NCBI GenBank assembly: GCA_031835245.2
Contig: JAVKOQ020000047.1
Span: forward strand, 186,001 to 250,000
DNA: 64,000 nucleotides
Direction of reading: 5' to 3'
DNA from: Balamuthia mandrillaris
Lineage: Eukaryota
Both the position numbers and the translations under genes were made by a program. The notes beneath the pieces were generated by a model. That model was not told the DNA's origin, did not search any database, and saw only the letters and a list, made by a program, of their open reading frames with translations. The number at the start of each line of letters is the position of its first letter. Within the stretch, counting starts at the first letter, position 1. Below, piece by piece: positions 1 to 64,000 of the stretch.

Positions 1-872
1 ATCGAAGTGGAGGTCGGCGAGTTTGACGAGGTAACCAGCCAAAGGGAGGGCTGCGAGCTTCGCTTCTCTCACAGCAAGCACACAACGGCGGATCCGAGCG
101 GGTCTACTTTTGTTTTGGCTCTTTCTTTCTGCGTGAAACCGGATGTCGAAAGTATGGTTATTTTTTGTTGGTTTTGTTTTTAAAGTATCTTCTAACATTA
201 CTTTTTCTTGGGATAAATAGCATTTAGTTTGGGCGAGTTGTCTGGAAGCGTTAAAAACATCCTTGGTCTTGCTTCTGACAAACTGCATTACACTCTCAAA
301 AGTACGTTCTCTTTGCTTTGTTATCTTTTTTCCATTCTTCTCTTTTCTTATTTTTTTTTTCGGTTCTTTGAACACTAGGCTCTGTTTCTAGAGATGAAGA
401 GAAAGAAGATGCCCCGACTGTCTTCACTCTCACTCTGACGTTCACCAACGCCTCTCTTCGTGAACAACTCACTCACTTTCTCGACTATTACGATCCCAAG
501 CGCTTCAACGTTTCTCTCTCTTTTGATCAACGCCCTTCTTCTGCTTCGTCGTCGTCTTCTTCTTCTTCTACTTCCGAAGACTCCCTAAACGAAAAATTTA
601 TTCAGTTCAAGTTTTTGTGGGACAGCGTCACAACAAGAGACACTGTCCGTTTGTTTGAGAATCTGCTTCGCTCCCAAGTGGATGCCAAAGCTTTGACGCT
701 ATTGCGGGCCACGAAGCATCTTCGTTTTGGCATTGGCTTTGATGACATGACGGAGCTGCACGGAAAGGTTTTCAGTGGCCTACCAAATGAGTACAAGTTT
801 ATCAACTGGAACACCGTCACTGCCCTCATTCAAGATCCGTTGCGAGGGTATGTCTTTTCATTCTATCTTCTT

Positions 873-909
<37 letters not shown>

Positions 910-1155
910 CTGGTTCTTTCTTGGTTTCGTGTTGTCTCATTCTTTTGTTCTTTCTTGCTCACTTCCTCCTTTCGTTTTTCATCACACAGATTATTATCAA
1001 AGCAAGAACTGCCTCCACCCGTAAAAGAAACCTACAAAAAAGTACAAAACTACTTGGATGGTTTGCACAGCATCCGCCTCTCTGTTGGCGACCACGAGCT
1101 GCTCTTGCAATGTGACCACTTTGATGTCTTCACTTTGTTGCCCACATTAGACTAA
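1..1155 (+). CDS. 3' part of a spliced hypothetical protein (5' end outside window)
   Basis: Frame stays open across GT-AG introns at about 152-220, 302-378 and 849-989 (IEVEVGEFDEV...QDPLR/LLSKQELPPPVKETY...LLPTLD*). No family recognised. Confidence 0.6.
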
Positions 1156-1280
1156 AACCCTCCTTTGTTCTTCTTCTTCTTCTTCTTCTTCTTCTTCTTC
1201 TTCTTCTTCTTCGTCATCTTCCCTCCTTCTCCTCCTCCTCCTTCGTGTAGCTTATTTTAAAGAAAAACAAAAGCATTCGT

Positions 1281-1778
1281 TTATAGCTCTTTCAACTCGC
1301 TGAAAGTTCTCACCAGCTCCACAATGTTGGGGGTGTGCTTCCATCCCTCCTCGATGGCGTACCGCTCCACCACCTCCTCCGTCCTCCGATGCTTGATGCT
1401 CGCTCGGATCCACTCCTGCTCAAAGTGGGCGTGGTAGCAGCCCTCCTCGAACAGCGGCAGCTTCTGCCTGAAGTGGTGGTAGATGCAGTTGCTAAGGACG
1501 GTCTCCACCCGCAACCGCTCCCACACGTGGGCGCGAGCGGCGGAGAGGTCGGCGAAGGTTTGCACGGGCCAGACTCCGGCGGAGGAACCGTACCCGGAGG
1601 AGACCTCCACCGCGTAGGGACTGCGATCGGCTTCTTCCTCCTTCGTCGTCTTGTTTGTTTGCGGGAACGGATGCGGATGCTGCTTCTTCATCATCGTCGC
1701 GGTTGGCTGAGCTTCTTTCTTTTCATAGTTTCTTTCTTCCTTTAGTGTAGGTTCATGTTTGGTGGCTTCAATTGTCAT
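1281..1778 (-). CDS. Hypothetical protein, paralog of 1918-2343
   Basis: Intronless ORF. Its C-terminal ~110 aa align by eye with the neighbouring ORF (YAVEVSSGYGSSAGVW..FEEGC..EW..HTPNIVELVRTFSE). Confidence 0.7.
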   Translation of the reverse strand: MTIEATKHEPTLKEERNYEKKEAQPTATMMKKQHPHPFPQTNKTTKEEEADRSPYAVEVSSGYGSSAGVWPVQTFADLSAARAHVWERLRVETVLSNCIYHHFRQKLPLFEEGCYHAHFEQEWIRASIKHRRTEEVVERYAIEEGWKHTPNIVELVRTFSELKEL

Positions 1779-1917
1779 AGCGTTGCTCCACGTATCCACG
1801 GTGGGCTGAAAGGCACTGTGAAGAACGCGTTATAGCTGTCCCAAGAGGAATTGTGAAGCTCAGCCGTGGTTGTGCTCCTGTTGTGAGTGCTGGCGGGCCG
1901 TTTTCGCATCAGAGCTG

Positions 1918-2343
1918 CTATTCTACTACCGTTTGCGTTTTCTCATCCGCATCCTCATCGCTTGGTATGAGAGCAGTTTCGCTGTACGTCTTCACCAAGT
2001 CCAATAGGTTAGGGCTATGCACAAATCCCATGCCGATGGTGTATTCCTCCAAAATGTTTCCTGTGTCTCGGTCTTTCACCCTTGCCTCAAACCATTCCTC
2101 CTTGTAGTGGTCGCTGTTGCAGCACCCTTCCTCAAAGTGTGGGACCCTCTGCTTGTAGCGGTGATACATCCAGTTGGCAAAGACACTTTCGTGCCGCAAA
2201 TACTCCCACACTTGCCAGCGGGCGGAAGGCAGGTCCGGAAAGGTTTTGGGCTCCCAACAGCCGCATGAGGAACCGAAACCAGAGGAGGCCTCCACGATGT
2301 AGCCCGGTGGTTTCGCTTGTGGTCTCCTGCTTTGTTTCTTCAT
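1918..2343 (-). CDS. Hypothetical protein, paralog of 1281-1778
   Basis: Intronless ORF (YIVEASSGFGSSCGCW..FEEGC..EW..HSPNLLDLVKTYSE). Protein-level conservation with the neighbour supports coding. Confidence 0.7.
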   Translation of the reverse strand: MKKQSRRPQAKPPGYIVEASSGFGSSCGCWEPKTFPDLPSARWQVWEYLRHESVFANWMYHRYKQRVPHFEEGCCNSDHYKEEWFEARVKDRDTGNILEEYTIGMGFVHSPNLLDLVKTYSETALIPSDEDADEKTQTVVE

Positions 2344-2541
2344 GTTTATCTCCTCTATAGGTTTTTTTTTCTAAAAAAAGTTTTTTTCTGTATTTTAGTT
2401 TTTGTTTTCACATAATGTGAAACCGTTTAGTGAAAGAGCGATGCCCAACATGCGGTCGTGGCCTTCTTAAGTTCGCCTAGCGGAGTGTTGTTGTTCGAGA
2501 GGGTAGGAGAGGAACGCTCATTGGGTTGGTGTTGTGCATGT

Positions 2542-5524
2542 TCAATCGAACTCATCATTTGCCAAAAGAGGGGCGTACTCTGCTCCTTCTCCTCCCATCG
2601 AAAACTCCTCCCCTGAAAAGTTGACTGCGCCCAAGGAGGCCGAGAAGTCTTTCAGCTTTCTTCTCCGCCACACCACCGCCCCTGACATCACCAAGACCAC
2701 CGCGCAAATCGCCACACCCACGCTCACCGACACCGCCACCACCAGCTTCACATTCATTCCGCCGTCTTCGTCGCTTCTTGTGTCCACCAAGACTTGTACG
2801 TCCGGATCGTAAAACATGTGTTGGCCAAGGGGCATTCGGATCACCAGCCATTGTTGCCGCTCTTCTTCCTCTACTCTGGCAAATGCGGCTCTTTGCCTGC
2901 CATCCACCAAGCACACCTGCAACAAGCCCATGGTGACTTGAGTGTGGTTGGTGGTCCACACGCCTCTCGTACTAGTTCCACCTCCGTGCAAGAGAGAATG
3001 GTTGAGTTGTTGTGGTGTCAAAGCACCATCCAAGCTGTTCAGGCTCACCTTCATCTCCAACCATTTCGCCATCTCTTTCTTTTCTTCTGGTGTCCGTGTC
3101 CAATGTCCAGTAGGTGAAGAAGAAGCCGTGAGATTGGAAGGAGCCCATCCAGAGAACTTCACGCTCCATTTGTTGAACCCAGCACCCACCTTGAATGTGG
3201 TGTTGCCCACATAAAACTCCCTCTCTTCCTCCACCACCGTGAATGTCCATTCCACCCGCTTTCTGCCTTTCTCCATCGTTTTATCGTCCTCCATCTCCAA
3301 GAAAAAGCCAATTGTCCTCTCATCCAAGAAAGAGGATTGATAGCCAGAAGAAGGAAAACTCATGTTTCTTACCACCTGGCCTTTGTCGTCCAACTCTTTT
3401 ATGGAATGAAACACGAAATCCAAGCGGAGGTGATTTTGAGGATGGGCGCCTTGTTTCGGGACGAGTTGAAGGTTTGGGGTGTTGCCTGGGAACTGGCTGG
3501 CTGTCTCTCCTGCACCTGGATCGATCGTGGGCTTTGCTCCACTGTCTTCCAAGACAGCAGACCAAGAGACCAAAGGGAAGTTGTTGGGTGTAATGCTTTG
3601 GCACCCGATCTCCACTCTTGTTGCTACCAACGCTTGCTCGGAGGAGAGCCCAAAGCGGAAAGATGTCCAAGCGCTGGTGGACAAGTCACCAGCCTGGCAG
3701 AGCACGTGCTTAGCTGAGGTGGTATCTGTCAGAATGACGCATGCGTGTTTTGGTAAAGAACTAGAGAAGGTGGTGCCGGCGAGGGAGGAGTCATCGTTCA
3801 GACTGGTGAAGTTGAAGAAGCAGCCCACTTGGCGGGCCCATGAAGGTCCTTCACTCTTTGCCTCCACTGAGAAGTCATGGTGTTTCTGTTCCTTTGAAAT
3901 GGTCCAAAGTCAGCAAAAACAAAGGGAAAAAAAGGAAAGAAAATGAATGTAAATACCCTTTCAGTGGACATGTTGGAAGGAGAGAGCCATCGAACTTTCA
4001 TCGTTACATCTTTGCTGAAGGGCTTCACTTGCAACTGGCCTTTTGCTTTGGGCAGCACCTTCTTCAGCTCGTCCTTGCAATCCACCGAGAAATCCACCAC
4101 CGTATCCGCCAAAGAGGAGTCCGCAAGAACCTCAACCTGGCTGGCCACCACTTCTTTTGGCTTTACGTCCAGCGTGCATGAGAGTACATCTGGTGCGTAA
4201 ACGATGTGGCAAAAGGATCGAGTGAAGGGGTTTTGGATGATGGTAAGGTTTGGGGGAAAATGCCAAGCCATGCTGGTATTAAGGCTGGTGGACTGGCCAG
4301 CGTTGGACAGGTTGAAACCGATTGCAGTCAGTTCGCCAGGCACGATGACAGCATCAGTTTTATCTTTGGCGATAGTATTGGTGAGACAAAAAACAAACAC
4401 AAAGATAAACAAAAAGCAGACATACTGGTGAAAGAAAAAGCAAGTTGAATGTCTGGAGATGGCTCTGTGGCCATAGGGTCGGGCGCAATGTAACGTTCCA
4501 ACTCGTCGCCTGCTGTGTTGTTGCATGATGGCACCTCCACCGTTATTCTGTCTCGCACCGAGGGACCCAAAGGAATCGTCCGAAAAGCAAAGCTTTCTGC
4601 AAGCCAAAACACCTCACGTCAGAGAGCAACCTCTGAAAAGAGGATGAAGAATTGAAAAAAAAACAGAAAGAAGGAGCAGAAAAGAGCCTGGTACTCACCA
4701 ACGGTAGCAGGCGGCAAAGTGGTGTTTTGAAAGTTACAACGAATGGTGCCGTTCTGGCCATCTCGGCAAGTCGGCGGCAAGGCTCCACGATCTAACAGGG
4801 AGAGTGGTGCAAAGGAGACCAAACAATAGCCGTCTTGAACCGAAGAAGGCCCGCTGCTGGACACGTTGAAGGAGGGGTGCAGTACAGTGTGTTGACCAGG
4901 CACAAAAGATGGCGGAAGCTCGGCGGTGAAGTTGCTCGTGAGGTTAAACTTGGCGTGTATTTTAATGTCCAGAGCGTTGTTCTGAGAGGCTCCGCCGTCG
5001 GCAATGGTGTACCTTAGAGGTGTGGAAGGCTGAACGGCTGAGAGAGGCAGGTTGAAATGCCTCTGAGAAGAGATAATTGCCTCGCCGGCGCCGCTCACTA
5101 CACAGCGGTTCTTCTGGGTTTTGCAGTCAACTAAAAAGTTGGATGGAACCGTTGGTACAGAGAGATCTGTGCACACGGTCAACTGGTTAGAGAACAAAAA
5201 CAAAAAGCGGATGCAAAGAGAATGAACACAGAAACGCGAACCATCGGTGGCCCAAGCGTCAAACTCAGGATGCGAGAGAAGCGTCAGAACGCAAGGAGGT
5301 TCGCCAATTTGAGCAGCCCACACAGTAATGGCCAGGTTGAGGAGGAAGGGCTCGCCAGGGGCTGGGTCCTTCGGCACCGTGGAATAAGAATGTTGGCCAC
5401 ATGCCAAAGCGGTGACGCTGGTTACGCAGCAAGCGAGCAGGCAAGAGAGAAGGAGAACCGGTGGTAACACGCAAGAAGGGGAAAGTCCAGGGAGGGAAGA
5501 CCTGCAGCAAACCCGTTCCTTCAT
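2542..5524 (-). CDS. Spliced type I membrane/surface protein with ComC-supersandwich-like C-terminal domain
   Basis: N-terminal hydrophobic signal, Cys-containing ectodomain across several exons, FHSIKELDDKG...KWS...YDPDVQVL, then a TM helix (VVAVSVSVGVAICAVVLVMSGAVVW) followed by RRRK. Confidence 0.7.
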
Positions 5525-6156
5525 GCTTTGCGTCGTCTTTGTCTTCTTTTATGTCTGCTAATTACTTGTAGAGTTAATTTGGTGGTTGGCCACTAACTTA
5601 GGGATCCGAAGGGTCGGAAACAGGATACACAAGCAGAAAAACAACCCAACACCTACCCACTGGGACTGTGGACGACTCAACAACGAATCGCTAGTACCGT
5701 ATGATTCACTCTCTTGCCAAGTCCACTATCTCCCAAGACCTCCTCTTCACTAGTCTAGAAGTGGCCAACAACTGTCTTCCGTACGAGCTTTTAAACCTGC
5801 CAACCAAGCCCAAGCAACCATGCCTCCTCTTTTGCATTGCAACCAAAAAAAAAAAACTCCATGAGACGACTTCTTTCTGTTTCAGCTGAGAGACACCCTT
5901 TGCCCGGTCCAAGCCAAGCTCCAGGACAGAAAGAGAGAGCAGAGCGGAGCAGTTTGTTGTTGCTCTCTGAAGGGGTGTTTCGGTGCATCCCCCCCTCGTC
6001 GGCAAAAAATCGATTTGATTCTTAGCGTCGTCACGATACATGACTTTTCAGTCGACGAAAAATCTTTTTTTCGTGTCGTCAAAAAAAGATTTTTCCTCGT
6101 GTCGTGTTCGAAAAATCTTAATTTCGTGTCGTCACGAAAATTTCCCAGGCTCCTGT

Positions 6157-8092
6157 ATGTTGCCGGCGGTGAGGAGGGCTGCTTGGACGACGGCGGGACG
6201 TAACGGCATGCATACCCCATTCTTGTTGTTGGGCCGCGGGACCCCTGCGCTCCTGAGCAGGGGTGGAAGAAGCAGCAGCGCCAGCCACGTGGCTGGGTCC
6301 TCGTGGAGCGGCAGCTGCGCTCGGACCAAGAGCCTGCTGCTGGGGTGGTCCACAAGAGGGTATGCTGCCACCACGACGAAAAGCTTAAGGACAGGCAGCA
6401 GCCACGCCTCTTCTTCGGCTTCTTCCTCACGCTCAAACGTGTTGGGCGTTCCCACCCCAGCGTACAAGGAGTTCCTTGCTTCTCTTTTTGCTGCTCCTTC
6501 GCCTCAATTTCTCGGCTCCTCTTCTGCTGCTGCTGCTCAGCCAGCGATAACCACTTTGGACATGCACACCGAGGGAGAGCCTTTGCGCATCGTGTTGAGC
6601 GGACTAGAGGAGCTTCTTCCTTTTGACATGCAGGGCACCATGCTGCAGCGTAGACGTTTTGTCCAACAGAACCTGGACCACCTTCGTCGTTGCCTCATGT
6701 GGGAGCCTCGTGGCCATAGGTTTCTCTCTTCTCTCTCTCACTCTTTCTTCTCCTCTGTTATGTTGTTTGTTCTGCTGTGCTCTGTTCTTCGTCACCTTTT
6801 GTCTTTCGACTCAAGCTCACTCTTCTTCCTCGATAGAGACATGTATGGATGTCTTTTGTTTTCTCCAGAGAGACCGGACTCTGATGTTGGCGTTTTGTTC
6901 CTCCACAATGAGGGACTCAGCTCCATGTGTGGCCACGGCATCATTGCTCTGACCAAAGCCATCGTAGAGCTTCGTCTTGCTCATTCTTCTTTTTCGTCTT
7001 CTTTGTCCTCTTCGTCTTCTTCTTTTCAAGAACTGCGCATAGACACTCCTGCTGGACTCGTTGTGGCAAAAGCATGGCTCGAAGATTCCAAACCAGCTTC
7101 CTCATCCTCACCAGTTTCGACAAGCAAGCAAGTGAAACGAGTAACATTCGAGAACGTACCGTCCTTTGCGTATCGGTTGGACGTTCCCGTTTGGGTGCCT
7201 GAACTGGAAAGAGAAGTGCGCGTGGACATAGGATGGGGTGGTGCCTTCTATGCGTACGTGCAGGAGGATCAGCTGTGGAAGTGTGAAGAAGGAGGTAAGC
7301 CTCGCGAAGCGTCAGACTACCGTTTGCTTGGAATGGCAGTGAAGCGAGCTGTCATGCAACAAGTGGAGCTTGTTCACCCATTTGAACAAGATCTCAGTTT
7401 GCTTTATGGTACATTGCCTCTGCTCTTCTTCTCCTTATCTCTTTGCTTCTCCGGTTTCTCAGTAAAAACATGAAACCAAAGGAACCATCATTGTGGGGAA
7501 AGGACAAGCGGCAGGCTCTCACAGCAAAAACGTGTGCATCTTTGCTGATGGAGAGGTTGATCGCTGTCCCACCGGTACTTTCTTGCTCAGCTCTGTTCTT
7601 ATTCGTTGTTCACCGTGTGTTCCTCCGTTTCATTCCGATGAATAACAGGCACGGGAGTAAGCGGACGGTTGGCTCTTCATCACGCAAAGAACGAATTGTC
7701 TGTTGGTGAAACGATTGTGATAGAGAGCATACTTGGCACCACTTTTACTGGTTTTCTTTCTTCTTCACTTTTTTCGTCTTACCCCGCTAATCCCTGCTCC
7801 ATTTCTCCCATGAGATGCATCTCCTCTCTCCTAGCTTCTAACTTCTCTCCTTTCTCATCTCTTCACTCGCGTGTATCAAAACATAGGGAGGGTAGTGAAG
7901 GAAACTCAGTTTGGTTCGTTTAAAGCCATCATCCCGGAAGTCGGTGGAAGAGGTTCAGTACAGAAATCAGTTTTAACGTTTTCCGTTAAGCAATCTCTCA
8001 CCACTTTAAACAATGCAGCTTTTGTGACAGGATTCAACAAGTGGGTGATAGATCCTGATGATCCGTTGCGATATGGCTTTATTCTTTCATGA
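6157..8092 (+). CDS. Proline racemase family, probable trans-3-hydroxy-L-proline dehydratase (L3HYPDH-like)
   Basis: Motifs DMHTEGEPLRIV, EPRGH/DMYG, HNEGLSSMCGHG, IDTPAG, VDIGWGGAFY, FADGEVDRCPTG/TGVSGR and DPDDPLRYGF across introns. Arg/Ser-rich N-terminal extension. Confidence 0.88.
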
Positions 8093-8175
8093 ACATCGTT
8101 TCTTCTGCAGAAGAAAACGAGGTGAGTTCTGCATGTTCTTTGCTTTTTGGGTTGTGCACCTTTTAGAACAAGATT

Positions 8176-8852
8176 TTATAGATTCTTGCTCTTCTGGTTG
8201 AGGACCCACAATTTGTAGTTTAGCCAGGAAGCAAAGCTGACCCATCCCAAGTAAGGTACCAACAACAATCCTGCTGTCTTATCCACTTGATGGCTTTTAT
8301 TGTATTTTTTTTTTTTTGTTTAGAGCGAAAAGAGAGGGAGAGAGAGAGAACGAGAAAACGAGAGACGCCACTTACAATAGAGCAACCGTTCCAGCCAAAC
8401 TCACCCACAAAGCGCCAATATCCACTAACGCCAAGTCCATGCGCTTTGCCCCAAAGAAAAGGCCGCTCCAAGCAAAGTTGAAACCCAGTTGGGCAGCATA
8501 GGCTCCCAACGCAAGACCCTGTTGCTCAAAGCCGCCTTGTCTCCACACCAAGTAGGATGCATACCCCATCGAAGCCTGCACAGCAAAGGCTCAGCTCTTC
8601 AAAAAAGTAGAGGAAGAAGAAGACAAGGCAAAGAACAACAACAACACTAAAATAAATGTGTACGTAGAGTGCAGTCCAAACAGGCCCAAAGACCCAATTG
8701 GGAGGTGTCAAATAGGGCTTCTTCAACGCTTTGTACCAACCATTGCTCTCCCCCTTCGCCGCCCTGGGAGAGAAGAGGTAGCCGCCCACCAGACCGCCCA
8801 CCACCGGCAAGGCGACAGCCAGGCCAAGAGTGAAGCCTTGCCTCTCCTCCAT
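8176..8852 (-). CDS. TSPO: TspO/MBR family translocator protein
   Basis: [39 protein letters not shown] and [18 protein letters not shown] in three exons. Confidence 0.93.
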
Positions 8853-9155
8853 TCTTGCTATGTTTTTTTTTTTTTTTTGAATGTTCTGCTACGCTGCGAA
8901 ACTGCAACGCTTCAACTTGGATAGCATGACGCACACATTCACCGACAGGACGTCAGCACCGTACGATAATTTTTGAATGTCGACAAATAATCGTTGGGAT
9001 ACGGATTATCGGCAATTCTGATTCAAATTGGAAGATCGTTTTCTGATTCTCTTCCACCGGCTGGGATTATTTGTCGACAATCTATTTCGATTAATTAACA
9101 ACAATCGTTTGTAGCGAAAAGTTTATCGTTTTGCTGCACGGCTGCTGGTGTGGTG

Positions 9156-11924
9156 ATGAGCGCGAACACATGTTTGGTCGTTGGTCTGGTCGTGTTGGTT
9201 TGGTTGCGCGGCTCTGCCTGGGCGACAACCGGTGAGAAGAATGACCGGTTTTTTTTTGGTTTTATGGCTCTCCTTTAGCAAGGGCTTACCATTGTTACCC
9301 TTATTGCAGGTTACTTTTCGCCTGATGGTGCAGGGTCTGCATGTCTCGAAACGAACCCGTGCAACAACCCTTTTACGGTGGCCATTGAGTTTGACGAGTA
9401 TATTCTTGCCGCCGGAGAGTATAACATGACAGCAACTGTGGAACTTGACAGAGACATTACATACAGGTTTTTTCGACCTCCTGTTTTCACTTTGTCTTTT
9501 CTTCTGTTTTGCCAGTTTAAAACCTTCTTTGCTCGATCTTCCTCTTCTTTTTTTGACAAAAAAAAACTTTAAACGCTTGTTCTTCTGTAATAGAGGAAGA
9601 GACGGAGACCAACCAGCAGTGATAAAAGGAGCGTCTGATTCCGAGCCTTGTTTCAGCCTTAATCATGTAAACAGTGTCTCCTACAGCCTCAGCTTCCACC
9701 ATCTGGTTATTGAATGTCCCACCGACGCTGCTTTCCTTTTACGCCCATCCCACCCCATAAATGTGGAGTTGAGAGACGTGGTCATTCGAAACTCCTTTGG
9801 TGGCTTCTTTCTCAGCGTCCCGGATACTGGGGAATACGAGGTAAGCTCGTTGAAGATGACGAATGTACAAGTGAGAAACACTCAATGTGGAGCACCTGAG
9901 TGGAGTGGTTTGTACAATGGGGTTGTTTAGTCTCTATGAATGTACACTGATACTGCATGACCCTTTTCTTCTTCTACAGAGCCAATGATACTAATCAGCG
10001 TTGATTGGACATTTTACAAAGTTTCGTTTATTGATAACTGTGTTAAGAATACTGATACAAGTGAGTTGTTTTACTTGTTTGCGTTTTCTTCCATGCTAAC
10101 CTTAGCATATCCTGTAATATTCAGTGATAGCAGTGGTGCAGGACTGCAATGTTACAAGCAGCGGTGGCACACTTCTCTTTCAAGGCAATGGTGGAGAATA
10201 TGTTCTTAGGCTACAAGAACACACCACTTTTACCATGTATGGCGCAGATATGCTATTTGAAAATAATACAGCACTTACGTTAGGTTCGTTAAAGTTGCTT
10301 GCTTTTTTTTGTTTCTATTTTTCTTTGCTTTGTCTTCATTTGCTTATAAACTTTTTTTAACGTTTTATGGGCAGCAAGCTTGGAGGATCAGAGCTCATTG
10401 CGAACAAATGGGGTGCTCTCTTTCAAATCCAACTCCGTTGCGAACCAGTTGCTGTATTTCCGAAATGGGTCGGCCCTTCATAGTCTTCTTCCCATTCAAC
10501 TCCAAGGAAATAATGACAAGCCCTTGCTTGTCGTTGAACGTCCAGATTTCTCGGAGGTGTGCATCACTCCATGCGAAGAGGATGCGCCAATCTGTGATTG
10601 CAACCACCTGCCTCTCCTTTCATGGAGCATTCCATCAATTTCCCTGCAACTACCTCCTTCCAGCATGCTTGAACTTCCTCTTCTTAGCTCTTTTCCCCCC
10701 AATGATATGGATTTGCAGCTCTCCTTGGAGCTATCTGACGGGCTTGTTTACGGACAACACTTCACCACACAACCTCCTCCGGCTAATCCAAATCGTGCTT
10801 CTGTGATGAACGTGTCAATGGAGATTCCTGCATTTGCGGTGGACGCTCAGTTAAACATCATCCAGGCAAATGCCTTACTGCAAGAAGAAGCCATCACCAT
10901 CCGAGTGGCGCCCAACTTCTGGAGTGACTCTTTCTTCGTAAATATGACCTTCATTCAAGTCTCCATCCAACCATCCCCTTCTCCAAGCTATCAACCTGAC
11001 CAAGCCACCGTCTTGGTTACCTTTCCCGATCCTACAAAACCAGACCACACTCTTTCTCTCCTTGATCCACAAGATGACAACCAAACTCTGACTAACCGCT
11101 CTGTCTCCGCTCAGTTCGCTACGTTGATGGAGGTTGATGAAGACGGAGAAGTTGTTGCTATGGTGTTTTTGAAGGAAACCGAGTTCGAGGCAAAGGAGTT
11201 CGACAACATTACGTTCAACCTCAACAATGCTCTTCCGTTCTTCTCCTTCTCCACCAATATCACCGCTCTGACAACGTACATTGGAAACGGAGAAGAAACA
11301 ACGAAAACAAACCTGACAGAGAGCATCATAATGGAAGTGGAGTTCACCATGTTCGTGGAAGAGCAAGTGGTCTCTTTTGCAGGGGTGGAGCAGGTCATGG
11401 GGGCCAACACCCTCAAGTGGAGTTTATTGCTATCCTCTTGGCCCTTCCAACACCCCACCCATTCCTTGGAGCTGCATCTCTTCCTCTCCAGCGAGGATGG
11501 ACCCATCTCTCGGCTATCCGAAGAGCAATCAGGAGAAACCCAAGCGTGGATGCTGAAGCTTGGGACAGAGAACACTGAGATCCCGGTGAACGTCCTGCCC
11601 TTGGCTCTTCTTCTTAATGAACATAACGACGAGCAACAGGTGAGGGTGAGCGCGGAATGGAAGGCAGAAGAGCAGGAGTTGATGATCCGTTTGCCTTGGT
11701 TCGGCCAAGGCTCCTTGTTATTGGATCCCGACATGTCGTTGCTGGTGGCGGAGGAATCAACGGAAGAAGACGATGAGGATGATGGGCTATGGTGGAAGGT
11801 CACCGTCCCGGTGGTATTGGTTGTCTTCCTGGTGGCAGGCGCGGCGGTGGTGGCGGTGGTCGTGTTCGTGCAAAAGAAGCAGAGCCGCAGGACCATCAAC
11901 CAACGCTCCCACGTCAACTATTAA
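9156..11924 (+). CDS. Spliced type I membrane/surface protein with pectin-lyase-like N-terminus and ComC-supersandwich-like C-terminal domain
   Basis: Signal peptide MSANTCLVVGLVVLVWLRGSAWA; YFSPDGAG..CLETNPC; later FATLMEVDEDG, SFAG..KWSLLLSSWPF, LLDPDMSLL, then a TM helix and basic tail. Confidence 0.75.
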
Positions 11925-12068
11925 ACCTTCATCCCCTTCACGAATGGTTCTTTTTCTGGGTGTATATTGGATTATATATAAAAAGACTTATATTAAAAGA
12001 ATAACAGGCGAAAAGCGAAGAAGGATTTGAAACGACAGCAGAGACCTTCACGACAAGAAACAACGACG

Positions 12069-12582
12069 ATGGGCAATATTTTCGGTGCGCCTGCTTTACG
12101 CTCTAAACCATGTTCGTTAGTTCCAAGCTTCTCTTTTTTCGTTTGTTTGGGGATGAGACGTCCAAACATGCTTTTCATCTTAACATTATAGGGAGAAGGA
12201 GCTCCTACTTCACCCTTGTGGACTTCCATATGCGTTGGAGCGACTTTGGGTCCATACTCTTCATGAACGGGCAGGAGGAGCTCTTTGATCTGGGCTGCGT
12301 CTACTGCGACGCCGCCAACCCAACCTCCGTGGAAGAGCTCTTCCACCTTTCTGATACCGACCAAGGTTAGCGGAGGAGAGGAGGGGTTTCCAGTTCGGTT
12401 TTTTTTCTCATCCTTTGTAACAAGGATACGCTATTCAAGTATGGGCTGGGAAAGAACCCGAGGATCCGTACGTCTACATAGAGCATGGCCCGGAGGTGTG
12501 CACCTTTGACGCCTGGTACCGGGTTCCTATCCCCATCTTTCGTCATGCATTTGCCAACCTGGGAACACCGCCATCCTCCTGA
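12069..12582 (+). CDS. Small three-exon hypothetical protein, possibly N-myristoylated; paralog of 12818-13437
   Basis: MGNIFG/RRSSYFTLVDF...EELFDLG...SVEELFHLSDTDQG/YAIQ...YVYIEHG...WYRVPIPIFRHAFANL; splice phases are consistent. Confidence 0.7.
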
Positions 12583-12817
12583 AGAAAAAAGAACAAGAGG
12601 AGGGACAGCAGCGAAAGCATAGGTCGAGAGGACAAAAGACTAGAAAGCAGGGAGAGAGAGAGAGAGAGAGAGAGCTTTGCGCGAGCGAGCGAAAGAGAGA
12701 AGAGAGCAGAGAACGAAGGACAAAACAAGAGAACGGGAAGAGCGGAGTGAGAGCTGTAAATAAAGCATTACTATAATAATTAATAAAAAAAAGAAAGAAG
12801 TACAAAACAAACCGGGA

Positions 12818-13437
12818 ATGCACAGAACGTCTTCTTCTCCTGGCTTACACAAAGAGCCTTGTTGGTCGCTCTCATTCATCCTCTGCGTCTGTTCTTTGGG
12901 TTTGCTGCTGACTTGTTTGTGTGACACAGCGGCTGATGAGCTTTACTTCACGGTGGACAACTTCAGCATGGCTCTCGGCCGCGACGGAGAGAGCATTTGC
13001 TTCATGGCAGGACGGGAAGAGCTCTTTGATATGGCCATCGTTTTTGACCCACCCCACCCTAACACGGTTGAAGAGCTCTTCACTTATTCTGACACTGACG
13101 AGGGTCTTTTTCTTTTTGCTTCTTGTTCTTCTTCTTCTTGTACTTGTTCTTCTTCTTCTTCTTCTTGTTCTTCTTCTTCTTCTTCTTCTTCTTCTTCTTC
13201 TTTTCTTCTTTTCTTCTTCATCGTTCTTCGTTCATCGTTCTTCTTCTTCTTTTCGTTTAGTAGTTCTGAAAACTTGGTGAACAATAAACAGGATATAACA
13301 TAGAGATATCGGTTGGGGACGATGCGTATGTTTACATAGAGCATGGCCATGAAGTCAGCAAGTCTGACACTTGGTACCGAGTTCCCATTTCGGTCTTTCG
13401 ACAGGCGTTCGCCAACTTTAAGAAGAGACAAAAATAA
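12818..13437 (+). CDS. Small spliced hypothetical protein; paralog of 12069-12582
   Basis: YFTVDNF...EELFDMA...TVEELFTYSDTDEG/YNIE...YVYIEHG...WYRVPISVFRQAFANF; intron at the same position as in the paralog. Confidence 0.7.
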
Positions 13438-13581
13438 CAAAAGACTTGCAGGCAATGGGCTGTTAGTTACTTCACATACAAAAGAACCAAATCAACTCAC
13501 CAAAGCAGGAGAGAAAGGCAGAGCGGCAGAGAGACGGGAGAGAAAGAGAGATTTTGCACAAACAAGCAAAGGAGCGTTACT

Positions 13582-16099
13582 TCACAAAAGATCAGCCGAT
13601 TTTGGAGCAGCTATGGAATTGTTACGTAATATCTCAGGATCCAGCTCCACTACCTGCCCTATATCCAATATGATCCTTTTGTTGTTGAAAGATAATCGTT
13701 AGAGGAGGAAAGAGGGGGGAAAAGGAGAAGAGAAGGGAAGAGGGAGAAAGAGCAGCAAACAGAAAGAGAAGTAGGAAAGAGAAAGAAAATAACGAAAAGA
13801 CAAGAAAATAAAGGAGAGTAGTAAAGAGCTAGTGGAGAAGATACGTGGTTCCAGCCTCTCCGACGTCAAATCTTAAGAAGTCGTCCTGTAGCCGCTGAGA
13901 TGGTGATGCACAAGAACCTTTTTCGTCTTGCGAAGGAGAAAATGATGTTACATCCTTCTCATCTTCTTGTTTGTTGCTGTCTTGTGCTGCGTTTGCTTCT
14001 GTATCTTTCTCTTTTTCCTCTTGTTGCTGTTGCTCTGCTGCTTTGTTTTCCGGTTGCTTTCGTTCATGATAACGAGCCACCGCTTCTTCCACCAATGTCA
14101 CCAGATGCTTCAGTGATTGAACATTCTGTCCGTTGAAGCGGTACAGCACTGTGCACCAACCGCCAGCTGTGTAGCCTATTGTAGCCTTGGAGGACAACAT
14201 TTGGGCGAGGATCACGATTTCGCTTCTTTCTTTTGTGGGCAAACTATAGAAGAAACTGTGAACTAGCGCGCTAGGAGCGCGTTTCTGCCAGTCTACACCA
14301 TACCTTTAAAGCCATGTAAATACTAGAGAGAGATTGGAACAAAGGCACAGCCAACAGAGCGGCACCATAGAGCAAGCTACGAACCAAGAGAGAAGGAACG
14401 GGACAGATAAAGGAATGAATACAAGCCCGCCAATGACGTAGTAACTGGCAAAGCAATCGAAGCCATGAATCCGAGGCACTAGAGTTGGCGTATGGGCTAC
14501 CGTTGCTTCTAGCTCCACAACCTTACCTTGTCGCAGTACTGTAAGCCGGCAGTTGTCTCCTGTATACTTCATTCCTGGTTTCACATTAGAAAAAAGAAAG
14601 CGAGAAAACAAGAACACAAAAGAACAAACCAATGAGGTGTGTCCAAGAGATTCGTTCCTCGCCACGATACACAATCGTAGCATCATCCGCGATGGAAACT
14701 CCATCGAAGCTCAAAAGAATGTCCTCTTCTTGCAGTGCATTGGAAAAAGTGGACTTGGGATTGACAGAAGTGACCAGCACGCCGCTTTGTTTATCATCCA
14801 TGCTGTAGTACCGCCTTATAGAAGGGTTTTCCATGTTTGCTACCTGCACGTTGTTCTATTAACATTTTATGCACAACACAATAAACACAGGCAGAGAATA
14901 CGGACTCTAAGCCCAGGCGTACAGAATGACACGCGGCCAGTAGCATCATACTCGGTGAGAAAGCGCTGGATAACAGGCACTGGAATGATGTGTCTATTAT
15001 TCGATGTTAGAGTTAGCAACCTTCTTCTTCAGACACAGTGGTATAATTCGCATAGGCAAGAAAATTGCTAGCATACCCTATAAGTTGCGCTTTGAGTTTT
15101 CGTGAAAACGCAATACCAACTACTTTCGTTCCTTGGAAAACAGGTCCTCCTGTAGGTTACGTTTTAGTGAGTGTGCAAATGAATGCCAACACAAGGACAA
15201 AAGAAACGAAGAGCAACATAAATAATAAGAGAGAGAGGAGAGAGGAGAGAGAGAGAGAGAGAGAGAAGCAACCAGAATTGCCAGAGTTGATAGCAGCATC
15301 AATCTGAACGGCCAACAATGAGCAGAAGCGATTCACAAAGGTCCTTACGTCCACCCTCGAGACCACTCCACAAGTGACGCTGATGTTGTCGCCGCCGGTT
15401 GGATAGCCCACACAGGTCACCGACTCCTGCAGTTGTGGCACAGCCCCAAATTCGAGCGGCTTGTGGCCCTCCCAGAAGGCCTCATCCTGAACGCGCAGAA
15501 GCGCAATGTCACATTGGTAGCCTATGCACAGCACCTCCGCCATGTAGCGCTTCGGACTGCCGTGTCGCCTCACCCTTTGAAAAAAAGAGTTTGAGAAGAG
15601 ACCAAATGACCAGCAGAGGAGAGAGGAAGAGAGGAGAGGGAGAGAGAGAACGAGAGAGGGAGGGGAACGAAAGGACGAGGAAACGGATAATGAGAGCCGA
15701 GTCAAAGAGGCGAGAGGAAAGAGAGCAGAGAGCAGAGAGAGCGTACATGATGGTGGTAAAGTTTTCAACGACATGAGCGTTAGTGAGAATCCGTTTCCCG
15801 CCTATGATGAAGCCAGAGCCAGACGAGTTCTTTGGCCCCTTTTTCTGCCAAGGCCTCTTGTAGGACACGGAGCTCTTCACGGTGAAGACTTTGACCACAG
15901 AGCTCAAAGGGATGGCGTGGAGCAGGCTCTGCTGTCTTTTGGGCTGCTTTTTTGCTCTTGAGGCCTTGGTCTGTGGTGTCTGTGGTGGTTGCTGCTGTTG
16001 CTCTTCCTCCTCCTCCTCCTCTTCTTCTTCCTCCTGCTCTGCCTCCTCCTTCTCGTTCTTCTCCTCCAGAGAACCGCTGCTCGCGCCTTCCTCTTCCAT
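13582..16099 (-). CDS. DegP/HtrA-family trypsin-like serine protease with PDZ domains (Deg2/Deg9-like)
   Basis: GSGFIIGGKRILTNAHVV, CDIALL, QIDAAINSGNSG/GP, PDZ segment (GVLVTSV...DILLSFDG) and YYVIGGLVFIPLS; multi-exon. Confidence 0.92.
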
Positions 16100-16459
16100 C
16101 TGCTACTCTTTTTTGTCAGAAGCAGGTTCATCTTCATGACGACCTTAGTTTGCATTTTTTGTGACGACGTGGCAAGCAATCGTGTCGACACTGGTAAATA
16201 ACTTCACGACGACCTGGATAGAAAACAAAAAAGAAAGAGAAAGGAAAGAGCAGAGCGGAAAGCAGGAATGGTGGAGGGATGTTTAGGTTATGAAACACGC
16301 AGTGATTTTTCTCTTTATAGGCTTCTTGCTTTGTTGTTGTTGTTGTTGTCAGTCTTGTTGCGCTTCTTGTTGTTCGTTCTTCTTCTTTTTGTTGAGTTTG
16401 CCAAAACCACACAAGTTTTTTTTTGTCTTTGTAAATGGATTTTTTTTGTCTTTTGTGTC

Positions 16460-16611
16460 TTAGTTGTAAACCATGTACTTGGGCGTCGCCGAGAACTTGG
16501 CATAACCTTTGATGACCTTGTTGATGGAATCCAAGAAATCCTTCTCGCTTACCGTCTGCCATTAGAATGAAACATAAGTAAACAAATATGGAAGTGTGAG
16601 GGCTAAGAGAG

Positions 16612-16698
<87 letters not shown>

Positions 16699-18538
16699 AA
16701 CGACAAGAAAGAAAGAAACGACAAGAAAGAAAGAAAGAAAGAAACGACAAGAAAGAAAGAAAGAAAGAAAGCAAGAAAACAAGACATAAAGGGAGAAGAC
16801 ATGAAAGAAGGACAAAAACAAACCTTTTTACGTGCTCGCACCGCAAACATGCCAGCCTCCGTACACACGCTCCTAATATCAGCTCCAGTGCTGTTGGGGC
16901 ACAGCCTCGCCAGGAGCTCAAACCGAATGTCACGATCGCAGCTCATCTGCTTGGCGTGGATCCTAAAGATCTGGGCCCTGCCCTCCAGGTCAGGCAGGTC
17001 AAACTCCACTTTTCTGTCAAGTCGACCCGGACGAGTCAGGGCGGGATCCAAAGTGTCTGGTCGGTTCGTGGCCATCAGCACTTTGATGTTGCCGCGTGCA
17101 TCAAAGCCGTCCAGCTGGTTGATCAGCTCCAACATGGTTCGCTGAACTTCGTTGTCACCACCAGCGCCGTCATCAAAGCGAGTGCCGCCGATAGCGTCCA
17201 CTTCGTCGAAAAAGATGATGCAGGCCTTCTTGGAGCGAGCCATCTCAAAGAGCTCGCGCACCATGCGTGCGCCCTCACCGACGTACTTTTGCACGAGCTC
17301 GCTGCCGATGACGCGAATAAAGGTGGCATCGGTACGGTTGGCGACAGCACGAGCAAGAAGGGTCTTGCCAGTGCCTGGAGGGCCGTACATCAACACTCCC
17401 TTGGGTGGGTCGATACCCAACTGTACAAAGCGCTCTGGCTGTTTTGTGGATGAGAAGAGAAAAAACGAGGTAAGGAACATGCTTCCACAGGTTGAACAAA
17501 AGAAAGGAGTGAAACGTACGTGAAGCAGAGGCAACTCCACGACCTCGCGCAGCTTTTCAATTTGTTCTTTGGAGCCACCAACATCGTTGTATGTGACGTT
17601 TGGCTTTTCATCTACTTTCATCATTGTGACAGAGGGATCAATCTTTGGTGGCAGAGGAATCTGGATTTGGTACTTTTTGCGGTCAACTCTACAACATAAA
17701 TATCAATCAGTATTTGCACAGTTTGCTTAAAGGAACAGGAGAAAGAGAAGAGAGTAAAGGATAGCACAGAACGAAAAGGGAGAAAGCATACCCAATACGC
17801 ATTCCCTCTTCTATGTCAGCAGCCGCCACACGGTCTCCCAAGCCTACCACGTACTTGCCATGTTGCTTGGCGTTGATGACGTACTTGGATTCATCCTCCT
17901 CTCCTTCTCCTCCTTTGATGATCTTTGTGCAACGGGAGACCTAAGCGAATAAAAGCTTCATCAGAGATTGTACATTTTTTGAGAGTGAGAGAGAGGGAAG
18001 AGAAAGAAGAGAAGAACGAGAGGAGAGAGAGAGTAGCGAAGTGAGAGGAGATGAGGATGGAAAACAAACCAGAAGAGGTTGTTCCTCTTGCATCATCTGC
18101 TTGTCAGCGACAAGATCCCACATACTGGGAGGGGCCAAACCAGTGTCCGACTCCTTGATTCCTGCACGACAATAAAACAACTCAGAAATCAATCAAGGAG
18201 TGAAGCGAGAGAAAGAAAAAAAGAACGCACCACAAATCTCGTTGATTCGTTTGGTGATCTTTGTGATGTCTTCTTGAACTTGCTTGATTGGCTTGGCATA
18301 TGGTCCAACGCCCTACAAACAAAAAAAAAACAAACACAAGAAGAGGAGAGAGAGAAGAGCAGAAGCAAGTCAGTGAAAGGTAAAGCAATAATCTCTTTTT
18401 GTTTTTTCTTCTTTTTGAAAAAAAGTTGATGGAGAGAAAAAAAATGGATGAGACGAAACGAACATAGGTCTTCAACAAGGCGATGTCACCCGCATCAAGC
18501 GCCTTCACGGGCTGATCCTTCTCTTCCATGTCTGCCAT
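16460..18538 (-). CDS. PSMC2: 26S proteasome regulatory AAA-ATPase subunit 7 (RPT1)
   Basis: [61 protein letters not shown] and C-terminal [11 protein letters not shown]. Confidence 0.97.
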
Positions 18539-18926
18539 CGTGTGTGTGAGAGTGATCTTCTGCTTTGCCGCTACTCTCTTTTCTCTCTTCTTTCACTTCT
18601 TTTCGTCTATTTGTTGTTTACCGGTGACCCCTCCGCCAAGGGACGCAAATTTTTGTTGGCAAGAATTCTTCCATGTCGACGTTTAATATGGCTTCTTTGG
18701 GTGTGCGGCATGTCGACAAAATATCTAAGGTGGTTACCGAAGTGAACCGCCTTAAATTTGAACCAATCAAATTCGTCCATTATAGAATTGGCTCTTTGAT
18801 TTGATTTTTATTATCGGACAACCCAGAGAGAAGAAAAAGCCGTTATTTTCTTCTTTATCAAACCAAAAGCTCCGACAACACTAACCACACACACACACAC
18901 ACTTGGTCTTCCCTTTAAACAACCCA

Positions 18927-20339
18927 ATGGCTCACGTACTCGCCGGCTCGAACGACTTGGAAAAGCTGGAGGACCTCTCCAGCAAGACCTACAAGGAACA
19001 GGCCATTTGGTTCCTCAATGCCTTTTGGGACAAGCACAAGGAGGAGGCGGAGCGCCTGTGGAAGTTCAAGCACCAGTGCGACGAGCTGGACCACGCCAAA
19101 AAGTCCGAGGGCTGCGCGCTGGACGAGCTGCAGGCCCACCGCTTCTTGGAGAAGTTCCAAGAGACCATGACCGTTCAGTCCATGAGAGACAAGCTGCGGT
19201 CCACAGGAGCCATCGGTGCCAAGGTCAAGCTGGTCCCCTTGATCCACATCCTCATCATCCGTTTCAACGTGGACTGGCATGAGCTGGTCAATGCTCCCCA
19301 AGGCAGCAAGGAGGAGATCGACAGAGCCCAAAAGCTGTTTGACGAGGTGCAGGCCGCTTTCCAAGAGGCCGAGGCCCGCGCAGAGGAAGCCGCTGCTGCC
19401 TTGAAGGAAGCTCAGGCAAGAGAGGCTGCTGCCAAGGCCAGAGAAGCCGACGCTCTCGCTCGCGAGGCGGATGCCAAGGCGAGAGAGGCGGAAGCCAAGG
19501 AGAGAGAGGCGGAGGCCATTGCCAGGGAGCAAGAGGCCAAGGCCAGAGAGGCGGAAGCCATTCAGAGAGAGGCCGATGCCAAGGCCAGAGAAGCCGACGC
19601 TCGTGCCAACGAGGCCAAGGCCAAGGAGCAGGAGGCCGAGGCAGTGGCCAAGGAGGAGGAGCTGAGGGCAGCCAAGGAGGAGCAGGAAGCGGCGTTGGCG
19701 GAGGTGAAGGCCCAAGAGGATGCCTACAACAACAAGACGGCAGAGCTGAAGAGAGCCAGCGAGGAAGGCGGTTTGGTCTCTCGCAACAAGGCCAAGAACG
19801 AGCTGGCCCAACACTTGCAGGAGGACCCTCTCCCCTTGCGTCGTGCCAAGATCACCCTGGAGGCTGCTGTGAAGAAGGCTGAGAAGGCTGCTCAGATCGC
19901 TGCTGATGCTCGCTCTGCTGCCGAGGCCTCCGCCAGAGAGGCCGAAGCCTCCAGAGCCGCCGCTGAGAAGTCGGCAAGAGAGGCGGAGCAAGCTCGTGCC
20001 GCTGCCCAAGCCGCCGCTCGTGAGGCCGAAAGGGCTCGCGCCAGCGCCGAGGCAGCTGCTCGCGAGGCCGAGGAAGCCAGAGCCGTCGCCGAGCAAGCCG
20101 CTCGCGAGGCCGAGCAAGCCCGCGCCGAAGCGGAGGAGGCCAGGAGACACTCGGAGAGGGCCAAGGAGGCGGCCGAGGCTGCCTTGGAGGAGGCCAAGCG
20201 GAAGCTGGAGGAGGCGGAGGCCTATCTGGAGGAGGCCAAGAAGACCCTGCCCGAGGGCCAGATCTGGTGGATGGAAAGAGAGCTGCACGAGAGGAGGGCC
20301 TACTTGCCGCAAAGCAAGGGAGGCTTCCGCCGAAACTAA
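18927..20339 (+). CDS. ABP34-like actin-bundling-protein homolog with Ala/Glu coiled-coil inserts (often annotated TolA-like), copy 1
   Basis: KEQAIWFLNAFW, EEIDRAQKLFDEV, NELAQHLQEDPLPLRRAKITLEAAV and GQIWWMEREL resemble, from memory, motifs of Dictyostelium 34-kDa actin-bundling protein. Intronless. Confidence 0.8.
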   Translation: MAHVLAGSNDLEKLEDLSSKTYKEQAIWFLNAFWDKHKEEAERLWKFKHQCDELDHAKKSEGCALDELQAHRFLEKFQETMTVQSMRDKLRSTGAIGAKVKLVPLIHILIIRFNVDWHELVNAPQGSKEEIDRAQKLFDEVQAAFQEAEARAEEAAAALKEAQAREAAAKAREADALAREADAKAREAEAKEREAEAIAREQEAKAREAEAIQREADAKAREADARANEAKAKEQEAEAVAKEEELRAAKEEQEAALAEVKAQEDAYNNKTAELKRASEEGGLVSRNKAKNELAQHLQEDPLPLRRAKITLEAAVKKAEKAAQIAADARSAAEASAREAEASRAAAEKSAREAEQARAAAQAAAREAERARASAEAAAREAEEARAVAEQAAREAEQARAEAEEARRHSERAKEAAEAALEEAKRKLEEAEAYLEEAKKTLPEGQIWWMERELHERRAYLPQSKGGFRRN

Positions 20340-20465
20340 ACTTTGCCGTTTTTTATCATTTTGTAAGAGTATTATCAAGTTTATAAACTTGTTTAACAAC
20401 AAACGAAAGCAACAAAAGAAGCAGAGTCAAGAAAGAAAGGAGCTATAAAGAAGCTCGTTTTTTTT

Positions 20466-23400
20466 TTAGTTCTCATTCTTGGTGGCCAAATAGGAGGTAA
20501 ACATGCTCTTCAGCTCTGCCAACTCCTCGCGAGCGCTCTTCAGTTCGCTCTCGAGCTCCTGCACCTTGTTGGACAATACTTCCACGGCAGCCCTATCCGC
20601 TCTCCTCAGCTCCATGGCGCTGGTGTCCGTGACCGTTCCTTCGACATAGACGTTGCCTTTGATGTAGAGGTCGCCAGTGTCGTCCATCATCAAAGAGGTC
20701 TCATGGGAGTCACAGCCGTTGTTTGTGGAGAAGGCGCCCGTGCCGATGGCGAAGATGGGGGTGCCGCTGCCCGTGAGGCTCTCAGCGGTTGCGTTGTTGC
20801 AAACGCCAAAGACGACGCCACCAACGGTATTGGTGCGGACATTAACGCCGTGGGCAAAGGAGGCAGTGGCCAAGGCCTCCACTTTACCAAGGTGGGCTGA
20901 TGATGAAAAGAAGGAAAACATTTAAAACAACAGCTAACAACCAAGAGATGCATAAAACAGAGGAGAGAAAGGGAGTCCAGAGGGGAGAAGAGGACACAAT
21001 GAGGGAACGGGAGAACGTAAAGAAGAAGGACAGCAGTACCTAGTCCAGACGCGTGAGCACCATCAGCAAACGCTTCAAGAGTACCGTTAAACAAAGCTGA
21101 ATGAGAAAAAGCATGGAGGTGTTATAAAGTTATAAACACTGCTTGTCTGAAAAAAGAAAGAGAGATACCAGCGCCCATGGCAATTGAGCCAAATCCTTGC
21201 GACATGATTGTACCACCTTCAATAGCTGATTGAGAGCAAAGAGGAGGACGTGAGTTAGGGGAAGGAGAGGGAGAGGGAGAGGGAGAGGGAGCGTTTACCT
21301 CCACCAGCAGCGAATGCGCCATCGCTCAAGGCCACAATTGCGCTTCCATTTCTGGCTGGAAACGGAAAGAAAGACCGCAAGAAGTGAATAAACAAGAAGA
21401 AAAACTAAACAGAATGTTGACAGATAACAAGGAATAATAAAACAAGTCAAAGGGATGGTACATGAGCCTATGGCAACAGATCCGTTGCCTTCAGAGTAAA
21501 TGCCGGAATTGCGAACAGCTGTTAGGAGTATTATTAGAAACACGAAGCAAGGCGTGTTGAAAAACAAAAAAAAAAATGTGAAAGTAAAAGAAATAAAAAT
21601 GCGAGAGCTGCTTGCAAAAATAATTCTAACATACCCTCGCCAGCTGCAAAGGATCCCCAGCCCAGCGATACCAACGAAGAAGACTGGTAAGCTGAACGAA
21701 TGAGGCAACACGTTAGCAAAAGAAGGCATCTTTCTCATCCAGCAGCAAGGAAGGGAGCCAGTAACGTACATTCTCCCATAGCTATAGAGCCGAAGTTCCC
21801 GGAAAGAATCTCACTGTTCTCGTCGGCTTTAAAACGTATACGAATTCGTTTGCAAGCTCAGTACAATCAAAGCAAAAACCAATAATAAAGCAAAATTGGA
21901 GGAGCTTACCTTCTCCGTAGGCTAATGCTCCGGACTCGTTGGCAAAAATCCTTGAGCCGTCAAGTGCTGCAACAAAGAATGTACAAGAGTTAAAGAATGC
22001 AATTATCAACACATAAAACGCAAATGGCAAGAAGAAAGAGCAAGAAGAATGAAGAACGAAGAAGAGAGAAGAAGATGAAGATGAAGAAGCAGGACAAAAA
22101 GAAGATGAAGGACAATAACGCCATAAGACAGCAACAACAAAGCAAGCAAAATCCAAAACACCAAACGGGCAAAAAAAATAGTAAATAGAAAAAGTATGAC
22201 GCAAAGAGCATGTACCTGAACCAATGGCAAACGAACCGTAGAAGCTGTTAGAAATAATTTCACCGACGTCCTCGGCTGGGGCGAAAGATGTTAAGGCACA
22301 AACAAAACACGCTCACAAATGAACTCCACAAACGCACCATAGCCGAAGGCAAATGTGCCGTCGCCAAAAGCACGGATGATACTGTCGTCGTCGGCTAGAA
22401 CAGAAAATCAAATGAGTTATTTTTTCTTTTTTGCGTTTATTAATCGTCTGTTGTTTGATACGTACCAGATCCAAAAGCAAAAGCACCAGTGTCCAACGAC
22501 TCAATAACCGAACGTTCATCAGCTGTAGGTAATTGCATGGCCACATTAGAAAGAGAGGGAAGTAGGGTTAGAGCAGAGAAACCAAGAGGAGAAAAGCAGG
22601 GAACGAGAAGAATGAGCATGAACACAAACCGCTGCCCATAGCGAAGCTTCCCGTGGCATTCGCCTTCAGCATTCCTCCCGCCTCAGCTAAAAGTGTTTCA
22701 GTTACAAACAAAAACTGATGAAAGCCAAAGACAAAAAATGACGAACCGAGACCCATGGCAAATGATCCAAGGCCGTTGGACTCTATTGTGCCGTTTAACG
22801 CTGCATTGCAGTACAGTTAATTATCTTTCTTGTTCATTTCTTATTGCACCTCTCATTTGTCTTACCATTGCCCAGAGCAAAGGCACCGAATTCCGAGGCT
22901 CTCACGGTCGCATTGGTTGCTTTCAAGTTGTGTGGAGGGACGAGGTAAGAGCGTGCAACTTTTTGAAAAAGAACAAAAACGAGTGGATCACTAAAAACAG
23001 CATACCGACACCCATGGCTACAGCGCCACCTGATGTTGCTGAGAGAGAGCCACCATTCTCCGCTAATAATTATGGTTCAGAATTGTTTTTGTCACAAAAG
23101 TAAAAAACACAACGTACAAGAACAAGACTAAGAAGAAGCACAATAATAACAAAACGGCCACAGCCACGACTTACCCAAACCAGCGGCAATAGAACCACGT
23201 CCATCAGACAATAGATCAGACTGACCCCCTCTAGCTGTTTTGTTGAGAGTCAGCTTCATAATGAGAAGGAGGTTTGTTCAACTGTTGTTTGTTTGTGTAC
23301 CCTGGCCCATCGCAATTGAGCCACCCGCGCGTGACCTCAAAGTGCCCCCTGAAGCTGTAAACAACAAAATAAATGAATGAACACAACGGCGGGAATAAGA

Positions 23401-25146
23401 AAAGTTACAAACTAACCAAAGCCCATTGCAAACGATCCTGGACCATCGGACACAATAACACCACCATAAGCTAAGAGAAGAGGCGGAAGGAGAGAGCGAG
23501 ATAGAGAGATGTTGAGTGTCAGCACCGGTTTTTTAGGGCAAGCACATTATATTTTGTTCTTTTTCTTCTGTTGCTTAATCTTCTGCATTTCTGTTTCCTT
23601 CTTGCAAAATGTTATAACTCACCATCACCCAAAGCGAACGCTCCAAACCCATCAGCCTCGATGGTGGAGTCATCATCAGCTATATAAATATGTAAAGCCA
23701 GCAACAAGAAAGGGAGTGAAAGATTAGAAGGAAGAAGAAGAAGAAGAAGAAGAAGAAGAAGAAGAAGAAGAACAAGAAGAAGAACAAGAAGAAGAAGAAC
23801 GCAGAAGAAGAAGAAGAACAAGAAGGTCACGAAGATTAAGAAGGAGAAGAACGCAGAAAGAAAAAACAACAAACCAAAGCCCATTGCGACACTGCCAGCC
23901 TTACGCGAGAAAATTTCGGAACTGTTGTAAGCTGAAGGTTTGAAAAGTAAAGAAGTATCGATTATTTATGTGATATTGCAAGGGTGCAACTGGTTTAAAC
24001 AACAACAGGTGAGAAGACGCACCATCACCCATGACAATCGATCCGTATGACTCGGCCACCAAGAGGGAATTCCAGTCGGCTGTGAGTCAAAGCAAGACGA
24101 GCTTAAGAATGAAGAGAAAAGAACTACAAAAAGAGGACAATAGCCCAATGGCAGAGGGATAACAAACCAATGCCAGCTACAAAAGCGCCTGCACCTCGGG
24201 CGGACACTAAAGCACCCTCAAAGGCTGCATAACAACAAAGTAGCCCAAAAGAATAACATTCAAGATGGTTAATAGGAACAACCTAGAGTGGGTTCATGGT
24301 TCCGAAGCTTTGGACAGATTGCGTACCTAGCCCAAATGCAGTGCTGCCGTCGTAAGTTGCTTCAAGTAAACTGTTATTCTTTGCTAGACGGACACAAGGT
24401 GAACAAGTGAAACAAACACAAAGAGAGAAGCAGCAAAGAACAAGACCAACATGACCGAGAACAAGAGTTAGTAATTCCAGTGAAAGAATATTGATACGAT
24501 GATCCTAACCAAAACCAGCAGCGAAAGAGCCTTGTCCCTCGGCGGCAGTGCTCAAACCAAAGGCAGCAGAATAGAGCCCGATGTTCTGTGGGTCCCATTG
24601 ATCGTTTGCCACGGAGCCTGCTCGGAAGGCAGCTCGGCTTCCATACCACAACATACGTGCTCCTGTTCATTTTTTTTGACGAAAACATAAAAAAAACGCA
24701 AACAAACGTTCAGAAAACTTTCGAAAAAAAAACAACAAATGTGATGCGTGAAGGAAAAGACACAAACGTAAAAACGCGAGAGAGAAGAGGGAAGCTGTAC
24801 CAGGGCCAGAAGCATCCCACGCTAGCCCGTCAACATCTGTGTTGTTCTCATTAACGTAGGAGCGCGCGTACACGGATCCTCCCTGCAATCTGTAGGTGCT
24901 GTTCTCAAAGACCTGCCATGCACCGCTCAACTCGAAGAGGGTCGCCAGCGATTCGCAAAGGTTCTGGTGGTCGGGGCAAACGAAGAGGGTACCGTTGGTG
25001 GACATTCGGAAGGCAACCTCACCTTCGTGCTGGATGATGAACTCGTTGGGGTTCTCCTCCACACAATGAGGGGCGCCGATATGAGCGGCCGTAAAACCCA
25101 ACAAACAGATCACCAACAAACCTAAAGATGTACTCTTCGTCATCAT
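20466..25146 (-). CDS. Secreted YadA-head/tail-fibre-like beta-roll repeat protein with C-terminal coiled coil, ~25 exons
   Basis: Signal peptide; GPGARMLWYGSRAAFRAGSVANDQWDPQNIGLYSAAFG; 22 micro-exons each encoding about A-x(9-11)-G-[SA]-[FIV]-A-x-G; final exon PIFAIGTG...DDTGDLYIKGNV then coiled coil. Confidence 0.82.
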
Positions 25147-25573
25147 CTTTGTCACCCCTTTGTCGCTCCTTGGTCTCGCACACTCTTTTTCTTTCTTCTG
25201 CGAGTCCTCCCTCGCACGTCACAGTCACCCACCACAAAGGGAGGAAGCAAGAGCGAGGCCAAAAAAGGTGTTTGCAGACAAATGGGTAAGGCAGATTGAA
25301 TGCTTCCTATTGGTTGATTTTATGAACGACGACAACTCAGGTCGTGCACAGTTTGCTCTCCACGAAAAAAACCTATTAGGTGGAACGAGCCTGTGGTCTG
25401 AGAGGAGAGAGGAGAACTGTGAAGAGAGAGGAAGGGGGAGGGAGAGAGGTGCCAAGTAAGACGGAAAGAAGAACATTGGCAGCTTAACTAGCATGGCCTC
25501 GCTGGTCAGTTGTTCTCAAGTCTGCCTGTTATTCACAAAATACAAAAGACGGTCCTTACACCAAAAGATGACT

Positions 25574-26319
25574 TCACGGTCGCTGTTGCTGTTGCTGTTG
25601 CTGTGACGAGGAAGAAGGGCCTGAATGTTGTTGCCGTGGTTGCGTGGACGAAGAAGAAGGAGGAGGCAAGGACACGCCTGCACTCTCCATCAAGTCCCCC
25701 ATTGACTTTTCCAATTGAGTGATCCTTGCTCCCATGTCATCGACTAAACACACCGACCGTATTGATGTTGTTGTGTTGGTTCAACAAACAGAAAAAAAAA
25801 TAGAAAAAGCAAAAGAAAAGGCATACTCTTGCCAAGAATGGCGTCTGACATTTGCTCAAAACGAAGTTGCTGGTTGATAAAACAACGGTGTAGCGAGTTA
25901 GCAAACAGTTCTGCAAAGAAGCAGAACAAGAAGAACGGGTAGAACAAGAAGGAGGGAAAGAAAATGAACAAGAACAAGCAGAACAAGAACGAGAGGACAC
26001 GAAAAAGCATAACAGGAGCAAGAACAAGAACAAACAGCAGAGTAGAAAAAAGGAAGAAAGAAAAAAAAACGAGGATAGGACATACCATTTGTTGAAGCAC
26101 CGTTTCCACCTTTGAAAGAAGAGGGGTTAATCACACACAGCAGGGAAGGAAATTATTGGAATACCAAGAGAAAGAGAGTACCATGACGTTCAAGTCTTGC
26201 TGTTGTTGGGAAGACGGAGGCACATCGTCTTGCGCGCCAGCGGTCGGCCTGCGTGCAGGAACATTGGTATCCGCATCGCCGCTTCTGCCACTGCAGCTGT
26301 CTTCTTTCTCGCTACTCAT
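25574..26319 (-). CDS. HSBP1: Heat shock factor binding protein 1 (HSBP1) family
   Basis: Spliced product DLNVM/VETVLQQM/QLRFEQMSDAILGK/xDDMGARITQLEKSMGDLM matches the HSBP1 coiled-coil consensus. Confidence 0.85.
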
Positions 26320-26547
26320 TTTGCTTTTTCTCTTTTTTTTTTTTCAAACCATTCAGGACGACATGAATCTAAAAATCGAGACGACCCGAGTAGTCTTTTG
26401 CCAAAATTTTTAAGAGGGTTCATTTTAAGGTGATTGCAATTTCGCACAATCGATCTACCCCTCAGCCCCGTTTTTGGTTTTTTTTTCGTTCTCGTCAAAC
26501 TATTGCCAACATAACAACAACACCAGCTACACTACAGCAACCCCCCC

Positions 26548-27801
26548 ATGGCACACACGTTGAACGGCTCGAACGACTTGGAGAAGCTGGAGGACCTCTC
26601 CAGCAAGACCTACAAGGAACAGGCCGTGTGGTTCCTCAATGCCTTCTGGGAGGACTTTGCCAAAGATGAGGCGGAGCGCCTGTGGAAGTTCAAGCACCAG
26701 TGCGACGAGCTGGACCACGCCAAGAAGGCCCAGGGCTGCGCTCTGGACGAGCTGCAGGCCCACCGCTTCCTCGAAAAATTCAACGAGACCATGACCGTCC
26801 AGTCCATGAGAGACAAGCTGCGGTCCACAGGAGCCATCGGTGCCAAGGTCAAGCTGGTCCCCTTGATCCACATCCTCATCATCCGCTTCAACGTGGACTG
26901 GCACACCCTGGTCAACGCCCCCCAAGGTAGCAAGGAGGAGATCGCCAAGGCTCAACAGCTGTTGGACGAAGTGCAGGCCGCCTTCCAGGAGGCCGAGGCC
27001 CGTGCAGAGGAGGCCGCTGCTGCCTTGAAGGAAGCTCAGGCAAGAGAAGCTGACGCCAAAGCCCGAGAGGCGGACGCCAAGGCCAGAGAAGCCGAGGCCA
27101 AGGCCGCTGAGGCCGATGCCAAGGCCAGAGAAGCCGAAGCTCACTCCCGCGCGGAGGAGGCCAAAGCCACCGAGGCTGAGGCAGTGGCCAAGGAGGAGGA
27201 GCTGAGGGCAGCCAAGGAGGAGCAGGAAGCGGCGTTGGCGGAGGTGAAGGCTCAAGAGGATGCCTACAACAACAAGACGGCAGAGCTGAAGAGAGCCAGC
27301 GAGGAAGGCGGTTTGGTCTCTCGCAACAAGGCCAAGAACGAGCTGGCCCAACACTTGCAGGAGGACCCTCTTCCCTTGCGTCGTGCCAAGATCACTCTGG
27401 AGGCTGCTGTGAAGAAGGCTGAGAAGGCTGCTCAGATCGCTGCTGATGCTCGCTCTGCTGCTGAGGAGTCAGCCAGGCAGGCCGAGGCTGCTGCCCAACA
27501 AGCCAGCAGCGCTAGAGCAGCTGCCGAACAAGCCGCCCGACAGGCAGAGCAAGCCAGAGCCCAGGCCGAGCAGGCCAGAGCGCAAGCAGAGCAGGCCAGG
27601 CAACACTCGGAGAGGGCCAAGGAAGCAGCTGAGGAAGCGTTGGAGGAGGCCAAGAGGAAAGTGGAGGAGGCAGAGGCGTACTTGCAGGAGGTGAAGGCTC
27701 GTCTGCCGCAGGGAGCCATCTGGTGGATGGAAAGGGAGTTGCACGAGGCGAGGGCGTATTTGCCCAAGAGCAAGGGTGGTTACAACAAGAACGAGAAGTA
27801 A
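26548..27801 (+). CDS. ABP34-like coiled-coil protein, copy 2
   Basis: 417 aa intronless ORF with the same motifs as copy 1 (QAVWFLNAFW, QGAIWWMEREL). Confidence 0.8.
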   Translation: MAHTLNGSNDLEKLEDLSSKTYKEQAVWFLNAFWEDFAKDEAERLWKFKHQCDELDHAKKAQGCALDELQAHRFLEKFNETMTVQSMRDKLRSTGAIGAKVKLVPLIHILIIRFNVDWHTLVNAPQGSKEEIAKAQQLLDEVQAAFQEAEARAEEAAAALKEAQAREADAKAREADAKAREAEAKAAEADAKAREAEAHSRAEEAKATEAEAVAKEEELRAAKEEQEAALAEVKAQEDAYNNKTAELKRASEEGGLVSRNKAKNELAQHLQEDPLPLRRAKITLEAAVKKAEKAAQIAADARSAAEESARQAEAAAQQASSARAAAEQAARQAEQARAQAEQARAQAEQARQHSERAKEAAEEALEEAKRKVEEAEAYLQEVKARLPQGAIWWMERELHEARAYLPKSKGGYNKNEK

Positions 27802-27994
27802 AGCCACCAATCACCTTTTTTTTTGTACTCTGTACTGTATTTACTGGATAGATGTGAGCTTAACTACCATTCTTCTCTTGCATCGTTTCCCTTCTTCTTC
27901 TTGTTCTTCTTCTTCTTCTTCTTCTTCTTCTTCTTCTTCTTCTTCTTCTTCTTCTTCTTCTTCTTCTTCTTCTTCTTCTTCTTCCTTGTCCCAT

Positions 27995-28034
<40 letters not shown>

Positions 28035-28257
28035 CTCTCTCTCTTTCTCGCCTACCTTCCACTAGTCCTCACCGCTGTCCTCTCCTTGTGTGCACCCATA
28101 TGAAAATGAACCCTCAATGGAATTCTTTTATTGCGGTGCTTCTCCGCTGCCCCCTTTTTGTTTTTTTTTGCCGCATTCACACTCGGCACTACGCAAAACG
28201 TAACACCCGCACAACAGCAACGCGCTCGCTACCGGCAAAAACGACAACAAAAACACA

Positions 28258-29469
28258 ATGGCTCAAGTGCTGAACGGCTCGAACGACTTGGAGAAGCTGG
28301 AGGACCTCTCCAGCAAGACCTACAAGGAACAGGCCGTGTGGTTCCTCAATGCCTTTTGGGAGGACTTTGCCAAGGAGGAGGCGGAGCGCCTGTGGAAGTT
28401 CAAGCACCAGTGCGACGAGCTGGACCACGCCAAGAAGGCCCAGGGTTGCGCTCTGGACGAGCTGCAGGCCCACCGCTTCCTCGAAAAATTCAACGAGACC
28501 ATGACCGTCCAGTCCATGAGAGACAAGCTGCGGTCCACAGGAGCCATCGGTGCCAAGGTCAAGCTGGTCCCCTTGATCCACATTCTCATCATCCGCTTCA
28601 ACGTGGACTGGCACACCCTGGTCAATGCTCCCCAAGGCAGCAAGGAGGAGATCGCCAAGGCTCAACAGCTGTTGGACGAAGTGCAGGCCGCCTTCCAGGA
28701 GTCTGAGGCCAGAGCCGCTGAGGCCGCCGCTGCCTTGAAGGAGGCTAAAGCAAGAGAGGCGGACGCCAAGGCCAGGGAAGCCGAGGCCAAGGCCGCTGAG
28801 GCCGACGCCAAGGCCAGAGAAGCGGAAGCCCACTCCCGCGCGGAGGAGGCCAAAGCCACCGAGGCTGAGGCAGTGGCCAAGGAGGAGGAGCTGAGAGCGG
28901 CCAAGGAGGAGCAGGAAGCGGCGTTGGCGGAGGTGAAGGCTCAAGAGGATGCCTACAACAACAAGACGGCAGAGCTGAAGAGAGCCAGCGAGGAAGGCGG
29001 TTTGGTCTCTCGCAACAAGGCCAAGAACGAGCTGGCCCAACACTTGCAGGAGGACCCTCTCCCCTTGCGTCGTGCCAAGATCACCCTGGAGGCTGCTGTG
29101 AAGAAGGCTGAGAAGGCTGCTCAGATCGCTGCTGATGCTCGCTCTGCTGCCGAGGAGTCAGCCAGGCAGGCCGAGGCTGCTGCCCAACAAGCTAGCAGCG
29201 CCCGCGCCGCCGCGGAGCAAGCCGCCAGGCAAGCCGAGCAAGCCAGAGCGCAAGCAGAGCAGGCCAGGCAACACTCGGAGAGGGCCAAGGAAGCAGCTGA
29301 GGAAGCGTTGGAGGAGGCCAAGAGGAAAGTGGAGGAGGCAGAGGCGTACTTGCAGGAAGTGAAGGCTCGTCTGCCGCAGGGAGCCATCTGGTGGATGGAA
29401 AGGGAGTTGCATGAGGCGAGGGCGTATTTGCCCAAGAGCAAGGGTGGTTACAACAAGAACGAGAAGTAA
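28258..29469 (+). CDS. ABP34-like coiled-coil protein, copy 3 (tandem with copy 2)
   Basis: 403 aa intronless ORF, nearly identical to copy 2 but two heptads shorter. Confidence 0.8.
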   Translation: MAQVLNGSNDLEKLEDLSSKTYKEQAVWFLNAFWEDFAKEEAERLWKFKHQCDELDHAKKAQGCALDELQAHRFLEKFNETMTVQSMRDKLRSTGAIGAKVKLVPLIHILIIRFNVDWHTLVNAPQGSKEEIAKAQQLLDEVQAAFQESEARAAEAAAALKEAKAREADAKAREAEAKAAEADAKAREAEAHSRAEEAKATEAEAVAKEEELRAAKEEQEAALAEVKAQEDAYNNKTAELKRASEEGGLVSRNKAKNELAQHLQEDPLPLRRAKITLEAAVKKAEKAAQIAADARSAAEESARQAEAAAQQASSARAAAEQAARQAEQARAQAEQARQHSERAKEAAEEALEEAKRKVEEAEAYLQEVKARLPQGAIWWMERELHEARAYLPKSKGGYNKNEK

Positions 29470-29527
29470 ATAACGGCAATTGCCACCTTGCTCTGTACTG
29501 TAATAAGAGTGAACATTTGCTTTCGTT

Positions 29528-29570
<43 letters not shown>

Positions 29571-29628
29571 GCTCTCTCCGCTCACGTGAATAACCCGAGT
29601 TAACAAGAAAACGCCAAAAGAAAAGGAG

Positions 29629-31170
29629 CTAAAGATTTGATAGTTTTTCTAGTAAAACACACCCACCGCTTTGAAGCACATCAGGAGGAAGATCACAGAG
29701 TTTGGTGGCATTTGGCATAGGCTCCCCTGTGTTCACTGATATCAAGTACAGTTTCTTTCCAAACAATAACATGAGTCAAACAGACAAGCGTTGCAAGAAG
29801 CAGGAAAAAGAACGAAGAGAGGAGGTTACCTCAGCACCCATTTTGTTATTGAGATTCTCGATGCGACCAGCATCAGCGATGATGTCCAGCACTTTGCCAA
29901 CGACGTGGTTCTTGTTGAAGAACATCATCTTTGGTTGGACTTTGCTGTCCATTGGGAAAAGCACTTCTAAGTAGTACCGATTCTCTGCCGGTATCCTCTC
30001 ATCGCCCTGCGAAAGAAACGTATCGTGAGAAGCGAAAAAAGAAATAGAAGAGAAGCAGGAATGCAGAATGAGGAGAGAAAGAGAGAGAAAGAGAGAGAGA
30101 AGAATAAGAAATAGCGAAACCTTGGCAGTTGACTTCATGCGCATGAGTTGCACTTTAGCACTTTGTTTCTTATTTCGATGATTCTTCAAAAAACCTTCTA
30201 TACGACTTAACACAGAAGCTTGGCGTTGTTTGTGCTTTTGTAGCTCCTCAGCTCTGGCAGGAGATACTGAAGCGGAGGATTCGGGCGAGTTGCTGGGATC
30301 GTTCTTGCATCGATGATCTGAAGGTGCTCTGTGCCTATTGTGTGTTTAGTTATTTATGAGTTAGTCTCTCTATCTGCCTCTCTCTCTCTCTCTCTCTCTC
30401 TATTTAGTTTGTTTCTTGTTTTGGCCTCTCTTCTCATTTTTACAATGTGGTGGGTGTAAGTACCGCAAACAAAAGTTCTTTCTGCAGTATGGACAGATGA
30501 CAGGAACCAATTCGCCGCCCTTGCACGTCTTCACGGAACATGGATTCGACTTCTCAGGTTTGGTAGTCTCAGTCGTTGGACATCCCGCTTGAATGTGTTC
30601 ATCCATCTGCACATACTGAGCATTAGAGATGACGAAAAGGAGAAAGCAGAAAGAAGAATGAAGCATGAAGCATGAAGCATGAAAGAAAGAACTGAGAGGA
30701 AAGGAAACGAAAGAGAACGTTGGCAAGAGAAAAGAATTCGAGCAGGACAGAGGAGAAAAAAATAAGAAGAAAAGCAACAAAGAGGAAGCACCTTTGCGTT
30801 GACATCCTCGCCGGGGGCTACGCGCACAAGTGCGCCACACAATGGACATGAAGGCAAAACTTTCTAAAGCAAAAAAAAGGAGGTGTGGTGGTTTCAGTAT
30901 TCACAACAACCTTCCCAAGAAGAAGAAGAACATGTGTAGTGGTACCACTTACGTCTCTTGTTTCATGCAACTCGCACTGGTGGTCTTTGTATTTGTGATG
31001 CTCCAAACAAAAGATCCTGTGGCAAGCGTCGCAGGTGAACGGCAAAAAATCTAAGCTTTGCGCGTCAGCAAAACCAACATGATAAGAAATGTGGATGGAG
31101 AGAAAACGTGCGTACCCAGCTGCTTGCAGTCACGCTTTGAACACTGCTTGCCAAGCGAAGGGAACTCCAT
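29629..31170 (-). CDS. AN1-type zinc finger protein (ZFAND1/ZFAND2-like) with C-terminal ubiquitin-like domain
   Basis: MEFPSLGKQCSKRDCKQL/DFLPFTCDACHRIFCLEHH, CPLC..MDEHIQAGC, second AN1 finger CSVKTC..CPYCRKNFCL and C-terminal LMRMKSTAKGDERIP..VGKVLD. Confidence 0.9.
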
Positions 31171-31334
31171 CACACACACCGACCCCTTTCTTCCTTTCAA
31201 TCTTTTCTGCGGAATGACAACCATGAAAGGCATGCAATGTCGACAATTTTATCGATGACGTGGCACATCTTCAGATTTTAAAATATGCAAGTAATTTGAG
31301 GAATGCTAAGAATTTAGAAAACAAAGAAGAAAAA

Positions 31335-32521
31335 ATGCAACAGAAGAAAAGAGTAGCGGTGATAGGAGCTGGCGCTGCTGGCCTCGTAGCTGCCCGCTAC
31401 TTAAGGGAGGCTGGGTTCGACGTGGAGGTCCACGAGTACAGCGACCGCGTGGGTGGCACCTGGGTCTACACCGACGACACCGAGGAGGAAGAGCAGAAAT
31501 GGCTGCTGGAAGCAGCGGGGGAGCAGCATGACGGCAGCGCCTCTCCAAAGGTCTTCAGCAGCATGTACCGCAGCTTGAGGACCAACCTCCCCAAGGAAAT
31601 AATGGCCTTCAGCGACTTCCCTTTTGACCCTTCCATAGAAAGCTCCTTCGTTACGCACGACCAAGTCAGAGACTATCTTCAAGACTACGCTGCTCACCAC
31701 CAACTTTTGTCGCTGATCCGCTTCAACAGCACTGTTCGTTGTGTTGAGCCTTTTTCCAGTGAGGGAGACGGCTGTCAGCGTTGGCGAGTCGCAACTGCAC
31801 CTACTACATCGACATGTAATGGCCAACAACAGCATGAAACGCATTCTGTTGCGGACGCGGTGGTTGTCTGTAATGGTCACTTCTCGCAGCCTTACTATCC
31901 CTTTATACCCGGCTTGAAGGTGACCTTTTCTTTCTCCTTCGTGTTGTTTGTTTTATGTTTCGTTTTTTTTTTCGGTGCTAACACTCGACACAAATACCTC
32001 AACGAAAGGACTTTCCAGGAACGGTGACTCACAGCCACAACTACCGAAACCCTCAACACGAGAGTTTTGTGGACAAGACCGTTTTGGTGGTGGGCAGCGG
32101 CGCCTCCGCTGTCGACATTTCAAAAGAAGTAGCGACAGTGGCTAGCAAGGTCATCGTTTGCATTCGAAAGCAAACACTCAAGGCCTCTTCTTCTGATCGT
32201 TTGGAGGTCATGACAGACGCTTTCTCCAGAGAAATGGACAACTTGGAAAAGCGTTACAACACAACCATCAAAAGTTTGCGGTCTGATGGAAAAGTTGAGT
32301 TTTGTGAGGAGGGAGATGAGACAACCATAACAACTGAGATAGTGGTGGATACCATTTTGCTTTGTACAGGATACCTTTACCACTACCCATTTCTGAGCCC
32401 GTCGTGTGGAGTGGGATTAACTCCTCCAGAAGAAGATAGTCCTTCTCAAGTTCGTACGTTTGATTCTTCCCTTTGCTTTTTCTTTTTTGATTGGTTTTCT
32501 TTTTTTAATTTGTCTCTTGTT

Positions 32522-32564
<43 letters not shown>

Positions 32565-33179
32565 GTTTCTCTTTCGCTTGTTTCGGTAAAAGTTAATCCT
32601 AGTTTGCTATTTTTTTGAAACACAGAAGGAGGCGTGAGAGTAAAACCTTTGTACAAACATATCTTTCATGCTAGGCATCCCTCTCTCTGCTTCATTGGTC
32701 TCTGCTTCAAAGTGCTTCCATTCCCATGCTTTGAAGTTCAAACCCGATGTGTAGTTGCTGCCTTCTCTTCGCTTCTTCATCACCAAACTACCCAAACAAA
32801 CGAAGCAGAAAACGGAAGAAAAGAAGATAAAAGCTTCATTCCATCCATAGAAACAATGCAGAAAGGATACATGGAAGAGGAGCAACAAAGAGAAGAGTTG
32901 CATATACCTGAAAGAAAAGCCCACATGTTAGGTGGCAAGCAGTGGCAGTATTACAAGACATTGGAACAGATCTTTAACTTGACGCCACTGTTTCAGGATT
33001 GGAACGTTTTGGAAGAGATTTACAACGATGTGGCTCGTTCTCGCATCACATCACCGGATCATTACCGAGAAAGAAACTATCAATTGCTGCGGGAAGGAGG
33101 TGAAGAGGAAGAGAAGAATGGAGAAGGAAGGAAGAGAAGTACAGTCAAATGGACTTGCAAAGAGCCATCCTTAGCCTAA
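31335..33179 (+). CDS. Flavin-containing monooxygenase (FMO)
   Basis: VAVIGAGAAG, GGTWVY, SSMYRSLRTNLP, VCNGHF, F/xGTVTHSHNYR, VLVVGSGASAVD and CTGY. Confidence 0.95.
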
Positions 33180-33219
33180 CTTATCAAGCATAGAGAGAGA
33201 GAGAAGAAGGAAAGACTGT

Positions 33220-33890
33220 TTAGGAGACGGTTGCAAAGGCAGGAGCATAACGAAGAAGACCCCTGGGAGCAGCACCAGAAGATAGAATACCTTCCTTCAC
33301 TTCCAACACCATAAATGATTCTTTTTGTTGTTGAAGAGAAGAAATAAGAAAAATGGAACAACAAGAAGAAAACGGAGTTGCATACCATCATCAACAGGAA
33401 AAGGAGCCTCTAGCCCAAACTGCCGAGCCGGTTTAAACCCAAACTTTGGATAATACTCAGCGTGGCCCACCACAACGACGGCCAATGGATACCTCTCTTG
33501 GTCGCGCCTCACGATGGCCAGAGCGTGTCGTATAAGCTGTGAGCCGATCCCTCTTCGTTGAAAGCGCGGAGAGACAGCCACAGGAGCAAGGGCTAGCACA
33601 TGCCCGCACGCGCGCCCGCTGCTGTCGAGCACTTCCGCGCGACTGAAAGAGATGTAGCCAACGATGGTTTCAGCATCCTTTTCCTCGTTCTTCATGGTCG
33701 CCACGAGCGCGAGTTCAGGATAGAAAGCGCCCGCAGAGCCGCTGCGAAGGGCCTTTACCAGAGCGGCCTCCTCGGGTCCTCCAAAAGCGTCACGAAGGAC
33801 CTCAGTGACGACATCGCCATCGGCAGTTGGAGCTTCCGGTCGGATGGAGACTTGGCTGGAGGACCTCTCGTGTTCTTCTACGCCCAACAT
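33220..33890 (-). CDS. GNAT N-acetyltransferase (YhbS-like)
   Basis: IRPE..AFGGPEEAALVKALR, LAPVAVSPRFQRRGIGSQLI, VVVGHAEYYPKFGF; after one intron SFMVLEV...LRYAPAF. Confidence 0.9.
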
Positions 33891-34119
33891 AGCGGCGGCG
33901 TTTTTATTATTCGCCTTTTTCGTTGGTGCACCACACACATAAACGAACCAGAGCAATTCTTGTCCCGAAATGCGTTGAGAATGGGCCTGGATAAAGAGGG
34001 ATAGCTGTGCTTGCTTTGTGTCTTCTTTGGCAGCGGATCCATTTTTCGTGGAACTCAGGGGCACAGGACGCGCCGACGAGAAGAAGAACTAAAGTTAGAG
34101 AGAAAGAAAGAAAACGCCA

Positions 34120-35034
34120 ATGGCCACCTCGTTTCTGGTAGACATGCTCCTCGGCGGCCTCTCCGCTGGCATCGCCAAGCTCGCCGCCGCCCCTCTTGAA
34201 AACATCAAGCTTCTCAAACAATGCCAACACTATCGCTCCCCCCTGACCGACCGCATCGAACCCAAATACTCTGAAGCCTACCTGGGCATCCCGCTGCTCC
34301 TGGAGCTCCCAAGAAGAACAGGCTCCTACCAGTCCTTGTTCGGCGGCACTATCGTCAACTTGCTTCGCTACTTTCCTACGCAGGCCCTCAACTTTGCCCT
34401 CAAAGACTACCTCCGTAACCTTCTCCCCACGGTGCGTCGCGACCGCGGCTTCCTCCTCAACTTCTTGTCCTTGCTGGCCAGCGGCGGCGCGGCCGGCGCC
34501 CTCAGCCTCGCGGTGGTCTACCCTCTGGACACTCTGCGCACCCACATGGGCCTCAACGCCATGCTGGAGAGGCCTCTCTACACGGGCTACTGGGACTGCA
34601 TCAAGCAGCTCGTCAGTAACAACCCCTTGGCTCTCTATGCCGGCTTTCAGGTCTCCGTTCTTGGCATCATCTTCTACAGGGGTTTCTACTTTGGTCTGTA
34701 CGACGGGTTGAGACCCGTTCGTGACCAGCTGGACCGTTTCTTCCCTAGGAACTCCTTGTGGCAGACCAGCAGTCGCTTCGTGTTTGCCGTCGCCGTGTCC
34801 TCTGCCGCTGGCTTCATCACTTATCCCTTTGATACGATCCGTCGCTGTCAGATGCTCACTGGAAAGAGCTTGATTGGAGCCACGGTTGCCATTGTGGAGG
34901 AAGGAGGCGGCTGCACGGCTTTGTGGACCGGAGCTGGAGAGAACGTGCTAAGGACCATCCTGTCCTCGCTCGTGTTGGTAGGATACGACATGGCAAAGAG
35001 CATCGTTGCGCCCAGCAAACCCAAGCACACTTGA
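34120..35034 (+). CDS. Mitochondrial carrier family, divergent ADP/ATP-translocase-like protein
   Basis: Three carrier motifs (PLENIK, PLDTLR, PFDTIRR), RYFPTQALNFA, LASGGAAGALSL and YRGFYFGLYD. Intronless. Confidence 0.88.
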   Translation: MATSFLVDMLLGGLSAGIAKLAAAPLENIKLLKQCQHYRSPLTDRIEPKYSEAYLGIPLLLELPRRTGSYQSLFGGTIVNLLRYFPTQALNFALKDYLRNLLPTVRRDRGFLLNFLSLLASGGAAGALSLAVVYPLDTLRTHMGLNAMLERPLYTGYWDCIKQLVSNNPLALYAGFQVSVLGIIFYRGFYFGLYDGLRPVRDQLDRFFPRNSLWQTSSRFVFAVAVSSAAGFITYPFDTIRRCQMLTGKSLIGATVAIVEEGGGCTALWTGAGENVLRTILSSLVLVGYDMAKSIVAPSKPKHT

Positions 35035-35180
35035 AAGAAACACCGCATCGCATAGTGTAACAAACAAACGTTATAGTCGAGAGACACGGCCTGGGCATGC
35101 CCTCGACTTGTTGTAGGGAGGGAGGAGACTTTTGTGCTATTTCTGTTTTTGGTTTTGTGGTTTATCCTAAAATGCTATAT

Positions 35181-35771
35181 TTACATGTGCTTACTCTCCA
35201 GTTCCCTACAGTGCCTCTTCTCTGGGCGAGCATCTTCATCCAGCCTCATCTTCTTTCGCTTCCTAGAGTTGGCCTTCTGATGCTGCTCCTTCTTCTTGTT
35301 CTTCTTCTTCTCCTTTGCTGGCTTTCTTTTGTGTGGGCGTCGTAGATACTTGAGCCCAGAGCCAATGGGAGGCACTCTTCCTCCTGGCATCTCGTCTTCA
35401 TGACAACAAAAAGAGCATGGCGGGCTCGTGTCGTACGCCCACATGCCAACCGCCGAAGAATACTGCACAGTACCAACCTCGCCGTCACTGCCAAAGAGGA
35501 TCTCCTCCAAGAGGTCCAGCTCGCTGGGGTGCTTCTGTTCGGGCAGGGGCGTTTCAGAAGGGGTTGCCATGAAGGCGGCCTCGTCCTTGAGGGGCTCCTC
35601 CGTGTAGACCAGCGGAGGAGGAGAAAGCAGAGGAGCACAATACAATGGAGAAGCAGCGTCTTGCGGGGGTCTCGTCCAAAAATCTTCGGACCAGGCATCT
35701 GGGGGTGGCTCCTGAGAGGACAGCAGGTCTGCATCGAGTCCTGCAAAGTAGCCTAATCGGTGGTAGGCCAT
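35181..35771 (-). CDS. Hypothetical protein, acidic/Pro-rich N-terminus and basic NLS-like C-terminus
   Basis: 196 aa ATG-initiated ORF; no family recognised. Confidence 0.5.
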   Translation of the reverse strand: MAYHRLGYFAGLDADLLSSQEPPPDAWSEDFWTRPPQDAASPLYCAPLLSPPPLVYTEEPLKDEAAFMATPSETPLPEQKHPSELDLLEEILFGSDGEVGTVQYSSAVGMWAYDTSPPCSFCCHEDEMPGGRVPPIGSGLKYLRRPHKRKPAKEKKKNKKKEQHQKANSRKRKKMRLDEDARPEKRHCRELESKHM

Positions 35772-36460
35772 GGTGGTTCAGCGCTGGCCTCAGTGCGTAT
35801 GAGAGAGGTTGTTAATGGTTTGGAGTAGTGATGCAGGGAATGAAGTTCAACAACAAACCAAAATAATTAAAAAAACGCACTGAACACTGAAGGTACAACT
35901 ATGAGTGCATAGTCTGATGTCGTTAGCGGAGAGCAACCTGTCATGCACGTTCCGTCAGCAAGCGAGGTAACGGTGTCAAAAGATGAAAACGCCAACAGTT
36001 GGCCAAAGTCAACGATTTCGCCGCTCCTTTCCAAAAAACGTGATGTCATGGAAAGGTTGTCACCGCTCCTTTCAAACAGATTTGAAGCATACACAACTTG
36101 ACCGCCTGAGCGGCTGCAGGTTGTAGGCGAGGTCGAACGGCTACAACTGCCGCATGAAAAAGATTCAAGGGTTGGTGGTGGTTCAACCCTGCCGGAATAA
36201 GGGCGGAAGGCGGCAAGCATGTGACGGACAAGACGCTGTCACCGTTACCGCTCAAACATGTGCGTGTTTTGGAGGACCGCACGGATGGCCAAGAAATGGA
36301 GAAAGCCATCTGTGCCGTGCTCTCTAGTGCCAAAAGGGTCTGCCGTCACGATCAGAGGCAAAATTTCCAAAAATAGAAGCAATATCCATTTTCAGACGAT
36401 TCGACTCCTCGTATTACATTCTTTGAGTTCTTCAGCCTTCTCTAGTTTCTTGGGACGACA

Positions 36461-37991
36461 TGATGATCAGAAGAGATTTTGTCGATGGTGGCACCATGGC
36501 GGTACGTGCAGCATACACCAAAAACGTGAAGGTGAAGGAAAGAAACTCAATGCGTTCGCCTTCATGCTCGTTGTTGCTTTTTTCGTGTAGGATGCTGCAA
36601 CAACAAAGCAGGTACCAACGGACGTGAACGACTTGTCCCTTGCTTTCTTGCGGCAAGTGTTGGAGTCACACTTTGGCCGTGACACGGCTCTGCTTCTTCG
36701 GTCGTTTTCCACGGAACGAGTGGGAGAGAAGGACGGCTTTCTCGGCGCTATCTATCGGGTAAGTCTCCACTGGGAGAAAGGGGTAACTCGTGGAGGCCTT
36801 CCAGACTCTCTTATTGCAAAGTTTGCTTTGGCGGACAGCTCTGGTGAGGTGTTTGAACAGTTTTTCAAGCCGCTACATATCTTTGAACGTGAAGCCAGCT
36901 TCTACTCCTCCTTTCTTCATGTTGCTTCTTCTTCTTCTTCTTCTTCTTCTTCTTCTTCTTCTTCTTCTTCTTCTTCTTCTTCTTCTTCTTCTTCTTCTTC
37001 TTCTTCTTCTTCTTCTTCTTCTTCTTCTTCTGCTTCTTGTTCTCCTTATTCTCCTTGTTCTTCTTCGTCGTCTTCTTCTTCGTCTGTTCACAAGAGTGAA
37101 GCGTTCAACGTCTTTCGCCGCTTTGCTCCTTGCTGCTACTGTGCGTTGTGGGACACTCCTTCTGGTCGTGGTGTTTTGTTGATGGAGGACATCAGAAGTG
37201 GCGCTCTTCGTTCCTTCCGACAAGGACTAGACATTCCCGCTACGAAACTTGCTCTTCGAGCCTTGGCCTCCTTGCACGCCTTGCATTGGTGTTCTCCTTC
37301 TCCTTCCGCTTCTACTTCCTCTCCTTCGTCTCCCTTTCCCTGGTTGTTGCTTCCTCACTCAGCCCCATTTCCAGAACTCATCTCTGGTTTGACACGAGAG
37401 TCTATTAAGAGCTTGAAATCAGCGCTAGGGCAGGAGAATACCAACAAAACGACAGTTCTTTCAGAGCAAACCTGGAAGAAGTTAGAACAGCTTGCAGAGG
37501 ATGTTCCAATCATCTTCGCAGAGAAGGTCGAGGAAGTAAAAGCCATCTGCCATGGCGACCTTTGGAGCAGCAACTTGCTTTGCTCTCTTGCTTCGTCTTT
37601 GGAGAGAGAAGAGCGGATCACATTGATAGACTTTCAGTTTGTGCAGTGGAGCAACCCAATGCAGGACGTGGCGTTCTTCCTCTACAGCAGCCTACCTTGC
37701 CACCTCCTAAACACTCAAGTTCAGGACCTGCTAGCTTTCTATCACGACCAGGTCAACAACTTTCTCGTTAGCGATGGCAAGCATAATTATGCATGGGAGG
37801 ATTGCCAGCGAGACTTTGAAAAGGCAAAAAGGAGGGCTCTTATCCAAGCGTTAGCTGGAGTTGACGTCTTTCTGATGGCGACGGCGACAGCATCTCCTGA
37901 ACAACTGGATGACGAACCTCAGTCTCTGCCCGAGCCGTTGTCGCGTATCTTCCACCTTATAGGCGATTTGGTTGCCACGGGTCAGCTTTAA
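36461..37991 (+). CDS. Ecdysteroid-kinase/choline-kinase-like (APH superfamily) small-molecule kinase
   Basis: GFLGAIYRV, FEREASFY, LLMEDI, LASLHA, ICHGDLWSSNL, LIDFQ and QDVAFFL. Poly-Ser insert; exact start uncertain. Confidence 0.85.
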
Positions 37992-38655
37992 AGAGCCAGC
38001 AGCATCTGCGTTCTCTCTCCTGAAGCCAGTAATGTTTTGTTTTGTCGTCAAAAACTCACACCCAGAAGAAGGAAAGACTTGCCTAAAACAAGACAAAGGC
38101 CACTATTCAACTTTAAGGTAGGGTGACTTTTTAATATCCGTTTTGATCAAAATAAGATGAAAAATTGGCATGTGCACCTTAATTTTAAGGTGAGCCGTCG
38201 TTTAAGGCTAATCGCCTTAAAAATCAGGAGGAAATGTTGCTGTAGCGAACACAAAAAAGAAAGTTAGGAAGGAACCTGAACCACTCTCGCTTTTTTTGTT
38301 GGTTTTGGTTTTCGTTTTAAGTAGTGGCGTTTGTTTTTGACTTCCTATACTTTCTCCCTTTGCCTTAAAAAACCGTTTAAAAAAAAAGCAACGCAAAAAA
38401 AAAACCAAAGGAGGAAGCCTAAGCGTTTCTTTTTGTTCCATGCTTTGTAGCGCATAACACTGATCGGTCGCTCTCCGTTCTTCTTTTTTTTTTCTGGTTG
38501 CAAAAAAAAAGAGTTTGCTTCAACCTCTATCTAATACTGCCAGTACCACCATCTATAATTTTTTTTGTGGAGCGGACAACAGCTTTCAGCAGCAGTAAAA
38601 CGTCTTCGAATTTTGAAGCGCCACAACCACCCCCCAGAGAACGAGCACTCCAGGC

Positions 38656-39516
38656 ATGAATGCACTGGCCCATCCGAACAGGTACCCCTGGACCCACCAC
38701 AGCAACCTTGGCGGCCGAGGCTCCACCAACTCGGCCCCTTCCACCCCTGGTGGCGCCTCTGGCCTGACCAAATCCTCCTCCACCTGCACAACCACCACCA
38801 GCCCTATCACCACCCATTTCCTGCAATTCAGGTCCTCCTCTTTTTCTTCTTCATCCCATTCCCTCCCTATGACCGCTTCCTCCGCTACTGCAACAACTAC
38901 CCCTTTGGCAGTGGACCTCGGCCATGCGCGGGCCATGGAAAGACGACAAGCGCGGGCACACTCCCGTTGCATCCCTTCCTCTGCTGCTTCCCAAGCCCAC
39001 AACGGCAACAACTGCACGGGTTGCACGGCGGGGGAGGTTCGGCGGCAGTACCGTTCCCTTCCCACCTCCCCGCCGCAACGCGACAGCAACAACTCCAACC
39101 AATGTACTCCTGTAAAGCAGCCTCCCACCAGAGAGGAACTGTTTGCCCGGTTGCAACAGCAAGCCGACCACCAGCAACAACAGCAGCAGCAGCAACAGCA
39201 CCTTCATCTTCACAACACCTCAACTGCCACAACGGCTCAGCTGCTTACAAGTTTGGCCCAACAGGCGCAGCGCAACAGAGACCTGCTTTTAGCGGGTGGT
39301 GGCGACGTCGTGGACAACAGCGTAGAAGGGAGTGGAAGCAGCAGCAGTGGAGGTGGTGGCAGCAAACAGTTGGACCAACCACCGCCCTTCAAGACCCGTC
39401 GCTTGCATCACTCGCCGACACAGGATCGAAGGAAGAGCCGCAAGACCAACCTGGCCTACGTGCTCAACAGCGAACATTCAGAAAGCGCCAACGCCAGCCA
39501 GATGATGCGAGAATAG
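38656..39516 (+). CDS. Low-complexity hypothetical protein (S/T/Q-rich)
   Basis: 286 aa ORF with a polyQ stretch and C-terminal RRKSRKTNLAYVLN; exon structure uncertain. Confidence 0.45.
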   Translation: MNALAHPNRYPWTHHSNLGGRGSTNSAPSTPGGASGLTKSSSTCTTTTSPITTHFLQFRSSSFSSSSHSLPMTASSATATTTPLAVDLGHARAMERRQARAHSRCIPSSAASQAHNGNNCTGCTAGEVRRQYRSLPTSPPQRDSNNSNQCTPVKQPPTREELFARLQQQADHQQQQQQQQQHLHLHNTSTATTAQLLTSLAQQAQRNRDLLLAGGGDVVDNSVEGSGSSSSGGGGSKQLDQPPPFKTRRLHHSPTQDRRKSRKTNLAYVLNSEHSESANASQMMRE

Positions 39517-39960
39517 CGGTGGCGGCATGCAAGATGAAGGTGATGACGAGGATAATGGCGGTAGAGGACGGAGGGGAGGACGAGGAGGTGGAAGAGGTAG
39601 AGCAACAACATCAAGGGCAGAGGGAGAAGAAGGAGGAGAACGCAAGAAACAGAGCACGCACGAAAGGATGGGAGACGATACCCTTTTTTTGTCCATTTTT
39701 CCGATAGCATTATTGTAATTATTTAGTCATTTTCTTGAACTTATCATCAATTTCACAATTTTTGGACATTTCAACAATAATTGTACACAATCGGGCGAAC
39801 CATTTGTATTCAAATTATGTCCACAGCAACGTCGTTGTGCGCTATGACCATGAGAGGACGAAAGTTTCCGCGGTGGAGGGCATTATCGTTTCTATTGTTT
39901 CAAAATTATCTTCAAGAAAAAAAACGACCCTAAAATTATCGTAATAAACTAAACAGACGG

Positions 39961-41817
39961 ATGGAAGAAAGGCCAGAGCAAGGCGAGAGCATTTACAACG
40001 ACCACCCTTGGTTCTTCTACCAAGACAAGAAAACTGGGCGCGCGACTGGCACAAGGTTTGTTTTTGACATGTCTCTTCACTGAATATTTATCAACTTTAA
40101 AAAAAAACATCGACAGTTTTCCTCCTGTCTATCTTTTCATCTTGGAGAACAACCCAAACGAAAGCACCGTTCCTTCTTCTTCTTCTTCGGATGCGCCTAC
40201 CAACAACAACAAAAACAACATAGCCAATGTCTTGTATCGCAAAGGCCGAGTGGTGCGCTGCACCCGCAGTCTTCCCAATGAAGGAGATCCTCTTCTTAGC
40301 TTTGCCTGTTTTGCTTTCCTAGCCTCACCCTCCGATGCCTCTTTTGCCGAGCAACAAACTCTGAAAGGAGTGGAAGAGGTGGTGACGGTGCGGTGGAAGC
40401 TTCTCGTCAAGGAACGCTGTCCCAAGATCTTGCAAACTGTGTTTAGTCAGTACCGTATCAAGGCAGACGGCTCTCACATTATCCCTATCGCTAGTACGTT
40501 TGCTTTTGTTTTTCGTTTTCACGCTTCTTTCTTGTTGTTTCATTTTGTTTCTGGTTTTGTTTTTGGTTGACGCTCTTCTTCTTCTTGTTCTTCTTCTTGT
40601 TCTTCTTCTTCTTCTTGTTCTTCTTCTTGTTCTTCTTCTTCCTCTTCTTCCTCTTCTTCTTGTTCTTGTTCTTCTTCTTCTTTTTCTTCTTCTTCTTCTT
40701 CGTCTTCTTCTTCTTCGTCTTCTTCTTGTTCTTCTGCTTGTTCTTGTTCTTCCTCTTCTTCTTCTTCTTCTTCTTCTTCTTCTTCTTCTTCTTCTGCTTC
40801 TTCTTCTTGTTCTTCTTGTTCTTCTTCTTCTATTCTTGCGATAGAGTCGATACAAATGTACTTTGACAAGTCGTTGGTGGACGTCTCTTTGGAGCACGAA
40901 CGAGAAAGAGCCCTGCAAGCCATTCTTCCACACGAGAGCGAGGGCTCACACGGCATTACTCGTAGTGCTTCTTCCGACGATATTGTCTCAGCCAACGGAA
41001 CGACAACTCCAACGATGCCGTCTTCTTCATCATCCTCTTCAAGCGGTCGTCGGTTGCTGTCTTTCTCTCTTTCTTCTCCGCTGTCATTTTCTTCTTCGAC
41101 GCCATCTTCCAACAACAGCAACATCAACAATTCTGGTGCTGGTGAATATAATGTGGAATACTTGTTAACAGATAACCAACGATTGAAGCGAGAAAGGGTA
41201 CGCCCTTGCTTTCCTTTCTTGGAGTTTCTTTATTTCTTTCCTTACTTCCTTCTCTATTATAGGATGAAATAGAATTCCAATGGAACAATCTCAACAAAGC
41301 ACTTGAAGGTTTGCAAGTGGAAGAAGAGCTGAAACGAAGTTACTTGGAAGAGTCCAATGAAGTGTTGCGGCGGGATCTCAGAGAAGCCCGACAAACCAGT
41401 GAAGTCCTGAAAACTCAACTTTGTCTCAACCACGAGCAACAAGAGCTTCTCAAAGCTGAACTCACCGAAATGCAACAACGATTGAACGACTTCAGAGTGT
41501 TAATAGACAAAACAGAAAAGAAGTTGGAGCAAGAAGAAGAAACCGCAAAACGAGTCATGCTGCAAAACATTCAACTGGCGAAGCGCGTGCGAGAGATGGA
41601 AGAGGAGGAACGTGCTTTTCAGCGGTGGACTCACGGAAGAGACTTAGAAACGGGTTCTTCTTCTTCACCTTCGCCACTGCATCATCGATGGTTGCATGAA
41701 CGCATTTGGGAGGGATTGAAGAGATTGGGAGAGCGCAAAGTGATGGTGGTCACTGTGTTCGTGGTGCTCTTTCTTGGTGTCTTTCTCACTCGCCATCTCT
41801 CCGGAAACCAAAGTTAG
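39961..41817 (+). CDS. Spliced hypothetical protein with coiled coil and C-terminal transmembrane anchor
   Basis: MEERPEQGESIYNDHPWFFY/FPPVYLFIL.../SIQMYFDK..., long coiled coil, terminal TM VMVVTVFVVLFLGVFL. Confidence 0.65.
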
Positions 41818-42339
41818 CCTGGCGTATACACCAAAAAATGAAATACAATACAAATAAAATAATGGAAGGACGTGAGCAAGGCTATGAGCGAGGACAGTTC
41901 CATGCCGCTGAAAGGCCTTTTTCCTCAAAATTTCCCGGACCACCAAAAAAAGTATTTATTGTCGACGATACTAGGATCGATGAGGATCTGAAATTGTCGA
42001 ATAGGTTGAATAGTACTAATCGATGGCCTAATAGAGGAGATTTTATCCGCCGAAGAAATATCGAGAAAAAGGGGTTCTTGTTTTGTTCCTCGTGTATTAA
42101 GAGCGTAGCGCTAGTAAAGCCCCTCTCCCCATTTCAGTTCACTGCCGCCCCCCAAGTGAAAGCAACAGTTTGTTGTTGTGTTGGAAAAGTGCGTGTCTTT
42201 GTGGACTGAGAATTTTCAATTTCTCCTTCTCTCCATTCACCACTTTTCGCTTCCCCAAACAAACGAGAGATTTCACTGACACTCTACTTTTCACATCAGA
42301 TTTGCTCTTTCTTTTTTTTTTTCGCTAAAGAAAGGGTAG

Positions 42340-43894
42340 ATGGCTGGCGTGCGAGCGAGACTGCTCTCCATCAGTCGCTCCAAATCGCCGTTTTATGATG
42401 TGGATGAAAGGGAGACGGGCTTCAACGAGCGGGACGAGCAGCAGCTGAGAATGTTTTCCTCAGCTGCTGCTCCTTCAAAGGCGGATGGTTCTGCCTCTGA
42501 AACCGCACCCCTGCTGCCTCACCCAAAGCGCTGGAAGAACCTTGGCACGCAGTCAGTCTCCCCTAGCTTCGCTCTTCTCACTCTCTCACTCTCTCCACCT
42601 TCCTCACCGCTATATTTGCTTCTCCTGCCGCGTTGTCTGTGTTCTCACGCGCTAAAATGTTACAACAAACCCATAGAGAGTTTATGCAGTATTACGACAG
42701 AACAAGATCTCGTCGCATGTTCTTCCGTGCTGTTCTCTTCCGTGACATCGCTATCTTTATAAACGTGCTTATCGGTTTAGGCTTAATGTTCTGCCTGGTG
42801 AGTACTTGTTTTGATTCTTGCGTTGTTATTGTTCTTCCTCCTTACTTTCTGTGTTACCTTCAAACAGTTGGAGTTGGATCACCGACACCACGTGATGGTG
42901 AACAACTCTCGTGCAGCGAAAGGCATAGAGATCGCACTCAGCGTGTCCACTTTTATACTGATTGTGCAAACCTTGGAGTATCACAGGCTGATCCTTCACA
43001 CAAAGATACGCGAGTTGAAAAGAGCAAAAAACAAGAAGATAAAGAAAAAGAGCTATATTCCTATCATCAAGAAGAAAGCGCCCATATGGTGGACTGTGTG
43101 GGTCAATTCTTCTCTTCGTTATAAGGTTTATTTCTTTCTTATTCGTTATCTGCGTATTTTCTTTCTTGCTTACTTACTATGACTTGTTTTTCTTCATTTC
43201 TTTCGCCCGAGCTTATTCTTTCTGTTCATTCGTTTTTGACTCAATTTTATTTTCAGATTTTTATAGAATTGATCTTCATCATTCCGCATCCGATTCTCGG
43301 GTTTCCTATTTGGCTTATCAAGTTTACTTCGATCTACATGTTTCTGCGCCTTTATGTCGTTTGCAGAATTGCTCGAGATCTGAATCCCATGTGGAGAAAT
43401 GCTGCCTTAATACGAAGAATTCCTGGGTACCTTTTCTTCCTTCTAGCCTTTTTTGTTGTTCTCTTAGGCTTCCTTCTTTCTTTTTATTCTTATTTGTTCT
43501 CCTTTTCATCCATCTTTTCTTCTTTCTTAAATTTTCTTGTATGCTCCTATTCGTTCCTATGGGCACACCACATAAAAAAAGATACTCAACATCACCAGTG
43601 CCAAACGTAACCACAATGCGTAGTCTCGTCATCTACTTCTACCAATACCCGATATTGATAACTCTTATTACTGGCGCTCTGATATGTATGTGGAGTGGCT
43701 ACGGGATTTATGTTTATGAAAGGTTAAAAAAAACCAACCCTTTTGTTGAATCCAACAAAACGTTTACTGAACCTCTTCTCTTATAGGGACTATTCGGATA
43801 CTTGCGACTACAAGACAGCACTTTTCGTAAGTATCTTGTCTTGTATTTTTTTTTTGCATCTCGTTTGTTTCATATTCTTTTCTGTCATTTAACA

Positions 43895-43933
<39 letters not shown>

Positions 43934-44936
43934 CCTCCGCTTATGCCAATAGTTGGCAACTACATCTATGTTGACAGCGTGGCCAGCGGACGTCTTTGGA
44001 ATCTACACTCCCGGCACTGCTGGTGGACGTTCCCTTGCCATAGTGCGTCCTTTCTCCTTTCTCCTTCTCTCTCCCTCTTATTAATCTCACAATTTTACAA
44101 AAGATTGCGAGTGTGTTAGGCTTGTTTGTTTTTGCTTTTCTGGTGGATCACTTTCATTCCAACCTTCGTCCATCGCAATTTGAGGTGGGGGTTGTGGACT
44201 GGGTCGAGAGACTGAAGTTGGAGGATCAGGAAAGGGTGGAGGCTGCAAAACTTGTACAAATGGTGTGGCGGCGGTATCTTCAGATGAAGCGCAAGGGCAA
44301 AACGTTCTTTTGGAAGAAGAGCTTTCGTGTGGACTTCAACAAGCAAGTCGCTTTGTTGCGTCACATTCGAGCGTTCGTATATTTCCTTCTTGCTTTCTCT
44401 CCTCTCTTCGCCGTTTATGAGTATGGCTAAACTTTATTATTATGCTTTTTGTTCTTTATAACACAACCAATAACTACAGTGAGAAAATGGCTCTTATTTT
44501 GAGAACAGGAGTCAACATTCACAGCTTAGAGGAGCAGAACTATGAAAAGGCAAAACAAAAGAAGTCTCGGAAAAAGTTGAAGAAAAAGCTGATCGGCTCT
44601 TTGTCCTCTCCAAATTGTTTGTCCTTGCCTCATTTTCATTTTCTTGAAGTTGCTGACTTTCTTTGAAACACAAAAATAGCAACGACAGGAACCTCATCTA
44701 CAGCTTCACGAGGCGAAAAAGCCAAAGAGTTGGCATCTCCTCCTTGTTCTCCTGCCGTTCGTCCTTATGGTGAAGCAGCAACTTTAACGGGAGATTCAGC
44801 CACAAAAGCCTATATTGATGAGGCGGTTGCCAAAATGCAGCACGAGCTTTTGAGACAGGTAGCCGTTCTTCTGGAGCGACAAAAGCAAGAACTCATGCAA
44901 CATTTCAAGTCAGAAGATGTGGGAAGAGGCATTTGA
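42340..44936 (+). CDS. Six-TM cation channel, SK/KCNN-like, with atypical pore loop
   Basis: S1-S6 pattern with EYHRL, IELIFIIPHP, YMFLRLYVVCR and S5 ending YVYER; pore exon LATTSMLTAWPADVFGIYTPGTAGGR; S6 IASVLGLFVFAFLV; IQ-like AAKLVQMVWRRY. Confidence 0.8.
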
Positions 44937-45382
44937 AGGAAAAAAAAACATTCTGTCCGTATGTTGTAAGTATTTATTTTTTGATTTTGGTGGGTTCAAC
45001 CTGTTTTTTTCCCTTCTCTCTCTCTCTCTCTCTCACTCTCACTCTCTTTCCCTTTTCTTTTTGTATTCCAACACTCAACTACACAACCACACAAACATGA
45101 ACTTGATCCACGCCGTCTACCCTGAACTTACGCTTGTTTGTCGACACTAAATTTCCTCGCCAAATGAAATCTGCGCAAAGCAAAAAAAGGGACAAAAGAT
45201 TTCATTAACAGAAATGAAATTAACGGCGGAGCATTCCGGCAAATAGGTGGTTTGGGACGACCCGATGGAAAAGGCGTTGGCATTGGTTTTTTTTCTGTTT
45301 CTCTCTTCGCTACTACGTTTTTTTTTAGAATAATAGGCAAACCAACACAACCAGCAAACAAACAAAAAAACGTAGCAGGAAG

Positions 45383-46953
45383 ATGAAAGACAAGGACCAA
45401 CAGGTAGCCCAACCGTTTGCGCTGTTAGAAGAGCACGAAGCGGAGGAGGACATCGAAGACCAGCAATCATCCTGGAGGGGACGCACAGAAGAGCCCACCC
45501 AACCAGCTAGCCTTCGTTCCACTTCGAGCCGTTTTGGGTCCTTCCTCTTTTTGAGCCTCTGCATCACCACTACATTTTTTGTCGCGACTGCTTTGGTTTT
45601 TTATCTTTCGTCTGCATCCTCTTCCTCCTCCTCTCTTCCTCCTTTGGAGCAAGGAGCAGCTCCCGTCTACTTGGCCGTGGTCGGAGACTATGGCCGCCAA
45701 GGTGAATACAACCAACACGCAGTGGCCCAACAGATGTCTCGTGCCTGTCTCGAGAGGACCGTTCGACATGACCAACACTCCCCTATGGCTCTCAACGTTA
45801 CCTCAGGTGGTCGCTGTGATGCCCTCGTGGGAACAGGGGATAATTTCTACAGCAACGGAATAACCTCTTTGCAAGACCCTCACCTCAACGTAAGCTTCGA
45901 GCATGTCTACACCCTTCCTGGGCTAATGGCCACGCCCTTCTACCAGCTCAATGGAAACCACGACTATCGAGGCAGGCCAGACCTGGAGATAGAGTACACC
46001 AAACAAAGCAAAGACGGTAGCTGGCAGATGCCTGACTATTTCTATGAAATAGTGCTGGAGGCGCCTTCACCAAAACAGGAAGAAGAGAGAGATGAAAATG
46101 CAGACGAAGAGCTTTACTTGACTCGAATTCATTTGATTTTCATCGATACGACACCTTTTCACGCCAAGTATGGGGAGGAGGATGATATCAACCACGAAAT
46201 ATGGGAGGAAAGAAGGAAGCACAACCAGGAGCAAGTACAGTGGGTTCAACAGCAGGTTTGTCTACCTGTTCTGTAGTTATTGTTGTTTGTTCCTGTTCCT
46301 GTTGCTTTGCCTTTTCCCTGCATTTCTATCTTTATTTTTGTTTCCCTTTTGCCATTGGTTTTCTTCTCTTTTTACTTCTTTTTTTTTTTTTTGCTTTCTT
46401 ATTTCTTTGTTGTTTGCCCACACCTCTTGGGTTATTATTTTTTCTCTTTTCTCTTTGCTAACATTCTCCATTCGCCCAATTACAGCTCCAAAAATACAAG
46501 TTACGTAGCGATGTAGTGCCAGAAGATAATGCCACCACACGAGCTGAGGCGGTGGACTACCGTATCGTGGTGGGGCACCACCCGCTCTACTCCTACGCGA
46601 GGCACGGCAATTCGCAGGAGATGATAGATACCTTTGAGGATATCTTTCTGGAAGGCAAAGTGTTCGCCTACTTGTGCGGCCACGACCACAACCTGCAGCA
46701 CATTCAACGCTCCGGTCAACCGTTGCATCACTTGCTGTCAGGAGCGGGCTCTGAGGTGCGGCCCGTCAACAAGAAGGGATGGTTCGACCATTCCCTGCAA
46801 CGGTCGTACGCCCAATCCTCCTTCATGTTTTTGCGGTTTGATGCCAGCAACGTTCATGTGCAGTGGATCAATCACGAAGGAGATACCGTGGAAACGTTCT
46901 CCCTGCCAAATCCGTACCCTACCCCCACCGCCACCAACCACAACAGCCGATAA
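45383..46953 (+). CDS. Purple/tartrate-resistant acid phosphatase (ACP5-like metallophosphoesterase), type II membrane-anchored
   Basis: GDYG, GDNFY, GNHDY, VGHHP, CGHDHNLQ and SGAG motifs; N-terminal TM. Confidence 0.93.
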
Positions 46954-47169
46954 GCAAGCAACTGGAAGATCCACGTGTACATTTTGAGTTGAAGACCGAA
47001 GAAACCGTGACGACGTGAAAAAGGTCAGTAACGGAAAAGCCGCCAAGTCGACAAGAAACATGTTCGCATCCGTCGACAACAAATGAATAAAATGAAATAA
47101 CGAACAAAAAAAAGTAGTGAAGAAGAAACACAAAAAAGAAAGGGGCGGTGGGGGCTCAAGTTGGCCCGA

Positions 47170-49970
47170 ATGAAGGTGCACTTTCAACCCAAAAATAATA
47201 AGGGCAAAGAAAAGGAGGACGAGGGAAGGGGAGCCGCTAAAGATGGGGAACAAGCGACGCAGCGTGCGCAAAAACAAAAGCTTCGTTCCGGCGAATGGCG
47301 GAAAGGGAGCGTTGGGGAGTCGCCGAACAAACTCATCTCATCTTCATCTTCATCTTCTTTGGTGGGACCAAAGAGGGCGAGCCAACCGCTCAGCTTAGGG
47401 CTGCGAAAGCCACAAAATGGTGCGTCGACGGAAGAGAGCGAGGCTTCTACCGGCGGTGCCGACGGGGGTGGAGGGACTGATCACGAAACGAGACAACGGC
47501 AACGCATGGACGCGGCGCTTGAGATCATGGCCAAAGAAATATCCTACATCTCTGCTCTCACTACTCTTGTTAACGTTCGTTTCTTCTTCTTTGTTCTTCT
47601 TCTTGTTCTTCTTCTTGTTCTTCTTCTGCTTCTTTTTTCTTCTTCCTGTTCTTCTTCTTGTTGTTGTTCTTCTTGTTCTTCTTCGTGTTCTTCTTCTGCT
47701 TCTTTTTTTTTCTTCTTCTTGTTCTTCTACTTCTTCTTGTTCTTCTCTGTAGCTGCTGCTTCTCCAAGTTTTTTAATCCAATTGTTCTCTGACGACACCT
47801 TTGGAATAGTGTTATTTAAAGCCGTTGCGACAAGCACGCGCATCGGAGCAAACTATCTCTGCTATCTTTGGAAACGTGGAGCTGATATTGGAGGCAAACA
47901 AAAAGTTTTTAGAGAAGCTGAAACAGTCTTCCAAAAGTTGGAACTTAGATGGCATTCGTTTAGGACCTGTTATTGATGAGTTTGTTCGTTTCTTCTGTCC
48001 ATTTTCGCCTCTTCTTAGCTCTCATTATATTGACACGTTTCTATGTTTCACAGCTGCCATGGCTTACTCTCTATGCTGATTATTGTAAATATTTTTTGCT
48101 CAAGTGAGAGAATGAGAGATGAGAGATGAGATGAGAGAAGAACGCGAACGTGTGTTAACACCTACTCTGATGATGCAGGTGCGAACTATCCTCACTCGCA
48201 GGCGTTTATTCGGAAAAAAGGATTACAATCGGAGAAGCTTGCACCTTTTTTCCAAAACGAACTTGCCGTAAAAGCCCTTCTTATAAAGTACCTTTTGCTT
48301 CCTCTCCGCTTCGCTTTATTGTTTGTTTGTTTGTTTGTTTGTTTGTTTGTTTGTTTGTTTGTTTGTTTGTTTGTTTGTTTGTTTGTTTGTTTGTTTGTTT
48401 GTTTGTTTGTTTGTTTGTTTTGTTTGTTTGTTTGTTTGTTTGTTTGTTTGTTTGTTTGTTTGTTTGTTTGTTTGTTTGTTTGTTTGTTTGTTTGTTTGTT
48501 TGTTTGTTTGTTTGGCATATCCGTTTCGAGCTATTCTTTATCCCCTTTGTTTTCTACTGTGTAATCTAACAAACCGTACATCTAGACCAGTGCAAAAGAT
48601 TCCCCAATACATGGTCATGTTTGAGGTAAGTTCACCTCCTGTTCCTCTTCTTTCGTTTTTCTTCTTCTCCTCTGCTCTGTGACAAGCTGCTCATTAGCGC
48701 TCCATTGTTGCTTCAGCGTTTATTGCGGTGGACAGATAAGGATCATGAAGATTACGCTATATTGCAGGATGCATTGTTACAGATCCGAAGAGTGGCCGAG
48801 GTCGTGGACGAGACAGTGGGCTTGCGCCAAGCCTTGGCCAAATTGCGAGATGTGATGAGCAAGCTCACCGGAAATGTTCCAGCGGTAAGCATTCGTTTTG
48901 TTTTATTTCATTGCAGGGAATGGAAGAGCTCATCGTTGGCTGAACAGGGCATCATGTGCGGAGATAACGTTTTTGTTAAAGATGGAATGATGACCAAGGT
49001 AAATTTCTTCTTTGTGTTTTCTCCACTTCTCTGTTAGCTGCCTCGCTGCTTCTCTTGTTTACATTAAATGTTCTTGTGTACCAGCAATGTCGCAAAGCAG
49101 CGAAACAGCGCTATGTGCTTCTGTTGAGCGGCATGTTGCTCTATGGCATAAAAGAACTGCATAAGTACAGAATTCGCCATTATATTTTGCTCAGTGATGA
49201 CGTGCAGATTGAAAAGTTTGTTCCTATCCCCGATATCCCTGCAAAAGGTAAGAGGTGACTCCTAGCCTCTCCAGGTCACAAGCAACTAAAAGCAAATTTC
49301 TACAGGGTTGTGCAATGCCTTCGAAGTTACAGGAAAAACCAAGTCCTTTATTCTCTGGTGTTCCACTGCGCAACAAAAAGGCATGTCACTTATTTCTCTA
49401 CTGTTTTCTTTTCTCCCCTAACATGCCTTTTATTACTTAGATGAATGGATTGAGGCCCTTGCGACCGCCCACAGCATACGTCAGCAGTATCAACATTGCC
49501 TTAGAAAACGGAAGGCTTCCATGCTCGCTCTCAAAGGTTTCAACACTTCACAAGAAGTTATTTTCCCCTCTTCTTCTCCTACGCCTGCTGTTTCTCCCTC
49601 TTCTTCCTCCGCTTCGCTTTCCACTTCCCCACAGGCCATCTGCCATCCTTCTTCTTCCTCCTCATCAGACATTACTGTTCTTGAACTTTCCACCTCTCCT
49701 GTTTGGGATCCTGACAACTTTCGGGATACCTGTCCCATCTGTGAATTGCGGTTTACTGTTCGCCGCCGCCGGCATCATTGCAGGTTTGTTTTTTCAAATT
49801 GTAGTTAATACGTGTATTTAGACCCACTGACCTTTGGCCGCTTTCACAGAGCGTGTGGCGGGCTGGTGTGCGATAGATGCTCTCCACAGCGATGCTATGT
49901 TACAGCTCTGGGCAAGTCTGCACGAGTCTGTGTCAACTGTTGCCCACCAACCTCTTCTTCGCCCACATGA
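47170..49970 (+). CDS. RhoGEF with DH-PH-FYVE architecture
   Basis: EIMAKEISYISAL, IFGNVELI, PVQKIPQY, TDKDHEDY; PH domain (KDGMMTK/QCRK..RYVLLL); FYVE WDPD..CPIC..FTVRRRRHHCR/ACG..VC..C..RVCVNC. Confidence 0.92.
48319..48513 (+). repeat. (GTTT)n intronic microsatellite
   Basis: Near-perfect tetranucleotide run with one slip; similar (TCT)n and (CT)n runs occur in many other introns. Confidence 0.97.
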
Positions 49971-50201
49971 AGTCGCCCTCCAAAACGCGAACGCGACTTT
50001 CTAATAGCCACCACGACACCGAAAAGGAGAGCCCTTTCCTGCAAACAGCGAGAAGAACGAAGAAGAGAACCAAACAAATAGACTTCGCAACCTTTCTGTA
50101 TACCCATTATTTAATATGTAAAATACAACAAGAATAATCGAATCTCACGTCCTGTTTTGCACTGCTCGTGCATTGTTTTTGTATGGTTTGGTTTACTAGT
50201 T

Positions 50202-51740
50202 TTACTTGTCGACGCCTCCCTTGGCCTTGGGCAAATACTTCCTTCGTTCCTGCAACTCCCTGTCCAACCACCAGATGGCACCCTGGGGCAGGGTGTTCTT
50301 GGCTTCCTCCAAGTAGGCTTCTGCCTCTTCAAGCTTCTTCCTGGCCTCCTCCAAGGCAGCCTCAGCAGCTTCCTTGGCCCTCTCAGAGTTCTCTCTGGCT
50401 CGCTCGGCGTCAGCCCTGGCCTGCTCGGCCTCTGCTCTGGCTTGCTCTGCCTCTCTGGCAGCCTGCTCAGCAGCAGCTCTGGCCTGCTCTGCTTCTCTGG
50501 CAGCCTGTTCGGCAACAGCTCTGGCTTCCTCGGCCTCGCGAGCAGCAGCTTGGGCGGCGGCGCGAGCCTTTTCAGCCTCACGAGCAGCAGCTTGAGCAGC
50601 GGCACGAGCTTGCTCCGCCTCTCTTGCCGACTTCTCGGCAGCAGCTCTGGATGCCTCAGCTTCTCTAGCAGACGCTTCGGCAGCGGCTCTGGCCTCAGCA
50701 GCAGCCTGAGCAGCCCTTTCAGCCTTCTTCACAGCAGCCTCCAGGGTGATCTTGGCACGACGCAAGGGGAGAGGGTCCTCCTGCAAGTGTTGGGCCAGCT
50801 CGTTCTTGGCCTTGTTGCGAGAGACCAAACCACCTTCCTCGCTGGCTCTCTTCAGCTCTGCCGTCTTGTTGTTGTAGGCATCCTCCTGGGCCTTCACCTC
50901 TGCCAACGCTGCTTCCTGCTCCTCCTTGGCCGCCCTCAGCTCCTCCTCCTTGGCCACTGCCTCGGCCTCCTGCTCCTTGGCCTTGGCCTCGTTGGCACGA
51001 GCGTCGGCTTCTCTGGCCTTGGCATCGGCCTCTCTCTGAATGGCTTCCGCCTCTCTGGCCTTGGCCTCCTGCTCCCTGGCAATGGCCTCCGCCTCTCTCT
51101 CCTTGGCTTCCGCCTCCCTCGCCTTGGCATCCGCCTCGCGAGCGAGAGCGTCAGCCTCCCTTTGCTTAGCATCGGCCTCGGCGGCCAAAGCTTCAGCTTC
51201 AGCGGCCTTGGCGTCAGCTTCTCTGGCTTTGGCGTCGGCCTCTCTCGCTTGAGCTTCCTTCAAGGCAGCAGCGGCCTCCTCTGCGCGGGCCTCGGACTCC
51301 TGGAAAGCGGCCTGCACCTCATCCAACAACCTTTGGGCCTTATCAATCTCCTCCTTGCTGCCTTGGGGAGCGTTGACCAGCTCATGCCAGTCCACATTGA
51401 AGCGGATGATGAGGATGTGGATCAAGGGGACCAGCTTGACCTTGGCACCGATGGCTCCCGTCGAGCGCAATTTCTCTCTCATGGTTTGAACGGTCATGGT
51501 CTCTTGGAACTTCTCCAAGAAGCGGTGGGCCTGCAGCTCGTCCAGCGCATTTCCTTCGGACTTTTTGCCGTGGTCCAACTCGTCGCACTGGTGCTTGTAC
51601 TGCCACAGGCGCTCCGCGTTATCCTTTCCGTGTTCCTCCCAGAAGGAGTTCAGGAACCAAATGACCTGTTCCTTGTAGGTCTTGCTGGAGAGGTCCTCCA
51701 GCTTTTCCAAGTCGTTCGAACCTTGCAAAACCAGTGTCAT
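50202..51740 (-). CDS. ABP34-like coiled-coil protein, copy 4 (longest)
   Basis: 512 aa intronless ORF with QVIWFLNSFW and QGAIWWLDREL. Confidence 0.8.
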   Translation of the reverse strand: MTLVLQGSNDLEKLEDLSSKTYKEQVIWFLNSFWEEHGKDNAERLWQYKHQCDELDHGKKSEGNALDELQAHRFLEKFQETMTVQTMREKLRSTGAIGAKVKLVPLIHILIIRFNVDWHELVNAPQGSKEEIDKAQRLLDEVQAAFQESEARAEEAAAALKEAQAREADAKAREADAKAAEAEALAAEADAKQREADALAREADAKAREAEAKEREAEAIAREQEAKAREAEAIQREADAKAREADARANEAKAKEQEAEAVAKEEELRAAKEEQEAALAEVKAQEDAYNNKTAELKRASEEGGLVSRNKAKNELAQHLQEDPLPLRRAKITLEAAVKKAERAAQAAAEARAAAEASAREAEASRAAAEKSAREAEQARAAAQAAAREAEKARAAAQAAAREAEEARAVAEQAAREAEQARAAAEQAAREAEQARAEAEQARADAERARENSERAKEAAEAALEEARKKLEEAEAYLEEAKNTLPQGAIWWLDRELQERRKYLPKAKGGVDK

Positions 51741-52197
51741 TCTACAGGAGTTTGAGCGGAAGTAGCTAGCACGAGTGTCGGTGTGTGAAGTTGTTTTAAA
51801 ATTTGAACAATAATAAAAATAATAAGATTTGATTTTAAAAATTGGCGAATAAGTTGGCAGGAAGGACGCCGCCTCTAACGTAGTGGAGAAGAAAGCGAGA
51901 AAATGGACGGTTATTATTCTTTCGGGAGGTGAGCTCGGTTACCGTTACCTTTGAAGCTTGCTACACCGAGCGCAACGCTCTTGTTGTCCATCCAGCTAAG
52001 CAGGACCGACCGCCAAGATAGGTTGGACAGGGCCGGTGTCCGGCCATTTGATCTCATATATCCTAGCTTATATTGCCAGAGACCCCTCAAGCCCGAACTT
52101 TTGGCTTTTTGGCCGTCACTCTCTCCCCTTCTATTTTAGCGCAAATCATACAAGACTCAAGAAACGCACAGAAGAGAAGCGGGCTACGAAGTTAGAG

Positions 52198-53535
52198 ATG
52201 GCACAAGTGTTAACGGGAGCGAACGATTTGGAGAAGTTGGAGCAGCTGGCCACCAAGACCTACAAGGAACAGGCCGTGTGGTTCCTCAATGCCTTCTGGG
52301 AGGACTTTGCCAAGGAGGAGGCGGAGAGGTTGTGGAAGTTCAAGCACCAGTGCGACGAGCTGGACCACGCCAAGAAGGCCCAGGGCTGCGCTCTGGACGA
52401 GCTGCAGGCTCACCGCTTCTTGGAGAAGTTCCAAGAGACCATGACCGTCCAGTCCATGAGAGACAAGCTGCGGTCCACAGGAGCCATCGGTGCCAAGGTC
52501 AAGCTGGTCCCCTTGATCCACATCCTCATCATCCGCTTCACCGTGGACTGGCACACCCTGGTCAATGCCCCCCAAGGCAGCAAGGAGGAGATCGCCAAGG
52601 CTCAACAGCTGTTGGACGAAGTGCAGGCCGCCTTCCAGGAGGCCGAGGCCCGCGCAGAGGAGGCTGCTGCTGCCTTGAAGGAAGCTCAGGCCCGGGAGGC
52701 TGATGCCAAAGCCAGAGAAGCTGATGCCAAGGCCAGGGAAGCCGAGGCCAAGGCCGCTGAGGCCGACGCCAAAGCACGAGAAGCCGAAGCTCACTCTCGT
52801 GCTGAAGAAGCTGCGGCTAGAGCGGAGGAGGCTAAGGGGAGGGAAGCCGAAGCCAAGGAACGAGAAGCTGAGGCGGCAGCCAGGGAGGAGGAGCTGAGAG
52901 CGGCCAAGGAGGAGCAGGAAGCAGCGTTGGCGGAGGTGAAGGCCCAAGAGGATGCCTACAACAACAAGACGGCAGAGCTGAAGAGAGCCAGCGAGGAAGG
53001 CGGTTTGGTCTCTCGCAACAAGGCCAAGAACGAGCTGGCCCAGCACTTGCAGGAGGACCCTCTCCCCTTGCGTCGTGCCAAGATCACCCTGGAGGCGGCT
53101 GTGAAGAAGGCCGAAAGGGCTGCTCAGGCTGCTGCTGAGGCCAGAGCCGCTGCCGAAGAGTCTGCTAGACAAGCCGCTCAAGCCAGAGCGAACGCCGAAG
53201 AGTCAGCCAGGCAGGCTGCCGCTGCTGCAGAGGAGGCTAGTAGGGCCCGCGCCGCCGCGGAACAAGCCGCCCGACAGGCAGAGCAAGCCAGAGCCCAGGC
53301 AGAGCAGGCCAGAGCGCAAGCAGAGCAGGCCAGGCAAAACTCAGAGAGGGCCAAGGAAGCGGCTGAGGAAGCGTTAGAGGAGGCCAAGAGGAAAGTGGAG
53401 GAAGCGGAGGCGTACTTGGAAGAAGCAAAGGCTCGTCTGCCACAGGGAGCCATCTGGTGGATGGAAAGGGAGTTGCATGAGGCGAGGGCGTATTTGCCCA
53501 AGAGCAAGGGTGGTTACAACAAAAACGAGAAGTAA
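52198..53535 (+). CDS. ABP34-like coiled-coil protein, copy 5 (head-to-head with copy 4)
   Basis: Starts MAQVLTGANDLEKLE; same core and C-terminus as copies 2 and 3. Confidence 0.8.
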   Translation: MAQVLTGANDLEKLEQLATKTYKEQAVWFLNAFWEDFAKEEAERLWKFKHQCDELDHAKKAQGCALDELQAHRFLEKFQETMTVQSMRDKLRSTGAIGAKVKLVPLIHILIIRFTVDWHTLVNAPQGSKEEIAKAQQLLDEVQAAFQEAEARAEEAAAALKEAQAREADAKAREADAKAREAEAKAAEADAKAREAEAHSRAEEAAARAEEAKGREAEAKEREAEAAAREEELRAAKEEQEAALAEVKAQEDAYNNKTAELKRASEEGGLVSRNKAKNELAQHLQEDPLPLRRAKITLEAAVKKAERAAQAAAEARAAAEESARQAAQARANAEESARQAAAAAEEASRARAAAEQAARQAEQARAQAEQARAQAEQARQNSERAKEAAEEALEEAKRKVEEAEAYLEEAKARLPQGAIWWMERELHEARAYLPKSKGGYNKNEK

Positions 53536-53737
53536 ACCGACCATTGCCCTTGCTATAATGTATCAGTACTACTGCTGTAGGTATCGAGAGAAAACAAACA
53601 CTTTTTAACCTGTTGTGTTCTTTATTCTTTTATTTTATTGGTAGCCGGAGACTGTTCGTAGTATTAATATGCAAGGCTAACGAGCATTATAGCATGAAAG
53701 GAAAAAAATGTGGCGAAAACAAGAAACGCAAGTCGCT

Positions 53738-54763
53738 TTAGTCTTCCTCATCAAGTTGGTCTTCCTCATCCTCGTCCTCTTCAACTTTGCCTTGGTACGT
53801 CTCCTCCTCAATGTTGACCCATATCTTGTCACCAGTGGCGATGTGAGGAGGCACACTCACCGTTCTTCCATTTTCCAGTTTCACTTTTCTAGGGCTAATC
53901 GTTCACAGTTCATTCCACACATCAGCAACTTCAAAACAAAAACAAACACACAAAAACACAAAGAAGTGCTTGCCTTGGACTGGCTTGAGTATCACGCATG
54001 TTCACCCCTCCATCGGCCACCGTCACTGCAGCTCGTGCTTTTTTTTTTCACAATTGGTTAGACGAATGACAAGAGAAAGAAGGAGGAACACTTACTAGGG
54101 AGAATAATGATAAGAGGCTTTTCTTCGTAAGTCTTGAGACGGACCCTCATTCCCTCTGCATATATCGTGTATCAGCAATGTAAGACATGATAAGTCGTTA
54201 CTAGTGTGGAAGAAAGAAAAACCAAGCAAAAAAGCGTAGGTCTAACCCTTCAAGTAGGTTGTGCGATGGCCCAACTTAGAGGCAGGACAGCTCACAGTGA
54301 TGCCTTCTTCCATATTCTCAAATAGGAGTTTGTCTTTCTCTTGCCCTTTGTAAGTGAAGGTTCCTTTTTCCAATATAACATCTTTCAAAGGGTCACCGAC
54401 ATTGGTGAGGAGAATAAGAGAGAAAGAGAAAGAACAGAAATAAGGACCTTCGACATTTTCAGCAGAGCGAAAACGTTCAATCTTACGAACACCCGTTTCC
54501 AAGTCCTTAATGGTTGCACTGACGTGGGCAGCGCCGCGGGCGGTATTCCTGGACTGTCCGATCTCTACAATCTCCCAAATGCTGCCCCGGAAGCGAAAGG
54601 CTTGCCCTCTTCTAAGATCCGCAGCCTTGACGTACGACCGACTCCAGCAACCCGTTTGCCAAGCTTTGTTCACCGACGTCCGCTGAAGACACACCAGAGA
54701 AGCCCTCCACGGCAGGAGGCTTCCTTGTCTTGCTAACATGGCAGGCGCTACGCCGACGTTCAT
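53738..54763 (-). CDS. efp: Elongation factor P, probably mitochondrial
   Basis: Presequence-like N-terminus then VKAADLRRGQAF...TARGAAHVSATIKDLETG..ERFRSAENVE; last exons LENGRT/VSVPPHIATGDKIWVN. Confidence 0.85.
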
Positions 54764-54941
54764 CTTGTTGTTGTTGTGTGTTGTTGTGCCTTAAAAAAAT
54801 ATTGTTGCTCAACAAAATGTGCAGCATTCCTGCACGTTATTTTTTTAAGGCACAAAAAGAATGTCTCCCCCCGAGCAAGCGAGCTAAAGAGCTGCAAAGC
54901 TAGTGAAGGAGAAACAGAAACGTGCAACATCGAGTACTGCA

Positions 54942-55783
54942 TCAGTGAGACTGCAGCTTGGCCTTCCACACGGGTCCGTCGGGGAAAGAGTACTCCTCGA
55001 TGGATGCTGCGTGCATTTGAGTGCTGTAGCCGGGGTCCTGTGGTGGCATGTAACACCCGTTTCTAGGTCATGCTTCGTTTGTCAGTTCCTGAGTGGGAAG
55101 AAAAAAAAAAAACGCACAAAAGAGGCAAGAAACACGTACTTAACGACACAGGGATGCACAAAGTGTTCGTGAAGATGATCTACAAACTCAGCCCAACGCT
55201 CTTCTGTGGATCCACAGCAGTAGACATAGTCAAAGAAAATGATATGTTGAACATACTCGCACAGGCCTACTCCACCAGCATGTGGCATCACCTATTGAAA
55301 GAGCCAAACATGACAGAGGAAACTTAGCATATAAGAATAACCTTCAGGGAAGAAAAAACAGGGAGAATGTCATCAAAAGAGAGCAGAAGATGAAAACCAA
55401 TACCGTCACACCAAACTTGGCGGCCATAAGAAGAACTGCGATGATCTCATTTAAGCTTCCTAAGCGACAGGAATCCAGCTGACAAATGCCCAAAGCCTCT
55501 GCCTGGAAGAACTGCTTGAACATGATCCTGTTCTGGCAGTGTTCGCCAGTAGCTACCTCGATGCCAAGCGGAGCCAACGCTTTGCGGATCTTGGCGTGGC
55601 CAAGTACGTCATCAGGAGAAGTGGGCTCTTCGATGAACCACGGCTTGAAGGATGCCAATTCTTTCATCCAGTTTATCGCTTCATCAACGTCCCACTTTTG
55701 GTTCGCATCTACCATCATCCTCCTGTGGGCAGAAAACACGCGAAGTTGGGTCAATATGTCATTTTCCTTAGGTGCAGTAGGGA

Positions 55784-55822
<39 letters not shown>

Positions 55823-56830
55823 GAAGTAAAGTAGACCTGTCGCCTATTTCTTCACGAATGACTGCCAGCCTGCGTTTATCATCTTCCAGATCAGAGCCTA
55901 CTTTCACCTTGAAAACACTCCAGCCATCGCTGATGCTCTTCCTGCACAGTTCGCGGATAGTCTCATCCGAATAGCCTAGCCATCCTGCCGACGTCGTGTA
56001 AGCGGGGTATCCCTCCGACAACATTTTCTATTTGAACGCGACACAAACAAGAAGGAAGAGAACAGAGCCATATAAGAAATAAAAGAGAAGACGACAACGA
56101 AGCAACGGACGAGCCAAAGGGAGTAAGGAAGAGGAAAGGAGGAAAAGTTGAAGAGCTGATCACATTGAGGGCAAGACGAACCTGCATACGTTCTGCTTTG
56201 AGAGGTTCGTTGGCTTTAAGTATTTGGAGGGCCTCTTCAGGGGTAAGAGCGTCGGTGATCCACTTGAACGGGATAAGAGATACCACCTCTTCAGGAGAGA
56301 GGTCAACCAAGAGCCGCCACACTGGCTTGCCTTCCTTCTTTGCCCAAAGATCCCAGATAGCATTGACGATGGTGGCTTGGGCCATATGTATGACGCCTTT
56401 CTCTGGGCCTAACCACCTGTACAACAACGCTTTAGAAAGACAAAGCAAAGCTGAAGGTGTGCTTACCTCAGTTGGCTTTCGTTGCTGAGACTGCTCCAAT
56501 ACTGACCAAAGTTAGCGGTGATGTCTTCCAGCTGCTTGCCCACCACCAAGTGTTGCATGGCTTCCACGCAAGCCAGTATCACTTCGTTTCCTCTGCCAAG
56601 GGTGAAAGAAAGACCATGACCTTCAAGCCCTTCTTGGTCAGTCTCGAGCACAACGTAGGGCGCGCTGCAGTGGCGAGTTTGATGAGGAAAAAAAAACATT
56701 ATAAAGCGCAGCGGAGGAGGCGAGAGGCGTGCCTGTAGTCAGGGTCCTTGTGCATAGCATCGGAGCCATGCATACCTTCCGAGGTAGGAAAGCGAAGGTC
56801 ATAGGACCTCAGTTTAGTGATACGAACCAT
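54942..56830 (-). CDS. ENOSF1: L-fuconate dehydratase / enolase superfamily member 1
   Basis: DLRFPTS..GSDAMHKDPDY, FTLGRGNE, WLGPEKGVIHMA, GYPAYTTSAGWLGYSD, MVDANQKWDV, IEEPTSPDDVLGH, ATGEHCQNR and CHMLVE/PHAGGVGLCE region. Confidence 0.96.
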
Positions 56831-57067
56831 GGTTGGGTGGGTTAGGAGTGGCTGAGGGCTGTTTCTTTCTTTTTCTTGTTTGCACCTCAAGCCTTTCGAG
56901 CTTAAGGTGTTTCTCTTTACGACGAACAATATTTCTAAATAAAGAAGGGCCATGTGGAACATCTCAGTGCAACAGGCTGCGGCAACATGAGACCAGTGGT
57001 GAGTTTTGGTGCGGCACAAGTCTTATTAATGCAACAGAATAAACGAGAAAACCAAAGCAAACATTCC

Positions 57068-58477
57068 TCATCCTTTTGCTGAAGACTTTTTCTTGTTTGG
57101 TTTGCTGCCTGACTTAGCAAGCCCAAAGACCACTTTGCCTACCTCACTTAGTTCGTTTTGAAAGCCGCATGCTTGGAGCAGCATGGCGATCGTCTCTCTT
57201 CGGGCTTTGGTGCATGGAGCATCCACCAATGCAGGTTGCTTTGGGAACATTTTGAAGAACTGAGCCGCCCGCATGTTGCCGCTATTGTTGGAACGTGAGC
57301 CATGTGGCATGCGTATATCCCACAAAACAACTGATCCAGCCCTCATCGGCACTCGCTTTGCAAATCGCTGGAATGGATGCGACTCTGGGAACAACACACT
57401 GTTTTGGTCTATTTCGCAAGAAAGAAAGAAAGAAAAGGTCAATACATTTCCACGCCTTGTAAAGAATTAGAAATGACAGCTAACCCCAAGCCTTCTGCTC
57501 CGTCTGACTGTGCTCGTTCTCCTTTGCCCAGGCTTCAAAGCAGTGCAGAAAACCTGGGACGCAGTGGAAACCTCCATCCTCTTCTCGGTTATCCAAAAGG
57601 TTGATGACTCCTTGAATGTGGACACCATTGGCGGAGGTGGAGTGATGAACCTGATTGTTCTCAAAGATGAAGTCATTGAGTCGATGGCGACCATACTCCA
57701 GAGCAGAGAGCTTGGGCAAGGCATGGTTGGTCTCACTAAGGAAGGCCCATGGATTCACGTCCAGATGCAAGCTTGGTGCAGTCTTCCATTGTGGCATGTC
57801 TTTCTGTTGCATCAAGTCAAGGTTAGAGCAGTTCGCCAGAAAGAAACAGAAGAAACTACACAAACCAAAGAAGAACCAAAAGGGACGCCAACAGTAGGTC
57901 TACAGAGGCCATAACGATCAATGCTTATCATCAGCTCAGTATCTTTTGTAAAGAGTGTAGAGCAAGCTTGAAGGAGCTTAGCATTTTGTCTGTTGCGAAA
58001 GGCTACTCGGGTCGTGACTGGAGCTTTGGAGGGCATGCCGTACTTTTCTATGCCAGAAGAAGGCCAGTTGCCCCATGTGCTTGGATCACTTCGTTGCCAG
58101 CGCTGTTGTAGTAGCGATCCCAGTTAGCTCAAAACACGGTTATAGAGCATACAAAACTAGGTCAAAGAACAGAGTACCTGCTTGCTTCCTTGCTCCAGCA
58201 AAGAAAAAATGTCTTCAACTGTGTCTTGACATTCTTGTGAGGAGAAAACATCTCGAATTACTACCAAGCCATATCGTTGGTAAAACTGTTGTATGGCTTC
58301 CGTCTCCTCCAAAGCAAATGATCTGATGTAGGTCGGATCGTCCTCTTCTCGTGGTAAGAGTACCGTTTGCAAAAAGAGGATATAATCTTCGTTGGCTCTT
58401 TGTTTTAGTGACTCGAGGCTTTCTTCTTCTTCTTCCTCCTCACTTTCTTCCTCACGCCTCACCTCTGGGTTTTGCAT
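57068..58477 (-). CDS. PhyH-like Fe(II)/2-oxoglutarate dioxygenase
   Basis: FYQRYGLVVIRDV, SIDRYG..RPT, LHLDVNPW, IQGVINLLDN..DGGFHCVPGF and AGSVVLWDIRMPHGS. Confidence 0.88.
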
Positions 58478-58599
58478 CCTTTTCACTTCTGCCTACTTTC
58501 TTTTTTCTTTCTTTGTATCTTCTTCATTGCCGACTTCCTTTGTCTCCTTCAGTGAAAAAACAATAGTTGGTGCCGAAACGCTGGCGGTAAGAGACCTCC

Positions 58600-58930
58600 C
58601 TTGTGGCACAAAGACTTTAGTGGGGGTTGCACCACACACTGGTAACCAGCTTTGGCTGCTCATTCACATGTCTTCTTGTTCCATGGCAGGCGAAGCGACA
58701 TGCCACTATCAACCCCACCAGGTCGTCCTTCCACATGGTAATGGTCTCACACACTTCAACATTTACAATGGCCAGCATGGCTGCAACATCCCCATGGGAG
58801 TGCAGGCATGGGACGTGTTGCCTTGCTGCCTTTATTATGTGCCACTATCAGTTGTACACAAAACAGGTAATCATGCTCCAAAGTTCACCTCACTTCTCCT
58901 GACCAGGAGCTCTGGTGGCAGATCATGATG
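58600..58930 (-). pseudogene. Decayed ankyrin-repeat gene fragment
   Basis: Minus strand reads LPWGCCSHAGH and LPWNKKTCE*AAKAGYQCVVQ, resembling PW..TC..AA..GH ankyrin repeats, with stops and frameshifts. CpG-poor and TG/CA-rich. Confidence 0.5.
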
Positions 58931-59833
58931 ATAAAAGCATCATCATCACCATTGTCCTCTTTCATGGTGTGTGCCTTCTTTGCTTGCTTTTTCGCAGCTA
59001 AGTTCTTTTATTACCTCCAGCTGGCCTTCTCCAGTAGCAATGGCACAAGGCATTTTGTCCAGGGAGTAGTAATTAAGAAGGGACCACTGCAGTAACAGTT
59101 CTTTTCAGCTCCTTTTTCTTCTGCTGTTTTGCAATCCTTGTTTGCCGGACAAGTATAAGGTATATCATAAACATAGATACATCCAAAGGAAGAACAACAC
59201 TTGAAGTATTTGCTATAACAAACAGTTTGGTATTTCATGAAGTTGTAACAAAGTTATTGAGGTGCGAAAATGCGGAACCAAGGGAACCTGCTTGGTTCCC
59301 TGGTTCCATAGCAAAAATTTCAGACTTAGAAAAAATTTCAACGTTCTCTAAGCCAAAATGATTGAAAAAAGGGAAAATTGATGTTTATTAATAAAAAAAA
59401 GGAATACCATGCTTTTGTTTGAAAAAATAAAAAAGGTTCTTGTAGAACTCAACATGCTCTATCCAATGAGCTTATTTACAAAGAGTAAAAATATTTTATG
59501 ACTGAGTAATTAATTTTATACATGATTTTGTATTTTAAAAATAATAGAAAATATTTGTGAAACTGACTGACAAATGGATAGATAAATAGATAAATAAATG
59601 AATAAATGAATGTTTAAAAAGTGTTTCATTAATATTGAATGAATGAATAAACAAGGGAAAAAAAATGTTCCACAACATAAAAAAACAAAACCTTGCAAAA
59701 ACAAACAACAATTAAATCAAAACAACAACTTAAAAACAAAATAAAAATTCTTCATTCTTTCCTAAACTATCATTGTTGTTGTTGCATAAATATAGCTCTA
59801 CTATCATTATTATAAAAATGATGATGATAATAA

Positions 59834-61034
59834 TTAAAATAATAATGGATCCTTTAAATTATTCCAATACTTTATAATCAAGCGTTGAGGTAATTCTTTT
59901 TCTTGTTTCCACATAGGATGATTTGCTCCTTTCCATTTGACTTGATATAAAACAACTTTGCTATCCAACTTATCATCATCACCAATTATTTGTTCCCATT
60001 TATGATCCAATATTTCTTCTACTACATCCATTATCTCTGTTGTCATTATTGCTTCATTTTCATTTTCATCCAACAATAAGTTTGTCTCAGAATATTTATC
60101 ATCATCATCATCATCATTATCATTCATAAATGTAAGTCTTCTAAGTCTTTTATATCTTCTTTTTGAAACTTGATCTGCTACTATTGATTGAAATAAAAAT
60201 TTATATTAATTAAAAATAAAGAAAATAACTAGAAAAAGAAAGTACTGTTTTACCACTCTCCCATAATACCTATCCCTATCTCTCCTTGTATATATATTTC
60301 TTTCTTTCATTCTATTAAAGGTCTTTTTCCCTACGCCCATCGAGTTGGTGTCCGTTAGGCTATTCCCCTACCGGCCTTATCACAGTACCTTTGTCTTCTT
60401 CATTTTCTTCAAATTGCTGTTGTAACTCTTGAAGTACATCAGATTCTTCTTGTGTTTCTTTTTGTTTTTCATCATCATCATCATCATCATCAATCTCACT
60501 ACTATCTTCCAAAAATAATGAAACTATATCATCATAAGTAGATTGCCATTCTTCTTCTTCTTCTTCTTCTTCTTCTTCTTCTTTTTCTCCATCATCCTTA
60601 ATATCATCTTTTATTTCTTTTTCTTTTTCTTCTTCGTCTTCTTCTTCTTCATGATTACACCACCAATTTGGATCTTTTATCTTCAAGTTTTGTTGAATAA
60701 CAAGTCGCATACGATTCACAATTTTTCTACCTAACTGATGATCCTTTTGAGCTAGCTGATACTTTGGTATAATGTGTATTATGAGTATCAAAACTATGAA
60801 GCATAGCTCGAGCTAACTTGATTCTAACTTCTTCTGGAACTGAAAGATCTCTAGCAGTCAGTACTTGCAATAATGCATCGACTTTTACCAGGAGTAATGC
60901 CAAAAACTCCAGTTCTTTCTTGTAGTTTTATGGACATACGATGTCCAAGTTTAGTATGTGGTTGACCAGAAGAATTACAAAAAAAGAAGTTGGTTTGTGG
61001 ATTCAGCTGTGATCTGATATATAACTCATAATCA
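59834..61034 (-). pseudogene. 5'-truncated, frameshifted tyrosine-recombinase C-terminus + acidic linker + chromodomain gene (mobile-element remnant)
   Basis: DYELYIRSQLNPQTNFFFCNSSGQP..ITPGKSRCIIAST / ARDL..KLARAMLHSFDTHNTHYT / KYQLAQK..., one intron, then VEEILDHKW..YQVKWKG...W..EKEL..LIIKYW. Strongly AT-rich. Confidence 0.7.
60246..60384. mobile_element. 139-bp solo-LTR-like insertion with 4-bp target-site duplication
   Basis: Begins TGT, ends ACA, flanked by GTAC at 60242-60245 and 60385-60388; internal TATATA and ATTAAA. Confidence 0.65.
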
Positions 61035-61048
61035 GGTTAGGGTTAGGG
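61035..61048 (+). repeat. Short telomere-type repeat GGTTAGGGTTAGGG
   Basis: Seen directly, at the breakpoint of the truncated recombinase remnant. Confidence 0.75.
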
Positions 61049-61180
61049 GCGGGTACTCAGAACCTACGGCATTCAACTCCCCATGGTCCATTCTATAAAA
61101 CTCTAAGTCTATAAGTCTAACGGATAAAGTGGGTCAAAGTAGCAATTTTTTCAATTTTCGTATAGGAATACCTATATAAT

Positions 61181-62324
61181 CTAACAAGATATAATCATAA
61201 TATCATCATCATCATCATCATCATCATTCTCCTCTGTCTCTTCCTCTTCATCCAAGATGGATATAACTGTAGTGGTAGTAAAAGTAGGAGATGATGATGG
61301 GGAGGAAGTGTTGTCATTATCATCATCATCATCCGATTTGTCAAAGTCCTCATCATGGGCCACCAAGTATTTGGCCTTCAAAGCGTCCAGATTGTTGGAG
61401 AATTCTGTGAGGAGATTGCGCCATTTATCATAGCAATCATTGTTGGTTCGACGTTGGGTAGGCAAGTGTTTGGCAATCTCCAACCAAGACCATCCATCAC
61501 GCAAGCGCCAAGTGACAACTCTACGGATTTCTGGTGCCTGCCAAGCGATCCGTTGTCGATGGCCATTCTTCTGATATTTGAGTCGATTGGATAACAATTG
61601 TTGTCGCTGAAGCGCTCTGCGAACTCGTTGTCGTCGTGGTGTTTGTTTTTTTGAGTCAGGACTCTTGTCATCATCATCATCAGCATCGAGAGAAGCAAGG
61701 GAGGAGGATGATTGCTCTTGACGAGGGGTGAGGAATGCTTTGTGAATGGGTGATCCGTTGACCAACTTGGGAAGTACAGGAGCTACAAACTCATCCACCA
61801 GCTCATTCAAGCCACTGAAAAAGCTTTGCAGAATGCCAGAGATGTGTTGACGGCACAGCTGGCGATGAATATTGGGCCAACGAAGAGGAGATTTGTTTTT
61901 GGCCTCATAGGTGGCTGCAGCTTCAGCTAGCACATCCTTATCAAACTCATCTGGATGATTTTCTACCCAAGCGGTACAACATTCAAGCCACAAGGAGCGA
62001 TAAAATCGTATTTGTTGATCTTTGGTTGGCAAATCTGTTCGTTTCATGAACCACCTAAAGAAGCAGTGTAAAAGAAGAAGAAGAAAGAAAGAGAAAGTGA
62101 GAGAAAGAAAGAGGAAAAGAAAGAAAAAGGGAAAAGAGACAAAAAACAAAGTGTGAGTGAATGTTAAAAGAAGAACAAATGAACTAAGACCAATTATAAC
62201 AATTATTGTTTAGACTATGAATGTTGCTGCTGTCACAATAAACCTGTGCGTTCTAGCTGAGCGCTAGGTCTAAGGGTGCATTTTTGAATGCAAGCAAGCA
62301 AACAAACAAGCTAAAAACTGACTG

Positions 62325-62365
<41 letters not shown>

Positions 62366-63497
62366 TGGTGATGGTGGTGGATACTATGCAAACAAAACAA
62401 ACAAACAAACACAAACAAACAAACCGTTGGCGAACAGCATGAATAAAACTCTGATAGTTGGTATCTGCAGACCAGTTGGATTGTTGCAAAGCATCTGAGG
62501 ATAGATTGTGAAATGCTTCTTTGGTAACTAGCTCTGGAGCAATAACTGTATGTATGCAAGGGAGTGAGAATGAAAAGAACCAAAAAGAGAGCAAGTCAGT
62601 CCATCAAGTGATAGTGGTGGTGGTGGTGGTGATGGTGGTGGTGGTGGTGGTTTATTGACGCTGGTCAGGCAGCCAGCCCAGCCAAAGAAAAAACAAAAGA
62701 AAAAACAAAACTCAGACGAGCAGTAACGAACCACAATGTCGAGGAGGATGATAATCAGCAGTGGTAGTTGCAACAGAGGATGAAGATAATGAAGAAGAAG
62801 AAGAAGAAGAAGAATGAGGATGAGTGGTGGTAACATTGCTGACCAAGCGATTGGCCACAATAGCACGTTTTAATGTATCCTTGACGTAGACTTGCTGGGA
62901 TCTACCACGAGGTACCCAACCTGCGATAAGGGCAGTAGTATCCAGTACATTGTTCTGACTGTGACCTTCCTGCAGTCCCTCCAAGATCAAGGCAGTGCAA
63001 AGGAAGCCAGCACGCAAGGAGTGAAAGGAAAACAATCCTTCAGGATAACCAGCCCGAACAGCCCGATCTTGCAACTTGGCATTTAAAGTATCGCGTGACC
63101 ATCCCCATAATGATGTTTGTTTTTGTTTGTCTGTCAAGCGCCAGTTGTGAAACTCGCGCAAATCCAAACCATGCTTGCATAACAGATGCTTGTTTAACCA
63201 GTAAATAAAATCTCCAAGACAAATGCTTGGTGTTGATGTTGTTGATGTGGTGGCAGCAGGGGTGGTGACAGCAGCGGTCCTAAGTGGTGATGATGGTGAT
63301 GGTGATGGTGAAGAAGATGATCCTCGTGATGATGATGATGATGGTAGTGGTGGTGGTGGTGTTAAATAACCTTCAAATGTAACGATATGATTCCAATGAT
63401 TTGGTATTCCTTTAGTGACTTGTTGGCACAATGAAAGGAAATAAAGAGGAGGAGCAGAAAATGTATCCTCTTGGTGATGGCAGCTGATGTTGTCATT

Positions 63498-63551
<54 letters not shown>

Positions 63552-64000
63552 GAAAGAGGAGGATGAAAGTTTAGGTCGAAATGCCACAATATCACCCAAA
63601 CGAATGTTTGCAGCTGTAATGGCTCTGGCACCAGTACAAACACTGTGTAACCAACAACTGGCTTCAGCAGCTTTGCTCACCAGTCCATCTGGAGTGGATG
63701 CGATAATATGTAAGACATCATCTAACAAATATGCGTCTTTGCACAATTGTTTGCTAGAACAGGAGGGTTTGGCTCTTTTGCAATGTCGAATGGCCTGTTT
63801 GACTTGATCTTTGATGGCATCCATTTGGTTTTTTAGCAACAACAAGTAAGCATGGTCTGAGGTTGTTGTCAATGCTGTAGTGCGTCCTGTCGCTCCTGTT
63901 GTTGCTGCTCGAGTGACACCATCACCAAGAAGGGTTCTGGATAAAGGAGAAGGTGGGAAAGAAGTGGTACATGATGATGATGCTGGAGTTGAAGAGATCA
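61181..64000 (-). CDS. Tyrosine recombinase fused by splicing to a C-terminal telobox-type Myb domain (5' end outside window)
   Basis: Catalytic set TGAR / VTKG / HSLR / AGW / QVY. Exons >64000-62732, 62545-62425 and 62054-61181 join in phase (1, then 2). Myb RIAWQAPE...WLEIAKHL..RTNNDCYDKWRNL. Confidence 0.82.

What the first reader, a model, noticed from the sequence alone, without database searches (positions are those of the whole stretch)
20466..25146. Bacterial tail-fibre/YadA-head-like secreted protein in an amoeboid eukaryote
Seen after splicing: signal peptide, GPGARMLWYGSRAAFRAGSVANDQWDPQNIGLYSAAFGLSTAAEGQGSFAAG, more than 20 GSxAxG repeats, PIFAIGTG...DDTGDLYIKGNV and a terminal coiled coil. 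Known (from memory): G-x-G-x-R-M-x-W-Y-x3-A-A-F-R-A-G...Q-W-D-x2-N-I-G followed by SxAxG repeats and an FxIGNG neck is typical of bacterial 'tail fiber domain-containing' proteins, which usually end in a peptidase S74 chaperone plus coiled coil. Here the S74 domain appears absent. Inference: an old horizontal acquisition domesticated as a trimeric beta-roll fibre or adhesin. It is invisible in the ORF track.
Basis: partly seen in the sequence, partly recalled or inferred. Interest (0 to 1): 0.85.

Follow-up and report, generated by a model that had tools for sequence, protein, structure and literature searches.

The report
Amoeba's domesticated bacterial adhesin-like fibre gene
An amoeba, most likely the brain-infecting Balamuthia mandrillaris, has a 25-exon gene model, likely acquired from bacteria or their viruses, in which 22 tiny exons each encode one repeat of a predicted secreted three-chain fibre resembling bacterial adhesins, making it a candidate surface or cyst-wall attachment protein.

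Summary
A minus-strand model (25146 to 20466) has 25 exons, 24 of 24 GT-AG introns all in phase 1, and a stop-free 725-residue product: signal peptide, bacterial-type cap, 24 G-[SAT]-x-A-x-G repeats, neck, coiled coil. Exons 3-24 each encode one 18-20-residue repeat. The host is most likely Balamuthia mandrillaris, whose NCBI proteome holds a partial 96%-identical orthologue with the last junction, plus three or four paralogous loci. The cap matches 115 prokaryote-type proteins (95 YadA_head, 71 S74). The S74 core is deleted and there is no autotransporter barrel. The 19-residue period is not that of these bacterial proteins (14) but of unannotated phage-like fibres, so the protein is a mosaic. 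A paralogue's module is predicted as a homotrimer (ipSAE 0.96, controls 0.00), and YadA-type heads are 6 of its 8 best fold matches. Best reading: an old horizontal acquisition, expanded by exon duplication and kept as a secreted trimeric beta-roll fibre. Expression, donor and ligand are not shown. New variant of a known kind; interest 0.62.

The parts
20466..25146 (-). Whole gene model: 25 exons, 725 aa, about 71 kDa after the signal peptide, pI about 4.3
24801..25146 (-). Exon 1 (residues 1-115): signal peptide (about 1-21, 25084-25146) and an N-terminal region whose last 45 residues align with the inter-module linker of paralogue P0118
   Evidence: hydropathy and local alignment score 68 against shuffled mean 27, maximum 57 of 500; no Pfam match
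24510..24662 (-). Exon 2 (116-166): bacterial-type cap R-M-L-W-Y...A-A-F-R-A-G...W...N-I-G plus one YadA-type repeat
   Evidence: 115 proteins at E<=0.001, 45-67% identity; 512 confirmed stretches in bacterial genomes
21040..24383 (-). Exons 3-24, one 18-20-residue repeat each, all phase 1-1: 24383-24327, 24224-24168, 24079-24023, 23931-23875, 23679-23623, 23470-23417, 23354-23301, 23234-23175, 23062-23006, 22919-22866, 22800-22747, 22686-22630, 22522-22466, 22394-22338, 22275-22216, 21966-21910, 21826-21770, 21691-21635, 21518-21462, 21355-21299, 21225-21169, 21096-21040
   Evidence: repeat profile scores phage-like long-repeat proteins highest
20628..20896 (-). Exon 25, first part (583-672): last repeat and neck, G-x-C-N ... 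F-x-I-G-x-G ... C ... G-D-L-Y-I; the two cysteines are invariant in the amoebal family (likely disulfide)
20601..20606 (-). Dibasic Arg-Arg (680-681) in the short linker where bacterial relatives begin the S74 domain; candidate convertase site (inferred)
   Evidence: one Arg invariant in 6 of 6 rows of alignment A1; Arg-Arg in 5 of 6 distinct tails
20466..20585 (-). C-terminal coiled coil (about 687-718) and stop; matches only the terminal helix of bacterial S74 tails
   Evidence: heptad a/d 75% hydrophobic; helix pLDDT 77-90; S74-tail profile positions 111-141 of 157

Best explanation
This is an intact-looking 25-exon amoebal gene model, likely acquired long ago from a bacterium or virus, whose product is predicted to be secreted and to assemble as an unanchored homotrimeric beta-roll fibre that likely serves attachment at the cell surface. 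Each micro-exon would add one rung: the conserved G-[SA]-x-A-x-G strand would pack at the three-fold axis as in YadA heads, and the variable, five-residue-longer outer strand would face outward as the binding surface. The array most likely grew by tandem duplication of one exon-intron unit inside the amoeba. The self-cleaving S74 chaperone of the ancestor has been deleted; its terminal coiled coil remains and would set the trimer register, and may be clipped at the dibasic site by a secretory protease. With no membrane anchor, the fibre would be held by a partner protein or by glycans. Shown: sequence anatomy, homology, S74 loss, paralogues. Predicted: trimer and beta-roll (on a paralogue). 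Inferred: transfer, exon duplication, secretion, cleavage, attachment role. Odds by step: real gene 0.93, prokaryotic or viral origin 0.9, trimeric beta-roll 0.85, attachment role of the trophozoite rather than another role about 0.6.
For: Gene integrity: 24 of 24 canonical phase-1 introns and 22 of 22 frame-preserving repeat exons despite 35% mutual identity. In DNA run X1 both exonic SNPs are synonymous and 4 of 4 indels lie outside exons (X1 may be the source sample). An NCBI Balamuthia model (KAL6062968.1, 155 of 161 residues identical) joins exon 24 to 25 as modelled. Host integration: flanked by amoebozoan-type F_actin_bund_C genes, a proteasome ATPase and other eukaryotic genes; GC3 of exons 1-2 and 25 (0.62, 0.76) is within the range of four neighbours (0.59-0.77). 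Origin: the cap is in 115 prokaryote-type proteins, 95 with YadA_head and 71 with S74, counted by eye, and across more than ten bacterial phyla by record title; exon 25 finds only 5 of 1.84 billion representatives, 4 of them Balamuthia; the 7 amoebal modules form one side of a branch among 103 prokaryotic or viral ones (SH-aLRT 92). Structure: P0118 residues 2550-2880 x3 score ipSAE 0.96 in 3 runs, best of 3 controls 0.00, pLDDT at least 91, contacts at least 90% shared, interface recurring every 18-20 residues on the G-[SA]-x-A-x-G strand; that mark was reached by 21 of 30 solved homo-pairs and 0 of 23 single chains (eukaryotes 17 of 29 and 0 of 30). YadA-type heads are 6 of the 8 best structural matches of the monomer model (CbpF Z 13.3, UspA1 13.2, BoaA 12.3, YadA 11.7, BpaC 11.6, AtaA 10.7; rmsd 6.9-10.1 A over 139-175 residues). 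Exon duplication: 23 introns (2-24) fall at the same position of the repeat. [quoted passage not shown]
Against: No transcript or protein evidence was obtained, and 23 of 24 junctions rest on my model. The folds were computed on a paralogue (30-36% identical), not on this protein, and a pass may come from likeness to solved YadA heads. The best structural match is a curli subunit (Z 13.8), tied with the YadA heads, and rmsd values are high, so handedness is not established. Pfam YadA_head does not hit any of 6 amoebal family proteins at E<=0.1. No anchor explains how it would stay on the surface. The repeat region is acidic (pI 4.1), unlike the basic collagen-binding YadA head (pI about 9.2; PMC9543794, passages). 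The tree has 130 columns, no root and no AU test, so it names no donor. One of the five amoebal tails (P0120) has a single Arg, not a dibasic site.
Confidence: 0.58

Rival explanations
1. Same origin and fold, but the fibre is a structural cyst-wall protein made during encystation, binding wall glycopolymers, as the bacteria-derived beta-helical Jonah lectins do in Acanthamoeba.
For: Signal peptide, no anchor, acidic, rigid repeat rod. Jonah lectins are secreted, anchorless, beta-helical, multi-copy and from an old bacterial transfer (PMC11423589, passages). Balamuthia cysts have a fibrous mesocyst (PMC8579774, passages).
Against: No sequence link to Jonah domains was found (no Pfam family in 6 family members). 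Its known relatives are surface fibres and adhesins. No Ser/Thr-rich spacer as in Jonah, Luke and Leo.
Confidence: 0.22
2. A silent or decaying relic of an integrated phage, giant virus or polinton-like virus fibre gene with no current function.
For: The 19-residue repeats are most like phage-like fibres, one of them on a 527 kb terminase-bearing contig. Giant viruses and polinton-like viruses carry YadA-head and S74 fibres (PMC13620141 and PMC12220804, passages).
Against: 24 spliceosomal introns, a signal peptide, intact frames across strongly diverged repeat exons, several intact paralogues, an orthologue in a second assembly, and no viral genes among 20 window ORFs scanned. A viral route of entry stays possible; relic status does not fit.
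Confidence: 0.06
3. A secreted, soluble decoy or agglutinin: the fibre is released to bind prey cells, bacteria or giant-virus particles at a distance rather than attaching the amoeba.
For: No anchor in any full C-terminus of the family. Paralogue P0118 is multivalent, with 10 caps and 11 necks.
Against: No data on location or ligands; unanchored fibres in bacteria and phages are normally held by a partner (established knowledge, recalled).
Confidence: 0.1
4. A vertically inherited or convergent eukaryotic Gly/Ala/Ser repeat protein whose likeness to bacterial fibres comes from low complexity.
For: The repeats are low in complexity and could converge; the ESM Atlas lists a YadA_head/S74 cluster with haptophyte members.
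Against: The cap is not low-complexity and is up to 67% identical over 51 residues to bacterial proteins; cap, repeats, neck and terminal helix lie in the bacterial order; no broad eukaryotic family was found.
Confidence: 0.04

Closest known systems
Bacterial 'tail fiber domain-containing' proteins with YadA_head (PF05658) and Peptidase_S74 (PF13884), e.g. Bacteroidota, Rhodothermota (Salinivenus MAG, P0001/L028), Gemmatimonadota, Patescibacteria
   Same: Cap motif (45-67% identity), S-x-A-x-G repeats, F-x-[IV]-G-x-G neck, terminal coiled coil, tandem cap-repeat-neck modules; the Salinivenus proteins share the G-x-C-N neck cysteines.
   Different: Repeat period 14 there, 18-20 here; S74 core deleted here; 24 introns.
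YadA-like left-handed beta-roll heads of trimeric autotransporter adhesins (YadA, UspA1, BoaA, BpaC, AtaA, CbpF)
   Same: Predicted trimeric beta-roll with the S-x-A-x-G inner strand, a neck and a coiled coil; canonical motif GxNSVAIGAxSxAx (PMC9543794, passages).
   Different: No beta-barrel anchor; five extra residues per rung; eukaryotic secretion; no Pfam YadA_head hit.
Unannotated long-repeat fibres of phage-like contigs (P0124-P0141; L002 on a 150 kb contig, L105 on a 527 kb terminase-bearing contig)
   Same: 18-20-residue G-x-G-[SA]-x-A-x-G repeats; best scores against the window's repeat profile, E down to 3e-54; 2 of 12 also have the neck.
   Different: 0 of 12 have the cap; no introns; phage-type N-termini.
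Mosaic adhesive trimer (MAT) fibres of Bdellovibrio bacteriovorus
   Same: Secreted trimeric fibres in a predator, a multi-gene repertoire, with S74 and non-S74 members (PMC10769870, passages). A functional analogue.
   Different: MAT fibres are built on intertwined beta-prisms with a conserved N-terminal domain; homology was not tested here.
Jonah cyst-wall lectins of Acanthamoeba
   Same: Old bacterial acquisition of a secreted, anchorless beta-helical protein, expanded as paralogues in a related amoeba (PMC11423589, passages).
   Different: Three-sided beta-helix like ice-binding proteins with Ser/Thr spacers; no sequence link found.
MYRF / Dictyostelium MrfA
   Same: Eukaryotic use of a phage tailspike-type trimerisation module (PMC3742443, PMC3828593; search listing and start of abstract only).
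   Different: They keep the self-cleaving chaperone and are membrane-tethered transcription factors; this gene kept the fibre and lost the chaperone.

Membership tests
Trimeric autotransporter adhesin (type Vc) | C-terminal beta-barrel membrane anchor (YadA_anchor) | tested here: not met
   Exon 25 has no such Pfam match at E<=1 and ends in a helix; no hydrophobic tail.
Trimeric autotransporter adhesin (type Vc) | 14-residue YadA-like head repeats | tested here: not met
   Period is 18-20 in 22 of 22 repeat exons; PF05658 hits 0 of 6 amoebal family proteins. The inner-strand motif is kept.
Trimeric autotransporter adhesin (type Vc) | Homotrimeric parallel beta-roll fold | tested here: inconclusive
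   Predicted for paralogue P0118 only (ipSAE 0.96, controls 0.00); YadA-type heads 6 of top 8 but tied with a curli subunit, rmsd 7-10 A; handedness not read.
Trimeric autotransporter adhesin (type Vc) | Head-neck-coiled coil order | tested here: met
S74 (intramolecular chaperone) fibre proteins, 'tail fiber domain-containing' | C-terminal S74 domain with SDxxxK autocleavage motif | tested here: not met
   No PF13884 match. A profile of 56 bacterial S74 tails matches only the terminal helix; 63-90 residues follow the neck's last strand here, against a median of about 122 after the motif in bacteria.
S74 (intramolecular chaperone) fibre proteins, 'tail fiber domain-containing' | Homologous cap and neck modules | tested here: met
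Bdellovibrio MAT fibres | Conserved ~130-residue beta-rich domain after the signal peptide | not tested
   MAT sequences were not fetched; exon 1 has no Pfam, PHROG or confident Atlas match.
Bdellovibrio MAT fibres | Surface location and prey-glycan binding | not testable with these tools
   Needs localisation and binding assays.
Jonah cyst-wall lectins | Three-sided beta-helical (choice-of-anchor A) domain | tested here: inconclusive
   No Pfam family in 6 family members; the model shows two strands per repeat; Jonah sequences were not compared directly.
Horizontally acquired, domesticated eukaryotic gene | Spliceosomal introns, eukaryotic neighbours, nesting among prokaryotic homologues | tested here: met
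   tree unrooted and short, donor unresolved.
Horizontally acquired, domesticated eukaryotic gene | Expression | tested here: inconclusive
   No usable RNA test was obtained (see Tried and rejected).

The most novel reading that the evidence does not exclude
Balamuthia has built its own repertoire of phage/bacterial-type trimeric adhesive fibres, a eukaryotic counterpart of Bdellovibrio's MAT prey-recognition fibres: a chimera of a bacterial cap and neck with phage-type 19-residue rungs, in which a host convertase site replaced the S74 self-cleaving chaperone, and in which one-exon-per-rung symmetry lets exon skipping or duplication retune fibre length and binding surface without breaking the frame.
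Probability: 0.17. Interest if true: 0.87.

Novelty: new variant of a known kind. Interest (0 to 1): 0.62.

Why it matters
The review passages read describe Balamuthia's attachment to host matrix through adhesins and a galactose-binding protein but name no gene; this family is a concrete, testable candidate for a surface, secreted or cyst-wall fibre, and so a possible diagnostic antigen or blocking target in a usually fatal infection. It is currently hidden: NCBI holds only partial or split 'hypothetical protein' models for most members and Pfam misses them. It is also a clean case of how a horizontally acquired repeat protein is rebuilt in a eukaryote: chaperone deleted, signal peptide in place, and a repeat array grown one symmetric exon per structural rung. 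The 19-residue beta-roll, shared with unannotated phage-like fibres, has no solved relative by sequence.

Tried and rejected
Expression: no RNA holder was listed. Three RNA runs with the same species label gave 0 reads on the gene from 12.9 million records each, 3-5% of each run; without a control stretch showing the organism in those runs this is no test, and expression stays open. No whole genome was held, so intron structures of paralogues and copy number in this assembly were not examined. Exon 25 against proteins of 250-2000 residues by word index: 0 of 5333 candidates. GenBank phages by tblastn: no match for exon 2, P0123 or P0126. PDB by sequence: 0 for P0118. PHROGs: no stretch-level match for amoebal proteins. 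Foldseek of the monomer model: nothing at E<=0.001 in PDB or BFVD; top BFVD row a YadA-like phage protein at E 0.034. AlphaFold of exon 25 alone: pLDDT 53, only the helix confident; not searched. ESM Atlas for exon 1: no hit at 0.9 or above. Neck alignment A1 against metagenome contigs: 1 weak hit of 411 pattern matches, an AT-rich contig with 14-residue repeats; against viral contigs 0 of 86; against 301 genomes of the Salinivenus MAG's phylum 1 of 301, the seed genome itself, so the cysteine neck does not mark a lineage and no donor is named. A prokaryotic protein joining cap and long repeats was sought and not found among 115 hits and 92 ORFs (overlapping sets); this sample is small against about 990 estimated carriers. 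Intron-intron similarity: only shared TTC microsatellite, so duplications are old; no higher-order repeat period. N-glycosylation: 13 of 38 Asn are in sequons (p 0.006 against Ser+Thr content), but bacterial relatives have 24% and paralogue P0118 7 of 161, so no adaptation is claimed. An S-S-D relic of the S74 motif appears in 3 of 6 tails but lacks the Lys; left as speculation. Contamination was rejected (24 introns, eukaryotic neighbours, DNA run X1 covers 29 of 30 bins). Literature: no description of this gene or family was found in searches for Balamuthia+YadA (hits looked like author-name matches), Balamuthia+genome+HGT (27), YadA head+amoeba (57), TAA+eukaryote (85), YadA+protist+introns (91) or the locus-tag prefix (92), nor in the text and one supplement of PMC10471605; annotation tables not held as supplements, and subscription papers, were not seen.
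Full report
Observation. Reading the minus strand from 25146 to 20466 gives a 25-exon model with 24 of 24 GT-AG introns, all in phase 1, and a 725-residue product without internal stops. Exon 1 carries a hydrophobic N-terminus, the only hydrophobic segment in the protein. Exons 3-24 are 54, 57 or 60 nt and each encodes one repeat with consensus A-x3-[GN]-[SG]-x-[IL]-x-[AS]-x-G-x-G-[SA]-[FI]-A-x-G-x; both core glycines are kept in 22 of 22, while mean pairwise identity is 35% (protein) and 45% (DNA). Exon 25 holds a last repeat, a neck and a coiled coil. The micro-exon pattern occurs 23 times in the 64 kb window, all within this gene. Such diverged copies would have gathered stops and frameshifts without selection (inference). 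In DNA run X1, which may be the source sample, 2 of 6 SNPs are exonic and both synonymous, and 4 of 4 indels are outside exons.

Host and family. A neighbouring ADP/ATP carrier shares a 90% cluster with a Balamuthia mandrillaris protein, and the gene lies between amoebozoan-type actin-bundling genes among ordinary eukaryotic genes, so it is not a bacterial contaminant. Exon 25 scored against 1.84 billion representatives finds 5 proteins: KAL6062968.1 (P0119, partial, 155 of 161 residues identical, starting in exon 24 and crossing the last junction as modelled), KAL6069532.1 (P0118, 2919 residues, signal-like N-terminus, 10 caps and 11 necks), KAL6064523.1 (P0120), KAL6056006.1 (P0121; clustered with KAL6074060.1, P0123; its next locus tag KAL6056007.1, P0127, holds a signal-like N-terminus and long repeats) and one record of unknown origin (P0122). 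This is a family of four or five Balamuthia loci, mostly annotated as fragments. No other named eukaryote appeared; which amoebal proteomes the library holds is not known.

Origin. Exon 2 finds 115 proteins among 226 candidates at 45-67% identity; by eye 95 carry YadA_head and 71 Peptidase_S74, none lists an autotransporter anchor, and named ones are bacterial 'tail fiber domain-containing' proteins. In bacterial genomes 512 of 604 pattern matches were confirmed before the scan hit its limit, in more than ten phyla by record title. The neck aligns with that of a Salinivenus MAG protein (31%, E 2e-8 pairwise) including the two cysteines. In a tree of cap plus neck (110 of 116 distinct modules; 4 near-identical P0118 modules and 2 gappy rows dropped; 130 columns) the 7 amoebal rows form one side of a branch (SH-aLRT 92), next to a long-branched unnamed protein and the Salinivenus modules (89, 83); it is unrooted, short and had no AU test, so it supports one acquisition but names no donor. 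Wide prokaryotic and narrow eukaryotic spread gives the direction (inference).

The protein is a mosaic. Cap-bearing prokaryotic proteins have motif spacings of 14 (171 cases) or 21 (69; 14+7 from two matches per turn) and only 9 of 18-20, none with three such; 92 ORFs from fetched loci agree. A search with the last module of P0118 found 19 proteins, 12 of them Pfam-less long-repeat proteins with 18-20-residue spacing and no cap; 2 of the 12 have the neck. A profile of the window's own repeats ranks these first (E down to 3e-54) and the best 14-residue bacterial protein at 4e-8; this set was chosen with a paralogue, which biases it. Relatives lie on IMG/VR contigs of 147-150 kb and 527 kb, the latter with a terminase. 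Either the chimera formed in the amoeba, or an unsampled bacterial or viral donor already had it, or the longer rung arose twice. Giant viruses and polinton-like viruses also carry YadA-head and S74 fibres (PMC13620141, PMC12220804; passages), so a viral route is open.

S74 loss. In five bacterial relatives the neck runs straight into S-D-x-R-x-K. A profile of 56 bacterial S74 tails matches the amoebal tails only at the terminal helix, with at most a trace at the start; Pfam finds no S74. A 15-25-residue linker with Arg-Arg in 5 of 6 tails stands in its place. Cleavage by a secretory convertase is a hypothesis.

Structure. The spliced protein could not be folded, so the paralogue P0118 stood in. 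Three copies of residues 2550-2880 gave ipSAE 0.96 in three runs against 0.00 for three controls, pLDDT at least 91, at least 90% shared contacts; the mark was reached by 21 of 30 solved homo-pairs and 0 of 23 single chains, and a pass may reflect likeness to solved heads. The interface recurs every 18-20 residues on the G-[SA]-x-A-x-G strand. A monomer model (pLDDT 67) shows two strands per repeat and a terminal helix; among 48,161 solved chains its top eight matches are a curli subunit (Z 13.8), an ice-binding beta-helix (13.0) and six YadA-type heads (Z 10.7-13.3, rmsd 6.9-10.1 A). The Atlas model of P0123 also matches YadA-head and S74 clusters below the bar for naming. Against the canonical 14-residue motif (PMC9543794, passages) the amoebal rung keeps the inner strand and adds about five residues to the outer one.

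Mechanism. Likely sequence of events: a cap-repeat-neck-S74 fibre gene entered the Balamuthia lineage, gained a signal peptide and introns, lost the S74 core, and was duplicated into paralogues. In this copy an intron at one position of the repeat was multiplied by tandem duplication, giving 23 introns in one register. The product would trimerise in the secretory pathway and form a rigid, acidic rod whose variable outer strands bind a ligand. The attachment role rests on what relatives do and on the amoeba's known binding to matrix proteins (PMC8579774, passages). A cyst-wall role, as for the bacteria-derived Jonah lectins of Acanthamoeba (PMC11423589, passages), is the main rival; the acidic surface argues against YadA-like collagen binding. 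Because every repeat exon is phase 1-1, skipping any of them keeps the frame; whether that happens is untested.

Known and new. It works like a YadA-head or MAT-type trimeric fibre (PMC10769870, passages) but is not a member of the autotransporter or S74 families, since the barrel, the 14-residue period and the S74 domain are missing. I found no description of the family in the searches listed under Tried and rejected. Verdict: real, likely functional, a new variant of a known kind. The main gap is the lack of transcript or protein evidence.

Noticed in passing
window 18927-20339 (+), 26548-27801 (+), about 28258-29469 (+), 50202-about 51740 (-), about 52195-53535 (+): Five intronless paralogues of a long coiled-coil protein; the two scanned carry F_actin_bund_C. 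They differ mainly in the number of Ala/Glu/Arg heptad repeats. The target gene lies tail to tail with the first.
   Followed up: partly
window 1281-1829 and 1918-2370 (-): Two adjacent, similar ORFs with no Pfam match at E<=0.001.
   Followed up: no
window 2542-5548 (-) and 9430-11924 (+): Two large genes that look secreted with a C-terminal transmembrane helix and a similar-looking membrane-proximal domain; no Pfam match in the three ORFs scanned.
   Followed up: no
window 33297-34088 (-): GNAT acetyltransferase that resembles bacterial YhbS-type enzymes (recalled); possible further horizontal acquisition.
   Followed up: no
window 6019-7473 (+): Proline racemase-family gene.
   Followed up: no
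L002 10001-13099; L105 6852-10925; proteins P0124-P0141: A family of unannotated long-repeat (18-20 residue) beta-roll-like fibres in phage-like contigs up to 527 kb, with no Pfam or PHROG match in those scanned; one is fused to collagen-like repeats.
   Followed up: partly
P0118 (KAL6069532.1): 2919-residue Balamuthia paralogue with 10 caps and 11 necks, several modules nearly identical, suggesting recent whole-module duplication, a different expansion mode from the window gene.
   Followed up: partly
L016 (2.7 kb, AT-rich): Three tandem genes with neck motifs, one with 14-residue head repeats; looks like a giant-virus fragment (recalled pattern, not tested).
   Followed up: no

What the first reader, a model, noticed from the sequence alone, without database searches (positions are those of the whole stretch)
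59834..61034. Second, decayed tyrosine recombinase fused to a chromodomain
Seen: the minus strand encodes a YR-like C-terminal half (Y-IR...FF-N--G-P...ITPGKSR...LARAMLHSFDTHNTHY). It is broken by a 4-bp ACTG duplication near 60855-60863 and a +1 shift near 60762, then continues through an acidic linker and an intron into a chromodomain. It is AT-rich and unlike the adjacent YR-Myb in motif style (MxHS..Y versus AGW..Y). Known: chromodomains steer chromoviral integrases to heterochromatin. Inference: a distinct YR element family with chromatin-reader targeting, so two YR families with different targeting modules are nested here.
Basis: partly seen in the sequence, partly recalled or inferred. 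Interest (0 to 1): 0.72.

Follow-up and report, generated by a model that had tools for sequence, protein, structure and literature searches.

The report
Dead amoeba recombinase gene with chromodomain
This is a broken copy of a repeated amoeba gene that likely encodes a DNA cut-and-rejoin enzyme fused to a chromodomain, a pairing already described in fungal Starship transposons, and its chromodomain lacks two of the three residues used to read methylated histones.

Summary
Mostly confirmed. The window is very likely Balamuthia mandrillaris DNA. The stretch is the 3' half of a divergent tyrosine recombinase (YR) gene, followed by an acidic linker, a predicted intron and a chromodomain. Four uninterrupted B. 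mandrillaris gene models (46-71% identical in the YR part) have the same order of parts. YR evidence is modest but convergent: R, K, R, H and Y align, with Gly in place of the HxxR His.

Corrections: both breaks are 4-bp duplications, absent from other copies. 143 of the 208 'intron' bases are a solo-LTR-like insert with its target duplication. The chromodomain keeps one of three cage aromatics, so heterochromatin reading is unsupported. YR plus C-terminal chromodomain is already described for the Starship captain Kirc.

The copy is cut at 61034 by the TTAGGG-bearing end of the unrelated YR-Myb element; whether the rest lies beyond 64000 is untestable here. Best reading: dead copy of a multicopy Crypton-like element (0.6). 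A sequence look-up of earlier scan notes found no look-alike; only other YR fusions by words. New variant of a known kind; interest 0.4.

The parts
61035..61183 (.). End of the neighbouring YR-Myb element, beginning with two TTAGGG units (61037-61048); it cuts the YR-chromo gene inside the catalytic domain
   Evidence: (contigs of other copies end their match at 61032-61034; five other joints lead to 61034-61051)
60863..61034 (-). YR catalytic domain, piece A, with Gly (60889) at the HxxR His position and the second Arg (60880)
   Evidence: 46% to P0008 149-204; positions; alignment
60855..60862 (.). 4-bp tandem duplication, first frameshift
   Evidence: left out in contigs of X1 (part), X3 and X4
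60754..60858 (-). YR piece B with the second His (60798) and the nucleophile Tyr (60771)
   Evidence: 71% to P0008 206-239
60750..60757 (.). 4-bp tandem duplication, second frameshift
   Evidence: left out in X3 and X4, present in the X1 contig
60389..60752 (-). Last YR helix and acidic linker, up to the predicted splice donor
   Evidence: 31% to P0008 239-331
60181..60388 (-). Predicted phase-1 intron (208 nt; 65 nt without the insert); alternative in-frame acceptors at 60178 and 60175
   Evidence: not shown by RNA
60246..60384 (+). Solo-LTR-like insert, 139 bp, TG..CA, with GTAC duplicated at 60242-60245 and 60385-60388; very high copy
   Evidence: joint skipping 143 bases in X1, X3, X4; many unlike flanks; RNA reads run on into a sequence starting like a primer-binding site; LTR identity and strand inferred
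59834..60180 (-). Last exon: basic patch (NLS-like, inferred), acidic stretch and chromodomain (about 59846-60031), with stop codon
   Evidence: 34% to P0008 331-428, E 6e-12
59141..59833 (.). AT-rich repeated 3' region with a 34-bp hairpin at 59274-59307; other copies continue past 59141 with a shared different sequence
   Evidence: whether all of it belongs to this element is not shown

Best explanation
This is a dead, 5'-truncated copy of a multicopy Balamuthia gene that likely encodes a tyrosine recombinase with a C-terminal chromodomain and likely belongs to a Crypton-like DNA transposon. Shown: order of parts, multicopy state, the breaks, the chromodomain fold and the missing cage. Inferred: an intact protein (core-binding domain, catalytic domain, acidic linker, basic patch, chromodomain) would cut and rejoin the element's ends through a phosphotyrosine intermediate, excise it as a circle and integrate it elsewhere, as proposed for Cryptons. 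Inferred: the chromodomain would tether the enzyme to chromatin or to a partner protein by a surface other than a methyl-lysine cage, like group II or shadow chromodomains. This copy then took an LTR insertion at its splice donor, two 4-bp duplications, and truncation by the YR-Myb element.
For: P0008 is the only hit at E<=0.001 among 1.84 billion representatives (E 2.2e-5) and tiles the window in four collinear pieces. Four gene models on four contigs are 99.2-99.8% identical over their shared YR-to-chromo part and all end in the chromodomain. YR evidence: hhalign against 24 bacterial YR domains scores 26.0 over 170 columns, 0 of 120 column shuffles reach it (max 19.7); MAFFT puts R94, K125, R199, H225, Y234 on the catalytic columns; ESM Atlas gives a Phage_integrase cluster at 0.95 (29% of members carry the family); Pfam Phage_int_SAM_5 matches P0009 167-230 just upstream (E 0.0015, 19.3 bits, cut-off 22.3). 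Chromodomain: pLDDT 75-87, SUV39H1 chromodomain Z 8.1, rmsd 1.6 over 53 residues. Contigs over the YR part are about 8-12 times deeper than the host-flank contig in X1 and X4 (the tool warns that depth is not copy number).
Against: No Pfam, PHROG or NCBIfam catalytic-YR hit for the paralogues. hhalign probability is only 12% (E 0.0024), and the window's own pieces alone are reached by 3 of 80 shuffles. The HxxR His is Gly, so activity is not assured. The unseeded model of the YR part is unusable (pLDDT <50); the seeded model is circular. No element ends, empty site or upstream DNA were seen, so 'transposon' rests on copy number, AT richness and strain differences. The four gene models could partly be redundant haplotypes. 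No listed contig piece spans this subfamily's YR part and chromodomain exon together.
Confidence: 0.6

Rival explanations
1. The gene is the integrase of a larger element whose other genes lie upstream and are lost here: a DIRS/Ngaro-type retrotransposon, a Polinton-like endogenous virus, or a cargo-carrying Starship-like element.
For: Low GC against the host, typical of endogenous viral elements (PMC10120064 passages). The best Atlas clusters for both domains include virus-rich ones. One X3 contig runs about 2 kb upstream of 61034, and what lies further is unseen.
Against: The paralogue's 629-aa model accounts for roughly that upstream length with core-binding domain and N-terminus (inference). 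A spliceosomal intron is predicted, whereas the cited survey treats endogenous viruses as intronless. No relative in IMG/VR or JGI metagenome scans, which find close relatives only.
Confidence: 0.25
2. The family is a domesticated or immobile recombinase-derived gene family spread by segmental duplication; the Gly at the HxxR position marks loss of recombination and the protein is a chromatin factor.
For: Gly replaces the His in both subfamilies. Cryptons were repeatedly domesticated (PMC3212892 abstract). The frameshifted form is itself in a deep contig in X1, which segmental duplication could give.
Against: Domesticated DUF3504 genes lose Tyr and the second Arg, while both are kept here. The host-flank contig is shallow where the element is deep. 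No orthologue outside B. mandrillaris.
Confidence: 0.11
3. The YR-like piece and the chromodomain exon are unrelated neighbours, joined only by gene prediction.
For: The intron and the paralogue proteins are predictions; no RNA shows the splice; no contig piece of this subfamily spans both parts.
Against: A subfamily only 31-71% identical keeps the same order, the basic patch and the same last residues; the intron is in frame, and the third acceptor gives the same six-residue spacing as the paralogue (count made by hand for the window).
Confidence: 0.04

Closest known systems
Starship captain Kirc (Enterprise, Podospora; Vogan et al. 2021, PMC8092012, section 7 read)
   Same: YR with core-binding domain at the N-terminus and a predicted chromodomain at the C-terminus; the authors propose the same targeting idea.
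   Different: Kirc is a fungal DUF3435 protein with a zinc finger and a canonical pentad. Here: no DUF3435 match, an acidic linker without zinc finger, Gly at the HxxR His, an amoeba host, and no cargo seen. Independent acquisition is likely but not shown by a tree.
Crypton DNA transposons (Kojima and Jurka 2011, PMC3212892; abstract, sections 3 and 5, passages)
   Same: Eukaryotic multicopy YR gene, no terminal inverted repeats seen, C-terminal accessory domain (GCR1_C, HTH or C48 in the described groups).
   Different: No chromodomain or amoebozoan host in the parts read; element ends and phylogenetic group untested here.
Group II and shadow chromodomains of chromovirus integrases (PMC3350952, passages)
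   Same: C-terminal chromodomain on an integrating enzyme that keeps only the middle cage aromatic.
   Different: Those sit on DDE integrases of LTR retrotransposons; their ligand is described there as poorly known.

Membership tests
Tyrosine recombinase superfamily | Catalytic Arg, Lys, second Arg, His/Trp and nucleophile Tyr in order and spacing | tested here: met
   P0008 R94, K125, R199, H225, Y234; the window keeps the last three; the first two are lost by truncation
Tyrosine recombinase superfamily | His of HxxR | tested here: inconclusive
   Gly in both subfamilies. The position varies in accepted members (YxxR in Starship clades 1 and 3), but Gly has no side chain
Tyrosine recombinase superfamily | Profile similarity of catalytic and core-binding domains | tested here: met
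   Weak but convergent: 0 of 120 shuffles, Atlas 0.95, Phage_int_SAM_5 E 0.0015 below cut-off
Tyrosine recombinase superfamily | YR fold | tested here: inconclusive
   Unseeded model pLDDT <50. Model seeded with 24 bacterial YRs: pLDDT 77, best matches XerH/XerA/Cre, TM about 0.5, E>=0.003; circular
Crypton | Dispersed multicopy element | tested here: met
   Four near-identical paralogue models on four contigs; deep contigs over shallow host flank
Crypton | YR is the only enzyme (no RT, no DDE transposase) | not testable with these tools
   No whole genome held; upstream DNA not readable
Crypton | 4-6 bp direct repeats at both ends, no long terminal repeats | not testable with these tools
   5' end lost at 61034; other copies continue past 59141
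Crypton | Placement in CryptonF, S, A or I by YR phylogeny | not tested
   No Crypton reference sequences were fetched
Starship captain | DUF3435 domain | tested here: not met
   No DUF3435 row for P0008 (E<=1) or P0009, P0028 (E<=10)
Starship captain | Large cargo-bearing element with captain at the 5' end | not testable with these tools
   Here the gene is followed by about 700 bp of repeat, then host-like DNA; other copies unseen
Chromodomain | Three-strand plus helix chromo fold | tested here: met
   Paralogue model: chromodomains fill the list, E>=0.04; Z 8.1; window exon 47% identical in A2, Pfam E 0.01
Methyl-lysine-reading (HP1-type) chromodomain | Three-residue aromatic cage (Y24, W45, Y48 of HP1) | tested here: not met
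   Asp/Trp/Ala in the window, Lys/Tyr/Glu in P0008; the listed variants in other copies do not add an aromatic (148 further variant rows were not shown)
DIRS/Ngaro retrotransposon or Polinton-like virus | RT/RNase H, or capsid and polymerase genes, in the same element | not testable with these tools
   None in the 59141-61034 remnant; upstream part unseen

The most novel reading that the evidence does not exclude
B. mandrillaris carries two unrelated YR transposon families that each gained their own targeting module, a cage-less chromodomain and a telomere-type Myb domain with TTAGGG at the element end, and the YR-Myb element preferentially inserts into YR-chromo elements as a parasite of a parasite. 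In one search, five joints besides this one link the YR-Myb end to different places within 59141-61034.
Probability: 0.2. Interest if true: 0.65.

Novelty: new variant of a known kind. Interest (0 to 1): 0.4.

Why it matters
If it holds, it is a second, probably independent, joining of a tyrosine recombinase to a chromodomain, outside fungi, and one without the methyl-lysine cage. That makes a compact natural test of what cage-less chromodomains on integrating enzymes bind. It also names an unannotated repeat family in a genome whose transposons a recent preprint calls not yet thoroughly annotated. The copy in the window is itself dead and shows no new mechanism.

Tried and rejected
No whole genome held, so no genome-wide tBLASTn. 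Word-based protein search with piece A: 0 of 10 candidates scored. P0009 230-460: 2 of 805 candidates, both B. mandrillaris (lengths 345-1101 only). IMG/VR scans: one 11-residue match taken as chance (its record has no match to P0008 or PF00589), none for P0008, A3 or P0006. Metagenome scan: none of 69 candidates. Phage tblastn: none. PDB sequence search with P0008: nothing relevant. My first YR profile held two wrong-strand rows; I discard its scores (hmmsearch 13 and 49 of 1000 shuffles reached the observed score; hhalign 31.3) and use the corrected 24-row profile, which scores lower (26.0). No RNA holder listed; of 57 RNA reads laid from about 3% of run X21, none lay on the YR or chromodomain exons: no evidence on expression. 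Programmed frameshifting rejected: other copies lack both duplications. A window-only assembly error is unlikely for 60750 because an X1 contig has it, but X1 may be the window's source. No sequence consensus at the YR-Myb joint sites by eye. Literature: 0 papers hold 'Balamuthia' with 'tyrosine recombinase'; searches gave no amoebozoan YR-chromodomain element in the listings and passages I read (most listed papers were seen as listings only; no supplements read; subscription journals and Repbase are not covered).

Full report
Host and setting. The neighbouring YR-Myb reading frame is 90% identical to a Balamuthia mandrillaris protein, and 5 of its 7 hits are from that species, so the window is very likely from it. 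No whole genome was held. The stretch 59141-61034 is AT-rich (26-35% GC by part, apart from the 12% intron remnant and the 42% insert) between 44-47% GC neighbours.

Observation. A HMMER search of 1.84 billion representatives with piece A returned one protein, P0008 (B. mandrillaris QOT17_015880, 429 aa, E 2.2e-5). P0008 aligns to four collinear pieces: 61030-60863 (46%), 60855-60754 (71%), 60752-60396 (31%) and 60175-59840 (34%). The frame changes at two tandem 4-bp duplications, 60855-60862 and 60750-60757, the only two such duplications in 60666-61034 (0.94 expected by chance, so their count alone means little). What matters is that contigs of other runs leave out exactly four bases at both places (X3 and X4 at both; X1 partly at 60855, not at 60750). 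Other copies of this subfamily therefore lack these two breaks.

The intron. A GT donor at 60388 and three acceptors three bases apart (60181, 60178, 60175) all keep the frame. Most of the gap is not ancestral intron: 60246-60384 is a 139-bp TG..CA sequence flanked by GTAC on both sides. DNA contigs of X1, X3 and X4 skip it, it has many unlike flanks, its depth is tens of thousands in X1 and X4, and RNA reads run on from it into a sequence beginning with TGG after two bases, like a primer-binding site. I read it as a solo LTR (inference). Without it the intron is 65-71 nt. No RNA read shows the splice.

Is it a YR? The family libraries give no catalytic-domain hit. Four weaker lines agree. hhalign of P0008 30-262 plus window pieces against 24 bacterial YR domains gives score 26.0, probability 12%, E 0.0024, 170 columns; 0 of 120 column shuffles reach it; the window's pieces alone are reached by 3 of 80. 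MAFFT puts R94, K125, G196, R199, H225, Y234 on the R-K-H-R-H-Y columns. The ESM Atlas lists two chordate clusters and a virus-rich cluster without family and a Phage_integrase cluster at 0.95-0.96. The longer model P0009 matches the integrase SAM-like core-binding profile just upstream (E 0.0015, under cut-off). Structure does not add independent proof: the unseeded model is unusable there and the seeded one (pLDDT 77, matches to XerH, XerA, Cre) is circular. I put YR ancestry at about 0.9 and retained activity of intact copies at about 0.6.

The chromodomain. The fold is well supported on the paralogue (pLDDT 75-87; Foldseek list filled by chromodomains; SUV39H1 Z 8.1, rmsd 1.6 over 53) and weakly on the window's own exon (Pfam E 0.01; cpSRP43 and Polycomb E 0.03-0.16; Atlas 0.88). 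The cage is Asp/Trp/Ala here and Lys/Tyr/Glu in P0008. PMC3350952 (passages) describes this pattern for shadow and group II chromodomains, of unclear ligand.

Copy state. Four gene models (P0008, P0009, P0028, P0029) on four contigs are 99.2-99.8% identical over the shared part and all end in the chromodomain. They form a second subfamily; the window's own subfamily is not among annotated proteins found. Contigs over the window's YR part have depth 372-477 in X1 and 314 in X4, against 47 and 26 at the host flank.

Relation to YR-Myb. The two proteins show no BLASTP similarity (best E 1.9). The YR-chromo match stops at 61034, where the sequence turns to two TTAGGG units; an X3 contig continues about 2 kb upstream in other DNA. 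TTAGGG is this species' telomere repeat (10.1101/2025.02.25.640156, passages). Five further joints link 61034-61051 to 59222, 59660, 59853, 60274 and 60976, with short sides of 23-34 bases where given, which the tool says can come from repeats. This marks an element end and suggests repeated insertion into this family, or shared crowding in one compartment. True nesting cannot be seen, as the window ends inside YR-Myb.

Mechanism. Shown: anatomy, breaks, copies, fold, missing cage. Inferred from Cryptons (PMC3212892 section 3): excision as a circle and reintegration by the YR. Inferred: tethering by the chromodomain without a methyl cage. The origin of the two 4-bp duplications is unexplained; fill-in repair of 4-base staggered cuts would give them, and the local LTR family also duplicates 4 bases.

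What is known. Kirc, captain of the Starship Enterprise, has YR, core-binding domain, zinc finger and a C-terminal chromodomain (PMC8092012, passages and section 7), so the pairing is in print. Starship clades 1 and 3 carry YxxR (PMC11162782 section 20). YR retrotransposons inserting by preference into another element are known from Cafeteria (PMC8547959 passages). I recall chromodomains on some algal DIRS-like elements; one search did not confirm this. The name 'telobox' for the neighbour's Myb motif is also recalled. Other papers seen as passages only: PMC10120064, PMC12477816, PMC12506042, 10.64898/2026.05.21.726589. No supplements were read.

Verdict. Real feature, partly misdescribed; a dead copy of an unannotated amoeba YR-chromodomain family; works most likely like a Crypton, membership untested; not a Starship captain by Pfam. 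New variant of a known kind, interest 0.4.

Noticed in passing
61035-64000: The YR-Myb element ends in two TTAGGG units and its Myb domain resembles telomere-binding Myb motifs (recalled). It has many B. mandrillaris copies (one cluster of 17) and relatives in Monocercomonoides and an unnamed assembly.
   Followed up: partly
59274-59307: Near-perfect 34-bp hairpin with 14-bp arms (one bulge) and a 5-7 base centre, about 530 bp past the stop codon; could be a recombinase site or a Helitron-type terminal hairpin.
   Followed up: partly
60246-60384: Very high-copy 139-bp solo-LTR-like family with a 4-bp target duplication; here it landed on a splice donor and leaves the GT in place.
   Followed up: partly
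60165-60755: An X1 contig joins these two places (589 bases skipped, depth 306), perhaps an internally deleted derivative.
   Followed up: no
58500-59140: Host-like GC but all minus frames are broken by stops and one is Cys-rich; perhaps another decayed repeat.
   Followed up: no
18885-20339, 26515-27801, 28204-29469, 50202-51938, 52000-53535: Five copies of one gene family with a shared N-terminal domain and Ala/Glu-rich coiled-coil repeats of different length.
   Followed up: no

What the first reader, a model, noticed from the sequence alone, without database searches (positions are those of the whole stretch)
61035..64000. Tyrosine recombinase-telobox Myb fusion whose element boundary is a TTAGGG tract
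Seen: the ORFs listed separately at 62712-63872 and 61181-62149 splice into one protein through a 121-nt middle exon, with matching phases (CATTGTG|gttcgt...catacag|TTATT; CAACG|gtttgt...ctttag|GTGG). The product has an intact R-K-HxxR-W-Y recombinase set and a single Myb repeat ending RTNNDCYDKWRNL. About 130 bp past the stop lies GGTTAGGGTTAGGG, exactly where a different gene is cut off. Known: the LKDKWRN-type helix is the telobox of TRF/TRB telomere-binding Myb proteins, and the Crypton recombinases I know carry other accessory domains (GCR1_C, DUF3504). Inference: a eukaryotic YR transposon that uses its own telobox Myb to recognise TTAGGG, either as target site or as its own terminal binding site. 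I do not recall this architecture being described, but could not search for it.
Basis: partly seen in the sequence, partly recalled or inferred. Interest (0 to 1): 0.92.

Follow-up and report, generated by a model that had tools for sequence, protein, structure and literature searches.

The report
Telomere-tipped recombinase–Myb transposon family
This is one copy of a multicopy repeat family, found in amoebae, oxymonads and ciliate-code hosts, that encodes a Cre-like recombinase fused to a Myb domain and carries a short telomere-type repeat at one end; it is likely a DNA transposon whose Myb is predicted to read that repeat, an arrangement we did not find described.

Summary
The finding is real and wider than reported. 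The exons join into one open tyrosine recombinase (YR)–Myb frame. Relatives encode the fusion in single ORFs (559 clusters; Balamuthia, Monocercomonoides, Blattamonas, metagenomes). The six catalytic residues are near-invariant and the predicted fold is Cre-like.

The TTAGGG tract is the element's end. Contig depth jumps there and 13 contigs carry other flanks. A 43%-identical subfamily reads through the same end into a cut Ras domain. Of 23 metagenome loci, 17 (6 of 10 groups) carry telomere tracts (null 0.005): TTAGGG in standard-code loci, TTGGGG joining head-to-tail 3.2-kb units without reverse transcriptase in ciliate-code loci.

Corrections: this copy's helix 3 fails the telobox consensus, which only 19 of 79 family Mybs meet. 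The second splice acceptor is uncertain, splicing is not shown by RNA, and Myb–TTAGGG binding is untested.

Best reading: a Crypton-like DNA transposon lineage with a telomere-type attachment end. Our literature searches found no description of it.

The parts
62732..63998 (-). Exon with the end of the core-binding region and the whole catalytic YR domain (R-K-HxxR-W-Y); open at its 5' end, and the first ~58 codons may be intron
   Evidence: near-invariant residues in 108 relatives; Cre-like fold of paralog P0014
62425..62545 (-). 121-nt middle exon
   Evidence: GT-AG boundaries and frame; matched by paralog proteins in tblastn
62244..62269 (-). Alternative 26-nt micro-exon, used with acceptor 62034 instead of 62054
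   Evidence: keeps the frame open; read by NCBI models P0001, P0004, P0005, P0045; not tested by RNA
61181..62054 (-). Last exon: helical middle domain, Myb repeat, acidic tail, stop
61409..61561 (-). Single Myb repeat; keeps the N-terminal arm Arg and helix-3 Asp and Arg, lacks the telobox Val and Lys
61035..61048 (+). Telomere-type tract forming the element end; G-rich strand reads from the flank into the element
   Evidence: depth step, 13 contigs with other flanks, and a contig whose alignment stops at 61034; same end read through in P0015 and P0016
61041..61064 (+). End motif GGTT, 16-nt spacer, AACC (inverted half-site), a candidate attachment site
   Evidence: similar spacing in L001, L003, L004, L020 and some ciliate-code units; absent in L007, L022 and other ciliate-code units; noticed post hoc
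59837..61034 (-). Interrupted AT-rich (31% GC) repeated gene at the insertion site, ending in a weak chromodomain; broken into several frames
   Evidence: Pfam Chromo E 0.01, below cut-off; GC; many contigs laid on it; YR-like motifs seen by eye only, not confirmed

Best explanation
The window ends in the 3' part of one copy of a multicopy repeat family that encodes an intact Cre-like tyrosine recombinase fused to a C-terminal Myb repeat and carries a short telomere-type tract at one end; it is likely a Crypton-like DNA transposon whose Myb is predicted to bind that tract. Shown: the fusion in relatives, the catalytic residues, multicopy status, varied flanks that start at the tract, no reverse transcriptase in the complete relative units examined, and a tract type that differs between standard-code and ciliate-code loci. 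Inferred: the recombinase excises the element as a circle whose junction holds the tract; the Myb holds the recombinase on the tract next to the crossover; the circle integrates into AT-rich DNA with little homology (host genes in Balamuthia), or beside existing telomere-type tracts (head-to-tail arrays, telomere-adjacent copies). In the Balamuthia/L007 branch the gene is inverted relative to this end.
For: Fusion: 81 of 150 listed relatives carry a detectable Myb; 26 of 27 full-length members hit Pfam Myb and 5 of 27 hit Phage_integrase; L011's single ORF passes both cut-offs. Enzyme: R222, K259, H349, R352, W384, Y394 are at least 90% conserved in 108 sequences; model pLDDT 87; best Foldseek hit Cre, E 2e-6; VIA Z 15.5, rmsd 3.5, 286 aligned. 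Mobility and boundary: summed contig depth 300-351 just left of the tract versus 7,764-24,936 inside in X1, and 28-30 versus 356-1,609 in X3 (not a copy number); 13 X1 contigs have loose, disagreeing letters before 61034; X3 record 11 aligns up to 61034 and goes on with other letters. Model P0015, 43% identical in the YR, reads through the same end straight into a Ras domain matched only from profile position 75 of 162. Family: 17 of 23 loci hold two or more tandem telomere hexamers against a null mean of 0.005; by blastn that is 6 of 10 groups. L020 has the tract at one end only, with related host repeats on both sides. L003 is a 3,412-nt circular or tandem unit with an imperfect tract and no room for an RT ORF. 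L007, the only other locus with a short tract downstream in the window's orientation, falls in the Balamuthia branch (support 0.907 with P0030 and P0034). Myb: profile consensus RTNVDCKDRWR fits VxxKDxxR (PMC6175992); arm Arg 73 of 79, Asp 64 of 79; TRF1 379-430 superposes on model 588-638 (rmsd 1.8). Balamuthia telomeres are TTAGGG (bioRxiv 10.1101/2025.02.25.640156, passages).
Against: The full telobox consensus is met by only 19 of 79 family Mybs and KDxxR by 31 of 79. This copy has Tyr for the Lys that is critical in TRF1/2 (PMC8867601, passages), yet keeps the tract. The nine ciliate-code Mybs examined lack VxxKD. Sequence scores do not separate telobox from c-Myb or GT-1. Tract length differs (3-5 repeats) among 99.6-99.9% identical units, which a fixed element-borne site does not predict. 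All 10 right ends seen in the ciliate-code arrays are followed by a tract, and L002 ends in about 19 repeats 1.2 kb past the ORF; both fit a target origin. L005, L006, L018, L021 and L023 show no tandem tract, and L003 only an imperfect one (several contigs may not reach the end). The other end of the Balamuthia element was not seen. Circles, splicing and DNA binding are not shown.
Confidence: 0.55

Rival explanations
1. Telomere-targeting integrase: the tract belongs to the target. The element recombines into (TTAGGG)n or (TTGGGG)n at telomere boundaries or interstitial tracts, as TATE and telomere-specific nimaviruses do, and the Myb selects the target.
For: The tract differs by host type; repeat number varies among near-identical units; ciliate-code units form head-to-tail arrays in shuffled order joined at the tract; L004/L002 read unique flank, 3 repeats, element, then about 19 repeats at the contig end. 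Precedents: PMC6681497 and PMC10871703 (passages).
Against: Balamuthia flanks are coding sequence cut mid-domain; the X3 contig that stops aligning at 61034 does not continue into the tract; L020 has no tract on its other side; tracts facing unique flanks are short (at most 7 repeats).
Confidence: 0.22
2. The tract is the element end, but the Myb does not read it: the YR core or host telomere proteins bind it, and the Myb binds another subterminal site.
For: This subfamily lost two telobox positions yet keeps the tract; 48 of 79 family Mybs lack KDxxR; no score preference for TRF Mybs.
Against: The family profile consensus matches the telobox and the arm Arg is kept in 73 of 79; helix 3 differs in the one host group whose tract is TTGGGG (one lineage, so not independent support).
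Confidence: 0.12
3. Telomerase adds the repeats to the cut host end during or before integration, so the tract is a healing scar and not a fixed element sequence.
For: The G strand reads 5' to 3' from the flank, the orientation of telomerase addition; the number varies (about 1-3 joints, 2-7); the repeat follows host type. Telomerase action at breaks is recalled knowledge, from no call.
Against: The tract sits at the same element end in the cases where both sides were seen; the innermost repeat is in register with a 16-nt spacer and inverted half-site in several groups; L003's junction holds degenerate repeats.
Confidence: 0.09
4. An ordinary host gene, two separate genes, or a DIRS-type retroelement, with a chance TTAGGG nearby.
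For: Pfam finds no YR in the window's own exon; the 5' part of this copy is outside the window; splicing is not shown.
Against: Single-ORF fusions in relatives, 17 models in one Balamuthia cluster, the depth step and varied flanks, no RT in complete units, and tracts far above the null.
Confidence: 0.02

Closest known systems
Cryptons (CryptonF, S, A, I; PMC3212892, first two parts of the text read)
   Same: Eukaryotic DNA elements with a YR and no RT, proposed to move through a circle; CryptonF also fuses a C-terminal DNA-binding domain (GCR1_C) to the YR.
   Different: The accessory domain is Myb; no GCR1_C or DUF3504 among the families listed for 27 members. The end is a telomere-type tract, not a described 4-6 bp direct repeat. 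Hosts are an amoebozoan, oxymonads and ciliate-code organisms, none of which are in that paper's table.
TATE/VIPER YR retrotransposons of kinetoplastids (PMC6681497, passages)
   Same: YR elements; TATE forms tandem clusters at a fixed position within telomeric hexamers.
   Different: TATE is a retroelement with RT and RNase H and split direct repeats. Complete units here are 3.2-3.4 kb with one ORF and no RT. The word Myb does not occur in that paper.
Telomere-specific YRs of endogenous nimaviruses (PMC10871703, passages)
   Same: YR-driven association with the host telomere repeat, with concatemers or episomes joined at the repeat.
   Different: Large viruses whose YRs carry C2H2 and SAM-like domains, with no Myb mentioned. 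No relative of this family was found in viral contigs.
TBE transposons of Oxytricha (PMC4724952, passages)
   Same: DNA transposons whose ends carry the host telomere repeat.
   Different: DDE Tc1/mariner transposase with terminal inverted repeats that begin with the C-rich strand and an ANT target duplication. Here the enzyme is a YR and the G-rich strand points into the element.
TRF/TRB telobox Myb proteins (PMC6175992, PMC8867601, passages)
   Same: Single C-terminal Myb repeat; the family consensus matches VxxKDxxR.
   Different: No TRFH hit in the Pfam scans; fused to a recombinase; most members, this copy among them, depart from the consensus.
Cre recombinase; Tn916/Tn1549 integrases
   Same: Core-binding plus catalytic domain fold, Cre closest. 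Integration into AT-rich targets without homology, as in Tn916, is recalled and used only as an analogy.
   Different: 11-14% identity to Cre; eukaryotic, intron-bearing in Balamuthia, with an added helical domain and Myb; no relative found in prokaryotic genomes.

Membership tests
Tyrosine recombinase superfamily | Catalytic R-K-H-R-(H/W)-Y set | tested here: met
   present in the window; at least 90% conserved in 108 relatives
Tyrosine recombinase superfamily | Core-binding plus catalytic domain fold | tested here: met
   model of paralog P0014 matches Cre: Foldseek E 2e-6, VIA Z 15.5 over 286 residues
Crypton (order: YR-only DNA transposons) | YR without reverse transcriptase, multicopy | tested here: met
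   complete relative units L003 and the ciliate-code 3.2-kb units have no RT; multicopy. The 5' part of the window's copy is off-window.
Crypton (order: YR-only DNA transposons) | 4-6 bp terminal direct repeats (F, S) or none (A, I) | tested here: inconclusive
   second Balamuthia end not available; ciliate-code units are flanked by direct telomere tracts; L020 right junction located only to within about 20 nt
CryptonF | C-terminal GCR1_C domain | tested here: not met
   C-terminal domain is Myb in 26 of 27; GCR1_C not among the 9 families listed at E<=0.05
CryptonA / CryptonI | No C-terminal domain; DUF3504-type YR (A) | tested here: not met
   C-terminal Myb present; DUF3504 not among the families listed
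Any named Crypton subgroup | YR nests within the subgroup in a tree | not testable with these tools
   no reference Crypton sequences were on hand; the tree holds family members only
DIRS/Ngaro/VIPER/TATE retrotransposons | RT and RNase H (and gag) in the element | tested here: not met
   no RT family in 6 other long ORFs of two ciliate-code loci; L003 and L002 have no other sense ORF over about 100 aa. Tested on relatives, not on the window's copy.
Starship captains | DUF3435 YR leading a giant cargo element | tested here: not met
   DUF3435 not among the families listed; complete units are 3.2-3.4 kb
Telobox (TRF/TRB) Myb | Helix-3 consensus VxxKDxxR, this copy | tested here: not met
   N-D-C-Y-D-K-W-R in the window and in P0001, P0004, P0005
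Telobox (TRF/TRB) Myb | Helix-3 consensus VxxKDxxR, family | tested here: inconclusive
   met by the other two Balamuthia subfamilies and the profile consensus, but by only 19 of 79 domains
Telobox (TRF/TRB) Myb | Sequence-specific binding to double-stranded telomere repeats | not testable with these tools
   needs a binding assay
TBE (telomere-bearing elements) | DDE transposase with telomere-repeat inverted ends | tested here: not met
   the enzyme is a YR; where both sides were seen, tracts are direct or on one side only

The most novel reading that the evidence does not exclude
A pan-protist superfamily of tyrosine-recombinase transposons has captured a telomere-binding Myb and uses the host's own telomere repeat as its attachment site, re-tuning helix 3 as the host repeat changes (TTAGGG to TTGGGG). 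It builds arrays at telomere boundaries and, when it lands inside chromosomes, leaves correctly oriented telomere seeds that could promote chromosome fragmentation in hosts with many small chromosomes.
Probability: 0.3. Interest if true: 0.93.

Novelty: new variant of a known kind. Interest (0 to 1): 0.82.

Why it matters
Eukaryotic YR transposons are rare, and their ends are hard to define. This family has a recognisable end that follows the host type, and a candidate reader for it in the same protein, so end recognition and target choice become directly testable. It spans at least Amoebozoa, Metamonada and a ciliate-code lineage, yet nearly all named members are annotated as hypothetical or given only a generic domain name. 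It links transposition to telomere biology by a route unlike TATE, TBE or nimaviruses, and compact single-ORF members would be natural models of a eukaryotic site-directed recombinase. It also explains chimeric gene models in the Balamuthia annotation.

Tried and rejected
RNA: no RNA holder listed. Two RNA runs of the same species label (3 and 5 in 100 of each read) laid 34 and 32 reads on 59000-62090, nearly all on the solo-LTR-like repeat, none on the last exon, and about 4 on the element end in X20. There was no calibration against a host gene, so this is no evidence on expression. Intron 1 and the donor of intron 2 lay outside the stretch laid. No whole genome is held, so copies and the second end could not be collected.

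Five joints from the element end to other places of the AT-rich region (sides 26-48 nt; 3 more joints not shown) may be repeat artefacts and were used only as a hint of repeat-number variation.

The first fold with 8 sequences failed (pLDDT 43). Pfam, PHROGs and PDB sequence searches missed the YR in the window's exon. No relatives in viral contigs or prokaryotic genomes; viral fold hits are generic integrases at 10-16% identity. The Atlas hit to an ALOG plus Phage_integrase cluster (0.91, 146 features) is a lead only.

Identity of the interrupted gene: no support for a YR; the Atlas was unreachable. Earlier scan findings: none. An argument from NCBI locus-tag spacing that copies sit at contig ends was considered and dropped as too weak.

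Literature searches for the architecture gave 0 papers, or listings that showed no such description. The library lacks most subscription papers and Repbase, and bioRxiv supplements were not seen.

Full report
Observation. Joining 63998-62732, 62545-62425 and 62054-61181 (minus strand) gives one open frame of 753 residues with R, K, HxxR, W and Y in place and a Myb repeat at 61409-61561. The gene's 5' part lies beyond the window. A second model with a 26-nt micro-exon (62244-62269) and acceptor 62034 is also open and is the one read by four near-identical NCBI models; RNA did not decide between them. The tract at 61035-61048 is the only tandem TTAGGG in the window.

The protein. The first search gave five Balamuthia mandrillaris proteins, two with YR region and Myb in one model, and one cluster has 17 members. 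A profile of eight sequences found 559 clusters at E<=0.001, of which 150 were listed. Of 20 looked up, named ones were Monocercomonoides exilis (4), Blattamonas nauphoetae (1) and Balamuthia (1); the rest were unnamed or hypothetical metagenome proteins, several on 2.5-3.8 kb contigs. In 108 aligned sequences the six catalytic residues are at least 90% conserved. The AlphaFold model of paralog P0014 (pLDDT 87) matches Cre best. A helical domain of unknown role and the Myb follow. 81 of 150 listed proteins carry a detectable Myb. The fusion is therefore a family property and does not rest on splice prediction.

The Myb. The telobox consensus is VxxKDxxR (PMC6175992, passages), and K, D and R are the critical contacts in TRF1/2 (PMC8867601, passages). 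Two Balamuthia subfamilies match it and the window's subfamily does not. Across 79 complete domains: V 22, K 35, R at that place 15, Y 13, D 64, final R 55, arm R 73; full consensus 19. PDB searches rank c-Myb, GT-1 and TRF domains alike. It is telobox-like at the family consensus, but not shown to be one.

The boundary in Balamuthia. In laid DNA contigs summed depth rises more than tenfold across the tract in both runs; the tool warns this is no copy number. Thirteen X1 contigs carry disagreeing letters before 61034. X3 record 11 aligns from 60666 to exactly 61034 and continues with letters that do not align, as an empty site or uninterrupted paralog would. Independently, NCBI model P0015, from a subfamily 43% identical in the YR, runs from the Myb through the translated end motif directly into a Ras domain that lacks its first 74 profile positions, and P0016 ends in the same motif; the window's minus strand reads the same motif at the tract. 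So the end is shared between distant subfamilies while flanks differ, and at least two flanks are genes cut in mid-course. Balamuthia telomeres are TTAGGG (bioRxiv 10.1101/2025.02.25.640156, passages, which also say its TEs await annotation).

The boundary in relatives. Of 23 metagenome loci, 17 hold two or more tandem telomere hexamers; the resampling null averages 0.005. They fall into 10 groups by blastn: six have a tract, L003 an imperfect one, and L005, L006 and L023 none. L001, L004 and L020 have about three TTAGGG upstream of the ORF, and L007 has three CCCTAA downstream as in the window; L007 groups with the Balamuthia subfamilies (support 0.907 for the clade with P0030 and P0034; 49 rows, none left out), which suggests one inversion of the gene relative to this end. 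L008-L019 read through only with TAA/TAG as Gln and consist of about 3.2-kb single-ORF units joined head to tail at (TTGGGG)n in shuffled order. Near-identical units start with 3-5 repeats after different AT-rich flanks, their Myb lacks VxxKD, and no RT was found in six other long ORFs. That these hosts are ciliates with TTGGGG telomeres is inferred from the code and from recall. L003 is a 3,412-nt circular or tandem unit. L004/L002 read unique flank, three repeats, element, then about 19 repeats at the contig end; the element's right limit there is not defined. L020 sits between related host repeats with a tract on one side only, though its ORF looks truncated. Several ends, the window's included, share GGTT, a spacer of about 16 nt and AAC(C/T), the inverted layout typical of YR sites; this was noticed post hoc and is absent from L007, L022 and some ciliate-code units.

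Mechanism. Shown: intact residues, fusion, multicopy dispersal, tract at one end, tract type by host group, no RT in complete relatives. Inferred: excision to a circle as proposed for Cryptons (PMC3212892), the tract as part of the junction, the Myb as its reader, and integration either into AT-rich DNA or beside an existing tract (0.55). The target-derived model (0.22) explains arrays and variable repeat number better but not the one-sided tracts in genes; the two are not exclusive. A Myb that binds elsewhere (0.12) and telomerase-added scars (0.09) remain open.

Comparison. It works like a Crypton but meets the defining domain of none of the subgroups tested, and placement in a tree could not be tested. 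It lacks the RT of TATE and DIRS, the DDE enzyme and inverted ends of TBE, and the DUF3435 of Starships. Searches for the architecture gave no paper, or listings that showed no such description. Papers seen: PMC3212892 (first two of seven parts); keyword passages of PMC6681497, PMC10871703, PMC6175992, PMC8867601, PMC4724952, PMC9156397, PMC3537659, PMC13465315, PMC3627910, PMC12130899 and the bioRxiv preprint; the others as listings only. Repbase and most subscription papers were not searchable, so an existing name cannot be excluded.

Verdict. A real, apparently undescribed, widespread YR DNA transposon lineage with a telomere-type end: a new variant of a known kind, interest 0.82. The link between the Myb and the tract is the untested step.

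Noticed in passing
window 60246-60384: 139-bp solo-LTR-like repeat (TG...CA, GTAC on both sides) at very high depth in DNA contigs and the only part with steady RNA reads; it sits at an apparent splice donor of the interrupted gene.
   Followed up: partly
window 59141-61034: AT-rich (26-31% GC) repeated region with a broken minus-strand gene ending in a weak chromodomain. Two frames show motifs that by eye resemble a YR C-terminus, so it may be a second, degenerate recombinase element; no tool confirmed this.
   Followed up: partly
window 59275-59308: Near-perfect hairpin close to the left edge of the AT-rich region, a possible element terminus (sequence printed).
   Followed up: no
window 18885-20336, 26515-27798, 28204-29466, 50205-51938, 52000-53532: Five paralogous ORFs with an F-actin-bundling C-terminal domain, in both orientations.
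   Followed up: no
P0015, P0022: NCBI models named Rap1 GTPase-activating protein and DEAD-box helicase are chimeras of this element and the downstream part of a host gene.
   Followed up: partly
P0006, P0028, P0177: N-terminal Cys motif resembling a treble-clef zinc finger in several members, upstream of the part in the window; seen by eye, with only weak hits.
   Followed up: no
L022 6757-6906 and 7356-8561: Cluster of TTAGGG repeats just past a 1,591-residue divergent member, followed by a DDE transposase (Pfam DDE_Tnp_1_7).
   Followed up: no
L007 3332-3671: The tract-bearing end lies about 250 nt from a tRNA-Met gene.
   Followed up: no
P0036 and other members: Some members carry two Myb repeats.
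   Followed up: no
model of P0014, residues 442-557: Conserved helical middle domain with only middling (Z about 7) matches to RNase III-like bundles; role unknown.
   Followed up: no
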